Of a stretch of 59,895 nucleotides of DNA, positions 1 through 59,895 are shown in pieces. Source of the DNA: a virus. Lineage: Duplodnaviria > Caudoviricetes. Below the pieces are notes generated by a model. It worked only from the letters and a program-made list of their open reading frames with translations. It did no database searches and had not been told where the DNA came from. Location: the IMG/VR virus record IMGVR_UViG_3300011338_000749, positions 1-59,895 of that record. One strand, written 5' to 3'. The position numbers were made by a program, and so were the translations under genes. Numbering within the stretch: the first letter of the stretch is position 1; the number at the start of each line of letters is the position of its first letter.

Positions 1-616
1 CTGGTGAAGGGCCTGCTGCTGTCCGGTTTGACCAAACTGACCCTGTAAGCCTGCTGCGCCCTGCAGTCCGTGAGACTGTGCCAACGGGCGGCCCTGCTGC
101 TGCTCGAACGCCTGCTGCGCCTGCGTAGATGCTTGGTTGTAGCCCTGCGACAAGCCGCCTACAATTGCTGCGTTGCGCTGCTCCGAAATAGCGCGCTCAA
201 GCTCAGCGCGTTGCACACCCTCACGGCTGCCCCCAAAGGCCCCGGCGCGCGTGGCCTGAGCCTGCAAATTCTGGCGGGAGATATCGCCTTGGCGATTAAT
301 CTGACGAATGGATTCATCAATCACTTGCTGCTGATACGGATTCATGAACCGCTGCGCGCTGCTTGGGTCGTACATCTGGGCAGCGCCCTGTAGCGCGCCA
401 ATGCCCTGGCCCAAGGTACCCTGTGCTTGACTGAGATCAGTGGGCCCTGCACCTGCCGCAATCTGTTCTGCCTTGCCAAGCGTAGCCAAGGACTGGCCCA
501 TGTTGGCTTGAGCATATTGGTTCGCCTTATCGTACGCGCTAACAAGGGCCACTTGGGACTGGCCCAGGTCTGCCTGCCGATACTGATCAGCCATGTTGGC
601 TGCGCTGCCCAAGTAC
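1..616. repeat. Terminal redundancy copy 1 (assembly circularity overlap)
   Basis: 1-616 matches 59280-59895 (offset 59279); the mismatches I found are at positions 4, 10, 70, 75 and 86. Confidence 0.95.
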
Positions 617-1104
617 CCTTGGGACTGACCCAAATTAGCCTGTTGATATCGTGCGGCTTGATCGTAGGAGTCTCGGATACCCGCTGCGCCCGTTTCAATC
701 AATGGAACACCTCGAGTAGCCAATTGAGCAGACTGACCCATTTGACCAATTGGGAGGGCAGCCTGATTCATCGCAGCCTGTGCAGCGCCAAACTGGCCAC
801 GGGTATCCGCTCCGCGCAGCGTATTGGCTGCTTCGCTAAGCGTGTTGCTCCCTGCGGTGACATTTTTGGCCCCAGCAGTCAAGAATGGCTGATAAGCTCC
901 AATCCCCTGCCTGCCCATTTGCAAAGCGGCCAACTGATCAGGGCTCATGCCTGCTACGTCGTAGTCAGGCGTCAGGTATTCACCCTTTAAGGCATTTAGA
1001 TTTGCGGCATCGGCCAGTCTCTTGGCCGAGTCCATAAGACCGACTTTGCGGCTTTCAATATCCGGTGCTTCCCGGACTATTGAGTCTTGAAATTCAGTAG
1101 CCAT
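1..1104 (-). CDS. 5' part of Gln/Gly/Ala-rich internal virion (ejection/pilot-like) protein spanning the junction
   Basis: ATG at 1104 (MATEFQDSIVREAPDIESRK...), 3 nt after the stop of 1108..4437; in frame with ORF 58530..59891 through the overlap; full length 617 aa; absent from the ORF track because it runs off the edge. Confidence 0.85.
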   Translation of the reverse strand, partial: MATEFQDSIVREAPDIESRKVGLMDSAKRLADAANLNALKGEYLTPDYDVAGMSPDQLAALQMGRQGIGAYQPFLTAGAKNVTAGSNTLSEAANTLRGADTRGQFGAAQAAMNQAALPIGQMGQSAQLATRGVPLIETGAAGIRDSYDQAARYQQANLGQSQGYLGSAANMADQYRQADLGQSQVALVSAYDKANQYAQANMGQSLATLGKAEQIAAGAGPTDLSQAQGTLGQGIGALQGAAQMYDPSSAQRFMNPYQQQVIDESIRQINRQGDISRQNLQAQATRAGAFGGSREGVQRAELERAISEQRNAAIVGGLSQGYNQASTQAQQAFEQQQGRPLAQSHGLQGAAGLQGQFGQTGQQQALHQ

Positions 1105-1107
1105 GGA

Positions 1108-4100
1108 TCAACCCCGTTCTGAGTTCTTTTCAAGCTGATGCATCAGCTTGTACATTTTCTTTGCACCGGCACGGCGGCTGCCTTTGCCCGCGCCGCGGAC
1201 CGCTTTCGCTGTCATGACAAATTCGCCATCGGAAAGCATTGCAGGGATTGAATCGGATTTCCCGGTCCCCGGACCGTTGATTTGACCATTGCGTCGAGGA
1301 TAACCGCCCGCAGCCAAACCTGCAATACCGCCCATGTTCAAAGCACGAGGGTATCCGGCTAAAAAGTTACTGGCAGTCTGTCCAGTGATGACGTTCCCAT
1401 CTCGGTCTACCATTCGGCTACCGCCGACGCGGTTGGCTATTGATTCGTCGGTGTATCCAAGGCCGCGTGCATAGTCCACCCCGCCTTGGTAGTTTCCACT
1501 TTCAAGCATGGATGCAAATTTGCTCAACTGCTCGGTCGTGGGGTTTGGCGTTGATGCCGTAGTTGCGGCGGGGGGAAGTGAGCCCTTATAGCCCGGACTG
1601 TTAGGGTCGCCAGGTGCAAAAAAGGTTGCAGGCATCGGTGCTACAAAGTTTGGCGAATATCCGGATAAAAAGTTACTGGCAGTCTGTCGTGATAGTACAT
1701 TTCCGTCTACATCTTTTGTGCCGGTCACTCCTACGTAGTCAGCTATATCAGCATCCGAATACCCAAGTCCACGGGCGTAATCAACGCCTCCCTTATAGTT
1801 GCCACTGTTAATCAAGCCGGTAAATTGGGATTTTTGTGCGTCAGTTGCTGGTGGAACAACTGGCGGAACAACTGGCGGAACAACTGGCGGAACAACTGGC
1901 GGAACAACTGGCGGAACAACTGGTTTAATGACCGGTGGAGCGACTGGTGGCAAAGTAACCGGTGGCAAAGTAACCGGTGGAGCGACAGGGGGGACAGCGG
2001 GGGCCCCATAGATAGGCTGCATTCCGGAAGGAGGCGATACAGCTCCGCTATTTACAGGAGCAGCGGTCGGCACGTTGTACGCAATGTCTCTCTGTTGATT
2101 CATGGCATTGCGCTGGCCCTCCAGCATTGGGGCATAAGCATCTTGGCGCAAAGCGGTGTTGTACCGACGGTTGACTTCGCCAAAGCCTAAGTTTGCATAA
2201 GCAGCCATTTCCTCAGGACGGAACGAGTTGTCCCGCATAACACGAGATTTTTGGATGTCCGTTACAGTGCCCTTAAGCGCCGCGTCCATAGCCGCTCTTC
2301 GTTCAGGGGACAAGGTCACGGGATCGCCGGGGAAGGTCTCAGGCGCGAGGGCCGCGAGCCCCGCATTGATATTGCCGTACATATTTCCGCTGCCCTGGGC
2401 CTTGCGCATAGCCTTGTCTTGAGCAACTTTAGTGCGGGCAGCTAAATTCGAGGCATCTGTTGCTGCTTGGGTAGCCCGCTGAGTGGCAGCCTCTTCCGGA
2501 TTCATTGGGCGGCCTTCTCTAAGACCGGAGTTTGTCCAATGTGCCTTTGCCTTTTCCTCGGTGTCAATTCCTGCACGGACAAGATCAGGATTGGCCGCAA
2601 TGTATTTATTCCAATCAAAACTTACAGGCGCAGCCTCCCCGCCTTCTGCGTACCTACGGGGCATTATGTTGCTGTACATGCTTGCAGTGTTGTACGGCTG
2701 CTCCACGCGGCTCGATCCAATGCTTCCGGAGGGGGTGTTGTACACGGTAGGCACGTCCATGATGCCTCGGCCACTGGCGCTGTACATGCCGTAGCCTCCA
2801 GCGTTGTAATCAGGAACGTCATACGTAGGCAGTCGGCTGTACCCGCCAATAGGCTCGCCAAATTGATCGTACCGCACGCCGGGCATGCCCTGCAAATACA
2901 TCTGACTCTGCGTGCCGTCTTGCCGAATGCGCTGGGTGACGGGTGTCATCAGGGATTGGTTGATGGCACTGGGCTGCACGGGCTCGGTTTTAAAACCGCC
3001 GAACGCGGACATTGCTCCGAGGCCTGCTACTGCGGCAGGGCCGTAGGTGCGCAAAATCCCGGGAGACAGCTCTTTAGATGCGGCAACCATGGCATCTTTA
3101 AGCGTACCCCCCTTGCTGCCCATGATCTCATACGCCCGATCAGTCACTTGCGCGTTGCTAGGGCCGGGAGAGAACAAGTCACCCACACCCTCCTTGAAGG
3201 TGCTGAAACTGGCTGGGGCGTCGCCTATGCCCAAGCCTTTGCCTATTTTGGAAAAAGAGTCTCCAACGCTGGGGCCGCCGGGTGTGTACGCAGGTGCACT
3301 GCCCAAGGACCGCGCGGCGACCGCTGGGGCAGGGGTAGGAGCAGCGCTAGTACCCGCGTCGGTGCCGCCTGTTGGCACAGGGGCCAATTTACTGGCGTCT
3401 AGGCCGGAGGCTGAATAATCAAAGTCAAGTGAGGGAGGAGCCACAGAGGTAGAAGGGCCAACTCCCGGGAGCATTCCTTTAAACGTATCGAACTGCTTTG
3501 AAATCGCTTGGCCAGGAGTCATACCTGCAGTTGCGCCGCTGTTCGCAGCAAACGCATTAGCTCCACCAAAAACACCTGCTCCGGCACCAGCAGTCAGTCC
3601 GCCCATGGCTCCGGCTTTAAGTGCCTGTCCAAGGTTTCCGCCTGCTGCCAAGGTGGAAAGGGAAGAACCAACAAAACCGCTGACGGCGGCTATGCCTACA
3701 GTAGAAGTTATGCTTAAAAGTCCCGCTGCGGCGGGGCCCAAAAAGAAGCCCAAAGCAATTGGGAGAACAATCCGTCCTACGCTGCTTTTGGCAAAACTCT
3801 GAACTGCTTTGGCAACCAGCTTAATAGGAGCAACAGCAATTTGCCAAAGTTTCTTCAAGAAAAACTCAGGCAAACCTGTATCAGGATTAATGGTCCCTGA
3901 GCCGCCACGGCGGCGCAGCATGCGCGCTTCTGCCGGAGTAATGTGGGCCAGCATGGTGTCGCCATTGCGACCGTAGCTGGCAATGGCTTTGGCAATAGGC
4001 TTGAGCTCTGCAATACCGCCTTTGGCAAATGCCTGTACGCCCGTAGGCGCTGCAATCATCTGATCAATAGCCATGTTCAAGGCGGCAAAAAACTGAGGGT

Positions 4101-4437
4101 CAAACTGCTCGGGCAGGATTTCTTCTGGTAAACCCTGATCCATGTATTTTTTCCGCAGCTCAGCGTATTTATCAGGGCTGGCCAAGATTTCGTCGACCAC
4201 ATTGTTCAACGCGTCAAGTACTTCGGGAGGAATATCCAAGCCTTGCAGCTCCTTTGTAAACGCAGCAACGGCTTGAGGGTCTATCTGTGACGCACCGGCC
4301 AACATCTCGTTAGAAAACTCCTGAGGAGAAATCTGTTGACGCATCTGGTCATAGACCGCCATCGTGTTGGGGTCAGAGAAGGGATTAGGTGCGGCCTCTT
4401 GAGGCATCTCCATTGCGGCTTGGGGCGCTGTTGCCAT
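1108..4437 (-). CDS. Large internal virion/ejection protein (1109 aa)
   Basis: AAGGA SD; hydrophobic Gly/Ala segment; GRNGDTMLAHITPAE and GPGTGKSDSIPAMLSDGEFV modules; FDWNKYIAANPDL..HW..G..EGR module; PPVV repeats; first gene of an operon of large proteins. Confidence 0.75.
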   Translation of the reverse strand: MATAPQAAMEMPQEAAPNPFSDPNTMAVYDQMRQQISPQEFSNEMLAGASQIDPQAVAAFTKELQGLDIPPEVLDALNNVVDEILASPDKYAELRKKYMDQGLPEEILPEQFDPQFFAALNMAIDQMIAAPTGVQAFAKGGIAELKPIAKAIASYGRNGDTMLAHITPAEARMLRRRGGSGTINPDTGLPEFFLKKLWQIAVAPIKLVAKAVQSFAKSSVGRIVLPIALGFFLGPAAAGLLSITSTVGIAAVSGFVGSSLSTLAAGGNLGQALKAGAMGGLTAGAGAGVFGGANAFAANSGATAGMTPGQAISKQFDTFKGMLPGVGPSTSVAPPSLDFDYSASGLDASKLAPVPTGGTDAGTSAAPTPAPAVAARSLGSAPAYTPGGPSVGDSFSKIGKGLGIGDAPASFSTFKEGVGDLFSPGPSNAQVTDRAYEIMGSKGGTLKDAMVAASKELSPGILRTYGPAAVAGLGAMSAFGGFKTEPVQPSAINQSLMTPVTQRIRQDGTQSQMYLQGMPGVRYDQFGEPIGGYSRLPTYDVPDYNAGGYGMYSASGRGIMDVPTVYNTPSGSIGSSRVEQPYNTASMYSNIMPRRYAEGGEAAPVSFDWNKYIAANPDLVRAGIDTEEKAKAHWTNSGLREGRPMNPEEAATQRATQAATDASNLAARTKVAQDKAMRKAQGSGNMYGNINAGLAALAPETFPGDPVTLSPERRAAMDAALKGTVTDIQKSRVMRDNSFRPEEMAAYANLGFGEVNRRYNTALRQDAYAPMLEGQRNAMNQQRDIAYNVPTAAPVNSGAVSPPSGMQPIYGAPAVPPVAPPVTLPPVTLPPVAPPVIKPVVPPVVPPVVPPVVPPVVPPVVPPATDAQKSQFTGLINSGNYKGGVDYARGLGYSDADIADYVGVTGTKDVDGNVLSRQTASNFLSGYSPNFVAPMPATFFAPGDPNSPGYKGSLPPAATTASTPNPTTEQLSKFASMLESGNYQGGVDYARGLGYTDESIANRVGGSRMVDRDGNVITGQTASNFLAGYPRALNMGGIAGLAAGGYPRRNGQINGPGTGKSDSIPAMLSDGEFVMTAKAVRGAGKGSRRAGAKKMYKLMHQLEKNSERG
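1351..1830 (-). repeat. Intragenic duplicated ~55-aa domain (SGNYxGGVDYARGLGYxD...QTASNFLxGY), 2 copies
   Basis: Two copies in the translation; identical 23-nt core taaaaagttactggcagtctgtc near 1360 and 1666. Confidence 0.9.
1853..1923. repeat. 12-bp tandem repeat x6 (ggaacaactggc) encoding PPVV
   Basis: Units start at 1853, 1865, 1877, 1889, 1901 and 1913; adjacent 15-bp repeat x2 at about 1946-1975. Confidence 0.95.
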
Positions 4438-4467
4438 GGCAGTTCCTTGGGAAAAGGGGTTTATTTG

Positions 4468-4496
4468 ATTGTATTAGGTTGCAAGCGCGGACACAA
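4468..4496 (-). promoter_or_regulatory. Putative sigma70-type promoter for the internal-protein operon
   Basis: TTGTGT-N17-TACAAT upstream of ATG 4437. Confidence 0.4.
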
Positions 4497-5142
4497 ATGA
4501 AAGCGTAGCTACGACAGATGCGGTAGAAGGTTTGGTTGGCGTGCCCGAGGCTGGATATGTTTGTATGGTGATATCTACAGTATTTGTAGACCAGTAAATC
4601 TGCACGTAATCCCCGGCGTTCATGGACAGGAAATAGTTCCACCCCTTGATATCGTGGAACGGGTCACTTGGATTTTTACGGGCAGGTAGACCAATTTTTC
4701 CCGTAGACCCTACGATGTCTGTGCCGTTTTGCCTGAGCCATATAAACAAATCATGCGGTGCGTTGCTTAAGTTCTGCACCTGCACGCTGAACTGCAAGTT
4801 GTAAATACCAGCATTAGCTACGGTAAGTTTTGACCCCGTTTGTAGCGACACTTTATTTGAAAAATCTGTCGTGCCTAATGCCACTAAAGTGGCAGTGTTG
4901 GCTGTTGTGGTCTGACTGGTGAAGTCCGAAAATGCCCCATACGGGGAACGAATGCCAGAGCCATCGATGTTGCCAACCCCTGTTTTTAACTGCCCAATAA
5001 GGTTGTCTAATCGGTTGAAATACAGCCGCAAGACGTTGTTCAACTGATCCTGATAAAAACGCGAGTAGGCCTCCGCGGCCAACGGCAAGTTTGGCGCAGC
5101 AATCTTATTAAGCTCAAACTCCGAAGTGACAATATAGGTCAT
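4474..5142 (-). CDS. Virion protein with C-terminal C1q/TNF(BclA)-like domain
   Basis: N-terminal helical segment (LRLYFNRLD), then YGAFSD...GIYNLQFSVQ...GDYVQIYW beta pattern. Confidence 0.6.
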   Translation of the reverse strand: MTYIVTSEFELNKIAAPNLPLAAEAYSRFYQDQLNNVLRLYFNRLDNLIGQLKTGVGNIDGSGIRSPYGAFSDFTSQTTTANTATLVALGTTDFSNKVSLQTGSKLTVANAGIYNLQFSVQVQNLSNAPHDLFIWLRQNGTDIVGSTGKIGLPARKNPSDPFHDIKGWNYFLSMNAGDYVQIYWSTNTVDITIQTYPASGTPTKPSTASVVATLSFVSALAT

Positions 5143-7238
5143 CTCCTGCCGTCCTTACGGATATCCAGCCGCGACGCGCCGAGCTGCCACGTGGTGCCCA
5201 GTTTGGTGGACTCGCCCTTCATGATCATCTGGCGGCCGCGCACGCGGGTGTAGATCTGCCCGGTGAACGTCTCCGTAATGACGTATGTCGAGCCCTTGAC
5301 CACGCTTCTGCTCTTGTCGCTGGTCACGCCAGAGCCCGAGTTGGTCAAACCGTACAGGGTCATGACTAGCTCAGGTGATGAGCCTGCGGTTGAACCATCG
5401 AAAGTTAGATCAGGCAACATGCGCCACACCTGAGCCACATTGTGGCCGTCCTCGATGTCAAACTCAGCCGAGGAGATGTAGGCAGCAATTGGGGCCGGGG
5501 TCCCCGTTTCATTGTCATCCACACCCACTTCGTGCGACAAGATTTTGTAGTTGTACGTGGCTGCAATCGGGCTGTCCAGCAAGCCGGTGTCAAGCCACGC
5601 GGTCCGCGGCATATTGCCGTAATACCAAACATTTTCAAGGTAATTAAAAATGACGTACCTGTCAACGGTCAGGCTGTTTTTAGAACAATAAAACCACCAA
5701 ACTTCGTTAAAACCCTCGTTGGTTCCAGCAAATACCTGCTGGTTTTGCTCCATGTTCAAATCGCTAAACACGTAGCGGCGCAGATCGCAGTTGAGTGTCT
5801 GGACCCGACCGTCGTACATATAAAACTTGTCTACGCCCATCCAGTACACCACACCGTTAGCCACCAACGCGGCGTTCGGGCCAATGATGGAAATGTTGTC
5901 GCCAAGGGGCTGTGCGCCCCAGACAAACGGCGGGCCAAGGTATTGCATGGAATACACGGCCTGATCCGTGATGATCACAATCTCCTGCCGTGTCTGCACG
6001 GCAGCCACAATCTCTGAGCCAAGAGACAAGCGCAAACTGCCTGCTTGGTTGGTGGCCAGCGGCTCCCAAACAAACGGGCTTTCCTGATCGCTCCAGCGCA
6101 CCAGCATCGGATCGAGGACCGTGCTCTGATATTCGTTGGTTCCAAATAGGACCACAAACCGCGAATCGGACACCAACAGGTAGTTGTGCACAATCGGCGC
6201 GTTGGGGTCCTCAACACCATAGATGTTGACTCCGCGCTGGGAGATGTACTGTAGGCCAGACTGTGTTCCGCTGGTGGTGATGGCCGCTCCGCTGATCGTG
6301 GCAGCAACACTAAAGTTGGTACCCGAAGAGTCGCGGACAAAGTACGTAGTTCCCACTACCAAACCCGTGGGCAGCGCTCCGCTGGACTCAAACTGGATCA
6401 GCGTGCCATTTTTAAAATTGAACCCTGCGGGAAGCGTGATGACCCCGGGGGTTGCAATTGAAATCGTGACCTGGATTGGCGTCAATTCCTTGTTCGCGTT
6501 CCAGTAATACACGCCCTGGCCCCGAGCGCCGTAGACCAAATCCTGACCAAAATTTCTGGCGTTCCACAGTTGAAGAGCATTGGTGCCGGGAACGCCATTG
6601 CCCCAAGTGCCCGCGCCCCACGGACCGGCACTCCACCCGTTGTACGGTATTTGGAAAGCAGGGCCAGCGTTGACTTGGTACTGCGTGACCACTGTGCCAC
6701 CGCCAGGTGAACCGGAGAGATCAGTGGCGTTACTTACTGCGGAAACCGTGATGGTGTAGTTGTCGTTGTCCAGCACCGTGATCTCAAAAGTGCCTGTCAA
6801 CTTGGCAGCGGTAATGTTTCCGCCCAGGCCCGTGATTCCCGCGCCGCTGAACGTAACCGTGCTTTGATTAGAGCAGCCATGAGCCACATCAAACACGTTG
6901 ACAGTCGACGTACCCGCGCTGGCTACGCTAAAAGGATTGGTCAAAGTGACTGTGCTGCGGATAGGGGTGATGTCGTAGAACGTGCCCCCACGGTTGACGT
7001 AATACTTAAGGTTGGTGCCCACGCCCAGGAGGTTGGTGTTATTCAGCGTTACCCAGTCCCACAGGGCGCGGCATACGCCTGTGAAAGTGTTTGTGGAGTA
7101 CTGGACCCAGCCCCCAATCTTTTCAGGGGTGCCCTGACGAAACCGGACTTTGTCAGACTCGTACCAACCGCCTTCGTTGGTATAGCGCGTATTCTCGCGG
7201 TTGACACCGGATTTCAGCACAAGTTTTTGTAATGGCAT
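5139..7238 (-). CDS. Tail tube/nozzle (P22 gp10-like stabilisation) protein
   Basis: Likely start ATG 7238 (MPLQKLVLKSGVNRE); beta-rich ~700 aa with VRWSDQE, NQAGSLRL and YWMGVDKFYMYDG motifs. Confidence 0.65.
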   Translation of the reverse strand: MPLQKLVLKSGVNRENTRYTNEGGWYESDKVRFRQGTPEKIGGWVQYSTNTFTGVCRALWDWVTLNNTNLLGVGTNLKYYVNRGGTFYDITPIRSTVTLTNPFSVASAGTSTVNVFDVAHGCSNQSTVTFSGAGITGLGGNITAAKLTGTFEITVLDNDNYTITVSAVSNATDLSGSPGGGTVVTQYQVNAGPAFQIPYNGWSAGPWGAGTWGNGVPGTNALQLWNARNFGQDLVYGARGQGVYYWNANKELTPIQVTISIATPGVITLPAGFNFKNGTLIQFESSGALPTGLVVGTTYFVRDSSGTNFSVAATISGAAITTSGTQSGLQYISQRGVNIYGVEDPNAPIVHNYLLVSDSRFVVLFGTNEYQSTVLDPMLVRWSDQESPFVWEPLATNQAGSLRLSLGSEIVAAVQTRQEIVIITDQAVYSMQYLGPPFVWGAQPLGDNISIIGPNAALVANGVVYWMGVDKFYMYDGRVQTLNCDLRRYVFSDLNMEQNQQVFAGTNEGFNEVWWFYCSKNSLTVDRYVIFNYLENVWYYGNMPRTAWLDTGLLDSPIAATYNYKILSHEVGVDDNETGTPAPIAAYISSAEFDIEDGHNVAQVWRMLPDLTFDGSTAGSSPELVMTLYGLTNSGSGVTSDKSRSVVKGSTYVITETFTGQIYTRVRGRQMIMKGESTKLGTTWQLGASRLDIRKDGRR

Positions 7239-7246
7239 GGGCAGTC

Positions 7247-7723
7247 CTAGGATAGAAAGACGGCACGTTCGTCTAGGCGACGGTTTTGCAGCCCTTTGAG
7301 TATTTTGCCACCACCCATGCAATACTTCAAGAGTTCCTCTGCCGCACCCGCCATATCACCGCGCAGCAGCTTTTGGCGCATGGTCGAGCGTTGAAGCGTG
7401 CCTAGCCCCACGTTGAAAGCAAAGGATACCAGCGCGTCAAATTGTCCTTGAGTAAGAGGAACAGGACAATAAGTAGCCACTCCCTTCTCAAACCTAGCAA
7501 GATCGGCCTTAAGTATCTCATTGACTTCCTCCATGCTGTATTGGCGCATAGCCTCTGGTGGGGGCACAAAGGCATCGCGCTGGTCTAGCTTGAGTTTGCC
7601 CTGCTCGGGGAACATAACGTGGCCCACGCAACACGTCCAAAGTTTTGCGGGACATTTGTATGGCCTTTGCCGTACACCTTCGTGATGTTTTATAAGTTCA
7701 ATTGCTCTTAAACTGGTTTTCAT
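7247..7723 (-). CDS. Endolysin, GH24 phage lysozyme
   Basis: EGVRQRPYKCPAKLWT..VGH catalytic region; QGQFDALVSFAFNVG; GLQNRRLDERAVF. Confidence 0.9.
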   Translation of the reverse strand: MKTSLRAIELIKHHEGVRQRPYKCPAKLWTCCVGHVMFPEQGKLKLDQRDAFVPPPEAMRQYSMEEVNEILKADLARFEKGVATYCPVPLTQGQFDALVSFAFNVGLGTLQRSTMRQKLLRGDMAGAAEELLKYCMGGGKILKGLQNRRLDERAVFLS

Positions 7724-7736
7724 GTTACGGATGTCC

Positions 7737-7745
7737 TGCTATACT
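7737..7745 (+). promoter_or_regulatory. Extended -10 promoter (TGc-TATACT) for the antisense HNH
   Basis: TGCTATACT ends 9 nt before ATG 7755; no SD, so a near-leaderless mRNA is predicted. Confidence 0.45.
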
Positions 7746-7754
7746 AGTGACACT

Positions 7755-8315
7755 ATGAACCCAATAAAAGTTATTGAAAAAAACGCTTCTTGGCTTGTGT
7801 ACGAGGACGGAAGCATTTGGAACGAAGCTAGGACGCGCACCAGCAAACGCATTCGACAAGGTGTTGAGCAGACTTTTACAAGCAATTTTCAGTCTGTAAA
7901 ACTTTCGCCGTTTTTGAACCAAAACGGGTACTTGGTTGTTTCGACATTGCAAAACGGAAAAAGACCTAAAGTTTTTGTTCACCGTTTGATTGCCATGTGC
8001 TTTGTACATGGATACCAACCGCATCTTACGGTCAACCACATCAACGGCGTTAAAACTGACAATAGGCCAGAAAATCTTGAATGGGTTACTTTGGCGCAAA
8101 ACACCAAACACGAATGGGCTACAGGGCTTGTTGATTTGCGTGGGGAGAAACAGCCAAACCATAAACTTAGTCAGAGACAAGTCATACACATACGCAAAGC
8201 GTTGCGCCTTGGTGTGCCAGCAAATTCGTTGTCCATCATTGCCAACGTAAACCCGTCCACAATCCACCTTATTGGCAAAGGCAAACGATGGGCAAGCATT
8301 GGTGACGAAGAATAA
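7755..8315 (+). mobile_element. Free-standing HNH homing endonuclease, antisense to the late operon
   Basis: VHRLIAMCF...VNHINGVKTDNRPENLEWVT..N..H motif plus C-terminal HTH-like segment; sits between holin and endolysin. Confidence 0.9.
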
Positions 8316-8320
8316 GGGGT

Positions 8321-8836
8321 TCATTTGCCGAACGCCCTTCCTCCAAAATGGAAGCTTATTATAGCTGCAAACAGGACTTGAGTTTCAGAGTCCCAAAGCT
8401 GGTTGGCGAGTTCTTCAAAAGACGCGCCGGAAGATATACCGTGGTAAGCAAGGCAAGCATCTATGCCCACCAGCAAGAAGAAAAACCCGTAGGTGATGAC
8501 AGGCCGAACACTGGCTCGTAGGTTCTTCATCCACGTAGACGTTCCCTCATTTAAGGAAGTGTCATGGGCGTAAATGGCTTGCATCTCGGCTTGCTGCGCC
8601 CCAATCAAGACTTGGGTGGTGTTGGCTGCGCTCTCCGTTGCCAACTGTTCTGTCTTGATGTTCTCTATACGTTCTTGGGCCTCAAACCCGGCCTTGCGTA
8701 GTTCAAGCTCACGGGCAATCTGCATCTGTGCCAAGGCCAGTTCGTGCGCTTTGTCTTGCCTGCCTTGGAAGAACTCCAGCAGCTTGGGCAAGCCGCCCAT
8801 CAGGAATGAAATTAAAGTTGAAAGTAGTGTCAGCAT
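8321..8836 (-). CDS. Putative holin (GTA-holin-like)
   Basis: N-terminal hydrophobic helix, coiled coil, LRASVRPVITY followed by two TM segments and FGGRAFGK; upstream of the endolysin. Confidence 0.65.
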   Translation of the reverse strand: MLTLLSTLISFLMGGLPKLLEFFQGRQDKAHELALAQMQIARELELRKAGFEAQERIENIKTEQLATESAANTTQVLIGAQQAEMQAIYAHDTSLNEGTSTWMKNLRASVRPVITYGFFFLLVGIDACLAYHGISSGASFEELANQLWDSETQVLFAAIISFHFGGRAFGK

Positions 8837-8839
8837 TAT

Positions 8840-9322
8840 TTACCGCCTCATAAAACTAATGTATTCCATCGTGCCCCAAGCAACCAGCGTGATTATCAAT
8901 GCGACTAGGGCGGCTATCAGCACCATATTCACCACTTCACCGATTTCCTGTTTGCGTTTGGCCCGAAATAACTCTTGCTGTTTTTCTTCCGCTTTACGCC
9001 GGGACACAATGTTGTTGCGCTCCAGCATGATGGACTGCCAAACGTCGGAGTTGCCCGACATGATGAGGTACTCTTTCAACTCGTTCTCAGCGTCCTGTAG
9101 TTGCTTGGCGTGAATCACAGTCTCGAATGCTTGAGCAGTATCTGACCGCCCAAACGTGCTTTTCTTTGGGTTGACTGCTGCCTTTGCTACAACGTCTTTG
9201 CATTCAAAAAACTTCGTCAGATCACCGCTAATAGCGTGCAGGTCCTTGCCCATCTTGATGGCGGCCTGAATCCCCTTAATAGCAACTTGCGCCGTGGCGA
9301 ATGCAGTTAGCGGGTCAATCAC
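8840..9322 (-). CDS. Hypothetical protein with C-terminal TM helix
   Basis: GTG start; MIDPLTAFATAQVA N-terminus; hydrophobic C-terminus; in the lysis region. Confidence 0.7.
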   Translation of the reverse strand: MIDPLTAFATAQVAIKGIQAAIKMGKDLHAISGDLTKFFECKDVVAKAAVNPKKSTFGRSDTAQAFETVIHAKQLQDAENELKEYLIMSGNSDVWQSIMLERNNIVSRRKAEEKQQELFRAKRKQEIGEVVNMVLIAALVALIITLVAWGTMEYISFMRR

Positions 9323-9483
9323 TTAAGTTTCTCCGGTGGTTTTTCCTGTTCCTTCTTCTCCCACTTTACGCACCAAACGGTCGGATGAAAGGGAGTTCTG
9401 TCGTTAAACGTAAAAGACCACCTCATGCACACATAAAGAGGCGCATAGACCGCTGGTATCTGTACGGGCAGCGCGTCTAACAT
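9319..9483 (-). CDS. Small hypothetical protein (54 aa, CxRW...CxKW)
   Basis: Manual translation MLDALPVQIPAVYAPLYVCMRWSF...WCVKWEKK; TGA overlaps the next GTG; below the ORF-track cutoff. Confidence 0.6.
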   Translation of the reverse strand: MLDALPVQIPAVYAPLYVCMRWSFTFNDRTPFHPTVWCVKWEKKEQEKPPEKLK

Positions 9484-9495
9484 TTAATGTTTCTT

Positions 9496-9999
9496 TCACG
9501 GCTGTGTAGGCCAGTCGATAGTCCAAGGGAAACCAGCTTGTGCCGTGACATCGCGCAGAGCCTGACGGTACGTTGCCCATGCTGCCTTATCCGCAGTGCT
9601 GTCGGCAATCTGAGTCCAGTCAGAGTCAGACAAACGCTTTGTCCGGTCATCCCGTACAGACTTGGCCTGCTCTGTGTCCTTCATGGCTTTGTACGCAGCC
9701 TCTTGTTCAGCAGCGGTTTTGGCAGGCTCGGTGTCGGTTGCAGGGCGGTCAGTAAACACTGGGCCAGCGATGTACTTGGTGTACCACTTGCCGTCAAGTT
9801 GCTCTACGCCTGCCCGTTGACTGAATTGATACGGCGGGGTGGTTGTGGCTTGTGGGCCTTCCAGCACGATGTCGCCACCGTACTGGTTGATAAATTCCTC
9901 GGTCAGCGGCGTACCAAAGACAGCCCCTTGAGTCTGCGCGTAGGTGCGGAACTCGCTGTCATATACCACTGCGCCTGTTTGTCTGATTCGGATTTCCAT
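9496..9999 (-). CDS. Tail fibre assembly chaperone
   Basis: C-terminal R..RL..SDWTQ..D...WATYRQALRD...FP..IDWP motif; follows a fibre gene. Confidence 0.8.
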   Translation of the reverse strand: MEIRIRQTGAVVYDSEFRTYAQTQGAVFGTPLTEEFINQYGGDIVLEGPQATTTPPYQFSQRAGVEQLDGKWYTKYIAGPVFTDRPATDTEPAKTAAEQEAAYKAMKDTEQAKSVRDDRTKRLSDSDWTQIADSTADKAAWATYRQALRDVTAQAGFPWTIDWPTQP

Positions 10000-10008
10000 G
10001 ATGAGTCC

Positions 10009-12078
10009 TTATGCTATAGCCAAGAAGATGTAGCTTGCTCCGTTTGTATTAACAGCTTCTTCTGGAGAAGCTAACAATTGAAAACCTGTTGCTATTGTCA
10101 AAACACTTTCGCTATATCTTTCTGCGGCTGTTGTGTTTAATGCTAATGATGGGTCATTACTGTAGCCAGCAACCATACCTCGTGCGGTATCCCAAACAAA
10201 CCAATTACCTGCACTGTCTGTTCTCTTAATTAAAACAAATCTTGCACCACCTGTAAATCCACAGTTAATAGTTCTTAAAGCAGCATTTCCTGTGTAGGAA
10301 CCAACTTTGGAAACACCAGCGCAAGTTGCAAACAAATAAGCTACATAAGTATTACCTGATGCGTTGTTAAAAGCGGAATCACCAGTTCTAAAAGTAGTAG
10401 ATGTAGGCGCAACATCGCCCCACATATTGTTACCAGTTTGTTTTGCTTGAGAATCTAATAAATTTAAATCCCAAGTAGGTTCAGAAGATAAACCAACATT
10501 CCATTCATCATATATGCTGCCGTAACTACCAGCAGTTCCAGACCTTCTTTTGACTATAAAAAGCTCAGGAATTACAGTTAAATTATGGTTTATATCTCTA
10601 TTATTATTTCCATCCCCCGTATAGCAAACCACATCAAAGAAGCCGGGGGCGCGGCGGAACAAGTAGTTGATATATGTATTTGCGCTTGCATTTGTAATTG
10701 TTGATGTTGTTCCAACTTTGACACCATCCATTACATCCCAAGGATTTGCTTGAAGTATTGTTACCCCTGCCGCTACTTCTGCCGCAGTAGATGAAGTTAC
10801 AAGGTAACCTGTACCAGTGAGCCTTGACGAAAATAAAGATGCTACTGCTGAACCACGATTCTTAATTAACACAGCATCATCAGTCTGACCACCAGTAACA
10901 ATCGCATTTGCACCAGTACCTGCTCTAGCAGATAAACCAAACACACTCGTCCCCAGCGTAGGCACTTTCATCGGGCCACGGCGTATGGCTATGTAGATGT
11001 AGGACTGGCTTGGAGCGCCACTAATCGTGGAAGTAAAGCCTGTTGCTGTGGGCGAGAAGATGTCGCCAAGGTTTGTTTCAGCGCCAGATGTGTTTAGAAA
11101 TAAAAGTGCATCGCCCACTGAGCCAACAGTCAGGCCGCGCATGTTGTCCACCAGCCACCAGTTTTCGGGCGATGATGTGCGCTTAACTAGCAACCACTGC
11201 GGCTCGTATCCAAGCGTCACTGTTGCGTTGCCAGAACCATCCGCAGTAAACGACCCACACGAAATCACATTGTCCGTACCAGTCAGGCCAAAGCCGCCTG
11301 CGTCATGGGCGAAGAGATAGGCGACGTAAGTGCCGCCAGATGCGTTAACACTTGCATTAGTGCCTACACTAAAGACTGATGATGTAGGGGTTGTGCTGTT
11401 CCACCATGTTGCGCCTGTTGCCGCCGCCGCTGTGGTGTTAAGAACAAGGTATTGCGTATTGGCTAAACTGCGGTGGTAGACCGCCCAAGCTGCTGTTGTA
11501 TCTGTACGCTTAACAATAATGCTACCCGGCACTGCGCCAAGGTTGTGAGCAATGGTTGTGTTTGAACCCGTCCCCGTATACGTCACAACATCAAAGAACT
11601 TTGGTTGCTCTCGGAATGTCCATGAGGCGTAGGTAACAGCACTTAAATTTTGAGCGCCAACCCCAAAACTTGCATCAAGAGTAAAACCACTTGTTGTAAA
11701 CCCCGTAAAAGTATCTGTGGTTGCTGCGCCAGTTGTGTTTGACTGCAATTGTTTAGATGTACCTACGCCACGAGCGGTATCACTCAGAGCATGACTTTGC
11801 CCACTAGAACGGTCTTTCAACCAAACTAATCCACCGTAAGTTGAGGTGTCAATCCCCGTGGTGATGGTCTGTGTAGAGCCGTTGCCTGTGTAAAGGTACG
11901 TGCTGAACACATCCTCGATGTAGTTGGGCGATAGGCCCGCCGTAGGCCAGATGCCTTGCTGTTGGTACTGCAACTGTTGGTCGAGCGTCCAGATACCGGG
12001 CGCTGCGCCTGTGTCAAATGGCCCAGTAGGAGTCGCTGGGTTCTTGGTGATGACACCGCCGGGGTAGCGTTCAGACAT
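10009..12078 (-). CDS. Tail fibre/receptor-binding protein with YTG repeats
   Basis: Repeated FDVVxYTG...HNLG..P..IIVKR...YVAYLFA modules; Thr/Gly rich; patchy GC. Confidence 0.75.
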   Translation of the reverse strand: MSERYPGGVITKNPATPTGPFDTGAAPGIWTLDQQLQYQQQGIWPTAGLSPNYIEDVFSTYLYTGNGSTQTITTGIDTSTYGGLVWLKDRSSGQSHALSDTARGVGTSKQLQSNTTGAATTDTFTGFTTSGFTLDASFGVGAQNLSAVTYASWTFREQPKFFDVVTYTGTGSNTTIAHNLGAVPGSIIVKRTDTTAAWAVYHRSLANTQYLVLNTTAAAATGATWWNSTTPTSSVFSVGTNASVNASGGTYVAYLFAHDAGGFGLTGTDNVISCGSFTADGSGNATVTLGYEPQWLLVKRTSSPENWWLVDNMRGLTVGSVGDALLFLNTSGAETNLGDIFSPTATGFTSTISGAPSQSYIYIAIRRGPMKVPTLGTSVFGLSARAGTGANAIVTGGQTDDAVLIKNRGSAVASLFSSRLTGTGYLVTSSTAAEVAAGVTILQANPWDVMDGVKVGTTSTITNASANTYINYLFRRAPGFFDVVCYTGDGNNNRDINHNLTVIPELFIVKRRSGTAGSYGSIYDEWNVGLSSEPTWDLNLLDSQAKQTGNNMWGDVAPTSTTFRTGDSAFNNASGNTYVAYLFATCAGVSKVGSYTGNAALRTINCGFTGGARFVLIKRTDSAGNWFVWDTARGMVAGYSNDPSLALNTTAAERYSESVLTIATGFQLLASPEEAVNTNGASYIFLAIA

Positions 12079-12334
12079 TGGTAGACTCCACAGGTTTTTC
12101 AGCTACCGACCATGTAGTCTGCCACACTTCATTTGCTTTAAAAGGGGCAGATTCCACGATGTACTGGGTATCTTTACATTGGGTAGGTATTGGCTGCTGT
12201 TCTACTTTGGCATAGGTAGCAGGGCATGGGAAAGCTGTCCCGGTCAACGCCTTATCAATGTCTGGATACTCAAGGCGAATGTCGCCTTCATGACGAGGGT
12301 ACTCCAAAGTCGCAAGTTTTATGTATATGCTCAT
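12071..12334 (-). CDS. Small fibre-associated chaperone-like protein
   Basis: Translationally coupled between two fibre genes; ends with a WQTTWSV motif. Confidence 0.6.
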   Translation of the reverse strand: MSIYIKLATLEYPRHEGDIRLEYPDIDKALTGTAFPCPATYAKVEQQPIPTQCKDTQYIVESAPFKANEVWQTTWSVAEKPVESTNV

Positions 12335-13938
12335 AAGGTTGCCGTTGTTAGCCCGAGGGTTGAAGTTTGTGTGCTGGCTGATTGGTTAGACGTAGATAGC
12401 GTAAGTGCTGAAGGGCTTAATGAGAGGCTTGTAACGGTAGGGCTTAGTGCGCTGCTAGAACCCGAACCGTTTGAGTAAATTGCGCTTATAGACCCACAAG
12501 TCAACGTACCTTGCAATGAACCATCGGTTGGTAGAATAAATGCAACTGTGTAGAGGTCTTCAGAAGCGTAGTTACCAGAAATAATCATTTTATCTCCAGA
12601 TATGGTAATGGAATATCGCGCAACTAATTGGTATGCCGTATTTGTAGCAAGCAGCCGCTGCCACTGTAAGTTACCTGAAGAGTCATATTTTGCAATCAAA
12701 CTTTCTGTTGAGCTAGTACGGGAACCTAGTACGTATATATTACCTGCACTGTCAAATGCTAAAGAACGAAATTGCGCTGTTACGCCAATGTATAAACCCT
12801 GCATCCATTGATATGTACCTGTAGAATCAAATTGGGCAATGAATGCGCAGGTTGTAGCGCCGCTGTTTTGCCCAACTATATAGTGCTTAGAGTTAACAGG
12901 CTCAAAACCTCCGTTGTGAGCATATGTACCATTTAATTGGATTCTATTATTTGTTAATGCTACGTTTGCACCAGATGAATCTAATTTTCCTAATATTGCA
13001 AATCCACTATTGTCATTACTAGCGTATACAAATACATTACTTGACCCATCAATATATAAATTTTTTGGATTAACTGTTAGCCCTGTACTTAATTGCTTTG
13101 CCCATTGCGCCGTTCCAGAAGAATTTATTTTAATAACGACTGGGTATTCTGTAGCGCCATCAGTCCAATAAGATGCGCCGTATATATTACCTGCGGTATC
13201 AGCAACCATTCTTGGGAATTGGTTGCCACTAACGGTATAACCACTAATGGCAAGACGGTACTGTGCTAACACCGTGCCTGAAGTATTTAAGACTGTCCAA
13301 TCTCTTGTACTTCCCCCGTATATATTTGTGCCGTTATAGTAAACACTTGTTATAGTGTTAAAACCTCCCGATACAAATGACTTTTTATACACAAGACTGC
13401 CCGATGGTGTGTATGATACAAAAGTGTCCCCCACCCCATTTTGCAGTGTAAATAAATAAATATTACCTGAAGAGTCTACAAGATTAAATTGCCTTGTTGC
13501 CTCAGATGCTGGTGTCATCTGCACCATAAAATTTATAGGGGCTGCTGCTGTTGTAATGCTGTTACTAGCTGCACTAGCTGGGCCAGTTCCACCGGGGGTA
13601 GATGCGACAACAGTAAATGTGTATGAGGTGGAGCCAGACAAACCACTAACTGTGATTGGAGATGTACCTGTACCCGTCAAACTGCTAGGGCTTGATGTAG
13701 CTGTGTATCCAGTAATACCACCCGAACCCGTATCAGAAGGGGCTGTAAACGCAACCGTAGCTGTCTGATAGGTAACCGCAGTAGCAGTCCCAATCGTAGG
13801 AGCGCCGGGGCTACGAGGCCACACACTCGCACCCACAGACTGAAACTGTTGTTCAGCCGTCCAGATACCTTTAGCCGTACTGGTTGACGTTGTTGGTGCA
13901 GTGGCAGAGATGACCCCGCCTTTGTAGCGCATCGACAT
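12331..13938 (-). CDS. Receptor-binding protein: FN3 domain plus beta-propeller-like repeats
   Basis: PGAPTIGTATA...FTAP..TG...ITGYTATS..GL...TSYTFTV FN3 pattern; DSSGNIY/KYDSSGNLQWQR repeats; AT-rich distal part. Confidence 0.75.
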   Translation of the reverse strand: MSMRYKGGVISATAPTTSTSTAKGIWTAEQQFQSVGASVWPRSPGAPTIGTATAVTYQTATVAFTAPSDTGSGGITGYTATSSPSSLTGTGTSPITVSGLSGSTSYTFTVVASTPGGTGPASAASNSITTAAAPINFMVQMTPASEATRQFNLVDSSGNIYLFTLQNGVGDTFVSYTPSGSLVYKKSFVSGGFNTITSVYYNGTNIYGGSTRDWTVLNTSGTVLAQYRLAISGYTVSGNQFPRMVADTAGNIYGASYWTDGATEYPVVIKINSSGTAQWAKQLSTGLTVNPKNLYIDGSSNVFVYASNDNSGFAILGKLDSSGANVALTNNRIQLNGTYAHNGGFEPVNSKHYIVGQNSGATTCAFIAQFDSTGTYQWMQGLYIGVTAQFRSLAFDSAGNIYVLGSRTSSTESLIAKYDSSGNLQWQRLLATNTAYQLVARYSITISGDKMIISGNYASEDLYTVAFILPTDGSLQGTLTCGSISAIYSNGSGSSSALSPTVTSLSLSPSALTLSTSNQSASTQTSTLGLTTATL

Positions 13939-13951
13939 GGTGCTACCCCAA

Positions 13952-14347
13952 TTAAGACGTTATGACTTCGTAGCTGATGGTGTAGGTCAACGCGCTTGCT
14001 GTACCTGAAGTGATGGAGATGGAATTGCCCTCCATCAAGTAGACGGCTGTAGTCTTATCTACAGCAATCAGCGAAGCATTGGCAGGAACAGACACTGCTG
14101 ACACGATAGGGTAAGCCGTACCACCAGAAGGAGCAGAGCCTTGAGCCACAGCGCCGTTTGAGTACACGGCCACCGTAGTATTTGCCGCAGAAGCCGTGGT
14201 GTTTGCCACAACAATCTGGTTAATCTTAAACACCGTGCCGCTTGAGGCGGCGTTAGGTACAAGAACAACTGCGGATGTACCACTGGGGGTGTAGTAGGTT
14301 GTCGTGCCAAGAATGGACGTTACGTTGACTATATTCGGGTTTGCCAT
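13952..14347 (-). CDS. Virion structural protein
   Basis: MANPNIVNV start with SD; beta-rich, ends ISYEVI; in the tail cluster. Confidence 0.7.
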   Translation of the reverse strand: MANPNIVNVTSILGTTTYYTPSGTSAVVLVPNAASSGTVFKINQIVVANTTASAANTTVAVYSNGAVAQGSAPSGGTAYPIVSAVSVPANASLIAVDKTTAVYLMEGNSISITSGTASALTYTISYEVITS

Positions 14348-14356
14348 GATTTTTCC

Positions 14357-15154
14357 TTACAGACCGAAGATGATTGAGAAAGCGATTGCTTGGCCCTTGC
14401 TTGCGCCAGAAGCCGCAGGTGTTTGGAAAGTGGGCGCAACTCCGGGGCCATTTGAAGTCAACACTTGGGCCGCAGTCCCTACAGCAGTTGACGTTGGAAC
14501 AGCGCCTGCGCCACCACCAAGGACAACACCATACTGAGTCAACGCCCCTGACGATGCCAATGTGCCAGTGGCTGTGTAGGCTAAAACACCACCAGAAGTT
14601 CCTGCCGTTAAAGCCGTACCACCATTGGCAACGGGCAGTGCCGTACCGGAGTAGGTCATTGCCAATGTGCCGCTGCTTGTAATTGGGCTACCAGTAACAC
14701 TGAAGATGCTTGGGACTGTAGCCGCAACGCTTGTGACGCCATCTGCCACACTCGTAGACACTTTAACAAAGTCAGAGCCGTTCCATGCACAGAGCGCTTT
14801 CTCGCCCGTTACAAGTGTCACCCCAGTGGTGGGGCCAGCGCCTCGGATAACAACAGAGCCAGTACCTGCGTTGATGACAATATACGCTTTACTCTGTGCT
14901 GGGGCCGTGATATTTCGGGTGGTTGCGCCGTTGCTGGCAGTCCATAGGATGACCGCGTTACGAGCCTGATTGTCCGCACCGTTGGTTGTGGTTAGCGTGA
15001 CATCTGCGTCTGCTGAAAGCGTGACCGTACCTGCAACGGCATCATCAAGCAAATCAGTGATTGCGGTGTTGACCGTGGTTCCCCATGTGCCGGATAGATC
15101 ACCTGTGGTCGGCAATGCCAAACCGAGGAGAGGGGTAAAATTTGTTACTGCCAT
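14357..15154 (-). CDS. Proximal tail fibre protein
   Basis: LGLALPTTGDLSGTWGTTVN N-terminus; LPVANGGT fibre repeat. Confidence 0.7.
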   Translation of the reverse strand: MAVTNFTPLLGLALPTTGDLSGTWGTTVNTAITDLLDDAVAGTVTLSADADVTLTTTNGADNQARNAVILWTASNGATTRNITAPAQSKAYIVINAGTGSVVIRGAGPTTGVTLVTGEKALCAWNGSDFVKVSTSVADGVTSVAATVPSIFSVTGSPITSSGTLAMTYSGTALPVANGGTALTAGTSGGVLAYTATGTLASSGALTQYGVVLGGGAGAVPTSTAVGTAAQVLTSNGPGVAPTFQTPAASGASKGQAIAFSIIFGL

Positions 15155-15165
15155 ATCATCATCCT

Positions 15166-15711
15166 TTACACAGTCATTGGCACATTTTGCCAGTTTGGAG
15201 TACCGCTGTCATCAATCACTGACCAATAAAAATAGTTTGCCGTACCTACCTGCCCCTGCGCGGACACGCCAGTAAGTGCCACTGTCCTGCTTGTAGACGC
15301 AATAGAACCTACGCTACCTGCTCCTGTCACGCTTGACAAGAACGCCACATAAGCAAAATCTACAGTTCCCACGCCACCCGATGCAGCCACGCCTGTAAGC
15401 GCCACTGTACGGACAGAACCAACCGTACCTACCTGCCCCTGCGCAACAACACCATCTTCTGTGGGACTGCTTGTCTCTACAACATTTCCCGTTTCGCCAG
15501 CAGCAAATACGCCAGTGAGCGCCACGGTTCGCGCGCCCATGCTTACCGAACCAACTGCACCCGATGCGTTTACCCCTGTAATTGGTACAGGAAACTCAAC
15601 CGACGCAGTCATTGTGCCTACGGCACCGGCGGCGCTATTCCCGGCTATCTCCGACTGGGAGCCGCCCCAAGTAAATTCACCCCAAGTGCCATCGCCCCAT
15701 CCGGTTGCCAT
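15166..15711 (-). CDS. Virion protein with VALTGV.A.G.VG repeats
   Basis: GWG.G.WG...WGG N-terminus; internal repeats; AGGAG SD. Confidence 0.7.
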   Translation of the reverse strand: MATGWGDGTWGEFTWGGSQSEIAGNSAAGAVGTMTASVEFPVPITGVNASGAVGSVSMGARTVALTGVFAAGETGNVVETSSPTEDGVVAQGQVGTVGSVRTVALTGVAASGGVGTVDFAYVAFLSSVTGAGSVGSIASTSRTVALTGVSAQGQVGTANYFYWSVIDDSGTPNWQNVPMTV

Positions 15712-15735
15712 AATCCGGCTCCTTTACGAAGCCTA

Positions 15736-16212
15736 TTAGGTTGTTGCCAAACGAATTAGCGCGGTGCTTGTCGCGTTTGCAGGCATGGTCAACGTGAACG
15801 TACCAGCAGTCACCGTCTGTGAACCAAAGGTATGGACACTCACCGCTTTATTGCTCTGCGTCGAGTTATAGATCAACACGGCGTCAAACGCTGTGGCCAA
15901 GGTCACGGTGGTGTATGTGATACTGGCCGAAGGCGTGACAAACGCCACGCCTGCTGTCGCGGAACTGTTGGTGGCAGTTGGAACAGTTCCCATAGTTACT
16001 GCTACACCACCCGCCGTGTACCCAGTACCAGATACTTCGCCTGTGGCGGCATAAGCAGTGGTAGCTGCGTTGTACGTAGCTGTTGTCAGATACAAAGCTG
16101 CTTTGAACGAATCAACAGCCGATGTACCCCGCGTAGGTGCAACACCAAAGTTGTGGGTCGCGGTCATCAACTCGCCCATAAAGCTAGTCGTCATCGCTTG
16201 TGTATTAGCAAT
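15736..16212 (-). CDS. Virion/tail protein (possible ATT start at 16212; first ATG at 16194)
   Basis: ATT-GCT-AAT-ACA-CAA-GCG-ATG preceded by GAAGGGA; KAALY..EVSGTGYTAGG; paralog of 16901..17317. Confidence 0.7.
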   Translation of the reverse strand: MANTQAMTTSFMGELMTATHNFGVAPTRGTSAVDSFKAALYLTTATYNAATTAYAATGEVSGTGYTAGGVAVTMGTVPTATNSSATAGVAFVTPSASITYTTVTLATAFDAVLIYNSTQSNKAVSVHTFGSQTVTAGTFTLTMPANATSTALIRLATT

Positions 16213-16681
16213 AATAGTTCCCTTCTTGGGCTATGCCCATTTGACGTTTATGTGATCGAATAGCGCTAATGTGGCTTTGAGAAACACCTAAAAAATCCGC
16301 AATTTCTTGTTGCACCCCGTTTGTTGCTTTGACCCACGCAACCTGCGCATTCGTCAGTTTAGCCCGACCATGAGTCTCACCAAAACGCATACGCTTTTTG
16401 TTTTTTGCATCCTGCATGTTCTCTTTTCTCGTGCCCAAAGACAGATGTGTTGGGTTTACACAGGCGGGCGTGTCACATGCATGCATGACATCCCGTTCAT
16501 CCAAAGTTCCACAAAAAAGCCTGTACGATGCACGATGCGCAAGCACATGTCTTTCAGGCGTTCTGAAAAGTCCATATCCGTTTTTCATGCGGTACGCCGT
16601 CCAAAGCCAACAGCCGTTTTCCGCTTTGTTGACCTTCGCCATAAAGCGTTCAACCTCTGGCATGTGCGGTTTCCCTGCCAT
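16205..16681 (-). mobile_element. Free-standing HNH homing endonuclease
   Basis: CWLWT...GYG...AHRASY...VMHACDTPACVNPTHL..GT..EN..D motif plus C-terminal HTH. Confidence 0.9.
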
Positions 16682-16691
16682 GATTGGCTCC

Positions 16692-16886
16692 TTAATTAAA
16701 AGATGCGGCTTCTACCGCAGAACTTACGTTTTTCTTAAGGGCCACGTGCGCGGAACGGTGCACAAGCTCCCCCTCCAACCAGTACTCAACCCAAGTCGTG
16801 TACTCGTTATCATTATCGACGAAACCCTCCCGCTTCTCAAGCAGGGAATCATCCATTTCACCTTTGGTGGTTGTGATCATGGTCAT
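16692..16886 (-). CDS. Small conserved hypothetical protein
   Basis: ITTTKGEMDDSLLEKREG..DNDNE.T.WVEYW..GELVHRSAHV; in operon. Confidence 0.7.
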   Translation of the reverse strand: MTMITTTKGEMDDSLLEKREGFVDNDNEYTTWVEYWLEGELVHRSAHVALKKNVSSAVEAASFN

Positions 16887-16900
16887 ATTTGTTTTCCTGT

Positions 16901-17317
16901 TTAGCTGATTCGGATAAGAGCGTTGTCTGCGTTATTGGGCGGAAACTGTATTTGGAACTGCTGGCTCAACATGGTCTGATCCAAACCAAAATTCAATACG
17001 CCCACAGAACGGTCGCTTTTAGATGAGTTGTAAATCAGCGCACCACGCGTGGTAAAAGTTGCAGCGTTCCATGCCGGGTTATTAAAGGACACATACGCAG
17101 TCCCGCCCGTGCGCGTCACAACAACGCCTGTCAGTACTTGGCCCGCAGCCGTATAACCGACACCTGATACCTCACCAGCGGTGGTATACACCAGCGTAGT
17201 GGGGCCCAGCTCGGCAGCAGACGTATACAAAGCAATCTTCATCACATCCACGCTGAAATCGTGCAGACCCAGCAGGAGCTGCTCTTTAAAACTGTTGGTC
17301 AATCCGGCTGTGATCAT
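16901..17317 (-). CDS. Virion/tail protein
   Basis: SFKEQLLLG.HDF..KIALYT..EVSG.GYTA..GALIYN; GAGGT SD. Confidence 0.75.
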   Translation of the reverse strand: MITAGLTNSFKEQLLLGLHDFSVDVMKIALYTSAAELGPTTLVYTTAGEVSGVGYTAAGQVLTGVVVTRTGGTAYVSFNNPAWNAATFTTRGALIYNSSKSDRSVGVLNFGLDQTMLSQQFQIQFPPNNADNALIRIS

Positions 17318-17320
17318 GGG

Positions 17321-18166
17321 TTACCTCACCGGGAGCTTGACTTGGCCATCTTGGTAGGCATCGCCGCGTTGTTTGCCGTCGCCCAAGTTCTTGAGCAGGC
17401 CCAGCGCCTCTTTGTATTTGCCATCGTAAAGAGCCATCATGTCCTGTTCGCCCTTCATCCATGTGTAGGCTTCAACGAGAGAGCCGTACAAAAGGACGCT
17501 ATCGAAATTGTCGCCAAGCCATGAAGTATTTGCCGTGACAATCGATGCTGGGTAGTAGTAAAAATGAAGCTCAGCGTTGTAGTCAATATCTGGAGTGGGA
17601 CCAACAATAAAGGTCAGCTCATTGACGTTGTTAATGTTGGGGCCAAAGATGGCATAGTATTTTGGCGTGGCACGCTGCATGGGATTAGGATATGCCTCGC
17701 GCATGTAGTTGACATCGCGATTCAGCAGGTAAATGTAGTCACCCTGAAACTGCACAGTACCTGACACAGTACCTGTGTTGGCTGCAGAGAGCGTGACCGT
17801 GGTGCCCACAACCAGAGTTACTACTGCACCTGTGCCAATATTATTGCCAGAAGCATACATCCCCTTTGTGATATTGCTGGCACTGGCAACAACGATGGTA
17901 TACAGGCCTGTGGCCCCTGTCGCAGTTGTTGAGGGAGCCGCGTAGATAGCCAAAGAGTATGCAGAGAGAAAATCAAAAGGACACGGGATGTACTTATTGC
18001 CCGCTTGTAGATTTCCGGTCATATTCCTGCGCAGATTTGCAATCTGAACAGAGTTGTATATACGCTGCTCTGCTTGGCGTACAAACACCGGTATCTCGGC
18101 AATAAAGTCCGAGTCGGTGTTGTTGGTATATGCCTCAATGGCATCGCGCAGTTCGGTGTAATTCAT
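17321..18166 (-). CDS. Head-tail adaptor/tail tubular-like protein
   Basis: MNYTELRDAI..Y; PKYYA..GPTPD; LLYGSLVEAY motif. Confidence 0.65.
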   Translation of the reverse strand: MNYTELRDAIEAYTNNTDSDFIAEIPVFVRQAEQRIYNSVQIANLRRNMTGNLQAGNKYIPCPFDFLSAYSLAIYAAPSTTATGATGLYTIVVASASNITKGMYASGNNIGTGAVVTLVVGTTVTLSAANTGTVSGTVQFQGDYIYLLNRDVNYMREAYPNPMQRATPKYYAIFGPNINNVNELTFIVGPTPDIDYNAELHFYYYPASIVTANTSWLGDNFDSVLLYGSLVEAYTWMKGEQDMMALYDGKYKEALGLLKNLGDGKQRGDAYQDGQVKLPVR

Positions 18167-18495
18167 GTGATGCTCGTTGTGACCGTTCCAAGCATGGCTC
18201 CAGCCGCCAAAGGCCTTGCAGGCGGCATTGGCTGCATACCGATACTAGCAAAAGAAGTGTCCACTGTGAAGCCTACATACACGGTAACGCCCATCCGGGC
18301 CTCAGGGCGGGGCTCTAGGAGGGCTTGGGGCTCGTTAATCGTGCGCTTGGGCTCCAACTGAGGGTGCTTGGGCTCGTAGCACTCATCGCAGACCTTAAAG
18401 CCCGTCCATTCTTTCTTGAGGACGTTGAGCTTAAAGCGCTGGCCACATTGGTCGCACAGCGCAATTGCATACTTGCCTCCGGCGTACCCAGCCAT
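18163..18495 (-). CDS. Zn-ribbon-like hypothetical protein
   Basis: CDQCG...CDECYEPKHPQL; coupled to both neighbours. Confidence 0.7.
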   Translation of the reverse strand: MAGYAGGKYAIALCDQCGQRFKLNVLKKEWTGFKVCDECYEPKHPQLEPKRTINEPQALLEPRPEARMGVTVYVGFTVDTSFASIGMQPMPPARPLAAGAMLGTVTTSIT

Positions 18496-19175
18496 CAGTA
18501 GTTCCCCATGTAGGTGGGCACAGCAAAGTAGCTGGACCGCTCACGATCCTCTGCCGCCGCGCGCGCAAACTCTTCCTCGTAGAACTGCTTAAGGATCTGG
18601 ATGCGATCCGGAGCCTTCTTGATGGCCAAGTAGTACGCCAAGCCCGCAATCAAGCAGGGCAGGAACCTGAAGGATATGTCTGCCGTATTGGTAAACGCCC
18701 CGGTCTCTTCGATGCGGCGGATGCCGTAGTAGCGAAAGATGTATTGCTGCGTGGCGTCGGGAGCAGGGTACAAGAACAGCTTGGCCGGGACCGTGCGCTG
18801 GACATAGTACTGCGCCGGGCGCGATGGGGTGTACTTGTTGGGCACGTGCAGATACTCTGCGCTGCCGATGCGGTCAATCGTGATGTCCTGCTGGTTGGAC
18901 GTACCAGCATTGGTACGAATCACTGCTGACAAGGCATCTACCGTATCAGTAGGCAGCGTGTACTCGTGCACGTTGGCCGTCAAAACCACCTCATGCTGCT
19001 CAATTGTCCACAGGTTTAGGCCGCGATTGGCCCACTCTGCAAACATCACATTGAGCGACCGGCGCGCCGTCCTGGCATCGTAGCCATCCCGAACCTGGAG
19101 GCCGCAGCGCTCGTACGCTTCGAGGATGATCTCGTCGAAGTCAGGGTTGTAGGAAGAGACGCCAGAGGTGGCCAT
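18495..19175 (-). CDS. Head-tail adaptor-like protein
   Basis: EAYERCG..ARRSLN.MFAEWANRGLNLWT; RP.QYY; AGLAYYLA. Confidence 0.65.
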   Translation of the reverse strand: MATSGVSSYNPDFDEIILEAYERCGLQVRDGYDARTARRSLNVMFAEWANRGLNLWTIEQHEVVLTANVHEYTLPTDTVDALSAVIRTNAGTSNQQDITIDRIGSAEYLHVPNKYTPSRPAQYYVQRTVPAKLFLYPAPDATQQYIFRYYGIRRIEETGAFTNTADISFRFLPCLIAGLAYYLAIKKAPDRIQILKQFYEEEFARAAAEDRERSSYFAVPTYMGNY

Positions 19176-19178
19176 AAA

Positions 19179-19439
19179 TTAATAAATTTTGGCAGAGCGG
19201 GCACGTGCAGCGCCTACGCCGCGAACTTGTACACGATCACCAGTGACCGACTTCTTGACGTTCTGGGTCAAGGTTGTGGCTGTGGGGCCTGCTGCGTCAG
19301 AACCCGAAGCGCTCATCTTTCCGCCCTCGGGCACACCAGACATGGCCATACCGCCTTTGGCCATCTTTTTCATAGCCGAGTCTTTCATCATTTTGCCGCC
19401 AGGCATCTTGTGCATGCCGCCTTTATTCATTTTGTTCAT
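19179..19439 (-). CDS. Small Lys/Met-rich protein with repeated xxKGG motifs
   Basis: MNKGG, MPGG, MAKGG, PEGG; C-terminal RGVGAA; AAGGTG SD. Confidence 0.7.
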   Translation of the reverse strand: MNKMNKGGMHKMPGGKMMKDSAMKKMAKGGMAMSGVPEGGKMSASGSDAAGPTATTLTQNVKKSVTGDRVQVRGVGAARARSAKIY

Positions 19440-19459
19440 ACCGTCACCTTTTAGAAGTT

Positions 19460-19705
19460 TTACTCTTGTTGAGAACCAAGGCCCCTAAGGCCATCAATCT
19501 TGCGCTCCAGTCGATCAAACCTATCAAGCAGTTGCTGCATATCTGCCCGGAATTCGTTACGCGTAATATGGTCACGCGCTACTTCTTCACGAGTACGGTT
19601 TAGCAAAATGCTAAGCCGATCCAACTCGGTGAACTTGGCCTTAAGCAGGAAACCCATGACAGCCACAATGGCACTCAAAGTTACGTTCCAAAGCATCATT
19701 TCCAT
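19460..19705 (-). CDS. Membrane-anchored coiled-coil protein
   Basis: Start ATG 19705; N-terminal TM segment; LLNRTREEVARD..T. Confidence 0.7.
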   Translation of the reverse strand: MEMMLWNVTLSAIVAVMGFLLKAKFTELDRLSILLNRTREEVARDHITRNEFRADMQQLLDRFDRLERKIDGLRGLGSQQE

Positions 19706-19707
19706 GG

Positions 19708-19962
19708 TCAGCATTTCCATCTTGCAAGAGCGGCAGCCTTACGAGTAGGCTTGCCCTTCTCGTCTTTCATTGGTCCCGGCACACCGCTCATGCGGGCGCA
19801 AAAAGAGTCCTTGCGCTTACCGCCTTGAGGCTGTGGGGCTTTGAGGTTGCTGCCAGTGGCCGCGTTGTATTTGGCACGGCCCTTGGCAGTTAGCCCTGCT
19901 CCCTTGGAAGCGGGCAGTTTTTCACCGCGCCCGATAGCAAGAGACGGAGCCTTTTTAGCCAT
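19708..19962 (-). CDS. Small basic phage protein (SFCARM family)
   Basis: GLTAKGRAKYN...RKDSFCARMSG...ALARWKC. Confidence 0.75.
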   Translation of the reverse strand: MAKKAPSLAIGRGEKLPASKGAGLTAKGRAKYNAATGSNLKAPQPQGGKRKDSFCARMSGVPGPMKDEKGKPTRKAAALARWKC

Positions 19963-19964
19963 GG

Positions 19965-20150
19965 TCAGTACATCTTGCAGGGCTTATTACGGGCCTCGCC
20001 TACGCCGCGCGGGGATGGAGAAGCAAACGGCTTCTGGTAATCCTTGCGTGCAGTCTGTTTAGGGCCGCCTTTAGACATGTCCTGCTTTTGCGCACCAGGT
20101 TGGCACTCGCCTTGGTACTCTGGAATTGACATTTTTGCTGCTCGTCCCAT
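19965..20150 (-). CDS. Small basic protein with MSKGG motif
   Basis: AAGGAG SD; C-terminal RGVGEAR..CKMY resembles the end of 19179..19439. Confidence 0.65.
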   Translation of the reverse strand: MGRAAKMSIPEYQGECQPGAQKQDMSKGGPKQTARKDYQKPFASPSPRGVGEARNKPCKMY

Positions 20151-20160
20151 GATGGACTCC

Positions 20161-20457
20161 TTATCCGTAGAAGAAGGTCACCGATGTGGGACCCGTGATA
20201 GTGATGTAAGGATCGGCTTGGAATACCACGCCGTCGCCCGGAATTATGAGATAGGAAGAGCCGTTGCCTACAGTACTAGCAGGAGTAGCCAAAAGAATCT
20301 TCTCTTCGCCGCCTGCTCCGCCATCTTTAAAAGAAATAGATCCTGCGGTGCCTGCAACGTAGTAAATTGCTTTAATACGAGCACGGGGCAAACCGATGCC
20401 TGTGGCACCAGTCGTGGTCATCGTTTTTGATCTTACGTCAAACTGAAACATAATCAA
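20161..20457 (-). CDS. Small virion protein
   Basis: AAGGAG SD; IPGDGVVF...VTFFYG. Confidence 0.7.
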   Translation of the reverse strand: MIMFQFDVRSKTMTTTGATGIGLPRARIKAIYYVAGTAGSISFKDGGAGGEEKILLATPASTVGNGSSYLIIPGDGVVFQADPYITITGPTSVTFFYG

Positions 20458-20465
20458 TCTCCTTT

Positions 20466-20487
20466 AAAACAGGGGCCGAAGCCTCTG
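20466..20487 (-). terminator. UUCG hairpin, terminator-like
   Basis: CAGAGGC-TTCG-GCCCCTG-TTTT. Confidence 0.55.
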
Positions 20488-20494
20488 AGATCAA

Positions 20495-20998
20495 TTAAGC
20501 AGTACGGGTAAATACGTATGCGGTGGCGCTGGAGAACATGATGGTATATCGTGCCAAGCCAGTAACACCAGAAGCAACAGTCAGGTCACCAAAGCTGCCC
20601 GGGGTGTCCGCGGCAGCGGAAGACAAAACCCCGTTGACTGCAACAGCAATGGTGACCGTGCTCGCGCCACCGGTGTTGTCAATATACAGGTCCATCACGG
20701 TGCCTTTGGCAGCACCAAGCGCAGCGCCGAGCAACGTGCCTGTAGGCAGGGTAATGGTGGTGGCGGCTGCCGAAGTAGAGGTGATGTAGCCGGTAATAAC
20801 CTGCGCAGCAGTGGCTGTTGCAGTGGCGTTAATCGCGGCAGTTGTTGGGTGGGTCTGGCTGGTAAAAGACAGATTGGTCACGCTGGTTGTAGTGCCAAAA
20901 GAAGCATCAATTGTGACAGCGCCAGTGGTCTTGCTGACGGTGACGGACTGGAAGCCGTTCTGCGAACGAACTGGGCCGTTGAAGGTCGTTTTTGCCAT
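20495..20998 (-). CDS. Capsid-associated/decoration protein
   Basis: MAKTTFNGPVRSQNGF start; Thr/Ala rich; immediately downstream of MCP. Confidence 0.65.
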   Translation of the reverse strand: MAKTTFNGPVRSQNGFQSVTVSKTTGAVTIDASFGTTTSVTNLSFTSQTHPTTAAINATATATAAQVITGYITSTSAAATTITLPTGTLLGAALGAAKGTVMDLYIDNTGGASTVTIAVAVNGVLSSAAADTPGSFGDLTVASGVTGLARYTIMFSSATAYVFTRTA

Positions 20999-21002
20999 GA
21001 TA

Positions 21003-21081
21003 ATTTCCTCACATGCGATGAGGCGTATCTGTCTGCATGTCGTCAGCCGGGACTGTTAGATACGCCGGAAAACCCCGGAAT
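21003..21081 (-). ncRNA. Structured RNA downstream of gpT-like MCP (candidate Mu-gpT-DE-like motif)
   Basis: 9-bp stem GGCGTATCT/AGATACGCC; loop ACATGC complementary to GCATGT abutting SD GAGG; CCGGG/CCCGG pairing; position matches my recollection of the Mu-gpT-DE motif. Confidence 0.55.
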
Positions 21082-21087
21082 GAGAGC

Positions 21088-21116
21088 AATATACACCAAA
21101 AGAAAAAGGGGCACAA
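21088..21116 (-). promoter_or_regulatory. Putative promoter overlapping the MCP terminator
   Basis: TTGTGC-N17-TATATT, with predicted start just before the structured RNA. Confidence 0.45.
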
Positions 21117-21128
21117 GGCCCCTTTTTC
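21097..21128 (-). terminator. Rho-independent terminator after MCP
   Basis: AAAAAGGGGC-CTTGT-GCCCCTTTTTCTTTT. Confidence 0.85.
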
Positions 21129-21143
21129 ATGTTTCCCGGGAGC

Positions 21144-22058
21144 TTACGCCGCGCCAGGAGAACCGTAGATACCACGTGGGTCAGACCAACCAAAGCTGTA
21201 ACGCTCACGGGCCTTGTAGCGCACGTTGCCGGTGTCAAAATCGCCTTCAAAAGCGGTCTTGATAGGCGAACGGTTGAACATCTTCAGGCCGTTAGGCGCG
21301 TCGGTGATCAGGAACCATGCGTCCACGTCGGTCAGGTAGTGGTTGACAGCGTAACCTTCGGGAATCAGGCCCATGGACTTGATTGCGTTGATATCGTTGT
21401 CAGCCGTGCTGGTGCGCAAAGTGCTTTTCATCAGGCGCTCTGCAGTGAACTGCAGTTCCTTAGGAACAATCATCTTGCGTGCCGTCAAAGCAACCTTCAA
21501 GCCACGTTCGTCAGTGAACGCCGCAATGTCGATGATGCCTTGCTCGAGAGAAGTCTCGTTCAAGTCAGCACCTACAGTGGGGCGGTTGGCGAAGTTAGGG
21601 CCCAAAGCGGTTGGGTGCGCAGTAGACATCAGGGCCACACCGTCGCCACCAGCGTACTGGCCGCCGGTGAAACCATTGTTCAACACGGAGGCAGCTTTTA
21701 CCTGCTTGGTGTTGGCCATGGAGCGAGCCAAAGCCTTGGTGTAGCGAGCAGACAGACGGTCGTAGAGGTTGTCCTCAACGGCTTCTTCAGTCAGCGCAAA
21801 CGCCATAGCGATGGTTTCGTGGGTGTAGCGAGCAGTGAATGATTCCAAAGCTGTGTCGTATGCCAAGCCAGCGCCCTCGGTTTTCACCGGAGCAGAGCCG
21901 AAGCCAGTCAACATAACTTCTTCTTCAAACGCGCGATCAGATGTCTCGGTAGAGAAAATCTCTTCGTGCTCGTTTTCGTAGCGCTTGTATTCAATACCAA
22001 ACAAGGCGTTCAAGCCTGGCTCGAGCTCTTTAACAAGTTGTGAACGGGTAATGGCCAT
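21144..22058 (-). CDS. Major capsid protein (Mu gpT-like)
   Basis: MAITRSQLVKELEPGLNALFG...EGDFDTGNVRYKARERYSFGWSDPRGIYGS; downstream of scaffold, followed by a terminator. Confidence 0.9.
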   Translation of the reverse strand: MAITRSQLVKELEPGLNALFGIEYKRYENEHEEIFSTETSDRAFEEEVMLTGFGSAPVKTEGAGLAYDTALESFTARYTHETIAMAFALTEEAVEDNLYDRLSARYTKALARSMANTKQVKAASVLNNGFTGGQYAGGDGVALMSTAHPTALGPNFANRPTVGADLNETSLEQGIIDIAAFTDERGLKVALTARKMIVPKELQFTAERLMKSTLRTSTADNDINAIKSMGLIPEGYAVNHYLTDVDAWFLITDAPNGLKMFNRSPIKTAFEGDFDTGNVRYKARERYSFGWSDPRGIYGSPGAA

Positions 22059-22060
22059 GA

Positions 22061-22648
22061 TTATGCTCCGTCAGATGCAACACCGACGCTGCCGTACTGA
22101 TGTTGATTGAGTTTGACAACGACCACTGAATAAGTACCCAACTCATTGTCGGGAGACTGATAGAGGCCAACGATTTTGAAGGTCAGTGCAGCGGTTTTGG
22201 CAATAGATGCCGAATCCAACGAGCCGTTGGAAATACCGTTGACTGTGCTACCCGTGGTAGAGGCTGTTGGATCAGCGTTCTTGCCAATATTGGCTTGAGT
22301 CACTGCAGCGCCAGCTTGCACCAGGAACAGTTGGGCGGGATCGTCCAACACTTCGCAGTCAATGACACCAGAGGTGACAGTGATGCTGCCTGGGTAGTAA
22401 TTTTTCCAAGTCGGCTTGTTGGCACGAGTTGGATCGTTGTACTGCACACCGTTGAACACGCCCGTGGGGGCAGCGTGCGTAGCAGCGTCGTACTTGATGA
22501 TGTAGCCGTCATAAATAACGACGAGATCGCCTTGGTAAATGGCTGTGGCATACGAGTTAGCAATCTGATAGCCGTATTGCTTTTGAGCACCGGTAGCAGA
22601 AAGGTTACCCGAAGGACGCAGACCAAAAGGCTTATTGATGTTTGCCAT
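22061..22648 (-). CDS. Capsid cement/minor capsid protein
   Basis: PFGLRP...IYQGDLV...GVFNG..DDP; directly upstream of MCP. Confidence 0.65.
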   Translation of the reverse strand: MANINKPFGLRPSGNLSATGAQKQYGYQIANSYATAIYQGDLVVIYDGYIIKYDAATHAAPTGVFNGVQYNDPTRANKPTWKNYYPGSITVTSGVIDCEVLDDPAQLFLVQAGAAVTQANIGKNADPTASTTGSTVNGISNGSLDSASIAKTAALTFKIVGLYQSPDNELGTYSVVVVKLNQHQYGSVGVASDGA

Positions 22649-22680
22649 TTGAATCTCCTAAAGGATAAAAATTATCAACC

Positions 22681-23154
22681 TTACGGTTGACGGAATGTTG
22701 TGCGCGAACTCCGGTCGGGTGACTGGATTTTCATTGAAGAGTGGGCGTTTTCACGCATCATCTCGTTGTCTACAGCACTCAACTGTTCCTGTGCCCTTTT
22801 GCGGAAATACGCGTTACGCTCTTCAACCGTCTCATCGGGGATCTTGGCAAGCAAGAGTCCACCAACAGAGATCACGCCAGCATGTTTGCCGTCGTCCATC
22901 GTGGGCAAAGTTGCGCGGTATTCCTCAGGAATATTTTCGGGACGAACAAGTTCGTATCCCTCGCGCAGTTTGCTGTACACGTTCTGGTTGTCAAGGGTGC
23001 CGTTGATCTCGGAACGAATCCAACGGTACTTAAATCCTTCGGGGGCAGGTGGTGCATCCAAGCGCGAAGGTGGACGCCATGGCTTGCGACGAGATTCTTT
23101 GTCCCGGCTTTCGGCGGAACGGGGGGCTCGGTCGATAGTAATTTTTTCGCTCAT
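22681..23154 (-). CDS. Conserved head-morphogenesis protein
   Basis: W.PPS.LDAP..P.GFKYRWIR...KLREGYELVR...GGLLLAKIP...RNAYF. Confidence 0.7.
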   Translation of the reverse strand: MSEKITIDRAPRSAESRDKESRRKPWRPPSRLDAPPAPEGFKYRWIRSEINGTLDNQNVYSKLREGYELVRPENIPEEYRATLPTMDDGKHAGVISVGGLLLAKIPDETVEERNAYFRKRAQEQLSAVDNEMMRENAHSSMKIQSPDRSSRTTFRQP

Positions 23155-23157
23155 GAC

Positions 23158-24084
23158 TTACTCCTTTACGTACTTGGCATACTCTTCGAGAGGTACACCC
23201 AGTTTCTTTGCAATAGCAACCTGACTCGGTGATAGCCGGACAGTTCGGCGCGCACTATTTATTCCGGAACTCCGGGATGCAGGGGCAACAGCAGGCGCGG
23301 AACGCTGTTGTCTGGAAGATTGGCTGGACGATTGCTCGCCCGCAAACCTCTTCGGGAATTCATCCCTAAGACGTCGATCCAATTCAGTATAGTACTCAGT
23401 CGATTGCGGGTCAACACCCTCTTTTTCGATGAGTTCTTGGTGGATGCCCCAAGCAGCGTAGGTCAGCACGCGATCTTGGCCAAACCAAGAGTTACGGGCT
23501 GCCCAGTCTTCGGCTTGAGGATCGGGCTGCGCGCGCTGCTGTTGCTGCGGAGCTTGATATTGCTGCTGCGGTGCAGGATTGCGCACAGCGTGTTCTTGTT
23601 GCTGCAACCAGCCTGAAACTTGGCCCTTTTCTTGGAGCAAAGTGCTCAGGCGTTCTTGCGCTTCCATCTCGGTGTCAAGGTCCCCTTCTTCACGCGCTTT
23701 GTGAATGATCTGGCGCAACTGAACTTGCTGCGTATCCAAGCGAGACTTGGCTTCGTTCAAGCGGCTGTAGTCAGTGTGTACCAGTTTCTGTTGAAGCTCT
23801 TGGGTCTGGTTCTGCAGGCCCTTGGCGTACTCCACAGCAGCCTGCTCGCGGCGCTCGGCCTCGCGCATCTTGGCGGTCAGCTTAGCAATGCGCTTTTGCA
23901 CTGCTTCGTTGACCGAGCCCAACTCATCAGAGTGAGTAGCGCTCCCTTTTTGCTCAGGGCGCTCAGGCTGTATCTTGCCTTCTTCTTGGTTACCGTCAGC
24001 GTCGTTGTCAAACGTCACCGTAGCGGCGTTTTCGTCTTCTCCAAGATTAAATTCTAATTGTTCGTTGTCCATTACAGTTGCCAT
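23158..24084 (-). CDS. Capsid scaffolding protein
   Basis: Acidic N-terminus, long coiled coil, C-terminal LSPSQVAIAKKLGVPLEEYAK; lies between portal and MCP. Confidence 0.75.
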   Translation of the reverse strand: MATVMDNEQLEFNLGEDENAATVTFDNDADGNQEEGKIQPERPEQKGSATHSDELGSVNEAVQKRIAKLTAKMREAERREQAAVEYAKGLQNQTQELQQKLVHTDYSRLNEAKSRLDTQQVQLRQIIHKAREEGDLDTEMEAQERLSTLLQEKGQVSGWLQQQEHAVRNPAPQQQYQAPQQQQRAQPDPQAEDWAARNSWFGQDRVLTYAAWGIHQELIEKEGVDPQSTEYYTELDRRLRDEFPKRFAGEQSSSQSSRQQRSAPAVAPASRSSGINSARRTVRLSPSQVAIAKKLGVPLEEYAKYVKE

Positions 24085-24092
24085 AGTTTGCC

Positions 24093-24545
24093 TTATAGGT
24101 GAACAATATCTTCAGGATTCTGGATTAGCGCCAGGACTTCGTCATCATTAATGATTCGGATTTCTCCTTCGTCAATCGGCAAGCGCGCGCCTGCATACCG
24201 ACCAAAGACAATCCAGTCACCTTTCTTGCACCACGGTCCGGTCGGGAATTTGTTCTCGTCGGCGTAGGCAAGTGGGCCAACAGACAGCACATAGCCGCAG
24301 ACCGTTGCCGACTGCTCGCGCTGCCGGGTTTGATCTGACAAGACAATGCCACCTTTGGTTTTTTCTGCCCCTCGGTAGGGCAGGATGACGATTCGCCAGC
24401 CCGTGGGGGCGGGAATTCGATCCATTACCTTTTGTTCGATCTTGTCAACATTGAGGCTGCCCTCTTTGTCGTAAGCATCGTCCAAGACAGGTACGTGAGC
24501 AGCAGCATCGTCTGCCCACTTCTTCTCCAGCGCAGTCATTTCCAT
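24093..24545 (-). CDS. groES: Phage GroES-like co-chaperonin
   Basis: PTGWRIVI...KTKGGIVL...G.VLSVGP..GD.IVFGRYAG...IINDDEVLA. Confidence 0.85.
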   Translation of the reverse strand: MEMTALEKKWADDAAAHVPVLDDAYDKEGSLNVDKIEQKVMDRIPAPTGWRIVILPYRGAEKTKGGIVLSDQTRQREQSATVCGYVLSVGPLAYADENKFPTGPWCKKGDWIVFGRYAGARLPIDEGEIRIINDDEVLALIQNPEDIVHL

Positions 24546-24555
24546 TAGAGCTCCT

Positions 24556-24741
24556 TTATTGGTCTAGGTTTTTGCCGAGAAGTTCTTGTACTTCCATCTC
24601 AACAAACTTGTAACCCTCAAGGCGTCCCATCAGAAACCGGTACTGCTCCATATCCTTCACGTTGCCGCTCACAAGGAGTTCTTCCGTTTGGCGACGGAGT
24701 CCTTTGACGGCGATCAGCGTTCTTTCGGCAAATTCAAGCAT
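24556..24741 (-). CDS. Small conserved hypothetical protein
   Basis: G.VKDMEQYRFLMG.LEG motif; in the head operon. Confidence 0.7.
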   Translation of the reverse strand: MLEFAERTLIAVKGLRRQTEELLVSGNVKDMEQYRFLMGRLEGYKFVEMEVQELLGKNLDQ

Positions 24742-24788
24742 GGATTATTCCAATGAAGCAGACAGATGGGGCCCCTGTCCGTGGGCCT

Positions 24789-24823
24789 AGTGTGCATTAT
24801 GCACACTCTTGTTACGTAATCAA
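24789..24823 (-). promoter_or_regulatory. Putative head-operon promoter with a palindromic operator over the -10
   Basis: TTGATT-N16-CATAAT; the -10 lies within AGTGTGCA-TAA-TGCACACT. Confidence 0.45.
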
Positions 24824-24955
24824 CACTTTTTTGAACGCATCTTTGCGATAAACGTACCTTTTCCCCGGTTTATCGCTGGGGGTTTCCACTCTTTTGGGCC
24901 CGGCTAAGGGCTTGGAGCTGGGCGTTTTGTTGGGCTTGGCTGTTTTGAGCTGCAT
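24812..24955 (-). CDS. Small basic protein overlapping the portal 3' end (47 aa)
   Basis: AAGGA-N6-ATG at 24955; MQLKTAKPNK...YVYRKDAFKKVLIT; fills the gap to the next promoter. Confidence 0.45.
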   Translation of the reverse strand: MQLKTAKPNKTPSSKPLAGPKRVETPSDKPGKRYVYRKDAFKKVLIT

Positions 24956-27278
24956 TTTGTGATCCTTGCTGCTGAAGTTTCTGGGTGTCGAGTGCCACTT
25001 TGGCTTTGTCGACCATGAGGTCCCCTTGCAAACGCTGGCCCTCCAGTTGGATGCGGGATTTGTCGTTTGCATCGTCCGCGGCGTCGGCAGTTGCCTTGGC
25101 CTGGATTTCCTGCTCCTTGACCTTGACCAAAGGGTCGTCGGCGGGCGGGCCTTGCAAATCGGTTTGCATTTTCTTAGCTTCTTGGTAGAACTCGGCAACC
25201 TTGATAGCAATCATTGCTTCGCGCTGCAAAGCAGAAACAATGCCTTCTGGGTCTATCCCGTACTGAGTAAACAACTCGGCTTCTGTAGACTCTTCTGCCT
25301 TCAAACGGATGTGCTCAAAGATGTGTTTCTGGATAGTGACCGTGACCTGCGGCATGCTGGCCATTGTTGGAGACAAAGCAAACAACAGGTGGCTCATCAT
25401 GTGGGCGTCATGCTGCTGGCCAGCAAATGCCTTGAGCGGCGAACCGTCCAGCGCCTGCGAGTTCTCGCTGGCCGGGTCCTTGGGCTTGTCTACGTTCTGC
25501 GTATTCAGGATTTGATCGATGTCCCGCACGCCAATGGCTTGGTACATGCGGCGATAGGCCTCGTACATGTTGTGCATCTGTGGATTGCTCTGCGCCAACT
25601 GCAACTGGGTCTGCGCCATGGTGATGCGCTGAGCCACAGAGAAGATGTTGGGGTCAGAGACAGGCAAAACGTCAATGCGGTCATCAAAGTCTTTGCGCTT
25701 GATGGTGCGTGTCTCGCCGGGCACATCGTACGGGTACTCGTCGGGCAGGTACTCCCCAAAACCCTTGGCCAAAAGCTTGAACTCAATCTTCTGGGAGTAG
25801 TGCAAGCGCTTGTGGATGGCGGACATGACCTGGCCGCCCTTTTCCAGCAAAGCAATGGTGGTTCCTACAGCAGCGTTTTGGTTGCTGTCGCCTACCTGCA
25901 TATCGGTGACGCTGGCCAAGCGGCGGCCTGCGTCTGCACAAAAACCTAATAACGCAAACAGCGTCTGGCTTGGCTCCTTGTACGGCAGAGGCATAAGGGT
26001 CTGGCTCAACTCCACGCCGCCAGCATCAATGTCCCGGAACTCGCCCGGCTGCAACGGCACATCGTCATTCATGATGCGCGCGCCCTTGGCCTTGAAGCCC
26101 GCTGGCAGATTGGCCAGCGTACCAGCATCGATCAGTTGGCGCAGCGCGGCAGTGGCCGCTTGGCTCAAGCCTCCAACCAAATGCAAGAAGCCCAAGCCAT
26201 ACGCACCGAGGCCCTGGACCAGCATGTAGTGAACGTAGTACTGCTTGCGGCGGTACAGGTCGTCACCCTCTTTCCAGTTGCGGCGCACGCCCACGGTTGC
26301 GCCAGAGGTTTTGTCAATGGTAATGACATACGGCAGGCGCAATCCTGTTGGCTCGCCATCATCACCTACGTGCTCAAAGCCTGCCAGGTCCCAATCAATC
26401 TGAAACTCCAACAGTTCCATTTCCTCGTCGTCCGCGTTAGGCGACATCTTGGTCACGCGGTCGGTTTCCTTTTGGATGATGTTGTTGCCCATGTCCGCGC
26501 TACTGCGCTCTTGGGCATTGTCCAGATATTGCCCGCGAAGCACGGCCTTGCGGTAGTCGTTCACGGACATTGGAACAACGTGCGTGATCCGAGCGCATTC
26601 GCTCATGACGCTCGAACCGTTGTAGGGAATGTAGAGGTTGTCGGGCAAGATTAGCTTGCTGACCATGCGCTGCTTGTCTTCGTCGTAGTAGACCTTCTTG
26701 AACGCCGAGCCGCCGTAGCCTGTGTAGAACAGAAGCTGGTCAAAGTCGGGCGTGTACTCTTCCATCACGTCCGTAATTTGGTAGTTCATGAAGTCGCGCA
26801 CGCGGTCGGCCTGCATCAACTTTTCGCGTGTCTCCTTGCCCATGACTTGGGTGCGCACAGGGCCCTCGGCAGGCATGAGCTCCTTCAATGCTTGGGCCTG
26901 GAATTGAACAATGGCCTCAGTCAGCAGTGGGTGCGTTGCGGCGGCTGCACCGCGGAACGGTTTGGTGCGCTCATCAAAGGTAAAACCCAAGAGCTTCAGG
27001 CCCTTGCCGTACTGCTCTTCCCAATCCTTACGCGAACCTTGGTCCGCTTCGAACAAAGGCATGAGCTCTGAGCTGATCTGTGCCAAGACTCCAGGGTCGA
27101 GGACCTCGGCCAAGTTGGCATCAAAGGAGACTTCGTCTTCCTCTTCGCCAATTGTTATATCAACGCCGCCTTCGTCGTCAAAGACAATTTCAATGTCAGG
27201 CAGGTTTTCTGTCTCAACGTCTTCAACTTCAACATCCGTATTGCCCGCAGGCAGATCGTTATTTTTTTCGATTGGCAT
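24870..27278 (-). CDS. Portal protein (P22-like)
   Basis: HPLLTEAIVQFQAQA..EL.P; GSAFKKVYYD; LRQLIDAGTLANLPAGFK; Gln-rich C-terminal barrel. Confidence 0.85.
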   Translation of the reverse strand: MPIEKNNDLPAGNTDVEVEDVETENLPDIEIVFDDEGGVDITIGEEEDEVSFDANLAEVLDPGVLAQISSELMPLFEADQGSRKDWEEQYGKGLKLLGFTFDERTKPFRGAAAATHPLLTEAIVQFQAQALKELMPAEGPVRTQVMGKETREKLMQADRVRDFMNYQITDVMEEYTPDFDQLLFYTGYGGSAFKKVYYDEDKQRMVSKLILPDNLYIPYNGSSVMSECARITHVVPMSVNDYRKAVLRGQYLDNAQERSSADMGNNIIQKETDRVTKMSPNADDEEMELLEFQIDWDLAGFEHVGDDGEPTGLRLPYVITIDKTSGATVGVRRNWKEGDDLYRRKQYYVHYMLVQGLGAYGLGFLHLVGGLSQAATAALRQLIDAGTLANLPAGFKAKGARIMNDDVPLQPGEFRDIDAGGVELSQTLMPLPYKEPSQTLFALLGFCADAGRRLASVTDMQVGDSNQNAAVGTTIALLEKGGQVMSAIHKRLHYSQKIEFKLLAKGFGEYLPDEYPYDVPGETRTIKRKDFDDRIDVLPVSDPNIFSVAQRITMAQTQLQLAQSNPQMHNMYEAYRRMYQAIGVRDIDQILNTQNVDKPKDPASENSQALDGSPLKAFAGQQHDAHMMSHLLFALSPTMASMPQVTVTIQKHIFEHIRLKAEESTEAELFTQYGIDPEGIVSALQREAMIAIKVAEFYQEAKKMQTDLQGPPADDPLVKVKEQEIQAKATADAADDANDKSRIQLEGQRLQGDLMVDKAKVALDTQKLQQQGSQNAAQNSQAQQNAQLQALSRAQKSGNPQR

Positions 27279-27287
27279 CTTTGTTCC

Positions 27288-30029
27288 TTATTCGCCGGAA
27301 AGTTTCCACAGGCCGTATTCTTTGTTCCAGTCTACTACCGAGCCCTGTACAGTTTCTCCTGTGGGCGATTTAACGTAACTATTTTGTTTGATAACTTTTA
27401 AACCGTCTTGGCTGTCAACTTTATCAAGCAAATTAAAAATATCATCCCATGTTTTAGAAGGCGGCTCGGAGTTAAAGCGACCTTTAATTTGCGATACATT
27501 CCACGTGTTGCCCTTGCCTGCGTCCGACTTGGCCATCTCAACGGTAACCTTAGGCAAGCCCTGCTCATCTCGCAGAGAGTACACGCGAACCAGTCCTTCG
27601 TCAAAAGCCTTTTTCCCGCCGTACGGCAGACCCGTATAGGCGGTACCGTACGTATCACCAAAGTTGTAATTCCCTATTGAATGATTCATTAGCTTGCCTT
27701 CCATTTCGGTGGCTATTGACTTATCAAGCGTTACCCACTGCCCGCCAAAAGAAGGAGCATCCATTACAGGAGAAGTAAATTTATCAAGAACTTGGCGAGG
27801 AACACTTGCGCCTTTTGCTGCTTGACTAACCGCTGTTAAATAATTGCGGTCCAGAGCCAACGCCTGTGTGCCCTGAATTAAGGCCTCAGGAAAGCTCATG
27901 TTTCCAAGCTTGTTGGCCGGGACTTCTTGCAGCGCCTCAATCACCCTGTCCGGATTAAGTAATGCCATTTCTGGCCTTGCGTCGTATATAGGTTCCCCCG
28001 TGCGCAGCGCCTGCTGAATGTTAGGGGGCATAACTTCTTGGTTGGTATAAAGTCGACGCAGTGTCTCAGACATCAGTGGGTATTCTTCAAACTGACTTGG
28101 TGCAAAATCGCGCATTGTTTCTGGAAGATTGCGCATTTCAACAGGGGCACCTTCTTGGCCTATTTTTTCTGAGATGTTTTTTCTCATCTTATCCAAAAAG
28201 AGGGCGTCTTCAACAGTGTTCCCCTCGGGCCTCAGGGCATACGCCTGCACCCCTGTGCGCTTGTCATAAGCCTTTTCCAAACCTATTTTGTTAGCCAGTT
28301 GGGCTTGGCTATCGCCCTGCATTGCGGCATTATCCAAATAGGGACCAAGCGCGGCAGCATCTTCACCAAAAGGTTCAATCCGGCGGCTGTTTATTGCAAG
28401 GCGCAGCGGATCGTTGGCCGTTCCATATGTATCGGTAAAGTATTTAGGGGCCTTGGCCTCAATGAAATTTTGAATTTCGTCCGATGCATCTGCTTCGCGA
28501 GCCGAGACTTTGTATTGTTGAAACAATTCGCCTAATTTAGAAATAGGTTTGGCCCGGTTTAGGTCCTCCGGGGTGTAGGCAGACGTGCCCCCGCGTGGTT
28601 TGACCGCGTAAGCCAGGTTGCCAGAGGCTTCCATGCGTTGTCGCAACGGGTCATACGCCGTATCAGGGATATTTTCCGCCTGCGCACTCGCACGGCGGAC
28701 CTGTCCGCGCTGAATATTGCCAACAGTCACGTCTTCCAGCATTTTTGCGGCTTTTCCAGTAGCTTCCGCAGCCTTTACAGCACCGCGGACCGGGGCAGCG
28801 GGATTGACAAGGCCTGATCCAAACTGTGTCATCTCATACAAAGCACGGGCCGCAGCCCCTTCTGGGGGTTTCTGGCGTATTCCGGCCTTTAAAGCACGCT
28901 CTTTTAGGTCTTCTGACCCCAAAAACGGCTTTTCATTGGTATAGCCAAAGGGCCGCATAGCCATTGTGGCCAAATCAACAGGGGCTCCAACCAAGTTATA
29001 AGGGGTTTCACTTACTCCCTGCACCGCAGCAGCGTACAGTTCTTCCGGTTTGGTTGAACTTTTGCGGCCAATACCTGATTTTGGTGTCAAAAACGCTGGT
29101 TTTGACGCTGCTTCCAGTTCCTCGGCTGTCGGAGCTTGCTCCCCTGTCTCGGGGGACCCACCAGCGCGGCGGACCATGCCGCCCATAGCCAGCATCTGCG
29201 GTTGCGGGGGCTCGGCAAACGGGGATCGTATTTTGACATCGGCAAACTGAGTAAGGCCCGAGGGCCGCGGTACGGCATCCATCTCTGCCAGATATTTCTC
29301 CGCGACGCCCGGCTCCTTTTCCGTGTCCCGGTTTTCCTTTTCATCGGTATCAGCCAAGAAGGACAGAGCTAGAGCGGCCTGGTAACCCGGGCCGAGGGCC
29401 GCGAGGCGGTCAGGGGCGGCGGGCTGGTTAGGAGTTGTCAAGGATTCGTTGACAACTGGCGCTGCAGCCATGGGCGGCAAAGAAGGAGGGATCGGTTCCC
29501 GCGGCGCGGGGATTGTTTCACGTGAAACATTCGGGGCTGGGGCTGGTGCAACAGGGGCTGGCGTACCGCCCATCTTGGTTTCCAAGGTTGCCATCACCTG
29601 ACCAGAGGTCTTGCCCTTGAGGTTGGGATTATCCCTTATCACCTTCTCTGAAAACAAAGATTCCATGGGCGTGCCGGGTTCGGCAGACAAAAAGCTCTTA
29701 GCTCCTGTGGGACCGAAATAGTGGGCGGCATAGATCTCCGCGGGCCGCGGATCACGCTGCAAGAACTTCTTCAGGTAGTTCGTATTGCTGGAAATGATGT
29801 CCGTGCCCACACGGATGTTCTCATCAGGGTCAAACTTCTTGCCCGGCGCGCCGCCAAATTCTTTCCAAGTCTTATCCACCACCTGAAACAAACCCCCCGC
29901 GCTGGAGGTCTTAGCCTTAGCCGCGGGATCAACAGAGCTTTCCGCGCGCGCAATCCGCAAAGCTATGTCAGGATCAATGCCCTTGGCTTGCGCTGCAGCG
30001 CGGATTTTGTCAATAAGTTCTTGGGCCAT
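27288..30029 (-). CDS. Polyvalent virion protein: N-terminal lytic transglycosylase-like, C-terminal PcfJ-like domain
   Basis: IARAESS.DP.AK..TSSAGGLFQ...TW...YAAH.FG; EGKLMNHSIG.Y...YSLRD..G.P.VTVE...QIKG..N. Confidence 0.7.
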   Translation of the reverse strand: MAQELIDKIRAAAQAKGIDPDIALRIARAESSVDPAAKAKTSSAGGLFQVVDKTWKEFGGAPGKKFDPDENIRVGTDIISSNTNYLKKFLQRDPRPAEIYAAHYFGPTGAKSFLSAEPGTPMESLFSEKVIRDNPNLKGKTSGQVMATLETKMGGTPAPVAPAPAPNVSRETIPAPREPIPPSLPPMAAAPVVNESLTTPNQPAAPDRLAALGPGYQAALALSFLADTDEKENRDTEKEPGVAEKYLAEMDAVPRPSGLTQFADVKIRSPFAEPPQPQMLAMGGMVRRAGGSPETGEQAPTAEELEAASKPAFLTPKSGIGRKSSTKPEELYAAAVQGVSETPYNLVGAPVDLATMAMRPFGYTNEKPFLGSEDLKERALKAGIRQKPPEGAAARALYEMTQFGSGLVNPAAPVRGAVKAAEATGKAAKMLEDVTVGNIQRGQVRRASAQAENIPDTAYDPLRQRMEASGNLAYAVKPRGGTSAYTPEDLNRAKPISKLGELFQQYKVSAREADASDEIQNFIEAKAPKYFTDTYGTANDPLRLAINSRRIEPFGEDAAALGPYLDNAAMQGDSQAQLANKIGLEKAYDKRTGVQAYALRPEGNTVEDALFLDKMRKNISEKIGQEGAPVEMRNLPETMRDFAPSQFEEYPLMSETLRRLYTNQEVMPPNIQQALRTGEPIYDARPEMALLNPDRVIEALQEVPANKLGNMSFPEALIQGTQALALDRNYLTAVSQAAKGASVPRQVLDKFTSPVMDAPSFGGQWVTLDKSIATEMEGKLMNHSIGNYNFGDTYGTAYTGLPYGGKKAFDEGLVRVYSLRDEQGLPKVTVEMAKSDAGKGNTWNVSQIKGRFNSEPPSKTWDDIFNLLDKVDSQDGLKVIKQNSYVKSPTGETVQGSVVDWNKEYGLWKLSGE

Positions 30030-30058
30030 GGTTCGCGGTCCGGGAGAATAGATGGGCC

Positions 30059-30087
30059 ATTTTAGACTGGGTATCAGTAATACTCAA
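30059..30087 (-). promoter_or_regulatory. Putative promoter for 27288..30029
   Basis: TTGAGT-N17-TAAAAT. Confidence 0.35.
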
Positions 30088-31546
30088 CCTCTGCTTGTTC
30101 ATCCGATCCACTGTCTTCCTGATCATCAGAATCCAGAGCAATAAAGTTGCCCTGACGAAATCTTTGCAGAGCCATGGTTGTCACGTCCACTTGGTCATCG
30201 TTGCTGCCGTTGGGGAAAGCAGCGCACTCTTCGACAAGCTCCTCACAGCATTCCATTCCCTCAGGATACCAGACCATGCCCGATTCCAACAGAGGGGCTA
30301 CGGCATTCGCGCGGCTGAGCTTGTCCTGATTCTGCCTGCGGCCACCGGGCGAGAACATCGTGACGGGGATTCCGATCCGGCGGAGTTCCTGCTGGAGTGG
30401 CGTGCCGGTGGCCTTGGCCTCGATCAAGACATTGTCAGGCTTCCAATACTGGTACTCGTCTTTCGCGATCCGCTTGAGCTCAGGAAAATCCCAACGGCCC
30501 TTGCGCACGTTGAGCAAGATGAGGTTGGGGCCCGAGTCAACATCAGGGGTAAACACGCCCCACGTTGCGATGACCGAAAAGTCAGCCGTTTCCTTTTTGC
30601 TGTAGGCCGTGTCCATGGTCTGCAAAAGGTACTCACACTGCGGCGGTTCTGGGTTGGTCCACTTGCGCCACCATGTGCGTTTTAAAACAGCACCTTCATC
30701 GTTCGTGGGTTGTTGCTGCCACTGCGCGTTCCACTTCTTCAGACCAATGGAAACCTTCACCTTCTCCAGTTCGTCGATGGGCCAGTACTCCGGCCAGAGT
30801 GGATTACCGCTTGGGAGAATAGCTGGGAATTCCAAGACCTCCCACTGGTCAGACTTAAGATAGCCCTGCTGTTTCAGCAGGCGGCCAGAGAGGTCATCGG
30901 TCTTCCAACGGGTGTTGATCACAATGATCGCGCCGCCTGGTTGCAATCGCTGGCGAGGGCCAGAGGTGTACCACTCCCACGTGTTCTCCATAGCCGTATC
31001 AGACAAGGCGTCCTGCTCGTCCAAGACGTCGTCCAGCACCACAATATTACCGCCACGCCCGGTCATTGCGCCGCCTTTACCAATGAAAAAGGCTTCACCG
31101 CCTTGGGCCGTGTTCCACCTGCCTGCGGCCTTAGAGTCAATGGACAGGGTCATACCTGGGAAGAGATCCTTGTATCTCTCTTCATTTACAAGATTACGAA
31201 TCATGCGCCCGAAGCGCTGAGCGAGGTCCGAGGTGTGCGAGCCAATGACAATCTTAGAGTCAGGCTTTTTACCCATCATGTAGGCAGGGAACAGATAGCT
31301 GCCCATCTGGGATTTACCATGACGGGGAGGCATCGCGATCATCAGACGCTTGCACTCGCCACTCACTACGCGGTCCAAGGCTTTAGCGATGATCCTGTGG
31401 TGTTCCCCAACGAGCATCTCGGGCCAGACGTATCGACAGAAGTCAAGAAAGCCCGTGGTTGCCTTTTCGTGCGCATCGAGTAATTGCAGACGGAGCTGCA
31501 ACCGCATCATTTCTTCTTCGGCGTCTTTTGGAGGTGGGGTGTGCAT
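30074..31546 (-). CDS. terL: Terminase large subunit
   Basis: MPPRHGKS Walker A, VVLDD Walker B, TRW..DDL.G, DTAYS...D.S, IEAKATG, FPNG.NDDQVD nuclease motif. Confidence 0.95.
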   Translation of the reverse strand: MHTPPPKDAEEEMMRLQLRLQLLDAHEKATTGFLDFCRYVWPEMLVGEHHRIIAKALDRVVSGECKRLMIAMPPRHGKSQMGSYLFPAYMMGKKPDSKIVIGSHTSDLAQRFGRMIRNLVNEERYKDLFPGMTLSIDSKAAGRWNTAQGGEAFFIGKGGAMTGRGGNIVVLDDVLDEQDALSDTAMENTWEWYTSGPRQRLQPGGAIIVINTRWKTDDLSGRLLKQQGYLKSDQWEVLEFPAILPSGNPLWPEYWPIDELEKVKVSIGLKKWNAQWQQQPTNDEGAVLKRTWWRKWTNPEPPQCEYLLQTMDTAYSKKETADFSVIATWGVFTPDVDSGPNLILLNVRKGRWDFPELKRIAKDEYQYWKPDNVLIEAKATGTPLQQELRRIGIPVTMFSPGGRRQNQDKLSRANAVAPLLESGMVWYPEGMECCEELVEECAAFPNGSNDDQVDVTTMALQRFRQGNFIALDSDDQEDSGSDEQAEVEYY

Positions 31547-31967
31547 AGGGCCAGGTTTTGAATTTTGTAAATATTAACCGAGGTTTTGATTTATGCAAAC
31601 AAGGGGCCTGTTTTAGGGGGTGGGGGTCCAAGTCTCTTGGGCAAATTGTGGGGATAAAATCAGGGTACGCCTCTTCGCTGTAGCTGACGGGCTGTTTATG
31701 GCCCTCCCCCTGTCTTAAAGTCAAAGGTACGTAGTAGCACAGAGAGGTATGCGGGCCCACCCACCCCCGCCAACCACCTATAGAGGGAAAAATTGAGAGA
31801 AACTATCGGCGGCGCGCCGCCGATAGGCATAGCCTATTGCCATAGCTATAGGCTATCAGCTATCAGGGCCTAGGCCCTGATAGGCACTAGCTATGCTGCC
31901 AGTTGTCAAGCTAAATATATCTATCGGGGCTGACGTCCCGATAGGCCCGGGCTATGCACCTGGCCAC

Positions 31968-31999
31968 AAAAAAGCCCCGGGGCTTGCGGCCCGGGGCTT
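31968..31999 (-). terminator. Rho-independent terminator ending the leftward early genes
   Basis: AAGCCCCGGG-loop-CCCGGGGCTTTTTT. Confidence 0.85.
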
Positions 32000-32015
32000 G
32001 CGTCTGGGTTACTGG

Positions 32016-32297
32016 TTAGCTGGCCACTGCCGCCTCTACTGCCTTGCGTGCTTCGTACTCTTCGCGTGACTTGGTTGCCCGGGCTTTGGCCTCTGACTTG
32101 GTGACCAAGTCCTGCTCACCGATGCTGATCTGTGCACCATTGCAAGCATAGAACTGGCTTTCCTCTTGGCCATAGCAATACTCGTAATCTATCTTGGTCA
32201 GTGTGACCAAGAACCCGGCCAGGGCTTGGACGTCTTTAACAGCCATACCCTCAGGCAATGCATATTTGCTACCGTCGATTGTGATGATCTTCGTCAT
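32016..32297 (-). CDS. Early hypothetical protein
   Basis: Start ATG 32297 after AGAAAGAAGAAAG; has its own -10 TATAAT at 32353-32348. Confidence 0.75.
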   Translation of the reverse strand: MTKIITIDGSKYALPEGMAVKDVQALAGFLVTLTKIDYEYCYGQEESQFYACNGAQISIGEQDLVTKSEAKARATKSREEYEARKAVEAAVAS

Positions 32298-32353
32298 GAT
32301 GCTTTCTTCTTTCTGGGTTGTACTGTGCATGATTGCACAGTGAGACTATTATA
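32298..32353 (-). promoter_or_regulatory. Early promoter -10 plus hairpin leader
   Basis: TATAAT-N6-ACTGTGCA-ATCA-TGCACAGT-ACAACCCAGAAAG; -35 is weak. Confidence 0.55.
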
Positions 32354-32638
32354 GCCCCGGCCCCGCGGCCCGGGCCATTGTACTTTTCTATCGCGCCGGG
32401 CGGCCCGATAGCCGTGGGCCACGGCCCACGGCGCACGATTTATGCGCCATATGCCCGGCGCGCGCAAGGATCTTGCGCGCGCCCCGGGTTTCACGCACCG
32501 CGCGCCACGGTTTAAGCGCCAACAGGCGAGGACCGGGGAGCTGGTTTAGCTATGCAAAAAATAACCGGTCAGTTATGCCATTTTGCTATATCCGGCCCCT
32601 CGATAGGGCCACGCTATCGGCGGCCCTTGATCGATAGG

Positions 32639-33598
32639 TTAAGCACTTAGCAGTTCTAACGCCCTATTTTTGAGTGCTGCGCCAGTTCCAAACCATGCCG
32701 ATTCCATGCGGGTATTGTTGCCACGGCCCCGCTCATGATCGACTAGTTCAGTGACAGCATTAAGCATTGCCCAGCGCGTACCGGCCACGCCGGGAATGTC
32801 CGCACCGATAGCTTGGCCGTTGAATAAATCCATAATCCGGCGATATCCACGGGTTTCATTCAAGTCTAATTTGCTGGTGTGGAAAGGAAGCAGCAGCGCA
32901 GTAATAAATATATCGGCCTCAATCCGGCTCATGGTTTCACCGGACAATTTGCGAGACTGGACTAGAAAGCGCTCCCAGTTATCGCCCACAATGCCAAGCT
33001 CTAACCGGACAGCATCAGGGTTGAAGCGCTCACTATGCAGCACTCGCACAGTGCCTGAATTCTCACGATTTAAAGCTGCCGTTATGGTGTTATTGCATAC
33101 CACGCGAATCGATGTAAATTTCGCAACGGTGGCCATAGTTCCATCATATGACGTGCCAAGCAACACATAAGGCCGCACAGTGTCGCCCTCGACAATGTCG
33201 GCCCCCTCGTTTACTTTCGCCAGCGCCCAAACCCGGCGGCCATGGCTGAGCACTCCGGCGGTTTCCATTTGAAACCCGCCTAGCTCAACAAGCTTCCCAA
33301 AAAAGCCCATAACTTCGGAGGGTTGAACCACGCGGTAACCGTCAGACACTACAGCCAGCGCGCCGCCGGTATCCGAACGGTGCAATACTTTCCGGCCCTT
33401 GAATTCCTCCGGCGCTGTCGTTGCGTCAGTCTGAAACAGAACGGGGGATTCGTTCACGGTGTAATTTAATCCGGCTTCACGTGTCCACGTCTCAATTGAT
33501 GCATCAGGTGTCAAGGCTTGGCCCAAACCATGCCATGGGGTATTACCAGCGTAAGCAATAGCGGCGGTGCCGGTGGTGGTGTCGATCATATGTGCCAT
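32639..33598 (-). CDS. DUF932/DUF945 (TIGR03299-like) phage/plasmid protein
   Basis: PWHGLG; Y.VVQ; METAG.L..GRRVWALA; TSYDGT; RVVCNNT; GT.W..LNAVTE.VDH. Confidence 0.85.
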   Translation of the reverse strand: MAHMIDTTTGTAAIAYAGNTPWHGLGQALTPDASIETWTREAGLNYTVNESPVLFQTDATTAPEEFKGRKVLHRSDTGGALAVVSDGYRVVQPSEVMGFFGKLVELGGFQMETAGVLSHGRRVWALAKVNEGADIVEGDTVRPYVLLGTSYDGTMATVAKFTSIRVVCNNTITAALNRENSGTVRVLHSERFNPDAVRLELGIVGDNWERFLVQSRKLSGETMSRIEADIFITALLLPFHTSKLDLNETRGYRRIMDLFNGQAIGADIPGVAGTRWAMLNAVTELVDHERGRGNNTRMESAWFGTGAALKNRALELLSA

Positions 33599-33670
33599 TT
33601 TCTCTATCCTTTCAGTGTTGCCGGATGATCCCGGTGAATGAATTATAAACCATAATTAACAGTCTGGCTA
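33599..33670 (-). promoter_or_regulatory. Early sigma70 promoter and leader
   Basis: TAGCCA-N17-TATAAT; CCGG hairpin; GAAAGGATAGAG before ATG. Confidence 0.7.
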
Positions 33671-33726
33671 ATCCCCTTCAAATAAGTCAACTATTAGCCA
33701 CAGTATTAGAAATACCCCTAGGGCTA

Positions 33727-34431
33727 TCAACATGCAGACATCTCCCGGCCAACATCTCCGGCCACATGATGGCGCAACATGGAACCGGGCGGCAGCGAGC
33801 GAGCGAATTTAACAATGGCTTGCGGATCATTCGGCGCGCCGGTTTTTTTGGTGCCGTGCCACTGGATGGCGGTCGGACCACTGGCCGCATAACAGCCGCC
33901 TTTCTCGTCAGTACCGACGCGTTTAGCGCCACTGCCATGGGCCACAAAAACAACAACATAATCCCGGTCACCACGTGCGCACAATGGGCGGCCATTTCCA
34001 CACTGATGGCACGTGAACGACTCGGACAGCTCAGCCGGGCATTGTGCAAACCTAACGCCACGGTGCACCATGGGGAAACTATCGGCCATGGTTTTCGGGG
34101 CAGCATACACCGCCGGGCGGCCTAACTCGATAGCCCGGACAGCGTCGGCCATAGTGTCGCATGACACATTGAACACGGTTTTACCCGGTGCCGGTAGTGG
34201 TAAAGCTTCAGCCGCAAAATGCGAATAAGTCCAAGCTTGGCCATTACGCGGTACAGCAGCAGACACTGCGGCCAAATAATCCATGTCAATTAATGAAGTG
34301 CCGGTTTCACTTTTGGGGTGCAATTTGCACGTTGTAGGACACGTGCCATAGGTTTCGTGCTCCCCTGCGCGATAGGTTACAGCGATGGGGCCAGTTTTAC
34401 GATTGGCCGATACGGTGACGGTTTTAAGCAT
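33727..34431 (-). CDS. Cys-rich gp88-like early protein
   Basis: Start ATG 34431; N.KTGPI.VT..TCP..C; WTYSH; CPA...TC.QC....LC....V.F.AHG. Confidence 0.7.
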   Translation of the reverse strand: MLKTVTVSANRKTGPIAVTYRAGEHETYGTCPTTCKLHPKSETGTSLIDMDYLAAVSAAVPRNGQAWTYSHFAAEALPLPAPGKTVFNVSCDTMADAVRAIELGRPAVYAAPKTMADSFPMVHRGVRFAQCPAELSESFTCHQCGNGRPLCARGDRDYVVVFVAHGSGAKRVGTDEKGGCYAASGPTAIQWHGTKKTGAPNDPQAIVKFARSLPPGSMLRHHVAGDVGREMSAC

Positions 34432-34504
34432 TTTCTCTATCCTTTCTAGGTTGCCGGAAATGCTCCGGTTCCACCAGTATACACTTAAATTAACAGTGGC
34501 GCAA
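34432..34504 (-). promoter_or_regulatory. Early sigma70 promoter and leader
   Basis: TTGCGC-N17-TATACT; CCGG hairpin; GAAAGGATAGAG before ATG. Confidence 0.7.
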
Positions 34505-34505
34505 C

Positions 34506-34928
34506 TTATTTTATAGGGGTTTTCCCCGATAAGATGTCGGCCAGCTCCTGCCATGGCATGCCCCGGCTAGGCCACGCGGCCACGGGATCAAGGCGCAAGC
34601 CCTGCTCAGCAAGGTCAATTGCTTGGCGGCCATGGTACAAAGCAATTCGGCCCGGGCGAACAACGGTGCTGATCTGATGCACCAGCACATAACACGGGCG
34701 GCCATGGGCGGCATGGCGCGCTAGGAAAGCAATCTGATGCGGTCGAAGCGCGATTTTCAGCCCGCGAGAAACGGCCTTAAGCTCGATTGAGACAAAGCGG
34801 TCACCTGCACCCACCAGCATGTCAGACACGCCCAAATTAACGCGATTCTCAATCCGCTCGGTGTCTACCCCCAAGGGACGCAAGCCATCGCGAACACGGG
34901 CAGCAAAGGCAGCCTCAGGCGTCGACAT
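34506..34928 (-). CDS. PD-(D/E)xK nuclease, Holliday-resolvase/VRR-NUC-like
   Basis: Start ATG 34928; PE..F; RIEN....GVSD; IELK; LRPHQIAF. Confidence 0.75.
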   Translation of the reverse strand: MSTPEAAFAARVRDGLRPLGVDTERIENRVNLGVSDMLVGAGDRFVSIELKAVSRGLKIALRPHQIAFLARHAAHGRPCYVLVHQISTVVRPGRIALYHGRQAIDLAEQGLRLDPVAAWPSRGMPWQELADILSGKTPIK

Positions 34929-35595
34929 CGTCGCCGGGTTCCAGATCACTGTCCCGTTCAAAGATATCGGGCGGAGGTTCCGCCACAGGAGGAACAAAAA
35001 CGGGGTCTTTTTCACGGTCAATGCTTTCAATCACTTGGCCGGTGCTGGCGTCAATCAGCGCGCTCGGCGGTGGTCCACCATACAGGGCCTTGAGCTCGTC
35101 CAGCTTGCGCTGCACTTCTTCTTTCGACATTGAGTCAATCGTGCCGTGCCTGATCTCCTTGCGGTCGATATAAATTGATCCTAAGGCCTGTCCACGGCGA
35201 TATTCGGCCTGGACGGCAGCAGCATATGCCCCCGCTTCTAAGGCCTTGTCACGGATGAGCTGCAGGTCCTTCATGTGGCGCTCGTACGAAGTGTTGTACT
35301 TGCTGTTGAGCTCGGCCCGATAGGCCTGAATCGCGGCCACCACATGAGGGTTGACGTTGGGGCTCGTCAACTTATTCGCCATGACAGAGGCGCTCGTGGG
35401 TTTATACCCTGCCCGAATGGCGGCCTCCTTCATGGTGACGCGGCCATCGCCGCTCACCAGCTCGGTGACGAACTTCCACTCCTTGGCGTTCAAGACCTTT
35501 CTCTGCTTGCGCAGCGGGGCCACTTCTGTCGCAAGGCGCTTTTGCGCCTTATCCCCAATGACAGGAGGCACCATCCAAACATCGCGCCGGGTCAT
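34915..35595 (-). CDS. terS: Terminase small subunit
   Basis: L..KE.KFV.E.....EAAIRAGY...A...A.KL HTH; L..IRDKA...Y.AAV.AE..RG. Confidence 0.7.
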   Translation of the reverse strand: MTRRDVWMVPPVIGDKAQKRLATEVAPLRKQRKVLNAKEWKFVTELVSGDGRVTMKEAAIRAGYKPTSASVMANKLTSPNVNPHVVAAIQAYRAELNSKYNTSYERHMKDLQLIRDKALEAGAYAAAVQAEYRRGQALGSIYIDRKEIRHGTIDSMSKEEVQRKLDELKALYGGPPPSALIDASTGQVIESIDREKDPVFVPPVAEPPPDIFERDSDLEPGDDVDA

Positions 35596-35807
35596 GAGAG
35601 TCTCCACAGCCGCCAGCCGCCTTCTACGCGGCGCAGCTTGAACGTCCACTCAGGAGCATGCGTTCTAACAAACCGCAAAGCAGCGACGCGCGAACTGTTG
35701 GCCTGTCTTGAATCAACAAAGCGAATTGAATCCCCAGGCAGCATGTCGCCAAAGGGGTACTTTGTACGCCCCACGGGCATCTCTACCCCCGACTCAATCT
35801 GAAACAT
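35592..35807 (-). CDS. Small protein (YPF..M..GD family)
   Basis: Start ATG 35807 with AGGAG; KYPFGDMLPGDS...GWRLWR. Confidence 0.7.
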   Translation of the reverse strand: MFQIESGVEMPVGRTKYPFGDMLPGDSIRFVDSRQANSSRVAALRFVRTHAPEWTFKLRRVEGGWRLWRLS

Positions 35808-35856
35808 CTGTTCGCTCCTGTAATCCATTGAATTAAGTGTATCAGGAGCAAGGCAA

Positions 35857-36069
35857 TCAGGCAACCCGAATAATGCGCCAGCCGTGGTCTACCCGGAGTT
35901 TTGCAAATTTTCTGCGGGGGTTGACCTTGGAATGATGCCGGGCAGAGTTGTATGCGCTTTTGGCCACCTCATAGATCGTGACCAAGAAATAGTCGCCAAC
36001 GGACATCGTATAAAACGGGTATTGAAACCTGATGCCCGTTACCGGGAACAGGATGTGATCTGGGATCAT
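35857..36069 (-). CDS. Small protein, paralog of 35592..35807
   Basis: AGGAGG SD; QYPFYTMSVGDYF...GWRIIR. Confidence 0.7.
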   Translation of the reverse strand: MIPDHILFPVTGIRFQYPFYTMSVGDYFLVTIYEVAKSAYNSARHHSKVNPRRKFAKLRVDHGWRIIRVA

Positions 36070-36077
36070 GGAACCTC

Positions 36078-36287
36078 CTATAAGAATCTACGTACTAAAA
36101 AATAAAAAAGTTTTTTCAAAAAGCATCTCGCGGAACCCCCCTGTAAATTCCTTACAGCTATAACTTGACGTAATGTACTGTGTTCAACTAAGTCGTTGAT
36201 TTTACTCACTTATTACGCTTCACACCAAATTACGTACAAATGGTTTTGAAAAAACAAAAACACTCAATAGTACGGAGACCTCTATAG
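36078..36287. other. Candidate replication origin: imperfect ~48-bp inverted repeat flanking an IHF-consensus site
   Basis: Arms CTATA-N8-CGTACTA-N12-GTTTTTTCAAAA at 36078-36126 and 36240-36287 (reverse); AATCAACGACTTA at 36201-36189; AT-rich; at the strand switch. Confidence 0.55.
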
Positions 36288-36349
36288 AGCGGCCCTTGAA
36301 TCCACCCTTTCACCGGGTAAACCCCTACAAAATAAACCACTTTTTGTAC

Positions 36350-36420
36350 TTGCCATCCAAACACAGTACGACTTATAATCTTTTCACACATCCCGTGTAA
36401 CTCAAGAAAGGATAGAGCAA
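36350..36420 (+). promoter_or_regulatory. Early rightward promoter and leader
   Basis: TTGCCA-N18-TATAAT; ACAC/GTGT hairpin; GAAAGGATAGAG before ATG 36421. Confidence 0.7.
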
Positions 36421-36657
36421 ATGACTGTAAATAATGAGAACATCCACGATCTGATCCACGACTCGGCAGGCCATGCCACCGAGCTCCTGACCCACATGTC
36501 TTCCTTGACCGAGGACCCCGTAACAGCAGTCATTTCCCTGATGCTGGCCACCGCCGTCTTTGCCCGGTCCATGGACCTGCCCCTTGACGTCCTCCTAGGT
36601 GGCATAGAAGCCGCCTCCACTTCAATCCAGGAGGCTACCCACCATGCAGCCCACTAA
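36421..36657 (+). CDS. Early hypothetical protein
   Basis: First gene after the promoter, with SD. Confidence 0.7.
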   Translation: MTVNNENIHDLIHDSAGHATELLTHMSSLTEDPVTAVISLMLATAVFARSMDLPLDVLLGGIEAASTSIQEATHHAAH

Positions 36658-36868
36658 ACGCCTTGTAGGCCCCTCTGATGGCCCCAACCACTATCCTGTC
36701 CCGCCGTACGACACGGGCAAGGTCAAGATTGGCCTGTACTACACCCGGCCCTCCAACTGGTCCGCGAGCCGCGATTCATTGCTCTTGCAATCCGCCCTCC
36801 TGTCCACCCCCGCGAACCGTCCCTCTTTACTCGACCGCCTGATCACCTTTTTCCGGAGCCTTGCATGA
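36644..36868 (+). CDS. Early hypothetical protein
   Basis: AGGAGG SD; PYDTGKVKIGLYY motif. Confidence 0.7.
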   Translation: MQPTKRLVGPSDGPNHYPVPPYDTGKVKIGLYYTRPSNWSASRDSLLLQSALLSTPANRPSLLDRLITFFRSLA

Positions 36869-37158
36869 CCCCCATGACTAATCATTCCAAGGAAGGCCTG
36901 TTGGCCTTTGACTACGACTGCGACGAGCTCAACAGCACTTTGACCTGCTGGTTTGAGTACGAAGCCGCGGAGCGCGGTTCTCGGGAACCTTTGACCGGCT
37001 TGCAACTCGAGCCTGACTATCCGTCCACCTTGACGCTGCACCACGTCTACCTGCCCGGCTCCAACGTCGACATCGCTCCCCTGCTGTCCTTTGAGGTGGT
37101 GGCGGAGATTGAAACGTGGGTCGCGGACCAATTTGCTGGCCACTCGGAGGACTATTGA
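36865..37158 (+). CDS. Early hypothetical protein
   Basis: ATGA coupling; L.CWFEYE.AE.GS.E..TG...EPDYP. Confidence 0.7.
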   Translation: MTPMTNHSKEGLLAFDYDCDELNSTLTCWFEYEAAERGSREPLTGLQLEPDYPSTLTLHHVYLPGSNVDIAPLLSFEVVAEIETWVADQFAGHSEDY

Positions 37159-37159
37159 C

Positions 37160-37351
37160 ATGCTCAAAGACGAAATAAATCAAGTTTCGCGCAAATTTTT
37201 GCGCGAAACCTTCTTGGCAAGCTCACAAACCTACTGTTACTGCGGCGACGAGCAGACCAGCATTGGTTGCTGTAGCGAAAACCATTTTCAAACCTTTGCC
37301 GAAATGGACAAGCGCACGCAAGAAGAGTTTTTGGATGGGGAAATGCCGTGA
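37160..37351 (+). CDS. Small Cys-containing protein
   Basis: GGAGG SD then ATG 37160; YCYCGD....GCCSENHF. Confidence 0.65.
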   Translation: MLKDEINQVSRKFLRETFLASSQTYCYCGDEQTSIGCCSENHFQTFAEMDKRTQEEFLDGEMP

Positions 37352-37461
37352 TCTTAGACCTCCTCACCCTGTTCCTTATCCTGTCCGGCGCGCTGGCATG
37401 GTTTTTATTTTTCTGCTTTTATCTTTATATCTGGCTGACACAGTTAAGGGGGAAGAAATGA
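37348..37461 (+). CDS. 37-aa membrane peptide
   Basis: GTGA/ATGA coupled on both sides; MILDLLTLFLILSGALAWFLFFCFYLYIWLTQLRGKK. Confidence 0.55.
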   Translation: MILDLLTLFLILSGALAWFLFFCFYLYIWLTQLRGKK

Positions 37462-37745
37462 AACCAACACCCGGCCCTTGGAGGGCAGTAGGCGGCGCGA
37501 TTCGTCCTGAAAGCGCGAAAGGCTATACAGGCGGTTACGCGCCAATACTTGCAGCGCACCACGACAAGAGACTACCCGACAACCGCGAGGCAAATGCAAA
37601 GCTGGCTGCTGCTGCACCTGAACTACTTGAAGCCTTGCAGTGGTTGATGCGGCAAGTACCCGAGCCGAGCCTACCCGGAGACTACACAACGGGGTATCTG
37701 GCTGCGAAGGCAGCGATACACAAAGCTACTGGGAGTTTTAAATGA
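37458..37745 (+). CDS. Phage hypothetical protein (TPGPW...ANA.L.AAAPELLEAL family)
   Basis: Characteristic motifs; start ATG 37458. Confidence 0.75.
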   Translation: MKPTPGPWRAVGGAIRPESAKGYTGGYAPILAAHHDKRLPDNREANAKLAAAAPELLEALQWLMRQVPEPSLPGDYTTGYLAAKAAIHKATGSFK

Positions 37746-37984
37746 ACAGAGAAGACATTATTAAACTGATTGAAGACAATGGGTTGACTTTGCATGGAGA
37801 CATTGAGCATTTCGCCGCCCTCGTCGCCGAGCATGTTTACACCAAATATTTAGAACCACCTGCTCCAAGATTGACAGGTACGTTTTCAATCACTGCGGCG
37901 GGAAAGTTTAAATGTACAGGTTGCACAGGTACATGGGCAGACCGTGAAGATGCCAAACACCATTCATGTAAGGAATACCAATGA
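37742..37984 (+). CDS. Early hypothetical protein with CxxC/HxxC
   Basis: MNREDII...HFAALVA; ATGA coupling. Confidence 0.65.
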   Translation: MNREDIIKLIEDNGLTLHGDIEHFAALVAEHVYTKYLEPPAPRLTGTFSITAAGKFKCTGCTGTWADREDAKHHSCKEYQ

Positions 37985-38238
37985 CATATACAGAAGACCT
38001 GATTTTTAGACTGCGCGACACCGCCAGCCGGGGCGTATCAAGCTGGGGCGATTTGCAGCAAGAGGCTGCTGATGAGCTTGAAACGCTGATGAAGGCTGTA
38101 GCCGCAGAGCGCGAGGCGTGTGCGAAGCTGTGTGATGAATACGCGAACGGGCTAAAGCGCAACTTTTCCGAGATCATCGCTGACGCTATCCGAGCAAAGG
38201 GACAAGCCAGCCACCCAAGGGGGGAAATGAATGAGTGA
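37981..38238 (+). CDS. Early hypothetical protein
   Basis: EAADELE; AEREACAKLCD...AIRA motif. Confidence 0.7.
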   Translation: MTYTEDLIFRLRDTASRGVSSWGDLQQEAADELETLMKAVAAEREACAKLCDEYANGLKRNFSEIIADAIRAKGQASHPRGEMNE

Positions 38239-38422
38239 AGGACACCCAAAATTAACAGTGATCCCCTCATCTAACCAAAAAGCAATGGGGCAAGACCTGA
38301 TGGATAAATTGCGCGAAGTTATCAACGCGCCCGAGTATAACCACATGGCTACTGCAACCGTAATTGGCGTTTTAGAAATGACAAAACTGCATTATTGGCA
38401 ATGTAATTTAACAGAGGATTGA
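38231..38422 (+). CDS. Early hypothetical protein
   Basis: Coupled small ORF; ATVIGVLEMTK. Confidence 0.6.
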   Translation: MSEGHPKLTVIPSSNQKAMGQDLMDKLREVINAPEYNHMATATVIGVLEMTKLHYWQCNLTED

Positions 38423-38423
38423 T

Positions 38424-38744
38424 ATGACAAAAGAAACAGCAGCATTGAAGTTGGCGCTTGAGGCGTTAAAAGAAGCCCAAACAAATGGCGATGGGATGGA
38501 AAAGTGGGATAGAAATAAAAAAGCCATCACCGCCATCAAAGAAGCCTTGGCACAGCCAGAGCAGACACCATACATAACCACACCGACATCAACTCCGATG
38601 TGGACTATCCCACCACAGCGCAAGCCGCTGACGGATGAGGAGATTATTTTGATTGTGGCTGATTGCGCATCTTCTCATCAGCACACGGACATTCACTTTG
38701 CCCGAGCCATCGAAGCCGCACACGGCATTAAGGGGTTAATATGA
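38424..38744 (+). CDS. Early hypothetical protein
   Basis: LKLALEAL...AITAIKEALAQ...PLTDEEI...FARAIEAAHGI. Confidence 0.7.
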   Translation: MTKETAALKLALEALKEAQTNGDGMEKWDRNKKAITAIKEALAQPEQTPYITTPTSTPMWTIPPQRKPLTDEEIILIVADCASSHQHTDIHFARAIEAAHGIKGLI

Positions 38745-38962
38745 AATTGGAGGCACAACACTCAAGCGCTATCAACAAGACAATCAGACCAAAGGGTATG
38801 GACATAACCAAGATTCCAGCCGACACCAGAAAGTTTGTCGAGGCCGAGGCGCTTTCAATTTTTACAACCATGACTAACGCTGGCGCTTCATTGCAACAAA
38901 CACTGTTGGCAGTTTACTTGTCTGGCATGAGCGCCGCACACGGCATTAAGGGGGAGGCATGA
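38741..38962 (+). CDS. Early hypothetical protein
   Basis: ATGA coupling; ends AAHGIKG like the upstream gene. Confidence 0.6.
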   Translation: MKLEAQHSSAINKTIRPKGMDITKIPADTRKFVEAEALSIFTTMTNAGASLQQTLLAVYLSGMSAAHGIKGEA

Positions 38963-39186
38963 CAGACAAAGAAGTTGAAGACATCATCAGGTCAAACATG
39001 AATCTGCAAATGAACCTTGCTGGCATCCGAGCAGACTTTGAAGAAAAGTTACAGCGCACATGGGTTGGGCTGACGGATGAGGAAGCACAGCAGACGTTTG
39101 CAAAGCACAACTGCACTATCTCAGCTGACCTTGCGGGGATATTAGCCCGTGCTATTGAAGCCAAACTCAAGGAGAAGAACGCATGA
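38959..39186 (+). CDS. Early hypothetical protein
   Basis: RTWVGLTDEE...ARAIEAKLKEKN motif. Confidence 0.7.
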   Translation: MTDKEVEDIIRSNMNLQMNLAGIRADFEEKLQRTWVGLTDEEAQQTFAKHNCTISADLAGILARAIEAKLKEKNA

Positions 39187-39344
39187 CTAAATTTGGAGAC
39201 GCACCGATAAAAAGGGAGGGCGACACCGTTGACCCTGATGAATGTACATGGGAGTGCGACTGCGAGAAATGCCAAGCCAAGTACAACCAGTGGAAAGAGG
39301 CTTTTGATGCCCAACAGAAACAATACGAGGAGAAGAACACATGA
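39183..39344 (+). CDS. 53-aa CxCxxC protein
   Basis: Manual translation MTKFGDAPIKREG...ECDCEKCQAKYNQWK; ATGA coupled at both ends. Confidence 0.6.
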   Translation: MTKFGDAPIKREGDTVDPDECTWECDCEKCQAKYNQWKEAFDAQQKQYEEKNT

Positions 39345-39538
39345 AAACAACCATGCGGTGGAAAGAGTGGGGCGAGAACCACTGGGTGCTGATCACCAGA
39401 GAAGGGGAAGTGGTCGACGAGATCAAACGCGACAGCCAGTTCTTCTTTGTCTTGAAAAGCACCAGTAAGAGGTTTGTTGATATCAACAAGGCTAAGCAGT
39501 CTAGAAAAACAGGAGTAGATGATGGAAAACGGGATTAA
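39341..39538 (+). CDS. Early hypothetical protein
   Basis: AGGAG SD; coupled. Confidence 0.6.
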   Translation: MKTTMRWKEWGENHWVLITREGEVVDEIKRDSQFFFVLKSTSKRFVDINKAKQSRKTGVDDGKRD

Positions 39539-39782
39539 GAAGATTCGCCTTGAGATGGGCATGACCCAGCAAGCGTTTGCGGACATGTTGTCTTGCTCCC
39601 AAGGCAACGTGGGCCACTACGAGTTGCGCGATCAAATGGTCCCGCCGGAGGTGGCGAGGAAGCTTATTGCTGAAGCCGCGAAGCGCGGTTCGCGCATCAC
39701 CTACGAGGACATCTACGGCGCGGTAGCGGAACCCCTTATCCTGCCCGGTGCGCTGTCCCCTGTCTTCCTAAAACCTCTGTAA
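39519..39782 (+). CDS. Cro-like HTH transcriptional regulator
   Basis: IKKIRLEMGMTQQAFADMLSCSQGNVGHYE XRE-family HTH. Confidence 0.85.
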   Translation: MMENGIKKIRLEMGMTQQAFADMLSCSQGNVGHYELRDQMVPPEVARKLIAEAAKRGSRITYEDIYGAVAEPLILPGALSPVFLKPL

Positions 39783-39790
39783 GGACTGCT

Positions 39791-40207
39791 ATGAAAAATA
39801 TAGAGCACGATGTGCACGTCATCATCGCTGAGCTGGGTGCCCAGGCCCACGCAGTGATGACACCAATCTCTCTGAACGATCTGCGCATGGAGCGCAATGA
39901 ATACTTGGCCAACACCGCCTCTGATCTCTACGACCGGGTGGTGTACATGGTGCGGTCCGAGAAGCTGGAAAAAAATATCCCTGTGGACGAAGACGGCTAT
40001 GGGCCGGTGGTTGAAATTGAACTGCGCATGAACATTTTCAGTGTGTCCTCCTCCTTCTGGTTTGAAACGCGGCGCGAGCGGCAGGACAGGTTAAAAGTGG
40101 TCATCAACGAGTTGTTCTTGCTGGTCATGGACATGCAAAAGAACTACGACGATGTGGTCCGTGAAGAGGAAGAAGAAGAAAGGCAAGCCAATGCGAAAAA
40201 GGAGTAA
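39791..40207 (+). CDS. Hypothetical protein
   Basis: AAGGA SD; 138-aa ORF. Confidence 0.65.
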   Translation: MKNIEHDVHVIIAELGAQAHAVMTPISLNDLRMERNEYLANTASDLYDRVVYMVRSEKLEKNIPVDEDGYGPVVEIELRMNIFSVSSSFWFETRRERQDRLKVVINELFLLVMDMQKNYDDVVREEEEEERQANAKKE

Positions 40208-40694
40208 GTACCGGCCCAAGGGCTTGATCTATGACACCATGAACTACATCAAAAGCGGCATGAAGGTGGTGGGTGAGATCAGCGCTGGGACCACACTCAA
40301 GATCAAGAACCACGAGGCGCTCAAGCAGGTGTGCACGGGCCTCGGCACGCTACATGATATTGACACCCTGATCTGCGCATTCAACATCACCGAAGTCTTG
40401 TCGATGATGCGCATTGGGGATGATTGGAAGGACGAGATTCGGGCCGCGCAAGACGCGCTACTGGCGGTGGGACGCCGTGGCGCGGAGACTGGCAAGTTTA
40501 TTTTGCGCGGACCCGAACTCACCTCTTTCAATCTTGCCATGGAAATTCATGATGCACAGTTAGATGCCTGTACTGTAGCTGAATTGGAAAAAGCTATGGA
40601 TATTGTCATAGCGATAGTTAAAAACAAAAAAGCACGAGCGATTGTGCACCCAGTCCCCCGTCCAATTTTGGACATTGAAAACGCAGTTTTATAA
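40191..40694 (+). CDS. Conserved phage hypothetical protein
   Basis: Start ATG 40191 (MRKRSKYRPK); HDAQLDACTVAELEKA. Confidence 0.7.
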   Translation: MRKRSKYRPKGLIYDTMNYIKSGMKVVGEISAGTTLKIKNHEALKQVCTGLGTLHDIDTLICAFNITEVLSMMRIGDDWKDEIRAAQDALLAVGRRGAETGKFILRGPELTSFNLAMEIHDAQLDACTVAELEKAMDIVIAIVKNKKARAIVHPVPRPILDIENAVL

Positions 40695-40704
40695 GGAGAA
40701 CCCC

Positions 40705-41331
40705 ATGGCCAAGCCATTTGCATCGAGAACCCTGAAAGTAATGGAATATTTTCGTAAGAACCCTGACGCTGTTGTTTCGGCAGTGGCGGGGAAATTCAAC
40801 ATGGCAATTTCGACCGCCTACCAGCTACGTGCAAAGGTGCGCAAAGAAGAACCTGCCGCAGAGCCCGAGGCGCGCAAGAGGATTATTCTCGATCCTAAAC
40901 AAGAAAAGATTGCCCGGGCACTTGGTGTGCCCTTGGAAGAATACGTCAAAAAGGGGCTAGAGCTAGGCGCGCTGAAGTACGAAGGTGAAAAAGTTGTATT
41001 AAATACGGAGTGGCGGCTGCCAGAGTCACTCTGGAAATCACCGGAAGACAATCCTATCACAAATGTAGATGCGATCCTCGATTCGCGGGCCAAGGATTAC
41101 GGTAAGTTCATCGATGGTGCAGAGGTCATGCAGATGCTCAAGCGCATCGTGCACACCTACATTGAAATGCGGGACACGCAACTGGCTTTCGACCAGCGCG
41201 AAGCTTTGGACATGATCATCCACAAGATTGGCCGCATCATCAATGGCAATCCTGATAAGGCAGACCACTGGTTCGACGTTGCGGGTTACGCCACTTTGGT
41301 GGCTGAGCGCTTAGAGGGCAATGCGCGGTGA
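40705..41331 (+). CDS. HTH + scaffold-like motif + DUF6378-like (nucleotide pyrophosphohydrolase-like) protein
   Basis: AAGGAG SD; ILDSRAKDYG.F...EALDMI.HKIGRIINGNP..DHW.DVAGYA.LV C-terminal domain. Confidence 0.75.
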   Translation: MAKPFASRTLKVMEYFRKNPDAVVSAVAGKFNMAISTAYQLRAKVRKEEPAAEPEARKRIILDPKQEKIARALGVPLEEYVKKGLELGALKYEGEKVVLNTEWRLPESLWKSPEDNPITNVDAILDSRAKDYGKFIDGAEVMQMLKRIVHTYIEMRDTQLAFDQREALDMIIHKIGRIINGNPDKADHWFDVAGYATLVAERLEGNAR

Positions 41332-41618
41332 ACGCAACCCGCATCAAGCCAGAAGAAGCGCGGGCCAAGGTCCTCGCTGCTCTGCGCGCGCATGATTACA
41401 AAGGCAGCACCACGGATCTGGCCCGGTGGACGCTGCTGCCGGTATCTGTTGTCCGGCGCGCGGGCTTGTACTTGGCGTCGAACTTAAAACTGGACGCGAC
41501 GCGGGTCTCTGGCACGGGCAAGGGGGAGTACCTCTTCACCGTGCGCCAGCTTGATTTGTTTGAAGACCACAAGGCTCCGGCCACGCTGTGGCAGAAGATT
41601 AAGAGCGGGTTTAGATAA
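41328..41618 (+). CDS. Hypothetical protein, possible winged-HTH
   Basis: GTGA coupling; last gene before the terminator. Confidence 0.6.
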   Translation: MNATRIKPEEARAKVLAALRAHDYKGSTTDLARWTLLPVSVVRRAGLYLASNLKLDATRVSGTGKGEYLFTVRQLDLFEDHKAPATLWQKIKSGFR

Positions 41619-41641
41619 AAGGGCCCCGAGGGGCCCTTTTT
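41617..41641. terminator. Bidirectional terminator
   Basis: AAAAGGGCCCC-GA-GGGGCCCTTTTT between convergent genes. Confidence 0.85.
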
Positions 41642-42143
41642 ATTTGATATGCAGGCTCTGCTTTGCTTGCAGATATGCGGCGTGGGCCGCTTCAGGAGAT
41701 CGAAACATGCCCAAGCGATGCCGCACCCCGTTGGCGCTTATTTCGGCAGCAAAGACTCCGGGGTATTTTGTGACACAGGCTCCGCGAAGACCGGTAGTAC
41801 TGTTGCGCTGGGGCTTCAAGTTGTTCTGTAGATTTTCGGCGTTTGAAACGTCTCGAAGATTGGAAATCCGATTGTCTGAGCGATTGCCATTAATGTGATC
41901 AATAAAACCTGTAGGCCATGTTCCGTAATAGTGAGCAAACGCCACCCTATGTGTTCGAAGCAGACACTTATCCAACATCAAAATTCGATAGCCCTGGCCA
42001 TCAGGGCTCCCCACTTCCTTGCCCACATGCGAACGATTAGACGTCCGAATTTGCCACGTCAATACGCCCGTTTCAGGGTCGTAATTAAACGCCTCTCGGA
42101 GACGATCAGGGGCAGGGATAGAATATGTTTTGCGGCGTTCCAT
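41640..42143 (-). mobile_element. Free-standing HNH-AP2 homing endonuclease
   Basis: YDPETG; HRVAF...IDHINGNRSDNRISNLR; LG.F..PEAAH.AY AP2-like C-terminus. Confidence 0.9.
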
Positions 42144-42169
42144 AGTGACTCCTGTGGAAGGTTGAAGTG

Positions 42170-42198
42170 AAGGGGCGGTGTGTCCAGCACTGCCCCTT
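42170..42198. promoter_or_regulatory. Hairpin between polA and HNH-AP2
   Basis: AAGGGGCGGTG-N7-CACTGCCCCTT. Confidence 0.5.
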
Positions 42199-42206
42199 TG
42201 CGGATT

Positions 42207-44084
42207 CTACTTCATAGAATCACCCCAAGAGGTTCCAATCTCAACATCACAACGAGTAGGCACCTCAAGGCGCGCAGCTTGCTCCATGATTCGCGCCCCC
42301 TCCTCTGCCTCTTCCCGCGTGTTTACGCTTAGTACGATCTCATCGTGCACTTGAAGCATGGGCTTTAGCCCTGCCTTCCATAGCCCCACCATGGCTGCTT
42401 TGGTTTGGTCTGCGGCAGACCCTTGGATCAGACGATTCAGGCCCTTATAGGTGCCTGCGCGCTTGATCTTGGAGCCGTATTCAATCACCGCCTGTTCACG
42501 TGGCAGCGCTTTATTCACGCCCCACTCCATTGGCTCCCATAACGGGAACCGGCACTTGCGTCCGAGCAGCGTGCGGATGGCCCCGCCAGCCGCCGGGTGG
42601 TCAATCCGTTTCATTACGGCACTGACGGTGCCCTTAAGAAACGGGACGTTCTGGTGAAAGCGCGTGATCAGCTCATCTGCCTCATGTAGGGACAGGTCCA
42701 AACTGGCGGCGAGCTTGTTCTTACCCATGCCGTACATCAGGCCCAAGCCAATTGTCTTGGCCGCTTTCCGTTTAATGCCCGCCATGTCCGCAACCAATTG
42801 ATGAAAATCAGTGTTCGGATCGTTGCGGTAGGCGTCGACCATGGTGTCGGCCCCGGGCAGGCCAAGAAGGCTTGCATAGTGGACCAGTAGACGTGGCTCC
42901 TGTGAGCTGAAGTCATTCGACGCCCATAGCTGCCCCTGCTCCGGCAGGAAAAGGCCACGCACCATAGGGCCAATGATCTCATGCCGGGCAGGAATCTGTT
43001 GAGCATTTGGGTTGTTCATGGACAAACGCCCGGTGACCGTGCCGCCGTCATCCGACCGCATCTGGTTGACGTGGGGGTGGATGCGTCCGGTCTTGGCACT
43101 AAAGTCCATGTATGGCTGCAAAAACGTGTTGTGCGTCTTGTTGGTCTCGCGCGCCTCGATAATCATCTTGGCCAGCGGGTGATCGTGGTTGTCCAAGAAC
43201 TGCTTGGTGAAGCTCGGTAGGCCGTTCTCGGTCTTGCTGTACTGAATGCCCAAGCGGTCGAAGGCGTGGGCAATGGACTGCGCGGCCCAGATGTCGATCT
43301 TGACACCTGCCTGCTCTTTCATTTCCTTGAGCAACTGGTGCTCACGGGTGCGCATGCGGTCAATCATCAGGCCGCATTTGTCTCTGTCAAAGCGGATGCC
43401 CCGGCGGGTCATCTCCAGCAGCACCGGAAACACATCGGTCTCGACGGCGAAGATGGATTCAACCTCATCTTGGCGCATCTTAATTTTGAAGTGCTGCCAA
43501 AGCTTGAGCGTCAGTGCCGCGTCTTGCTCGGCGTACTCACCAACGTACATCGCTGGGAGTTTCCAGAGCTCCTTTTTAGGATGGACACCGAAATCGGCTG
43601 CGGCCTGCTTGAGGCCCTGCTCACTCTTGACTTCCTTGAGGTAGTCGAAACCGAGGGCATTGAGGCTGAAGCTGAATCGGTTTTCATCGAGGAGCGGAGC
43701 GGCGAGCATGGTGTCGTAGATGCGCCCGTTGATGGTAAATCCACTTCCACCCAGCCACCCGGCATCGTACGCGGCGTTGTGCATGATCTTGTCGGCGGGG
43801 GTGGCGAGGACGTCTTTGACCCATCGCTCCACCAACCTCTTATCCAAGTTGCCGCCACCGGCGTGAGCAACAGGGTAATAACCAGACCAACCTTCCACGG
43901 CAACGGCATATCCGACAATGAAACCGTCACCCCGAGGCCAGCCAGGACCAAAAGACTCCAAGTTGGGATCGCATGTTTCGAGGTCAATTGCTATCTCCTT
44001 CGCTGTGGATAAATTGGGGAAAGTTTCCGGAGCAACCCACTCTGTGGGGGTCGGGAAAAGCGGCATTGTTCTCGTTGTTTTCAC
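42207..44084 (-). CDS. polA: Family A DNA polymerase with 3'-5' exonuclease
   Basis: IDLET, HNAAYD, YAEQD exo motifs; DFSSQEPR, RKAAKTIGLGLMYG, QGSAAD, QVHDE. Confidence 0.95.
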   Translation of the reverse strand: MKTTRTMPLFPTPTEWVAPETFPNLSTAKEIAIDLETCDPNLESFGPGWPRGDGFIVGYAVAVEGWSGYYPVAHAGGGNLDKRLVERWVKDVLATPADKIMHNAAYDAGWLGGSGFTINGRIYDTMLAAPLLDENRFSFSLNALGFDYLKEVKSEQGLKQAAADFGVHPKKELWKLPAMYVGEYAEQDAALTLKLWQHFKIKMRQDEVESIFAVETDVFPVLLEMTRRGIRFDRDKCGLMIDRMRTREHQLLKEMKEQAGVKIDIWAAQSIAHAFDRLGIQYSKTENGLPSFTKQFLDNHDHPLAKMIIEARETNKTHNTFLQPYMDFSAKTGRIHPHVNQMRSDDGGTVTGRLSMNNPNAQQIPARHEIIGPMVRGLFLPEQGQLWASNDFSSQEPRLLVHYASLLGLPGADTMVDAYRNDPNTDFHQLVADMAGIKRKAAKTIGLGLMYGMGKNKLAASLDLSLHEADELITRFHQNVPFLKGTVSAVMKRIDHPAAGGAIRTLLGRKCRFPLWEPMEWGVNKALPREQAVIEYGSKIKRAGTYKGLNRLIQGSAADQTKAAMVGLWKAGLKPMLQVHDEIVLSVNTREEAEEGARIMEQAARLEVPTRCDVEIGTSWGDSMK

Positions 44085-45583
44085 AGAGTAAATCCTTTGT
44101 CTTGAAACTTAGGCAGCACCAAGTGCAGTGACTGCTTTGTGCGGGTAACCCCTACGTAGAAAAGGCGATTTACGTTGTCGCCGTTTCTTTGGTATTCCTT
44201 GGCAAACTTTGTGGATAAGTCCATGAGCAGCAGGACATTGTCCGCCTCGCCCCCCTTGGCTCCGTGGATTGTGGATAACTTGACCCGGCCACCGTCCGTG
44301 AGCTTGGTTCCGCGGCGCAGCACCGAGATCAGGTAGTCACGTTTATCGTGAGCAATTTTGCTCAGTGCTTCGTGCCAGATGGGTGTGGCCAGCAGTCCGT
44401 AGGATGCCTGCAACTGCTCAATGGTGTACAGCTCGTTGCGGTCGCCCTTGAAGGTCCGCGAGCCGCGGGCCACGAGGCCCGAATCCAGATACCGGTAGAC
44501 GTTGGAAATGTCCTCGCCAATCACTTGCTGGCCCTTGCGCAGGCGCTCCCAACTAATCACGGCCTTGAGGATGGTTGGTCCTATGCTGGGAACACCACTG
44601 CGGTCAAACAGCACACCCTTGCTCTTGAGCCATTCGCCCACCGGGTTGAGCAGGTAGTTGGTGCTGGCCATGATGAGCCATCGGCCATCGTCAATCGGTA
44701 CGTCTTCAAAGCGGTAGTAGGTCAGGACCTTTCCCTCGAAGTCTCTGGGCTTCCATACCTTTGTTTGGCGTTCGCGGATACGGTGAACAATATGGTTGGC
44801 CAGCGCATGCACGGCGCTCGGAACGCGGTACGACTGCTGAAGGACCTTGATGGTGCCGTTGAACGACAAGAAGCTCTTGACGTCTGCCCCGGCCCACGTG
44901 AAAACTGCCTGATCATCGTCACCTGCAAGGTACACCCGCTTGGCTTTGGCAGCCAGCGCTTCCACCAGTTGCCACTGTAATCGGGACAGGTCTTGCGCTT
45001 CGTCGACGATCAGAACTTCCAGTGAGGGCAGTTGGTCCGTATCGCTGACCACTCTCTCCAGAAGGTCGGTGAAGTCCAGCAGGTCTTTGCTGCGTTTGTA
45101 ATGCCGGTAGGTCCGTTCAACAAACTCAAAGTGGTGCCACTCGATGTCCAGTCCTGACTCGTTGTAGTGCTGGCGCAGGTCTACGCCGCGGATGCGGGCC
45201 AAGTTGATCTCGTTGAGGATGGGGTTGTCCGGTTTAGACAGATCGGTATCGTCGTCCGCGTTAATCTTGATTTCGATACCTGCTTGCGCTGCAAACTCGC
45301 GGTAATGCTCTGCCTGCATGATCAGGTCTGGTTTCACAGACAGCACACGGTAGGCCAAGCTGTGCAGTGTGCGGAAGAATGGGAAGTCGGTCTTGGGGTG
45401 CAGTTGCGGAAACTTGATCAGGGCCCGGTCGCGCGCTTCGGTGGCCGCTTTCTTGGTGAAAGAAAAGTAGCCAATGGTTAGAGAAGAAACCCCAGCCTCA
45501 AGTTCCCGATCTACGACGTTGAGCAAGTAAGTGGTCTTGCCTGACCCCGGAGGGCCAAAGACCTTCTCAATGCTCGGTGTCAT
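44081..45583 (-). CDS. UvrD/Rep-like SF1 helicase
   Basis: GPPGSGKTT, TLHS, DEAQD, GDDDQA, QSYR, STIHGAKGGEAD, YVGVTR. Confidence 0.9.
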   Translation of the reverse strand: MTPSIEKVFGPPGSGKTTYLLNVVDRELEAGVSSLTIGYFSFTKKAATEARDRALIKFPQLHPKTDFPFFRTLHSLAYRVLSVKPDLIMQAEHYREFAAQAGIEIKINADDDTDLSKPDNPILNEINLARIRGVDLRQHYNESGLDIEWHHFEFVERTYRHYKRSKDLLDFTDLLERVVSDTDQLPSLEVLIVDEAQDLSRLQWQLVEALAAKAKRVYLAGDDDQAVFTWAGADVKSFLSFNGTIKVLQQSYRVPSAVHALANHIVHRIRERQTKVWKPRDFEGKVLTYYRFEDVPIDDGRWLIMASTNYLLNPVGEWLKSKGVLFDRSGVPSIGPTILKAVISWERLRKGQQVIGEDISNVYRYLDSGLVARGSRTFKGDRNELYTIEQLQASYGLLATPIWHEALSKIAHDKRDYLISVLRRGTKLTDGGRVKLSTIHGAKGGEADNVLLLMDLSTKFAKEYQRNGDNVNRLFYVGVTRTKQSLHLVLPKFQDKGFTL

Positions 45584-45815
45584 GATCCCACATGTCTTCT
45601 GTCCAGACAAGCACGGGAGTGTTCTCGCCTACGTAAGAACCTTCGATGTTGAACTCCATGAACTCGCGCGCTTCCTCGCTATCCATGCCCTGCGCCATGA
45701 GGTTCTTTCGGATGATCTCAGCGTCATACACCAACACAGCAACTTGAGTGTTGCCTCTCCAAATGCAGGCTGGGCCAAGGATTGCGTTATCGTGACCGTT
45801 AATTTTTAATATCAA
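45567..45815 (-). CDS. Small conserved hypothetical protein
   Basis: G.D.AILG...VYD...EEA.EF.EFNI.G.YVGE.TP. Confidence 0.7.
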   Translation of the reverse strand: MILKINGHDNAILGPACIWRGNTQVAVLVYDAEIIRKNLMAQGMDSEEAREFMEFNIEGSYVGENTPVLVWTEDMWDHDTEH

Positions 45816-47344
45816 AATGGACTCCCTTCAGTGCGTTGAGTTTGGGTATCGAACGGGGCTTCTTGTTTGCCAAAGCGCGGTATGCGCCAGCAGCGAACGG
45901 CGCGGCCCTTAAGAAATAGGCTGATGGGCTCTCCACCCATTTCCCGCAGGCGTTGAGCCATCTTAGGCGCGGTCAAGACTTTGAAGTTGTTGCGTAGCAA
46001 GTGCGCGTCAAGGTCCTTGATCCGGAAGTAGGTTTTCGCCTCATCTTCGTCTGTCCATGGGCGGCCCATGAGCATCTCTTCGCGAGCCAGGGCCTGCTGC
46101 ATGTGGGTGGTGAACTCTTCTAGTAGATCCATGAAGCGACCAATCACGCTGGTGTCTTCAGAGGCCACGGTAATCTGCTCAGTCTCCACCATTTCTTTCA
46201 GGAGAGCATTGAGCGTGTTTTCCCAATCAATTTTGCGCAGCGTCGGAGGTACGACGTTGATCTTCTCAAGGCATGCCTTTTGGAATGCAGCTTGGTTGTA
46301 AAGCATCTCTGTTTCAAGCTCTACGCGCTTGCCGTTGACATCCAAGAACCACAGTGGTGGGTCGCTGGCGTACTTGGACAAGCTGGCTATCTGCGCCGAA
46401 TCAGGAGCATGGGCTCCAATGCCAAACTTTCGCGAGCGGCAGAGCCCCGAGTTACAGAAACTGTTAAGAGGCGCGTCCTTACACTTGTACTGGTAGTCCT
46501 TCTTTCCCGTCTGCTTGATGATAAGCTGTACTTCGTTATTCGGTAGAGGCGGAGCGACGTATTTAAGGTTGTACTCGACCATCTTGTCTTCCCACCCACT
46601 CGGGTGGGCACGTTTAAGATAGACCCCAATGTTGAATAGCCCATTATTGCGGGTGCCTTCCGGAAACCCTTGCGCACAAAGAGCTTGTAGGCAAGGCGGG
46701 CCATCTTTGATGGGGCTCTCCGCTTGTTTAGGCGGCTCAGGGAAATTGAGTGGCGTGTCTTGCACGTTTGCTGCGTGGAGTGCATAAAACTCTTCAAGGG
46801 TCGCCGCAGAACCGTCGGCATTGAATGCATACCTTGTACCGGAGTCCCCGCCAAAGTACGGCAGATTAAGGAAGTTTCCGGTGTCTCCTCGGTCCACGAG
46901 GATTTCTGCTTGCTTGGGGAATATCTCCCGACCAGCTTCGCCAAGTAAAGCTGCCGCATTTTTGAGATACGTCTGGTAATCACGAGCTGGCGCAGGTGTT
47001 TTTGTAAATAAGAAGACATGTGCGCCCCCTGACTTGCTGCGGCAGACAACGAGCGGCAGCTTTAATTGATGAACTTTCTCAACCAAGCCTTTGTGGTCGA
47101 GCGGATACTGATCAATGTCAATGCAGCCCCAGATGCAGGTGTTATCTGCACGTATAGGGATGATGCCGAGTGATGGGTCTATGCCTGCAAAATGTTGAAT
47201 CCACAGGTCATCTGTCGGCGGCTTACGCACCACCGTGGCCTGCCCCGCCTGTTTACCATCGCCTCGCTCCGATTTAATCCTGTAGGTGCCATAAGCAATG
47301 TCTAGGCCACTAAATATGGCTTTGAATCTGGTGATGTCTGTCAT
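45812..47344 (-). CDS. AEP-family primase with PriCT-like domain
   Basis: WGCIDID; RSKSGGAHVFLF; EIFPKQ; GN.LNLPY; PPCL...EG.RNNGLF. Confidence 0.8.
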   Translation of the reverse strand: MTDITRFKAIFSGLDIAYGTYRIKSERGDGKQAGQATVVRKPPTDDLWIQHFAGIDPSLGIIPIRADNTCIWGCIDIDQYPLDHKGLVEKVHQLKLPLVVCRSKSGGAHVFLFTKTPAPARDYQTYLKNAAALLGEAGREIFPKQAEILVDRGDTGNFLNLPYFGGDSGTRYAFNADGSAATLEEFYALHAANVQDTPLNFPEPPKQAESPIKDGPPCLQALCAQGFPEGTRNNGLFNIGVYLKRAHPSGWEDKMVEYNLKYVAPPLPNNEVQLIIKQTGKKDYQYKCKDAPLNSFCNSGLCRSRKFGIGAHAPDSAQIASLSKYASDPPLWFLDVNGKRVELETEMLYNQAAFQKACLEKINVVPPTLRKIDWENTLNALLKEMVETEQITVASEDTSVIGRFMDLLEEFTTHMQQALAREEMLMGRPWTDEDEAKTYFRIKDLDAHLLRNNFKVLTAPKMAQRLREMGGEPISLFLKGRAVRCWRIPRFGKQEAPFDTQTQRTEGSPF

Positions 47345-47363
47345 ACGACTCTCTATGGAAGGT

Positions 47364-47387
47364 GGGGCCACTGCGAACAGCGGCCCC
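47364..47387 (-). promoter_or_regulatory. UUCG hairpin between SSB-like gene and primase
   Basis: GGGGCCGCTG-TTCG-CAGTGGCCCC. Confidence 0.5.
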
Positions 47388-47392
47388 TAAAC

Positions 47393-48169
47393 TCAGAACG
47401 GTTGAGCGCCCGCCTCAGGGGCACCTTCGGCATGCTCATGCTTAACTTTCACATCACCGGCACTGACCTGTGATGCAAACGCCTTGGCAGCACCGTATGC
47501 GTTCATGTCTTCCACAGCACCGACCTTCTCAATCTCCCAACCAAACCACTTGCCCTTGTCGTTAGACTCGGCCTGTGTCGTCAAGCGATACACGTGGCTG
47601 TACATAGGAGGCGTGAACGGTCCGTTCTTACCCATCAGCTTTGTGGACATCAACATACTGTTCCACTTGCGGCTCTTCTTGAGCTGGGTGGACTTCATGG
47701 TAATGAGCGCTGGCTCAGGGATACCTGCATCGTTGATGACCATCACGTAGTGATTGGCCGTGTTCTCGATGTAGTTGCCGTTGTCAAGGTAGTCCTTGTT
47801 GTCGCCCGGTTCGCGGTGCGTGCGGCTCAGGATGTCAGACGTTGCCGGGTACACAGAAATGGGAGCGCCGCTGCCGGAACCGCGTGGTGCCCACTCAATG
47901 TATTGGCGCACGTAGGCCACTGGAATGACGTTGATGCCATCCTTGCCGTTGTACAGCTCCCCAGTCACGGTGTTCATGATCATGCCGGGCATGGCCCCAT
48001 CAACCACACCCACTTCTGGGCTGGTATTGACCAACAGGCGCAGGAACGGAAGCGCAAAGTCTTCCTGTCCCATGTTGTCAAAGCCACCATTGGCATCATC
48101 TTCAAACGCGTTGCCCAATGCAACTACATACTCTTTGTCTTCTTTGACTGCTACTTGATTCTTGCTCAT
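47393..48169 (-). CDS. Putative ssDNA-binding protein
   Basis: D..LPFL..L..SP; MKSTQLKKSRKWNS; N.KG.W.GW; C-terminal PF; replication context. Confidence 0.65.
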   Translation of the reverse strand: MSKNQVAVKEDKEYVVALGNAFEDDANGGFDNMGQEDFALPFLRLLVNTSPEVGVVDGAMPGMIMNTVTGELYNGKDGINVIPVAYVRQYIEWAPRGSGSGAPISVYPATSDILSRTHREPGDNKDYLDNGNYIENTANHYVMVINDAGIPEPALITMKSTQLKKSRKWNSMLMSTKLMGKNGPFTPPMYSHVYRLTTQAESNDKGKWFGWEIEKVGAVEDMNAYGAAKAFASQVSAGDVKVKHEHAEGAPEAGAQPF

Positions 48170-48181
48170 GATTAATTTCCT

Positions 48182-48739
48182 TTAGGCTGATTTAATGGTC
48201 GCTTTTTGGCCGATATATACGCCAAAAAGTTCTGATGGAAACGCGCTGCCGCGCTCCGTCTGCTCGCGAACCCAAGCTTTGAGAGTCTGGGGTTCGATCT
48301 TCTGCGCTTGCTCCACAGGGTAGCTTTGCTCACGCAGTTGATTCAATAGGCTCTCGCACAGTTGGTCTTCCCCCCGACCAAACCGCACGGAGACCGTGTT
48401 CTTGATGATGTCGTCATAGCCGTGGTCACGCAGCCATTCATACGCCTGGGCCCGGTTCTCTTCCTTGATGGAGGCAGAGTAAAAGGGCTTGACAGTAATC
48501 TTGCTGCCGTCTGCCATGGTGAAGTCTTTCATGCCCAGCTCATTGAGCATGTTGGGAATGGACTCTTCCTCGAGTTTGCGCAACTGCTCCTTGCGCTCCT
48601 TGAGCACAGACTCGTGCTCCTCAATCTCTTTTTCCAGCATCTTGGCACGCTTGGCCAATGCTGCAACGGAAGTCAGGTCCTCATCCTTTACGGTAAGTGC
48701 CCCTGCGTCTTCCTCGAACATGGTGTTTAAATTACTCAT
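48182..48739 (-). CDS. Conserved replication-module protein
   Basis: IP....E.G......DG; A..WLR..G..DIIKN; P.TLKAWVRE. Confidence 0.7.
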   Translation of the reverse strand: MSNLNTMFEEDAGALTVKDEDLTSVAALAKRAKMLEKEIEEHESVLKERKEQLRKLEEESIPNMLNELGMKDFTMADGSKITVKPFYSASIKEENRAQAYEWLRDHGYDDIIKNTVSVRFGRGEDQLCESLLNQLREQSYPVEQAQKIEPQTLKAWVREQTERGSAFPSELFGVYIGQKATIKSA

Positions 48740-49061
48740 CGCTTTCTCCTTTCTGGGTTACGTCAATTTTGACGGGAATGTACAGGTGCTCGCGGCGATC
48801 CCACTTCAGCGCTGTGTAACGGCCACTGTTGGCAAATGCAGCAATAGAGCAGGCCAAGCCTATTGCTACGGGGTCTCCTGCCAAGAGCAGGAAATCCTCG
48901 TCGGTAAAATTGCGCAGTTTATTGCGCAATAAACGAATGGTGGGTGCAGTGCTGAACGCAATCTGGGTGTATGTAGGCAGCAAGATCTTCATCTCGCCAA
49001 ACTTCATAGCAGGGGCCAAATTGTGATTAGGCATCTCTTGCACAACATATATGGTTGGCAT
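48732..49061 (-). CDS. Conserved hypothetical protein
   Basis: GAAAGGATAG SD; YVVQE...A..FG...D.LLL.GDP...LKWD. Confidence 0.7.
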   Translation of the reverse strand: MPTIYVVQEMPNHNLAPAMKFGEMKILLPTYTQIAFSTAPTIRLLRNKLRNFTDEDFLLLAGDPVAIGLACSIAAFANSGRYTALKWDRREHLYIPVKIDVTQKGESDE

Positions 49062-49147
49062 GTTTACGCTATCCTTTCTTTAAACGTGCAATTAGTGTAC
49101 ACTACTTTCTAGGTTGTCAACAACCTTTTTTAGAAAGAAAGAAAGTA

Positions 49148-50599
49148 ATGGACTATTTTTTGAACAACTACCCCTTCAAGAACAAACCGTTTACCCATCA
49201 GGCGGTATATTTGCAGCGTTTTTGGGACCAGCCCGGCGCGGCGCTTTTTGCAGACACCGGCACGGGGAAGAGCTTCATGCTCATCAACAATGCGGCCATG
49301 CTCTATGACAGGGGCAGGATAAATTCCGTGCTCATCGTAGCACCCAAGGGGGTGTACCGCAACTGGTTCAAGCTCGAGATACCAAAGCACATGCCCGAAC
49401 ATGTCCAGTACACGATGGCGTGCTGGTCCCCTTCTCCACGCAAGGCCGAGCAAGCGGAGATGGAAAAAATGTTGGCGGCGGTGGATACCATGCGGGTACT
49501 GGTCATGAACGTCGAAGCCTTTAGTACGGAAAAGGGGGCCAATTTTGCTCGTACTTTTTTACGGGTGACCAATGCCTTTATGGCGGTCGACGAAAGCACA
49601 ACAATTAAAACCCCAAATGCCAAGCGGACGAAAGGGATTATTAAGGTAGGGAGAGAGGCACGGTACCGCAGGGTGGCCACCGGTTCCCCGGTCACCAAAA
49701 GCCCTCTTGACGTGTATTCCCAATGTGAATTCTTGGGCCCGGACTACCTCAACATCCACAGCTTTTACGCATTCCAGGCGAGGTATGCCATAACGATAGA
49801 GCGCAAGATGGCCACGCATACGTTCAAGCAGATTGTGGGGTATCGCAGGCTTGACGAGCTACAGCAGAAGCTCAATGTGTTTTCTTTTCGCGTCCGTAAG
49901 GACGAGTGCTTTGATCTGCCAGATAAGGTTTTCCTAAAACGAGAAGTGGAGCTGACATCAGAGCAGCGCAGGGCGTATGACCAGATGGTTTTGATGGCGC
50001 TTGCGGTCTTAGATGAGGGCATGATTACGACCAACAATGCACTAACACAGATCATGCGCCTTCAGCAGATTGTGTGTGGGCATCTGACGCTTGACACAGG
50101 GGAGGTGATATCCATCAAGAACAATCGCATGGACGAAATGTTGGCGGCCATCGAGGAGTCTTCAGGCAAGATCATCATCTGGGCAAACTTCCGACACGAC
50201 ATCTTTGCAATCAAGCTGGCACTGCAGGAAAAGCATGGCATGAACAGCGTTGCTACATATTTCGGCGACACAACAACCGAGGAGCGGTCCGAAATTGTTG
50301 ATCGATTCCAAGACCCCGAAAATGAACTGCGGTTTTTTGTTGGCCAGCCCCGAACGGGGGGCTACGGTCTTACGCTGACAGAGGCGCACACAATGATCTA
50401 CTATTCCAACAGCTATGACCTAGAAATCAGGCTGCAGTCGGAGGCCCGCATTGATCGTTACGGACAAAAGCACAAGATGACCTACATAGACCTGTCCTCG
50501 CCCAATACCGTAGATGAAAAAATTGTGGATGCACTGCAAAAGAAGATGGATATCGCAAACTTGGTTTTAGGTGAATCGGCGCGGGACTGGATTAAGTGA
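49148..50599 (+). CDS. SNF2-family helicase
   Basis: Start ATG 49148; GTGKS, VDES..IK, TGSP, RLQQI, GGYGLTLT, QSEARIDRYGQ. Confidence 0.9.
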   Translation: MDYFLNNYPFKNKPFTHQAVYLQRFWDQPGAALFADTGTGKSFMLINNAAMLYDRGRINSVLIVAPKGVYRNWFKLEIPKHMPEHVQYTMACWSPSPRKAEQAEMEKMLAAVDTMRVLVMNVEAFSTEKGANFARTFLRVTNAFMAVDESTTIKTPNAKRTKGIIKVGREARYRRVATGSPVTKSPLDVYSQCEFLGPDYLNIHSFYAFQARYAITIERKMATHTFKQIVGYRRLDELQQKLNVFSFRVRKDECFDLPDKVFLKREVELTSEQRRAYDQMVLMALAVLDEGMITTNNALTQIMRLQQIVCGHLTLDTGEVISIKNNRMDEMLAAIEESSGKIIIWANFRHDIFAIKLALQEKHGMNSVATYFGDTTTEERSEIVDRFQDPENELRFFVGQPRTGGYGLTLTEAHTMIYYSNSYDLEIRLQSEARIDRYGQKHKMTYIDLSSPNTVDEKIVDALQKKMDIANLVLGESARDWIK

Positions 50600-50643
50600 C
50601 ATGTGATAGGATTGTCTTATCCCATGTTACCAAGGAGAAAGAT

Positions 50644-51156
50644 ATGCCCCCTTTATCCGGCCCAGACAACCCTTCGTACCGGCATGGTCACACCCGTGCC
50701 CGCGATGGAAAGTGGTCCTCGCTGTACATCCGATTCATGAACCTCAAAGCACGATGCCATCAGCTCTGCGACAAGGACTATGTGCGCTACGGGGCGAAAG
50801 GCATAACGGTTTGCGGTCGTTGGCGTTTTGGGGAAGACGGGCGCACGGGGTTTGAGTGCTTTTTTGCAGATATGGGGGAGCCTCCATTTGAGAAAGCCTC
50901 GATTGACCGTATCGATTCGGCTAAGGGGTACTCCCCTGAAAACTGCCGATGGGCCGATGCGAAACAGCAAGGAAACAATCGTCGAACTAATCGCTGGATA
51001 GAGATTGACGGTATGCGAAAAACATTAACGCAATGGTCCGAAATCAGCGGAGTAGGCTCTAAGACCATCCTGTACCGAATCAACCGTGGCATAGATGCGC
51101 GAACCGCGGTCTTTGAGACCCCTTCTAGGCATCGTCATTTTAAGAAAGTCTTGTAA
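50644..51156 (+). mobile_element. Free-standing HNH-like endonuclease
   Basis: YG.KGI.VC.RW...F..DMG.P...SIDRID..KGYSPENCRWA..Q..NRR; AAGGAG SD. Confidence 0.8.
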
Positions 51157-51887
51157 TGCAGCTTGTACCGATCAGGAATAAATATGTCTATCCCACTCTC
51201 AAGCGCCTGGACTTGCCCACGGGCCGCGTGTATACATTGGACGGTGGCCTGCCGGTACCCAGCGTCACCACCATCTTGTCAGCCACGAAGGACCGGGCTC
51301 ACTTGGACGAGTGGGCCAACCGAGTGGGCTTGGATGAGGCGGAGCGCATCAAGAACGAAGCAGCTACCGTGGGCACGCACATGCACAACGTCGTCGAGCG
51401 AATGCTGCTCAACAGGCCACTAGAGACGCCGCGCACGTGGCTACAGGTCAAGGGCTACCGCATGGGATATACCCTGATCGAGAAGTTTTTTCCGCACGTC
51501 GACGAGGCGTGGGGCACGGAGATTCCGTTGCTGTACGCGGGCTGCTATGCGGGGACCTCGGACTTCATTGGTGTGTACAAGGGAAAACCCTGCATTGTTG
51601 ACTTCAAGCAGACCAACAAAATGAAGCGCCGAGCGTGGATCGAGGACTACTTTGTCCAACTTGCTGCGTACGCTGTCGCACACAACCACCAGCACGGCAC
51701 GGACATCAATCAGGGGGTGATTCTGATGGTGGCGCAGGACGGAGAAGTGCAGGAATTTGTCTCTGTCGGGCGCGAGTTTGATGGCTACTGCAGTCAGTGG
51801 TGGCGACGTGTTGAGGCGCACGCAAAAAAGGGTCTGGACGTGAATCCAGACCCAAGTACCGTCCAGAGCGGAGAACCCCTGCCTTAG
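51156..51887 (+). CDS. PD-(D/E)xK exonuclease
   Basis: PSVTTIL; GT.MH; YAGTSD; IVDFKQ; DYFVQLAAYA. Confidence 0.85.
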   Translation: MQLVPIRNKYVYPTLKRLDLPTGRVYTLDGGLPVPSVTTILSATKDRAHLDEWANRVGLDEAERIKNEAATVGTHMHNVVERMLLNRPLETPRTWLQVKGYRMGYTLIEKFFPHVDEAWGTEIPLLYAGCYAGTSDFIGVYKGKPCIVDFKQTNKMKRRAWIEDYFVQLAAYAVAHNHQHGTDINQGVILMVAQDGEVQEFVSVGREFDGYCSQWWRRVEAHAKKGLDVNPDPSTVQSGEPLP

Positions 51888-51948
51888 GCGTAGACGGCAA
51901 CTGCAAACTGTCCAAAAGAGGCCTTTTTGGCGGTGGCTTCTTCCTCAG

Positions 51949-52116
51949 TCATTTTGATTTCGCTGCTCGCATGTTTGCCACCAAGGAAGGGTATACCTGC
52001 CCCTTGCGTTTTGCCTCCGCCTTAGCAGCAGCTTTCTTTGCAGGGGCAAGCTTCTTAGGCGCGCCCAAAGATTTTGGACGGGCTTTTTCCCACACGGGTT
52101 TGTTTGAAGTAGCCAT
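51949..52116 (-). CDS. 55-aa basic protein
   Basis: Manual translation MATSNKPVWEKARPKSLGAPKKLAPAKKAAAKAEAKRKGQVYPSLVANMRAAKSK. Confidence 0.65.
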   Translation of the reverse strand: MATSNKPVWEKARPKSLGAPKKLAPAKKAAAKAEAKRKGQVYPSLVANMRAAKSK

Positions 52117-52119
52117 GGC

Positions 52120-52308
52120 TTAGCACCCGCGCTTGGCAACGCCCTTGCCCCTCATGGCCATGCCGCCCGTGGCCATTTTGCCTTTGCCATCGGCTGCAAA
52201 GGCAGGCACTTTTTTGCCGTCCTTCATGACCATGGCCATGCCGCCCATAGCTTTTTTAGTAGGAGCTGCTTTCTTGGCAGCAGGTTTTTTCATGGTGCTC
52301 GATTTCAT
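52120..52308 (-). CDS. Small Lys-rich protein with AMGG/ATGG motifs
   Basis: KAMGGMA...VPAFAADGKGKMATGGMA.RG.G.A. Confidence 0.7.
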   Translation of the reverse strand: MKSSTMKKPAAKKAAPTKKAMGGMAMVMKDGKKVPAFAADGKGKMATGGMAMRGKGVAKRGC

Positions 52309-52312
52309 AGTA

Positions 52313-52693
52313 TTACTCCAAGTTGCGAAGTTTATAAAGGACTGACAAATAAGTGGCTATTGCCTCATCAATCAGATTCTGGATTGCAGTTTCTGTTTGG
52401 GGGCAGCAGTCGTACCGCATGTCCTCAATTTTATTCATTTCAGTTTCAAGCCACGTAGCGGTCGCTGCAATGCTTTTCTTGCCCTTAGGGCCATCCAAGT
52501 ATGGAATCTCATCCATAAGCCCGTAGCGGCCCTGATAGGCCTCGGCAATGGCATCTGCGCGCTCAATGATGTCATCGTAAAACGAGCCTAAGGCTGTGTG
52601 GGCAGCAAAGCTGCCTGTCCCCGTCACCAGCAAGTGGCGGCGGTGGGCAAACTCACGGCTGAGAAACAGCGTGGCAATCAATTCTTCCATCAT
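52313..52693 (-). CDS. Ferritin/Dps-like four-helix protein
   Basis: H..H....SFAAH.ALG.FY....D..AEAYQG.YG...QN..DE.....YKL. Confidence 0.7.
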   Translation of the reverse strand: MMEELIATLFLSREFAHRRHLLVTGTGSFAAHTALGSFYDDIIERADAIAEAYQGRYGLMDEIPYLDGPKGKKSIAATATWLETEMNKIEDMRYDCCPQTETAIQNLIDEAIATYLSVLYKLRNLE

Positions 52694-55600
52694 TGCGGGG
52701 CTCCTGCCTGTTGTTGACGTTGCAGCAGCATCTTGCTGATCGGATCATTCGGGAACAGCGTAGGGTACATCAAGCTGGGCGAAACCTGAGCGGGAACCGC
52801 GGGCGGCGGGCCCATACGCAGGTTCGGCATACCGCGGCTCTGCGGAGCAGGTGGCAGCTTGCGCAACATTGATGCAGCGCTGTTCTGGCTTGCTGGTGCA
52901 GCCTGTGCAGCGGGCGCGGTGTCTTCCCCCTGTGCCAACTGTGAAGCCTCCAAGCCCGCGATCCGCGCAGGTTTGGGCACGTACTTGGTTGGCGAGATGC
53001 CAATGTCTTGCAGCATGCCTGCCAGCTTCTTGGCTTCTGCGGGGGTGCCTACGCGAGTGATTGCCTTGGCAAACCCTGGGTCTTCCAGGGCCTTAGTGAA
53101 AAGGCGCTGATACAGCTGTTCCTCAATACTACCGGTCAGGCGCAGCATGATGGCCAGAGCACCCGTACTTGGATTGATACGGCCTACCGCCGTTTCGCGC
53201 ATGGTGGTGGTCAGGAACTGAATGCCCGAACCGAACAAGCGTTTCATTGCCTGATCGGTCGAATCAAACGCGGGCACCTGCCCTGTGACATCTGTAAACG
53301 CGAAGACGCGGCGCTGCAGGTCAGCAAGTATCTTCAGGCGTTCTATATGCTCAGTGTCCTTAAACAAGACGCTCAATGACTTCTGGTTGTTTTGCCAAAA
53401 ATCTTGCAGTGCCGCTCCTTTTTGCACGCCTCCTGTTGCAATTTCCCATACTTGGCGACGCAAGGCAGCCAAGCTATCCGGGTCCTTGCCTACCTGGTCG
53501 ACCAGCACACGCATGGTAGCCGGGTCACGCAACGCGGTGACCAGAATCTGCTGTGGATCAGCGTCGGGACGGCTGGCCTTGGCCAATAGGTTGTCCAACT
53601 CGTTGTTTGTAGCTTCCACACGGCGGCGATCAATGTCGCCCATGCGCTTGGCAAAGTCATCAGCGTTGGCCACTTCATCGCGCAGGCGCTGCTGTATCGG
53701 GGCAGGCAGGTTATCAACAATGTTCTTGTTGTTGTCCAAGACATTCTTGATCTTTTTGGGATCAACCAGGCCTTCCGGGGTCATGACACCTTTGGTGCGC
53801 AGCCAATCAATTGCACCGTTAGTCAGCAGGCCTTCTGCGGCAGGGTTGTTGCCCAAAGTGACTTTCAATTGGCGCAAGTTGTCGGCTGTCCTAAATGCTG
53901 TGCGCATCAAGTCTTCGTTGGGCAGGAGAAACTCCCGGCCCCCGGCCTTTTGCGAAGTCAAGAGCAGCGGCAAGCGTCGCTCATAGCCTGCACTGTAGTC
54001 GTCCAGTGCCATCTTCATGGCTTCGTATTCTCTGCTGACCTTTGGCACCGATCCAAGGACCAAAGCCTCAACGTCCTTAAAGCCAGCGTTACCGCGATCC
54101 AGTTTGAGCTGCGCGTCCGAGATCCGCGTTCCGCGGCCCGACATCAGTGAGCTGTTGAACGAGTTGACCGCATCGTGACGCGCACGCTGGCCAGCGGCCA
54201 GCAAGTCCAGCGCTTCGGGGATGTTGATGTCGATGTTGGTGCCCTCGCGGGCAATCAACTCGGCGTCAAATTTAAGTTTTTCTGGGTTGATGTAAATGGG
54301 GCGGCCAGGGATACCGGTGGCCACCGCCACCTCGCCCTTGTTGCCGCCTTTGGCCGTGATGCCCGCAGCCTTTTGGATGGTCATCTGCCGGGCCAGCTCG
54401 TCTGCCGCTTTCTTGCCCTTAGTGCCGGAAGGATTGATCAGGGCACGGACGTTGGCCATCACCTGTTCGCGCAGAGTCTCGTCAAGCGGGTAGCCTGCCA
54501 ACTGCTCATTCACGCGTTGATCAATCAGCGATTCAGTGGCCTGCTTCAATGCAACCTGACGTGCCTTGTCCGTGTTCTGGACCATGTCTTGCAGAATCTT
54601 GATGGGCTCCGGCATGGGCCCGCCCTTGGTTGCTGTTGCGCGGGCCGGGTTGTACTTGGCCACCAGCGCGCGGGCAGCTTCTTCAATGTCGTAGGCAGGA
54701 TACTGGGGTAGGGTTTTCCCTGCATCGGGGCCTTCGCGAAAGCGCGTGTCGCCCAGAGTTCCGTCAGGATTGACAGCGCGTTTCATGCCCAGCCTGGACA
54801 GGATCTTTTGGCGCATGCCAAAGTCGGCTTCCATGTCGGCCATGAGAACGCCGCGCAGCTCATTGTTGATCTGGTCAATGTCCTGAGGGCCGAGGCGCTC
54901 GGACAGCGCAGCAACTTCCGCGTCCGTCATGTCCTTTTTCTGGCGCAATAAGCCCTCAAAGAAGTTCTGGCGCTCCTGTTGAGCAGCAAGAAATGCCTGT
55001 TCAATAGGTTGACGGGCTTCAGGAGCAAACGACTGCATCAGGCTATTGAACTTGACCCCGTTCTCTCCTGTCCGCACCTTAAATGCGTCCATGTCGGTTG
55101 GCGGCAACTTTTCAAGATACTCCGTTGTTTTTGACAACAGGGCCGGAGACATAGTTTGCTCTGCCTCGTTAAATCTGAAACCGAGCTTTGCAATCTCTGG
55201 GTCGGACAGTGCGCTTTCCAGTTGCTTCAACGCAGCCTGTGCCTCAGCGCTTTCTCTAATAGGACCAAAAACTTTAATCAGATTTTTCTCGGCACGTCCC
55301 AGCAAGAAGCGGGGAACGATGTTGATTACGGGCAATTGATAGCCTGCCGGGAGCCCTGCTATAGCCTCGTTTTCCAATTTTCCGAGACCGCCTGCAGCAC
55401 CTTTGACTTTGTCAATGGTCCAGCCCGCAGCTCTAACGCTTGGCAAACTGGCAGCGGCCAATGGCAGGCCCATGAAAGCAGCGGCAGGGAGAAGTTCTTT
55501 ATACAAGTTCTTGTATGGGTTGGACTCATCCATGTTCTCTTCGACGGCCTGGCGCAGGCCCTCGTAGCCTGCTCCGAAAGCAATGTCTGTGGCAGCAGCA

Positions 55601-56085
55601 GCCAAGGGGCTCTTCTGCGCATACTGGATGGCGCTGTTGGCAATGGATTTCAGCACCCCTGCGCCGGGCTCTGCAGCCTTGACCAAAGGGGCAGCCTTTG
55701 CCGCGTAGGCCAACAGGCCTGTAAATGGGAGACCGCCGCCGATGCCTTCGCCCGCTGCGCGGATGTAGCGTTCCGTTGCATTGACCGGGGTGCGCTCACC
55801 TTTGTTGAAGAATTTGCCCAAAGTAAAAACCTGGTCTTCCTCCATGCGCAAGCCTTTGCCGATTGTCTTGGTGACAAAGTCAGGAAGGGCAAACAAAGCG
55901 CTGTTAAAACCCCAAGAAAAATTATTGATCAGGCCTTGCGCTGTTTTGCCTTCCGGTGCAACGCCTTCGGGGCCCGTGGCGCGCGGATCGACTTGCGTGG
56001 GCGCAGTCGCACCTTCCGCCTGCCCGACAACCTCCCCGGTCAGCATATCAATAAGTTGGCCTTGGGTATTGGTCAGCGTAGGCAT
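52690..56085 (-). CDS. Large internal virion/ejection protein (1131 aa)
   Basis: Helical and Ala-rich with N-terminal hydrophobic segments; C-terminal Y..LFPND; coupled in the operon. Confidence 0.7.
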   Translation of the reverse strand: MPTLTNTQGQLIDMLTGEVVGQAEGATAPTQVDPRATGPEGVAPEGKTAQGLINNFSWGFNSALFALPDFVTKTIGKGLRMEEDQVFTLGKFFNKGERTPVNATERYIRAAGEGIGGGLPFTGLLAYAAKAAPLVKAAEPGAGVLKSIANSAIQYAQKSPLAAAATDIAFGAGYEGLRQAVEENMDESNPYKNLYKELLPAAAFMGLPLAAASLPSVRAAGWTIDKVKGAAGGLGKLENEAIAGLPAGYQLPVINIVPRFLLGRAEKNLIKVFGPIRESAEAQAALKQLESALSDPEIAKLGFRFNEAEQTMSPALLSKTTEYLEKLPPTDMDAFKVRTGENGVKFNSLMQSFAPEARQPIEQAFLAAQQERQNFFEGLLRQKKDMTDAEVAALSERLGPQDIDQINNELRGVLMADMEADFGMRQKILSRLGMKRAVNPDGTLGDTRFREGPDAGKTLPQYPAYDIEEAARALVAKYNPARATATKGGPMPEPIKILQDMVQNTDKARQVALKQATESLIDQRVNEQLAGYPLDETLREQVMANVRALINPSGTKGKKAADELARQMTIQKAAGITAKGGNKGEVAVATGIPGRPIYINPEKLKFDAELIAREGTNIDINIPEALDLLAAGQRARHDAVNSFNSSLMSGRGTRISDAQLKLDRGNAGFKDVEALVLGSVPKVSREYEAMKMALDDYSAGYERRLPLLLTSQKAGGREFLLPNEDLMRTAFRTADNLRQLKVTLGNNPAAEGLLTNGAIDWLRTKGVMTPEGLVDPKKIKNVLDNNKNIVDNLPAPIQQRLRDEVANADDFAKRMGDIDRRRVEATNNELDNLLAKASRPDADPQQILVTALRDPATMRVLVDQVGKDPDSLAALRRQVWEIATGGVQKGAALQDFWQNNQKSLSVLFKDTEHIERLKILADLQRRVFAFTDVTGQVPAFDSTDQAMKRLFGSGIQFLTTTMRETAVGRINPSTGALAIMLRLTGSIEEQLYQRLFTKALEDPGFAKAITRVGTPAEAKKLAGMLQDIGISPTKYVPKPARIAGLEASQLAQGEDTAPAAQAAPASQNSAASMLRKLPPAPQSRGMPNLRMGPPPAVPAQVSPSLMYPTLFPNDPISKMLLQRQQQAGAPQ

Positions 56086-58523
56086 TATTGGTTCAAAGCT
56101 CGCAGTTGATTTGGACTGAATTGCTGAACTGTACCATTGGGCATACGCAAATGGACCACGGCCCGCGGGTCTTGGAGCTTGCCAATTGTGCTGCCCAAGA
56201 ACGTGAACATGTTCTTCTGCTGTGCAGGTTCCGTTGGGATCACAAATGGGTCATTCTTTGTCCCGGTATTGGGCGTGTTCATGACGTAATCATTTTTTTC
56301 AAACCCCAACTGCGTAAGCGCCTGTTGACGTGCGTTACGAAGCATGGCTTCCATGCTGCCAAACTGTTTGGCGGCCAGTTCCTTGTCAGCAAAGAACTTG
56401 GTTGGATCAGAAATGCCTTTAGCGGTTTCGCGTGCCCATTCCTGTTCCTGCACCGCAACGCGGCCGCTGTCATTTGCAGAGGCAATGTTTTTCAACACCG
56501 AGTTCATGCCGGTGCTGATTCGAGAAGCAGCATCGGCAGTGTCAAAGTTTGGCCTGACCACGCCGGTAAAGTCAACAGGAACCAAGAGGTTGTTGACCTT
56601 GTCCGAGAACCACGCGCGGGGGCCATAGGCACTGGTGTAGACGCCTTTGAGGTTGTCCAGCGTTGACAAGCTGTTGTCCAATGAACGCAGCGTGTTGCCC
56701 AGCTTAATGCGCTCAGCCTTGTCGGTCTCGATGGTTGTCGGGGCTTGGCCACGGTTCTCGACAAACGGGTTGTCGGTGTCGCGCAGGGTAAAGCGGCTGG
56801 AAACTGCGGACTTGACTGCTGGGTCGTTCGGGTCAATGCCGTTACCCACAAGCGAGCCTTGTTTGGTTTTGGTGGTGCGCATACCCATGCCGCTGTCTTC
56901 GACAGTGCCGCCGCCGTTTTGTTTTGCCTGCTCCTTGAGAAGGTCGTAATCGCCTTTGAGAATTTGCAGGTTCATTGCCTGTGCATACTTGTCCTGTGCG
57001 TCGACATCGGAGATGGCTTGCTGCAACGAAGCAGCCTTGACCTTCATGCCCAACTCGCGTTCTTGTGCGGCAATCGCAGCAAAACCTTTTGGCAAGCCAG
57101 AAGTAGCATCGGCAAGAGCCATAGCAAAAGTAGGCTTGCGGGTGCTGGCCAATTTCAAACCGGCTTCTGCAATGAGCAACAAGGCATTGGTTTTTGCCGA
57201 CTCTTTATCGCTGCCCAAAAGCTCTTCGTACAAGGGCGCGTACTCTTTCTGGGACTCGCGGATGCGGTCCATTTTGGTCTTTTCTTTGACCGCTGTCTTC
57301 AGGTCCTGGGCCAGCGTTCCGGCCTTACCTTCTTGCTGTGCAGCAAGCTTGTCGTTAATGAATGCTCCCATATCCTGTCCCACGGCATCGAAAGCTGTTT
57401 CGGGGGCGGGAAAACGTCCAAGCAGGCGCTGAGTCTCTGACGCGTTTTCTGCTGCTGTGGGATTGGCACCTCGAATGGGACGGTTGGTAGGAATTTGATC
57501 AATAAGCGCTTGCCTGCGGGCCTCTTCTTCAACGGGAGCGTTTCTTGTGCCGGGAATTTGATCAATAAGCGCTTGCCTGCGGGCCTCTTCTTCAGGAGCC
57601 ATAGGCGTAGATTGGTCGCGACCTCCAATAGATTGCAGAGCGGCTGCTCCAAAACCAACCACTGGTAGCGCGGTTCTTAAAGCTTGTGTTGCCCGAGGAA
57701 ATTGTTCCGCAGCTTGAGCGGCAGCAGTGCTTAGGCCTTGTGTAAAGGTAGGCGCGGTCAGCGGCCCCATGCCCATATAGGGAGCAAGTCTTGTCCCGGT
57801 TCCCTCTACGATTGCCCCAGCAGGAGTCTGCATCAGGGTTTCACGGCCTTGAACAACAAGGTTTGTAGGGGGCGATCCTCCAGTCATCCGTTGAAGCGTA
57901 GGTTGTGGGGCCATGAACATCCGACCAAGCGCTGCGTTGGCAGCCGAACCATACTGGCCAAGCTTATTGCCCACCATCTGCGCACCCCGCACAATGCCGC
58001 CAACAGCGTAACCTTGGGGGGCTTCAGCCCCCTGGGAAAAAGGGGGCGCACTCTCCATGCCCTCAGGCATGGGAATACCACCCTGAGGCATGGCCGGAGC
58101 GGGTTCCTGAGCGCCCATCTGATCAGGGGGCGGCGGCTGTCCACCGGGAGCTTGCGCGCCGGGAGGGGCCATGTTCTGGGCTTGGGGCAGGGCACCAATA
58201 CCGCCTTGCTGGGCACCCATCTGGCCCATCAACATGGCCAGCACCTCTGGTGGTGTTTCCATGGCAGCTTCTTCGCCCACCATTTGAGCCAGTTCCATGT
58301 ACCGAGCGTCGACCGAGCGCATATCACCGCGCAGGGTGTTCATCAGGATTTCAGGATTCTGCGGCGTACGCGCCATTGGAGGCATGTCCTCCATGTCGGC
58401 ATTGTCGTCCACGTCGTCTTCCATATCGTCCATGCCAAAACCTGACATGATGCCGGTGTTCTGAGCTTCTTTTGACAGAGGCATTGCGAACATGGCTCGC
58501 TTGAGGATGTCTTCTTTCATCAT
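56085..58523 (-). CDS. Large internal virion/ejection protein (812 aa)
   Basis: L.R.MF start; ARY.ELA.MVG...A.ETP..VL; Pro-rich linker then YAVGG. Confidence 0.7.
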   Translation of the reverse strand: MMKEDILKRAMFAMPLSKEAQNTGIMSGFGMDDMEDDVDDNADMEDMPPMARTPQNPEILMNTLRGDMRSVDARYMELAQMVGEEAAMETPPEVLAMLMGQMGAQQGGIGALPQAQNMAPPGAQAPGGQPPPPDQMGAQEPAPAMPQGGIPMPEGMESAPPFSQGAEAPQGYAVGGIVRGAQMVGNKLGQYGSAANAALGRMFMAPQPTLQRMTGGSPPTNLVVQGRETLMQTPAGAIVEGTGTRLAPYMGMGPLTAPTFTQGLSTAAAQAAEQFPRATQALRTALPVVGFGAAALQSIGGRDQSTPMAPEEEARRQALIDQIPGTRNAPVEEEARRQALIDQIPTNRPIRGANPTAAENASETQRLLGRFPAPETAFDAVGQDMGAFINDKLAAQQEGKAGTLAQDLKTAVKEKTKMDRIRESQKEYAPLYEELLGSDKESAKTNALLLIAEAGLKLASTRKPTFAMALADATSGLPKGFAAIAAQERELGMKVKAASLQQAISDVDAQDKYAQAMNLQILKGDYDLLKEQAKQNGGGTVEDSGMGMRTTKTKQGSLVGNGIDPNDPAVKSAVSSRFTLRDTDNPFVENRGQAPTTIETDKAERIKLGNTLRSLDNSLSTLDNLKGVYTSAYGPRAWFSDKVNNLLVPVDFTGVVRPNFDTADAASRISTGMNSVLKNIASANDSGRVAVQEQEWARETAKGISDPTKFFADKELAAKQFGSMEAMLRNARQQALTQLGFEKNDYVMNTPNTGTKNDPFVIPTEPAQQKNMFTFLGSTIGKLQDPRAVVHLRMPNGTVQQFSPNQLRALNQ
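57490..57594. repeat. Perfect 42-bp direct repeat, 63-bp period (EEEARRQALIDQIP x2)
   Basis: 57490-57531 = 57553-57594. Confidence 0.9.
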
Positions 58524-58529
58524 TCGTCC

Positions 58530-59895
58530 TTAAATAGCGCCTGCGACTTTTGCGCCAGCTATGGCGGCGGTGCCCAATCCGGCAAATTGTTGGAATGGGC
58601 TGGCAGCAGCCTGTAGCTGCTGGCTGCTGGACATCTGTGATGACGGAGCGCCCTTATAGATGTCCGATACAAACGCTGCTTGCTGATACGGCTGCATGTT
58701 CTTTTGCAAAGTGTTTTGACGCTCGGCGTCCAGCTCGGCTTGAGCCTGTTTCTGCTGGGCAGTGCCTAGGTTGTACAAGAAGTTGGTGTCCTGTTGGCCC
58801 TGCGCCTGCGCCTGCTGACCAAGGGCCGCGTTCTGCATACCGATGTTGGCCTGCTGCGTGCCCAGCGAACCGAGGCCCTGAGCCATCTGCGCGCCAATAC
58901 CAAATTGTTGGCCTGCCAGATTTCCAATGCCTTGGGCCATGGATTGACCAAGCTGCGATTGCTGGCCGTAGATGTTGGCCTGCTGCCCAGCAATGTTGCC
59001 GTACATACCTGAAAGTGCTGCATACTGGTTGGCTAAGTTGCCCTGCAAACCCGCTGCCGCCTGCCCAATCTGGGCTTGTTGCAATTGTTGCTGCCCCATT
59101 GTCTGGCCCACGTTTGCTTTTAAGTTTGCTGCAGCTTGGCCAATCTGAGCCTGCTGTAATTGTTGCTGGCCAACTGTCTGACCAAGATTTCCTTGCAGGT
59201 TCGCCGCGCCTTGTCCCAGTTGGGCCTGTTGAAGAGACTGCTGACCATACAGACCGCCAATACCCTGTAAAGCTTGAGCCTGTTGAAGAGCCTGCTGCTG
59301 TCCGGTTTGACCAAACTGACCCTGTAAGCCTGCTGCGCCCTGCAGTCCTTGAGCCTGTGCCAACTGGCGGCCCTGCTGCTGCTCGAACGCCTGCTGCGCC
59401 TGCGTAGATGCTTGGTTGTAGCCCTGCGACAAGCCGCCTACAATTGCTGCGTTGCGCTGCTCCGAAATAGCGCGCTCAAGCTCAGCGCGTTGCACACCCT
59501 CACGGCTGCCCCCAAAGGCCCCGGCGCGCGTGGCCTGAGCCTGCAAATTCTGGCGGGAGATATCGCCTTGGCGATTAATCTGACGAATGGATTCATCAAT
59601 CACTTGCTGCTGATACGGATTCATGAACCGCTGCGCGCTGCTTGGGTCGTACATCTGGGCAGCGCCCTGTAGCGCGCCAATGCCCTGGCCCAAGGTACCC
59701 TGTGCTTGACTGAGATCAGTGGGCCCTGCACCTGCCGCAATCTGTTCTGCCTTGCCAAGCGTAGCCAAGGACTGGCCCATGTTGGCTTGAGCATATTGGT
59801 TCGCCTTATCGTACGCGCTAACAAGGGCCACTTGGGACTGGCCCAGGTCTGCCTGCCGATACTGATCAGCCATGTTGGCTGCGCTGCCCAAGTAC
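58530..59895 (-). CDS. 3' part of the junction-spanning Gln/Gly/Ala-rich protein
   Basis: FMNPYQQQVID; AGAFGGSREG; 25-aa Gln-rich repeats; continues from ATG 1104. Confidence 0.85.
   Translation of the reverse strand, partial: YLGSAANMADQYRQADLGQSQVALVSAYDKANQYAQANMGQSLATLGKAEQIAAGAGPTDLSQAQGTLGQGIGALQGAAQMYDPSSAQRFMNPYQQQVIDESIRQINRQGDISRQNLQAQATRAGAFGGSREGVQRAELERAISEQRNAAIVGGLSQGYNQASTQAQQAFEQQQGRQLAQAQGLQGAAGLQGQFGQTGQQQALQQAQALQGIGGLYGQQSLQQAQLGQGAANLQGNLGQTVGQQQLQQAQIGQAAANLKANVGQTMGQQQLQQAQIGQAAAGLQGNLANQYAALSGMYGNIAGQQANIYGQQSQLGQSMAQGIGNLAGQQFGIGAQMAQGLGSLGTQQANIGMQNAALGQQAQAQGQQDTNFLYNLGTAQQKQAQAELDAERQNTLQKNMQPYQQAAFVSDIYKGAPSSQMSSSQQLQAAASPFQQFAGLGTAAIAGAKVAGAI
59280..59895. repeat. 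Terminal redundancy copy 2
   Basis: Matches 1-616. Confidence 0.95.

Follow-up and report, generated by a model that had tools for sequence, protein, structure and literature searches.

Conserved 24-bp dyads ahead of the terminase gene of uncultured freshwater phages look like regulatory parts of small promoter cassettes

Described phage elements and their likeness to the dyad units

PeSL units of T4-type phages consist, according to the accessible parts of two reports (PMC2839356, PMC4122927), of a stop codon, an AT-rich tract, a sigma-70-like promoter, a GC-rich stem-loop, a ribosome-binding site and a start codon, and the stem-loop is located upstream of, inside or after the promoter. The available text of the former report (PMC2839356) describes the cassettes as a promoter, an AT-rich tract and a stem-loop in variable positions with flanking ORFans. 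These units are concentrated in a variable region rich in small orphan genes just before the late virion genes, where insertions and deletions occur by cassette exchange (accessible parts of PMC2839356 and PMC4122927). In P2-like phages, Ogr/delta sites of the form TGT-N12-ACA are centred about -55 (PMC3931495 and PMC3152322, in the parts available), and late activators of the RinA and Alt types have their binding sites ahead of terS (PMC3152322, likewise).

The window, i.e. the whole 59,895-bp stretch of phage DNA analysed here, carries an array of CTATC-N14-GATAG dyads between its DUF932 and TerL genes. The nearest named relatives of this ~60-kb genome are DSL-LC04 and HTVC023P-type pelagiphages, and such dyads are unmentioned in the titles and abstracts of the papers found on DSL-LC04 and HTVC023P. 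The dyads look like regulatory stem-loop or operator parts of cassettes ahead of the terminase gene, not like a DNA-packaging site. We favour, at about an even chance, the interpretation that they are an operator-like upstream element of clade-specific small promoter cassettes between TerS and TerL. On our best reading, by analogy, this cassette family resembles the T4-type PeSLs, and the dyad spacer often doubles as a stem-loop.

The likeness to PeSLs extends to a sigma-70-like promoter in the unit (41 of 93 dyads), an AT-rich tract upstream of the -35, a stable GC-rich stem-loop, and a location in a variable orphan-gene region with cassette exchange. In contrast to PeSLs, the dyads do not vary in their 5-bp arms, in their length of 24 nt or in their distance to the -35, and the same arms and spacing are also found around cores that do not pair, a feature that the accessible parts of the PeSL reports (PMC2839356, PMC4122927) do not describe. 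The phage group is also unrelated, with ~60-kb genomes that are not of T4 type, and the promoter and terminator activities of the dyad units are predicted. With the P2 Ogr/delta sites, as far as the available text describes them, the dyads share a spaced inverted repeat 55-60 bp upstream of the predicted start, an imperfect -35, and a confinement to few promoters that head late genes. They differ in their consensus, CTATCG-N12-CGATAG, in a core that is often a stable hairpin, and in an activation role that is putative. The RinA/Alt systems, to judge from the same partial source, are comparable in phage-encoded control of a terminase and morphogenesis operon, putative in our case, with sites just upstream of the terminase genes. 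However, those systems belong to phages of Gram-positive hosts and have a single regulated promoter, whereas the dyad sites recur at several junctions.

Anatomy of the dyad region

All genes of the dyad region are located on the minus strand, and the features below are described in this direction unless stated otherwise. The exact pattern CTATC-N14-GATAG occurs five times in the 59,895 bp versus 0.01 expected from an exact pattern count, with starts at 31803, 31860, 31921, 32388 and 32614, all inside 31803-32637, and none of 100 shuffled sequences reached five copies. These are the positions given by the initial annotation, whose further observations were reproduced as well: dyads 1 and 2 are palindromic over all 24 nt, dyads 1 to 3 start 57 and 61 bp apart, and on the plus strand each of these three is followed by GC-N4-(C/G)CTAT(T)GC, with like words near 32549 and 32572. 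A scan of spacings k = 0-40 across the genome yielded more than one match at k = 14 alone, the lone match at k = 21 (31853) being an overlap with dyad 2, and the array proved unique to this spacing and to 31803-32637. When one or two mismatches were allowed, the 11 further matches in the window were at chance level (16 in total versus 11.7 expected). The annotated location upstream of TerL (30074-31546; phrog_38, E = 6.5e-115) holds on the minus strand and not otherwise. The span is not entirely noncoding, as a conserved small gene, p104, sits between dyads 3 and 4. The cores had been called free; this had to be revised, since four of the five are self-complementary, with RNA folds of -12.1 to -17.4 kcal/mol and z-scores of -2.7 to -5.4.

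Dyad 1 is separated from the TerL start codon by a conserved noncoding leader (31547..31784) that shows long invariant G-rich and C-rich blocks in an alignment of 12 relatives. The same alignment provided no RNA structure for this leader, covariation being near zero and double changes being found in 4 of 27 predicted pairs of a highly conserved sequence. In L023 an additional gene is inserted between the leader and TerL. Word enrichment near the leader was dominated by TAG-containing words, such as any noncoding DNA gains.

An intrinsic terminator is a GC-rich hairpin followed immediately by a U-run on the transcribed strand. Dyad 1 (31803..31826), the final hairpin before the TerL leader, resembles such a Rho-independent terminator in its 10-bp GC-rich stem, its tetraloop and its T-rich tail (31785..31802). 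Its RNA fold amounts to -17.2 kcal/mol (z -3.9), and it was terminator-like in a terminator scan of the minus strand, which was passed by dyads 1 and 3 and not by dyads 2, 4 and 5, after which a T-run is absent. Unlike in a Rho-independent terminator, an A-rich tract comes after dyad 4 and after 36 of the 93 copies collected from relatives; in these 36, five or more of the following 8 nt are A. An equivalent hairpin with the same T-rich tract as at dyad 1 is present in six relatives (L006, L008, L009, L010, L014, L023); the hairpins at this site have unrelated arms in L008, L014 and L023, and L010 carries CTATC-N13-GATAG.

The ATAG/CTAT words beside dyads 1 to 3 (31827..31957) read ATAG-N7-CTAT in gene direction and overlap the left arm of each of these dyads, and CATAGC-type words are found ahead of the last dyads of four relatives (L009, L095, L099, L126). 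Dyad 2 (31860..31883), without a neighbouring promoter or T-run, folds at -17.4 kcal/mol (z -5.4) and is common to the window and L006, where position 6 is a G-T pair. Dyad 3 (31921..31944) has an 8-bp stem (-12.1 kcal/mol) and is followed by 11 A/T-rich nucleotides and a -35-like TTGACA (31904..31909), after which no convincing -10 was found, the best candidate being GCCTAT with a score of 8/12. The same arrangement, a dyad, 11 nt and TTGAC(A/T), forms the last dyad before TerL in seven relatives, and with a 10-nt gap in an eighth, L110. The tandem trio of dyads 1 to 3 is limited to the window and L006. Upstream of it lies the canonical intrinsic terminator of p104 (31966..31999), with a 10-bp GC stem, a T run and a fold of -23.6 kcal/mol.

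The gene p104 (32016..32297) encodes 93 aa from the ATG at 32297, which is probably the true start rather than 32330, the end of the listed ORF (32016-32330). It has tblastn matches in most relatives and gave a 38-sequence alignment. Its structure was predicted with a pLDDT of 91, the first 12 residues of the long form being disordered. Neither a fold match (best E = 0.6) nor a Pfam or PHROG family was found, and p104 was not supported as the dyad binder, since the confident model has no fold relative and no family. The p104 promoter (32348..32377, score 9/12) consists of a -10 TATAAT (32348-32353), an 18-nt GC-rich spacer and a weak -35 TGGCCC (32372-32377); a separate promoter scan of 31300-32900 listed no promoter, this one included. 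A 5'-leader hairpin (32322..32341) at the predicted transcript start has a base, CACTG...CAGT, that is constant and a top that varies among relatives. Dyad 4 (32388..32411; -14.1 kcal/mol) lies 10 nt upstream of the -35, separated from it by an A-rich tract (32378..32387). From the dyad-to--10 spacing, we infer that it would span about -70 to -47 of the p104 promoter, with its centre at about -58.5. This context is repeated in seven relatives (among them L006, L009, L023 and L037), and hairpins unrelated to the dyad occupy the site in L008 and L010. In the window, the full promoter is found at dyad 4 only; dyads 1, 2 and 5 are without a promoter.

About 200 nt of noncoding DNA (32412..32613) with GC-rich hairpins and CCACGG/CCGTGG words follow, a stretch that is also noncoding in relatives and has as its equivalent in DSL-LC04 a 700-bp repeat-rich stretch. 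The hairpin CGATAG-N7-CTATCG (32601..32619), detected at 32602 in an inverted-order scan with k = 7, has one arm in common with dyad 5 and is kept in L009, L010 and L023 (one arm change). Dyad 5 (32614..32637) begins 1 nt past the DUF932 stop codon. Its core is non-pairing (-4.1 kcal/mol, z -0.4), and its site is retained in L009 and L023. No Rfam family reached the gathering score in the whole window, the matches in 31400-32750 being far sub-threshold and at chance level, and no tRNA was found in the window. The listed sequencing runs that carry this sequence are all represented by assembled contigs, none of them from RNA. Compared over 22001-42000, contigs of the runs X1, X2 and X7 extend across the dyad region, which speaks neither for nor against genome ends there, and the X5 assembly is interrupted at the leader hairpin (32324-32344).

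Distribution, core pairing and promoter register of the dyads

Equivalent dyads were found across the phage clade in the TerS-to-TerL interval. Of 50 IMG/VR contigs with the consensus hairpin CTATCGGGGC-N4-GCCCCGATAG, 49 are relatives with homologues of TerS, DUF7227, DUF932, p104 or TerL, and this 20-nt consensus is retained exactly in contigs whose TerL is 57-58% identical. A REP-like, multi-copy occurrence of the consensus hairpin was not found in a bacterial collection with one genome per species; the 8 matches in this collection are single-copy and 3 of them are this phage binned in MAGs, therefore it is not a host repeat. The exact motif clusters in the TerS-to-TerL interval in the window (5 of 5) and in G002 (2 of 2), as does CTATY-N14-RATAG in G006 (5 of 5), G008 (3 of 3) and G007 (3 of 4). 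All 93 distinct copies, taken from 133 loci, are located between a point upstream of TerS and the TerL start, and most relatives have 1-3 copies. Four complete relatives (G003, G004, G005, G010) lack exact CTATC arms, and no exact dyad exists in L008 or L014, with a TerS identity of 94% (fragment) and 82%, respectively. DSL-LC04 has no such dyads and carries an intergenic repeat of another kind, of the TGTTTGTA/TACAAACA type. As judged from these sequence comparisons, the dyads are real and conserved within a group of uncultured freshwater phages. The region itself is variable: the gap from DUF932 to TerL ranges from 753 to 3008 bp among relatives. The window and L006 differ by a 1033-bp block with two ORFs, whose breakpoints fall in a shared 16-nt promoter core (32338-32353), a single case.

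Changes on both sides were found at all five inner pairs among 57 unique 24-mers, filling 41 cells versus 15.0 +/- 3.1 in shuffled data (0 of 500 as high), and at least 4 of the 5 inner pairs are formed in 68 of the 93 copies. Both the covariation and the pairing share are inflated, because it was the paired consensus that served to retrieve 50 of the loci. With a matrix trained on sequences beside exact dyads, a scan anchored on the A-tract and -35 returned 147 contexts, in 94 of which YDATB-N14-VATHR stands just upstream (background 0.0005). Among these, 28 of the 36 exact dyads have at least 4 of 5 inner pairs, versus 10 of the 58 non-exact ones; the other 48 have 3 or fewer, as do 21 of the 57 unique exact dyads. 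The promoter-anchored search also revealed several arm variants, of the CTATC, TAATC, CAATC and CTATT types. G-T (14) and A-C (18) mismatches show no strand bias and therefore give no proof that RNA pairs on the gene strand. At one and the same site, loops occur in both orientations, TCGC in L035 versus GCGA in L037 and L069.

The promoters of the 41 linked copies score at least 8/12 and lie within 40 nt in gene direction, versus 3 of 93 on the opposite side. The -35 is located at +10/11 in 27 of the 41 and at +8 to +12 in 35. In the first 35 contexts, a score of at least 9 was reached in 9 sense versus 1 antisense positions, with a background of 1.2%. The 10 nt after the dyad contain on average 6.7 A/T versus 4.3 on the other side. 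A T-rich tail, defined as 5 or more T among the following 8 nt, follows 14 of the 93 copies alone, therefore most dyads cannot be classical terminators. Almost half of the copies (44 of 92) begin within 30 nt of a stop codon.

Possible functions of the dyads

A typical unit opens with the stop codon of the preceding gene, followed by the 24-bp dyad CTATCG-N12-CGATAG and a 10-11-nt A/T-rich tract. Next come a -35-like hexamer and a -10, separated by 16-18 nt that often form a GC palindrome, and the unit closes with a leader hairpin, the ribosome-binding site and the start codon. The sequences show the anatomy, the conservation, the promoter register and the covariation of the dyads; for protein binding, the sign of regulation and termination we infer the following. 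On the DNA level, a putative dimeric regulator, most simply phage-encoded, would bind both arms, centred near -58.5, and time the expression of the TerS-to-TerL module. The 14-nt spacer would not be read by this regulator and may in many copies have become GC-rich and self-complementary. Read-through RNA of such a dyad would fold into a 10-bp stem with a tetraloop, which may attenuate or end read-through and cap the 3' end of the upstream message. Dyad 1 with its T-rich tail would then be an ordinary intrinsic terminator shielding the TerL leader, and dyads 1 to 3 together with the p104 terminator may form an insulator stack ahead of the operon for packaging and structure. Recognition by a dimeric protein, as put forward in the initial annotation, is indirectly supported, as the arms and the 14-nt spacing outlast the pairing of the core; the three functions it named, a packaging platform for TerS, a recombination array or a decoy, were not supported.

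A transcription factor was not evident in Pfam and PHROG searches of 56 distinct ORFs, and among the phage ORFs searched there was neither a family match to an Ogr-like protein nor a RinA/Alt homologue. The only plausible match of a zinc-finger search, an ORF with a CxxC-N20-CxxC pattern (18163-18495), was considered as an Ogr-like protein and set aside, as it lies in the structural block and matches an unnamed PHROG only.

Purely structural elements are the first alternative, unlikely though it is. The dyads would act only as folded RNA, as attenuators, terminators or 3'-end protectors like the PeSL stem-loop, and the constant arms would reflect common descent and copying between cassettes, with no protein involved. 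The strong folds of four of the five dyads, the covariation, the vicinity to stop codons and the T-rich tail of dyad 1 are in agreement with this, and PeSL stem-loops have been shown to terminate, according to the accessible part of PMC2839356. Furthermore, close relatives (L008, L010, L014, L023) carry unrelated hairpins at the dyad positions; these relatives can thus do without a specific factor at such sites, in keeping with a role as structure alone. However, arms and spacing persist in the many copies with 3 or fewer inner pairs, and the A/T-rich base of the stem, expected to be the least constrained part, is the most conserved. The fixed register to the -35, the small number of T-rich tails and the exact retention of the 20-nt consensus at 57-58% TerL identity also argue against it.

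A doubtful extension of the operator reading is a dual use of the dyads, in which a clade-specific protein would read the constant 5-6-bp base and the fixed geometry either as a B-DNA operator at about -58 or as a hairpin or cruciform with a 10-bp stem and a tetraloop. A single 24-nt element would thus govern the promoter at the DNA level and halt read-through once transcribed, and the dyad stack would gate the packaging and structural operon. As a bold further step, by analogy to the logic of attC and REP elements, the folded form would additionally mark the boundary of a cassette in a structure-specific manner.

We regard it as improbable that the dyads are recombination or structure-specific sites, i.e. 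attC- or REP-like folded DNA that shuffles cassettes, or origin iterons. Constant arms with variable self-complementary cores, the small variable genes flanked by the dyads in a region whose length varies 4-fold, and the loops in both orientations at one site would fit such a role. However, the sole mapped insertion or deletion breaks in the shared -10 core of the promoter, outside the dyads, and integrases, transposases or HUH proteins were not found among the ORFs searched with Pfam and PHROG, both of which also set the dyads apart from integron attC sites. The fixed 24-nt length and the many non-pairing copies point in the same direction, and the GC-skew minimum, at 36-38 kb, is located away from the dyads.

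The R sites of lambda cosB are short TerS recognition repeats near the terminase genes. That the dyads are TerS recognition sites of this or a pac type, marking terminase assembly, is quite improbable. They are restricted to the terminase neighbourhood in every genome examined, repeated symmetric sites suit an oligomeric binder, and a TerS-like gene with weak family matches (phrog_51, E = 3.5e-9; Pfam Terminase_2 below cut-off) lies 3 kb upstream. In contrast to cosB R sites, the dyads are tied to sigma-70-like promoters in a fixed register and orientation that have no role in packaging, and are scattered in relatives over 4-5 kb of intergenic junctions, some upstream of TerS. In addition, the exact form is missing from close relatives, namely the four complete genomes, L008 and L014, and the adjacent invariant TerL leader is a more plausible site of this kind. 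The promoter register, the scatter, the missing arms and the break in the promoter core weigh against all three functions named earlier. A decoy array that titrates a host DNA-binding protein, suggested by three tandem copies without promoters of their own, is barely credible, because the consensus hairpin is not repeated in any scanned bacterial genome, 1-3 copies in most relatives are too few for titration, and the tandem trio is limited to two genomes.

The preferred reading, that of an operator-like element of promoter cassettes, provides a first sketch of a regulatory grammar for widespread uncultured ~60-kb freshwater phages that are distant kin of HTVC023P-type pelagiphages. This grammar would be a modular promoter cassette in which a conserved dyad lies upstream, the spacer is GC-palindromic and the leader contains a hairpin, and it suggests the conversion of an operator into a terminator via a self-complementary, unread spacer. 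In practice, annotation of the dyads as a pac or cos site should be avoided. If the reading is true, a module-specific regulator of the clade awaits discovery, and the cassettes would explain the gain and loss of small accessory genes just ahead of the terminase gene.

Five dyads in the junctions between TerS and TerL

The initial annotation described an array of inverted repeats upstream of TerL, and its counts hold: five copies of CTATC-N14-GATAG, starting at 31803, 31860, 31921, 32388 and 32614 (dyads 1 to 5), compare with 0.01 expected. Across spacings of 0-40 nt, only N14 matched more than once, and arms relaxed by one or two mismatches gave extra matches at chance level only. The palindromic dyads 1 and 2, the steps of 57 and 61 bp and the GC-N4-GCTATGC-like words were likewise found as described. 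Contrary to the initial statement, the span is not wholly noncoding, since a conserved small gene (p104) lies between dyads 3 and 4. Nor are the cores free: as RNA, dyads 1 to 4 form tetraloop-capped stems of 8-10 bp, with folding energies from -12.1 to -17.4 kcal/mol and z from -2.7 to -5.4; dyad 5, at -4.1 kcal/mol and z -0.4, forms no such stem.

The window comprises an entire IMG/VR virus record of 59,895 bp, linear and with a CheckV estimate of 96%. All genes surrounding the dyads are on the minus strand, namely those for a weakly matching TerS-like protein (34915-35649), a DUF7227 protein (33727-34554), a DUF932 protein (32639-33598), p104 (32016-32330 in the ORF listing) and TerL (30074-31546; phrog_38, E = 6.5e-115). 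Farther along, a DNA polymerase, helicases, a primase and several HNH endonucleases are encoded; neither an RNA polymerase nor an integrase was recognised among the window's genes. Among named phages, the metagenome-assembled DSL-LC04 (TerL 63% identical) and HTVC023P-type pelagiphages (about 50-55%) come closest. The clade contigs L138, L141 and L143 occur in MAGs labelled Rhodoferax sp., Verrucomicrobiota bacterium and Burkholderiaceae bacterium, a binning that weakly hints at a freshwater betaproteobacterial host.

Three other regions of the window deserve mention. Immediately upstream of the TerS-like gene, two neighbouring small ORFs of 70 and 90 aa (35592-36069, minus strand) look like paralogues by sequence; a family search with them gave only a faint DUF7303 match. 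Three successive genes at 47393-49061 match families named after cyanophage Pam3 (gp34-like, gp33-like (DUF7307) and gp32-like). The region 38000-39350, with small plus-strand ORFs, yielded many short contigs with dozens of alternative joints and loose ends in each of the four sequencing runs compared with it. Summed depth there is up to 801 versus about 78 elsewhere in run X5, and the region has the appearance of a population hotspot with multiple alleles or recombination.

In gene direction, dyad 5 starts 1 base past the DUF932 stop codon and one of its arms also belongs to another small hairpin, CGATAG-N7-CTATCG. Dyads 5 and 4 are separated by about 200 nt of noncoding, GC-rich DNA. This stretch (32412-32613) is dense in CCACGG/CCGTGG-type words and GC hairpins; the equivalent 700 bp of DSL-LC04 (L005 5294-5994) are densely packed with GGCCCGTGG-like repeats. 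The promoter-linked repeat of that phage is a different one (TGTTTGTA/TACAAACA). The noncoding stretch may be an iteron-like region. Downstream of dyad 4 are an A-rich tract of 10 nt, a weak -35 (TGGCCC), a GC-rich spacer of 18 nt and a perfect TATAAT; a leader hairpin, a ribosome-binding site rich in purines and p104 come next. Translation of p104 probably starts at the ATG at 32297; a longer reading begins within the leader hairpin, and its 11 additional residues are disordered in the structure model. After the canonical terminator at the p104 3'-end come dyad 3, with 11 A/T-rich nt, TTGACA and no convincing -10, dyad 2, lacking both promoter and T-run, and dyad 1 with a T-rich tail. An automated scan rated dyads 1 and 3 terminator-like on the minus strand, and another found no promoter in 31300-32900; promoter calls throughout are consensus matches only. 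Small-gene promoters of the clade carry two more hairpins with constant base and variable top (32322-32341; L006, L008, L010, L014): one, TTGACAC...GTG, occupies the spacer between -35 and -10 ahead of TATAAT, and the other, CACTG...CAGT, is placed where the transcript is predicted to begin.

Distribution and promoter register

In eighty loci around TerL homologues, exact dyads numbered 34 with N14 and 4 with N13; other spacings were nearly absent. Scanning IMG/VR with the commonest form, CTATCGGGGC-N4-GCCCCGATAG, gave 50 contigs, 49 of which had homologues of the TerS/DUF7227/DUF932/p104/TerL block; they include members with TerL only 57-58% identical. In bacterial genomes (one per species) the same query gave 8 single matches, 3 being this phage binned into MAGs; the dyad is therefore no host repeat. 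Clustering within 4-5 kb was found for the exact motif in the window (5/5) and the related genome G002 (2/2), and for CTATY-N14-RATAG in G006 (5/5), G008 (3/3) and G007 (3/4). The exact form is absent from four complete relatives.

All 93 distinct copies from 133 clade loci lie between the region upstream of TerS and the TerL start. The dominant layout is the previous stop codon (within 30 nt of the dyad start in 44 of 92 copies), the dyad, 10-11 A/T-rich nt, a -35-like hexamer (TTGGAC, TTAGCC or TTGACA), 16-18 nt that are frequently a GC palindrome, and a -10. At a score threshold of 8 of 12 and a distance of up to 40 nt, 41/93 copies had a promoter in gene direction, the -35 lying at +10 or +11 in 27 and at +8 to +12 in 35 of these 41; only 3/93 had one on the opposite side, at scattered offsets. 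The dyad would thereby sit at about -70 to -47 relative to the transcript start. A T-rich tail follows 14/93 copies and an A-rich one 36/93; hence most cannot be classical terminators.

A packaging platform for TerS, as initially suggested, is unlikely: the dyads keep this register to promoters, they are scattered over several junctions, and relatives whose TerS is nearly identical lack the exact form. Assembled contigs bridge the dyad region, an observation silent on genome ends. A recombination-site or decoy array finds little support.

For a late promoter/activator region or packaging signal, the noncoding TerL leader of about 240 nt, from dyad 1 to the TerL start codon (31547-31784, minus strand), is a stronger candidate than the dyads. 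Its sequence is strongly conserved in 12 relatives, includes invariant blocks rich in G or in C and shows almost no covariation; no Shine-Dalgarno sequence is evident at the TerL start. An additional gene is inserted between leader and TerL in L023, and the first leader block is present twice in L073. Just downstream of TerL, a 913-aa SLT-domain gene contains a perfect 16-bp palindrome, TGTTTCACGTGAAACA (29514-29529), which we take to match the canonical chromosomal parS consensus. The exact 16-mer is at the same place in 25 of 75 loci reaching 2.5 kb past TerL, window included, and three relatives have a second copy (upstream in L014 and L048, nearby in L064).

Signals of stem and arms

Both the pairing stem and the arms leave a signal. 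Among 57 unique 24-mers, each of the five inner pairs varied on both sides, and the cells with such changes numbered 41 versus 15.0 +/- 3.1 in shuffles (0 of 500 reached 41). Three or fewer inner pairs were found in 21 of the 57, and mismatches had no strand bias (G-T 14 versus A-C 18). This set is skewed towards pairing, as the paired consensus itself had served to retrieve 50 loci; a second scan was therefore anchored on the A-tract/-35 alone. Of its 147 distinct contexts, 94 had a looser dyad of equal length, YDATB-N14-VATHR, directly upstream (background 0.0005), with the palindromic consensus CTATCG-N12-CGATAG and AT dinucleotides 73-80% conserved. Most exact dyads pair (28/36), and most non-exact ones do not (10/58 pair). 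Arm variants are often symmetric (TAATC...GATTA, CAATC...GATTG, CTATT...AATAG). Since the arms are conserved and the spacing and -35 distance fixed with or without a stem, these patterns point to recognition by a dimeric DNA-binding protein.

A purely structural stem-loop is a serious rival. In close relatives, unrelated hairpins occupy the dyad 1 site, namely in L008, L014 and L023 and the dyad 4 site in L008 and L010, the latter having an N13 form at the dyad 1 site; judged by these alignments, what persists there is the stem-loop as such. No candidate regulator emerged from family searches of the ORFs, a zinc-finger search or a p104 fold search. We infer protein binding, the sign of regulation and termination at the dyads from sequence patterns.

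A proposed PeSL-like cassette element

The gap between DUF932 and TerL genes varies from 753 to 3008 bp across relatives, the 1096 bp of the window being the shortest among those in IMG/VR. From its closest relative (L006) the window differs by a 1033-bp block of two ORFs, the one insertion/deletion mapped, and the two alignments both extend across a 16-nt promoter core (32338-32353) common to the flanking cassettes. This is the pattern reported for PeSL cassettes in T4-type phages (PMC2839356). Such cassettes combine a sigma-70 promoter with an AT-rich tract and with a GC-rich stem-loop whose position varies; situated between the orphan genes of hyperplastic regions, they bring about modular shuffling and protect the late genes downstream (PMC2839356, PMC4122927). 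In contrast, the present clade is unrelated, and its stem-loop has invariant arms and fixed geometry, which give it the look of an operator. The placement is also similar to that of P2 Ogr sites, inverted repeats centred at about -55 (PMC3152322, PMC3931495), and of the sites upstream of terS bound by the activators RinA and Alt (PMC3152322).

The simplest reconciliation of arm and stem signals would be an operator whose unread spacer has repeatedly turned self-complementary, so that the element may fold also in the upstream transcript. The p104 terminator and dyads 3, 2 and 1 would then form a stack insulating the TerL leader. Our interpretation is that the dyads form the upstream part of putative PeSL-like cassettes in an unrelated phage clade.

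Follow-up and report, generated by a model that had tools for sequence, protein, structure and literature searches.

A segment related to the tail of a putative scaffolding protein in the linker of an early phage protein: a candidate docking hairpin

Short portable peptides that load proteins into an HK97-fold shell include the encapsulin cargo-loading peptides and the T4 capsid targeting sequence; these are terminal, experimentally established, and unrelated in sequence. Closer to the case described here are two systems that involve scaffolding proteins. In P22, the scaffold's helix-turn-helix (HTH) domain is reported to be essential for coat binding (10.1101/2022.12.13.520362), and cargo fused to C-terminal fragments of this scaffold is described as enclosed in capsids (PMC9962691). 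In SaPI1, the CpmB protein is reported to have the C-terminal helix-and-hook of the 80alpha scaffold and to compete for the capsid protein; CpmB is described as a small, satellite-encoded dimer whose helix-and-hook has a RIIK motif and which redirects capsid size (PMC5644958).

The locus considered here belongs to an uncultured, aquatic tailed phage (Caudoviricetes; IMG/VR record IMGVR_UViG_3300011338_000749). The whole stretch of DNA analysed, 59,895 nucleotides, is referred to as the window. The original prediction held that the C-terminal motif of the scaffold is duplicated inside an early DUF6378-like protein. Both motif peptides are present as claimed, and a regular-expression scan of the window in all six frames found the motif at two places only, as did a profile search of the whole record. 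The features involved are the following:

23158..24084, minus strand: gene of a putative scaffolding protein (308 aa), between a GroES-like gene and the capsid protein gene
23161..23253, minus strand: C-terminal motif of this protein (residues 278-308), the source-like copy, recognised by regular expression, relatives, and AlphaFold2
40705..41331, plus strand: gene of a 208-aa accessory early protein, an open reading frame with its ATG at 40705
40723..40848, plus strand: N-terminal three-helix HTH-like domain (residues 7-48)
40867..41028, plus strand: linker cassette of 54 codons (residues 55-108), not found in the closest relatives
40870..40950, plus strand: scaffold-tail-like half of the cassette (residues 56-82), recognised by BLASTP, hhalign, and predicted helices
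41065..41313, plus strand: DUF6378 helical bundle (residues 121-203)

What recalls P22 gp8 is an elongated helical protein that ends, after a flexible tether, in a short helix-turn-helix, here as predicted, and by analogy the cassette would be a natural version of the engineered gp8 cargo fusion. The case differs from gp8 in that no sequence or profile match was detected and in that the cassette hairpin is internal, between two domains. The likeness to CpmB would be that a second protein copies the C-terminal capsid-docking element of the scaffold, for the same capsid site (PMC5644958). Unlike CpmB, the copy lies here in an early gene of the phage itself, inside a linker, with another sequence and in a DNA-binding-like plus DUF6378 context; the 208-aa protein contains no RIIK motif.

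The early protein

The gene of the 208-aa protein is preceded by a ribosome-binding site, AAGGAGA (40693..40699), 6 nt upstream of the ATG, and likely sits in an early operon delimited by two sequence features:

36350..36379, plus strand: sigma-70-like promoter (TTGCCA-18-TATAAT, 11 of 12 consensus matches), heading the plus-strand block that includes the gene
41617..41640, plus strand: intrinsic-terminator-like hairpin (10-pair stem with 6 G-C pairs, then a run of T)

The hairpin closes the block one gene past the 208-aa gene, and the location between these two features agrees with the designation of the protein as early. The promoter-like site is a consensus match only, as two such sites were seen in the region versus 5.1 expected from shuffles.

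The AlphaFold2 model of the protein (mean pLDDT 71) has, in this order, an N-terminal HTH-like domain, a disordered linker that holds the cassette, and a C-terminal DUF6378 domain. The N-terminal domain consists of helices 7-18, 24-30, and 35-48. Of 30 family members, Pfam HTH_IclR matched 16 (best E 9.1e-05) and HTH_23 matched 15, all below the Pfam cut-offs; the best PDB matches of the model in Foldseek were HTH regulators, none at E <= 0.001. The HTH-like N-terminus that had been proposed thus has weak support from the three predicted helices and these matches. The DUF6378 label fared better: PF19905 matched residues 123-201 (E 1.2e-06; 29.1 bits versus a gathering cut-off of 27.1) and all 30 aligned relatives. 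The bundle has helices 121-156, 162-180, and 189-203, and this domain is almost invariant, holding nearly all of the 47 invariant columns in an alignment of 92 family sequences.

Homologues of the 208-aa protein are numerous (998 at E <= 0.001 among 1487 candidates). DUF6378 proteins occur in 259 GenBank phage records as free-standing or differently fused versions that have neither this N-terminal domain nor the cassette; matches span only residues ~90-208, none of these records reaches 80% coverage of the 208-aa query, and no isolate with a cassette-bearing gene was found among the GenBank phages. The texts returned by a full-text search of the name DUF6378 are descriptions of phage genomes and isolates, and the portions retrieved assign it no function. 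The only Atlas lead for the domain was DUF1599, with scores of 0.75-0.76, under the bar of 0.9. An acidic-motif pattern, which we took to be a sign of an all-alpha nucleotide pyrophosphatase, was not borne out: no such Pfam family matched at E <= 5 in 30 members, and this assignment was dropped.

The putative scaffold and its relationship to the cassette

Scaffolds are recognised by a gene between those of the portal and capsid proteins, an elongated helical shape, and absence from mature virions. The 308-aa protein fits in gene position and predicted shape, and these make it a putative scaffold, a qualification that the original prediction did not make. In its AlphaFold2 model, long helices (50-168) follow a disordered N-terminus; a small helical domain comes next, and a disordered tether (255-285) leads to a terminal helix-turn-helix. 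The protein has no Pfam, PDB, or named BFVD match: eight BFVD models matched at E <= 0.001, all uncharacterised, and those named 'scaffolding protein' had E >= 0.36. No scaffold with a solved structure was found among the PDB matches of the 308-aa protein or of the motif profile, and relatives of the protein are annotated as 'hypothetical' or 'kinesin-like'. The tail of the protein is nearly invariant while its other parts fall to 38-51% identity. The same tail was found by regular expression in 74 of 80 IMG/VR loci (one scan pattern lay in the tail itself), and three further loci have it with N in place of G. A link to the Mu I/Z protease-scaffold tail, which we had presumed, was dropped, as Mu-like_Pro matched one of 30 members of the 208-aa protein family (E 0.032) and was not reproduced on peptides.

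The C-terminal end of the 308-aa protein reads ...ARRTVRLSPSQVAIAKKLGVPLEEYAKYVKE, and cassette residues 56-82 read ARKRIILDPKQEKIARALGVPLEEYVK. The scaffold stretch VRL...YAK corresponds to 23173..23241 on the minus strand, 2 nt off the previous estimate of about 23175-23243; for the cassette, the previous range of 40878-40950 ended exactly but began inside codon 58, and the match extends from 40870. BLASTP of the cassette protein versus the scaffold found 16 identities in 27 positions (35.4 bits, E 4e-07 as a single comparison), and hhalign of 17 diverse cassettes with 10 scaffold tails gave a probability of 98.5% and an E-value of 2.5e-15 over 27 columns. The predicted folds are the same. 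The matching half of the cassette opens with a short, basic and strand-like stretch, and two helices joined by a G-V-P turn come next; AlphaFold2 places the cassette helices at 64-73 and 77-87, between low-confidence stretches, and those of the scaffold tail at the aligned positions 286-295 and 299-307. Two short helices with a tight turn on a flexible tether are therefore predicted in both proteins. In the 308-aa protein this hairpin is at the extreme C-terminus; in the 208-aa protein it occupies residues 56-87, and 120 residues follow it.

From these comparisons, the cassette and the scaffold tail are homologous rather than alike by chance, and the last ~30 residues of the putative scaffold have an old paralogue in the cassette. 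Six of the eight codons of the shared octapeptide LGVPLEEY differ, every one synonymously, as the original prediction stated (scaffold, ctg ggt gta cct ctc gaa gag tat; cassette, ctt ggt gtg ccc ttg gaa gaa tac). The alignment spans 27 codons, in which 44 of 81 bases are identical; it has 17.1 synonymous differences over 20.8 sites. Synonymous sites are thus saturated, so the cassette is not a recent copy of the scaffold tail, and recent gene conversion from the scaffold gene is ruled out.

Chance or convergence of two generic helix-turn-helix hairpins is very improbable and is disfavoured. What speaks for it is that the LG-x-(P/S)-x-E-E core is an idealised helical hairpin: among 51 PDB matches of the motif profile, the top ones were the de novo designed helical repeat proteins dTor and TRP, and the GntR, 434, and lambda HTH regulators matched weakly. 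However, these generic matches amount to ~8-10 bits per repeat, far from the bit score and profile E-value that join scaffold and cassette, and the match between those two reaches into a flanking R-x-V-x-L-x-P-S-Q-V-A-I-A stretch that is not generic. Hence, the possibility raised earlier that the motif is a generic HTH fragment is right for the LG-V-P-L-E-E core and fails for its flank.

The distribution of the motif points the same way. A profile search of 1.84 billion representatives returned 451 clusters at E <= 0.001. The best 150 of these comprise 92 scaffold homologues recognised by their N-terminal part, three members of the 208-aa protein family, two repeat proteins, and 53 without a match in the N-terminal part, for the most part short sequences with the tail at their end; given this shortness, tail end, and scaffold-like upstream context, most of the 53 are probably scaffold fragments. 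In other words, 148 of the best 150 matches fall in two contexts (95 by flanking-domain match and 53 without), which argues against chance. With the cassette profile, the best 120 of 341 matches were 119 proteins with PF19905 and one cut family member, and no third class of protein with the motif appeared among these best matches of either search. Across 1.84 and 5.8 billion proteins, the matches listed were scaffold tails or likely fragments of them and linkers of the family, besides the two repeat proteins. Proteins of 365-2000 aa queried with residues 53-95 gave 60 candidates, none at E <= 10, which is weak evidence. Cassette peptides alone matched no Pfam family at E up to 10. A ribbon-helix-helix identity was also considered and is unsupported: only CcdA matched, in two of 30 members (E 0.086), with nothing of this kind on peptides alone or among the 51 PDB matches.

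Spread and variation of the cassette

The cassette is optional and mobile and is absent from the closest relatives, a feature that the original prediction had missed. It is present in 87 of 193 unique family sequences, and P0001 falls in a supported set (97) of six rows, five of which have no cassette. In the relatives L001, L002, and P0005, ...EPAAEP or EPVAEP is joined straight to N-LWE... with no cassette between them. The gene itself is accessory: among 14 long related records searched for both elements, it is missing in six and has no cassette in three; in a fifteenth record (G005) it is cut by the contig end. DSL-LC04, HTVC023P, and 023Pt_psg01 were considered as a cultured host-phage system and set aside; they have the scaffold tail and not the 208-aa gene.

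Where present, the cassette varies widely. Its octapeptide has 37 variants, LGVPLEEY occurring in 2 of 87 cassettes, so the claim that synonymous change reflects selection on this peptide holds in the lineage of the window and not family-wide. Charge-reversing octapeptide variants occur (e.g., IADKLGISHETFIEHG), as does a divergent cassette type, IADKLGISHETF; some relatives, on the other side, are nearer to the scaffold tail, such as P0012, which has PSQVAIA and GVPL in common with it. Loop residues shared by cassette and scaffold vary freely across cassettes. Among the most conserved cassette positions is a G-L-x-x-G-x-L-K-Y-D-D-E stretch after the second helix, not found in the scaffold, and alignment A9 has little or no variation at G31, G35, and Y39, none of which is in the scaffold either. 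These conserved positions suggest that the cassette has a fold or a partner of its own.

Variation of this kind invites the reading that the linker is a recombination playground that gains and loses short segments, the piece of scaffold tail being a functionless passenger. The linker is indeed a mosaic in which other recurring pieces come and go among close relatives (e.g., W-Q-P-P...P-V-P-E-V-S-R-P-I-V-N-P-E-I-T-M-E-P). The tree of the flanking domains implies ~20 changes of cassette state, at least seven of them forced by well-supported branches, and P0089 has a cassette remnant with an internal deletion. However, the cassette labels cluster on this tree: the 20 changes compare with a mean of 42 after shuffling, and none of 200 shuffles was as low. 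Moreover, the cassette persists across deep divergence and still has an intact reading frame, its hydrophobic pattern, and several invariant residues, and pN is below pS (raw pN/pS 0.58) even though pS, at 0.60, is saturated. We therefore consider a neutral passenger quite improbable.

Docking on the capsid protein and competing readings

The reading that we tentatively favour, as possible rather than probable, is that the cassette is a scaffold-derived docking hairpin that tethers the early protein to assembling heads. The original prediction, which offered a capsid-targeting tag or a scaffold mimic, is thus partly supported: the homology and the age of the copy hold, and both functions stay candidates. 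The proposed target is the following:

21144..22058, minus strand: major capsid protein (Pfam Phage_capsid_4, E 2.4e-13; Mu-like_gpT, E 6.3e-06)

The scaffold tail may bind this protein, and the cassette may still do so. If the cassette keeps the job of the tail, it would dock, within the prohead under assembly, on the major capsid protein; the 208-aa protein would thereby be tethered to proheads and probably enclosed, and flexible linker on either side of the cassette would leave both folded domains free. A near-invariant scaffold tail together with a conserved capsid protein (72-99% identical across 57 related loci) fits a fixed docking pair, and the confinement of the motif to scaffold tails and the linkers of one family supports docking. 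The homology with the tail, the shared predicted fold, the retention of the cassette (87 of 193 family sequences, pN below pS, and the octapeptide kept in the window), and the P22 and CpmB precedents also speak for it. A PDB search with the capsid protein found nothing. The capsid protein folded with cassette residues 52-95 scored 0.45 versus 0.00 for the best of three controls, which lends weak support to docking, as at such scores most passes are false unless the pairing had been likely from the start. For comparison, of 80 solved complexes 58 reached the mark, against 2 of 110 mismatched pairs; passes at scores up to 0.60 included only 7 of the 80 solved complexes and both mismatches that passed. 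The runs agreed in at least 98% of contacts, with a partner pLDDT of at least 72.

Several observations weaken the docking hairpin. The cassette varies exactly where the scaffold tail is fixed, some of its most conserved positions are its own, it is internal, it is optional, and its gene is accessory; the coat-docking tails known to us are C-terminal. The role of the 308-aa protein as a scaffold, on which docking depends, is likewise putative, from gene position and predicted shape. Co-variation of the two motifs, which had been suggested as a check, was not seen in the five genomes with both elements (the window, G006, G007, G008, and G017), and this also counts against docking; with the tail identical in four of them and changed conservatively at three positions in G017, and with cassettes that differ widely, the comparison is uninformative as to co-variation itself.

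Nearly as likely as the docking hairpin, and thus doubtful in its own right, is that the cassette is an autonomous strand-helix-helix(-strand) mini-domain without capsid contact, serving for example in self-association or as a second nucleic-acid contact beside the N-terminal HTH, its likeness to the scaffold being due to shared ancestry plus a generic helix-cap-helix sequence. The conserved extension that the cassette does not share with the scaffold (G31, G35, and Y39 above), the free variation of the loop residues that it does share, and the resemblance of its core to designed helical repeats and, weakly, to HTH proteins all fit such a mini-domain, as do several weak Foldseek matches of at least 100 columns to tandem-HTH proteins such as CENP-B 1-129 and the DUX4 double homeodomain (all E > 0.1). 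On the other hand, no Pfam family names the cassette and the PDB matches include no ribbon-helix-helix protein. A mini-domain also leaves unexplained why precisely the same phage group's scaffold tail looks like the donor and why the scaffold octapeptide was kept through saturated synonymous change in lineages like that of the window, and the fold with the capsid protein stands above all three controls.

The same docking might serve another use, in which the protein mimics the scaffold and thereby senses or regulates how heads assemble, for example as an HTH regulator titrated by accumulating capsid protein or as a scaffold competitor that disturbs the assembly of co-infecting relatives. All evidence for docking applies equally to a mimic, a regulator would agree with the HTH-like domain and with a place in a likely early operon, and given the strong conservation of both scaffold tail and capsid protein, one mimic would suit many relatives. 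Competition at the scaffold site has a precedent in CpmB (PMC5644958); however, the C-terminal hook, dimerisation domain, and satellite origin of CpmB are all absent here. There is no sign of competition or regulation, the phage that bears the cassette must spare its own assembly, and a competitor for a fixed site would be expected to be constrained, whereas the cassette varies widely. We regard a mimic as unlikely.

Also improbable, as a more specific version of the docking hairpin, is a natural cargo-loading tag, in which proheads would close around the protein and carry it, along with the genome, into the next host. The phage would then have copied the docking hairpin of its scaffold into an early DNA-binding/DUF6378 protein, within its linker; the pre-delivered protein would give a head start before any phage gene expression, and the patchy cassette would mark lineages that switch between a pre-packaged and a newly made effector.

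If the cassette docks, the engineered P22 scaffold fusions would have a natural counterpart, and the mimicry by satellite CpmB a phage-internal one. Tailed phages could then recruit non-structural proteins to proheads by copying ~30 residues of the scaffold tail into a linker, and this would offer a first handle on the function of the widespread DUF6378 domain and on the assembly of HTVC023P-like podoviruses, an abundant aquatic group with a hitherto unannotated scaffold. If it does not dock, what is left of the finding is an instance of mosaic evolution in a linker. In itself, the near-invariant scaffold tail is a ready docking-peptide candidate for the whole phage group, and it is kept in HTVC023P gp37 and in 023Pt_psg01 at an overall identity of 38-42%.

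Putative scaffold-tail motif in a DUF6378 protein

The firm result of this analysis is that an accessory early protein bears, within its linker, a portable and optional cassette derived from the scaffold tail. The protein (208 aa; 40705..41331, plus strand) is encoded by the second-to-last gene of a plus-strand small-gene block, and its AlphaFold2 model (92 aligned relatives, mean pLDDT 71) has the following parts.

Parts of the 208-aa protein
Residues 7-48: three-helix bundle
Residues 50-57: low-confidence stretch
Residues 64-73 and 77-87: two helices with a G-V-P turn between them (cassette)
Residues about 88-118: second low-confidence stretch
Residues 121-203 (41065..41313, plus strand): three-helix bundle, DUF6378

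The original prediction called this protein DUF6378-like, and its Pfam match indeed exceeds the cut-off. The HTH-like N-terminus also proposed has weak support, from sub-threshold Pfam matches and non-significant Foldseek matches of the first bundle. The DUF6378 domain is near-invariant over hundreds of relatives: in the alignment of 92 sequences, 47 columns show no variation, and nearly all of them lie inside the domain, with many charged residues. Such a pattern suggests that it is an enzyme or binds a conserved target tightly. No significant lead to its function came from PDB, Pfam clans or Atlas, and the papers that a full-text search for "DUF6378" found describe phage genomes and isolates, none of them dealing with domain function.

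The 308-aa putative scaffolding protein ends in ...ARRTVRLSPSQVAIAKKLGVPLEEYAKYVKE, and residues 56-82 of the 208-aa protein read ARKRIILDPKQEKIARALGVPLEEYVK. That the two share a motif was the core of the original prediction, and it holds: 16 of 27 residues are identical (BLASTP 35.4 bits, E 4e-07), and synonymous changes separate six of the eight codons for LGVPLEEY. A motif scan and profile search of the window record revealed no further copy. In the PDB, matches to the motif profile were confined to helical repeat proteins designed de novo (~8-10 bits per repeat) and, weakly, HTH repressors; thus, the LG-x-P/S-x-E-E core is that of any idealised helix-cap-helix. The full tail-cassette match is far stronger than this generic likeness: a profile of 17 diverse cassettes aligned with a profile of 10 scaffold tails over 27 columns (hhalign probability 98.5%, E 2.5e-15), and the non-generic run PSQVAIA is common to the scaffold tail and some relatives. 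At the DNA level, 44 of 81 bases are identical, with 17.1 synonymous differences over 20.8 sites, and the cassette copy is old.

The putative scaffold and its genomic setting

The window record (59,895 bases, completeness estimate 96%) is a podovirus-like genome related to phages DSL-LC04 and 023Pt_psg01 and to Pelagibacter phages HTVC023P and HTVC027P. Its head genes all lie on the minus strand, in the order listed.

Head genes and early-block signals
30074..31546, minus: large terminase
Next, minus: 913-aa protein with SLT domain
Next, minus: 802-aa ORF, at the position of the annotated portal of DSL-LC04
24093..24545, minus: GroES-like co-chaperonin gene (Pfam Cpn10, E 7.6e-11), within the head module and immediately upstream of the putative scaffold gene
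23158..24084, minus: putative scaffold gene (308 aa), between the GroES-like and capsid protein genes
22681..23154 and 22061..22648, minus: two conserved small ORFs (157 aa, phrog_36003; 195 aa, phrog_37556; both PHROGs of unknown function), between the scaffold and capsid genes
21144..22058, minus: major capsid protein, last in order
36350..36379, plus: sigma-70-like promoter match (11 of 12 consensus positions), head of the small-gene block
41617..41640, plus: strong terminator-like hairpin, 3' end of the small-gene block

GroES is listed as one of 13 core genes in HTVC023P-type phages (PMC9599517). Either small ORF may encode an additional assembly or decoration protein that partners with the scaffold tail. 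The structural and replication genes of the window are on the other strand from the early block (36350..41640, plus); DSL-LC04 has almost every gene on a single strand and lacks the 208-aa family gene. An HNH endonuclease gene (41640..42143, minus; Pfam HNH_3, E 2.1e-16), possibly a mobile insertion, separates the end of this block from the DNA polymerase A gene (42207..44084).

No library searched gave a name for the 308-aa protein, its GenBank relatives are annotated "hypothetical" or "kinesin-like", and the word "scaffold" is absent from the main HTVC023P-type genomics paper (word search). Its modeled shape (AlphaFold2, 21 relatives, mean pLDDT 72) and the location of its gene downstream of the portal-position ORF fit a scaffolding protein.

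Parts of the putative scaffold
Residues 1-49: disordered N-terminus
Residues 50-168: pair of long helices, very confident
After these helices: disordered Q-rich stretch
Residues 189-254: small helical domain
Between this domain and the terminal helix-turn-helix: disordered tether
Residues 286-295 and 299-307: terminal helix-turn-helix

By regular expression, the tail is the same in 74 of 80 IMG/VR loci, with N instead of G in 3 further loci, in a set that is biased because one scan pattern fell inside the tail. Cultured and named relatives, independent of the scan pattern, keep the tail at 38-42% overall identity. Major capsid protein identity is 72-99% in 57 loci. Across relatives, among them loci L158 and L159 and the cultured Pelagibacter phage HTVC023P (gp37), the last ~30 residues of the putative scaffold (23161..23253, minus) are near-invariant while the proteins are otherwise only 38-51% identical; such a tail would be a docking peptide that stays fixed throughout this phage group.

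Distribution of the motif and the optional cassette

Searching 1.84 billion representative proteins with a tails-plus-cassettes profile yielded 451 clusters at E <= 0.001. The best 150 comprised 92 scaffold homologues (by their N-terminal parts), 3 members of the 208-aa family, 2 unrelated repeat proteins, and 53 clusters without an N-part match, which are mostly short pieces ending in the tail with scaffold-like upstream context and therefore probably scaffold fragments. A second profile, built from the type A cassette plus its extension, had 341 matches at E <= 0.01, and the best 120 were 119 proteins with PF19905 and one cut family member. Proteins of 365-2000 aa gave no match to residues 53-95, a result of little weight. 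Among the matches listed, the motif appears confined to scaffold tails and the linkers of the 208-aa family.

This family (998 matches at E <= 0.001 among 1487 candidates) ranges from 145 to 232 aa because its linker is a mosaic. The nearest relatives in IMG/VR (L001, L002) and family protein P0005 have ...EPAAEP or EPVAEP joined directly to N-LWE...; hence, 54 codons are inserted in the window's gene (residues 55-108; 40867..41028, plus). The cassette is present in 87 of 193 unique family sequences, a sample skewed to cassette-bearing members because the search queries carried it. After the second helix, type A cassettes have a conserved G-L-x-x-G-x-L-K-Y-D-D-E and type B cassettes M-R-K-x-D-P-T-A-F-E-E.

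A tree built on the domains at either side of the linker covered 115 of 120 listed proteins (four with a cut N-terminus and one unparsed were left out): 36 with type A, 13 with type B and 66 with no cassette. Cassette state has to change 20 times on this tree, in which many forks are unresolved because FastTree had 129 columns, versus a mean of 42 for shuffled labels (0 of 200 shuffles as low), and well-supported branches make at least seven of them unavoidable. The window's protein groups with five proteins that have no cassette, in a set with support 97. One relative, P0089, retains a remnant with its middle deleted, only ...PSQAAIAAAVLKYDE... being kept, which is direct evidence of cassette decay or loss. 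Other linker pieces recur (e.g., in P0010, P0037 and P0056), namely the proline-rich W-Q-P-P...P-V-P-E-V-S-R-P-I-V-N-P-E-I-T-M-E-P and P-T-P-G-P-T-P-E-H-E; these are shuffled between close relatives, at times beside the scaffold-like cassette.

Proposed docking and alternative roles

The original prediction, a capsid-targeting tag or scaffold mimic, looked to co-variation of the two motifs. Among 15 long related records scanned, 14 were classable for both features: tail and cassette occur together in the window, G006, G007, G008 and G017; the gene lacks the cassette in G003, G013 and G014 and is absent from G001, G002, G004, DSL-LC04, HTVC023P and 023Pt_psg01 (in G005 it is cut by the contig end). 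No co-variation is visible in the five genomes, where the tail is constant save three conservative changes in G017 and the cassettes include both close and distant ones (the one in G017 reads ...IAAKLGLSPQDFVKGG...), so that co-variation cannot show. More telling is that residues fixed in the tail vary freely in the cassette, with 37 octapeptide variants and LGVPLEEY itself in only 2 of 87. The capsid protein and cassette residues 52-95 were folded as a complex (alignments of 21 and 30 rows, respectively), which scored 0.45 versus 0.00 for the best of three controls, with at least 98% contact agreement and partner pLDDT of at least 72. This is weak support only: 58 of 80 solved complexes and 2 of 110 mismatches reach the mark, and those scoring <= 0.60 include only 7 of these complexes and both mismatches; for support this weak, no interface is reported.

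The most likely use, which we favor tentatively, is that the cassette would dock to the capsid protein, as presumed for the scaffold tail, and so tether the 208-aa protein to proheads or enclose it. Docking is plausible because of three precedents: in P22 scaffold the HTH is described as the coat-binding domain (10.1101/2022.12.13.520362), cargo is reported to be loaded into P22 capsids by fusion to that domain (PMC9962691), and CpmB is described as reproducing the tail of the 80alpha scaffold (PMC5644958). Only these surfaced in a literature search of more general aim than scaffold-tail copies in a phage's own non-structural protein; the finding would belong with known scaffold-tail mimicry or tagging, its functional steps being proposals. 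The same docking might serve to sense or disturb assembly, which we consider unlikely. Counting against docking are that the cassette varies, lies inside the protein and has a conserved extension of its own, and that the complex score is weak; an autonomous mini-domain that serves self-association or a second contact with nucleic acid is therefore nearly as likely as the docking we favor.

Pure convergence of tail and cassette, set against the profile match beyond the generic core, is very improbable. A neutral passenger is quite unlikely: across 91 pairs of 14 unique sequences, the cassette has pS 0.60 (saturated) and pN 0.35, compared with pS 0.49 and pN 0.14 for these genes' DUF6378 domain; the cassette is under constraint, weaker than that on the domain.
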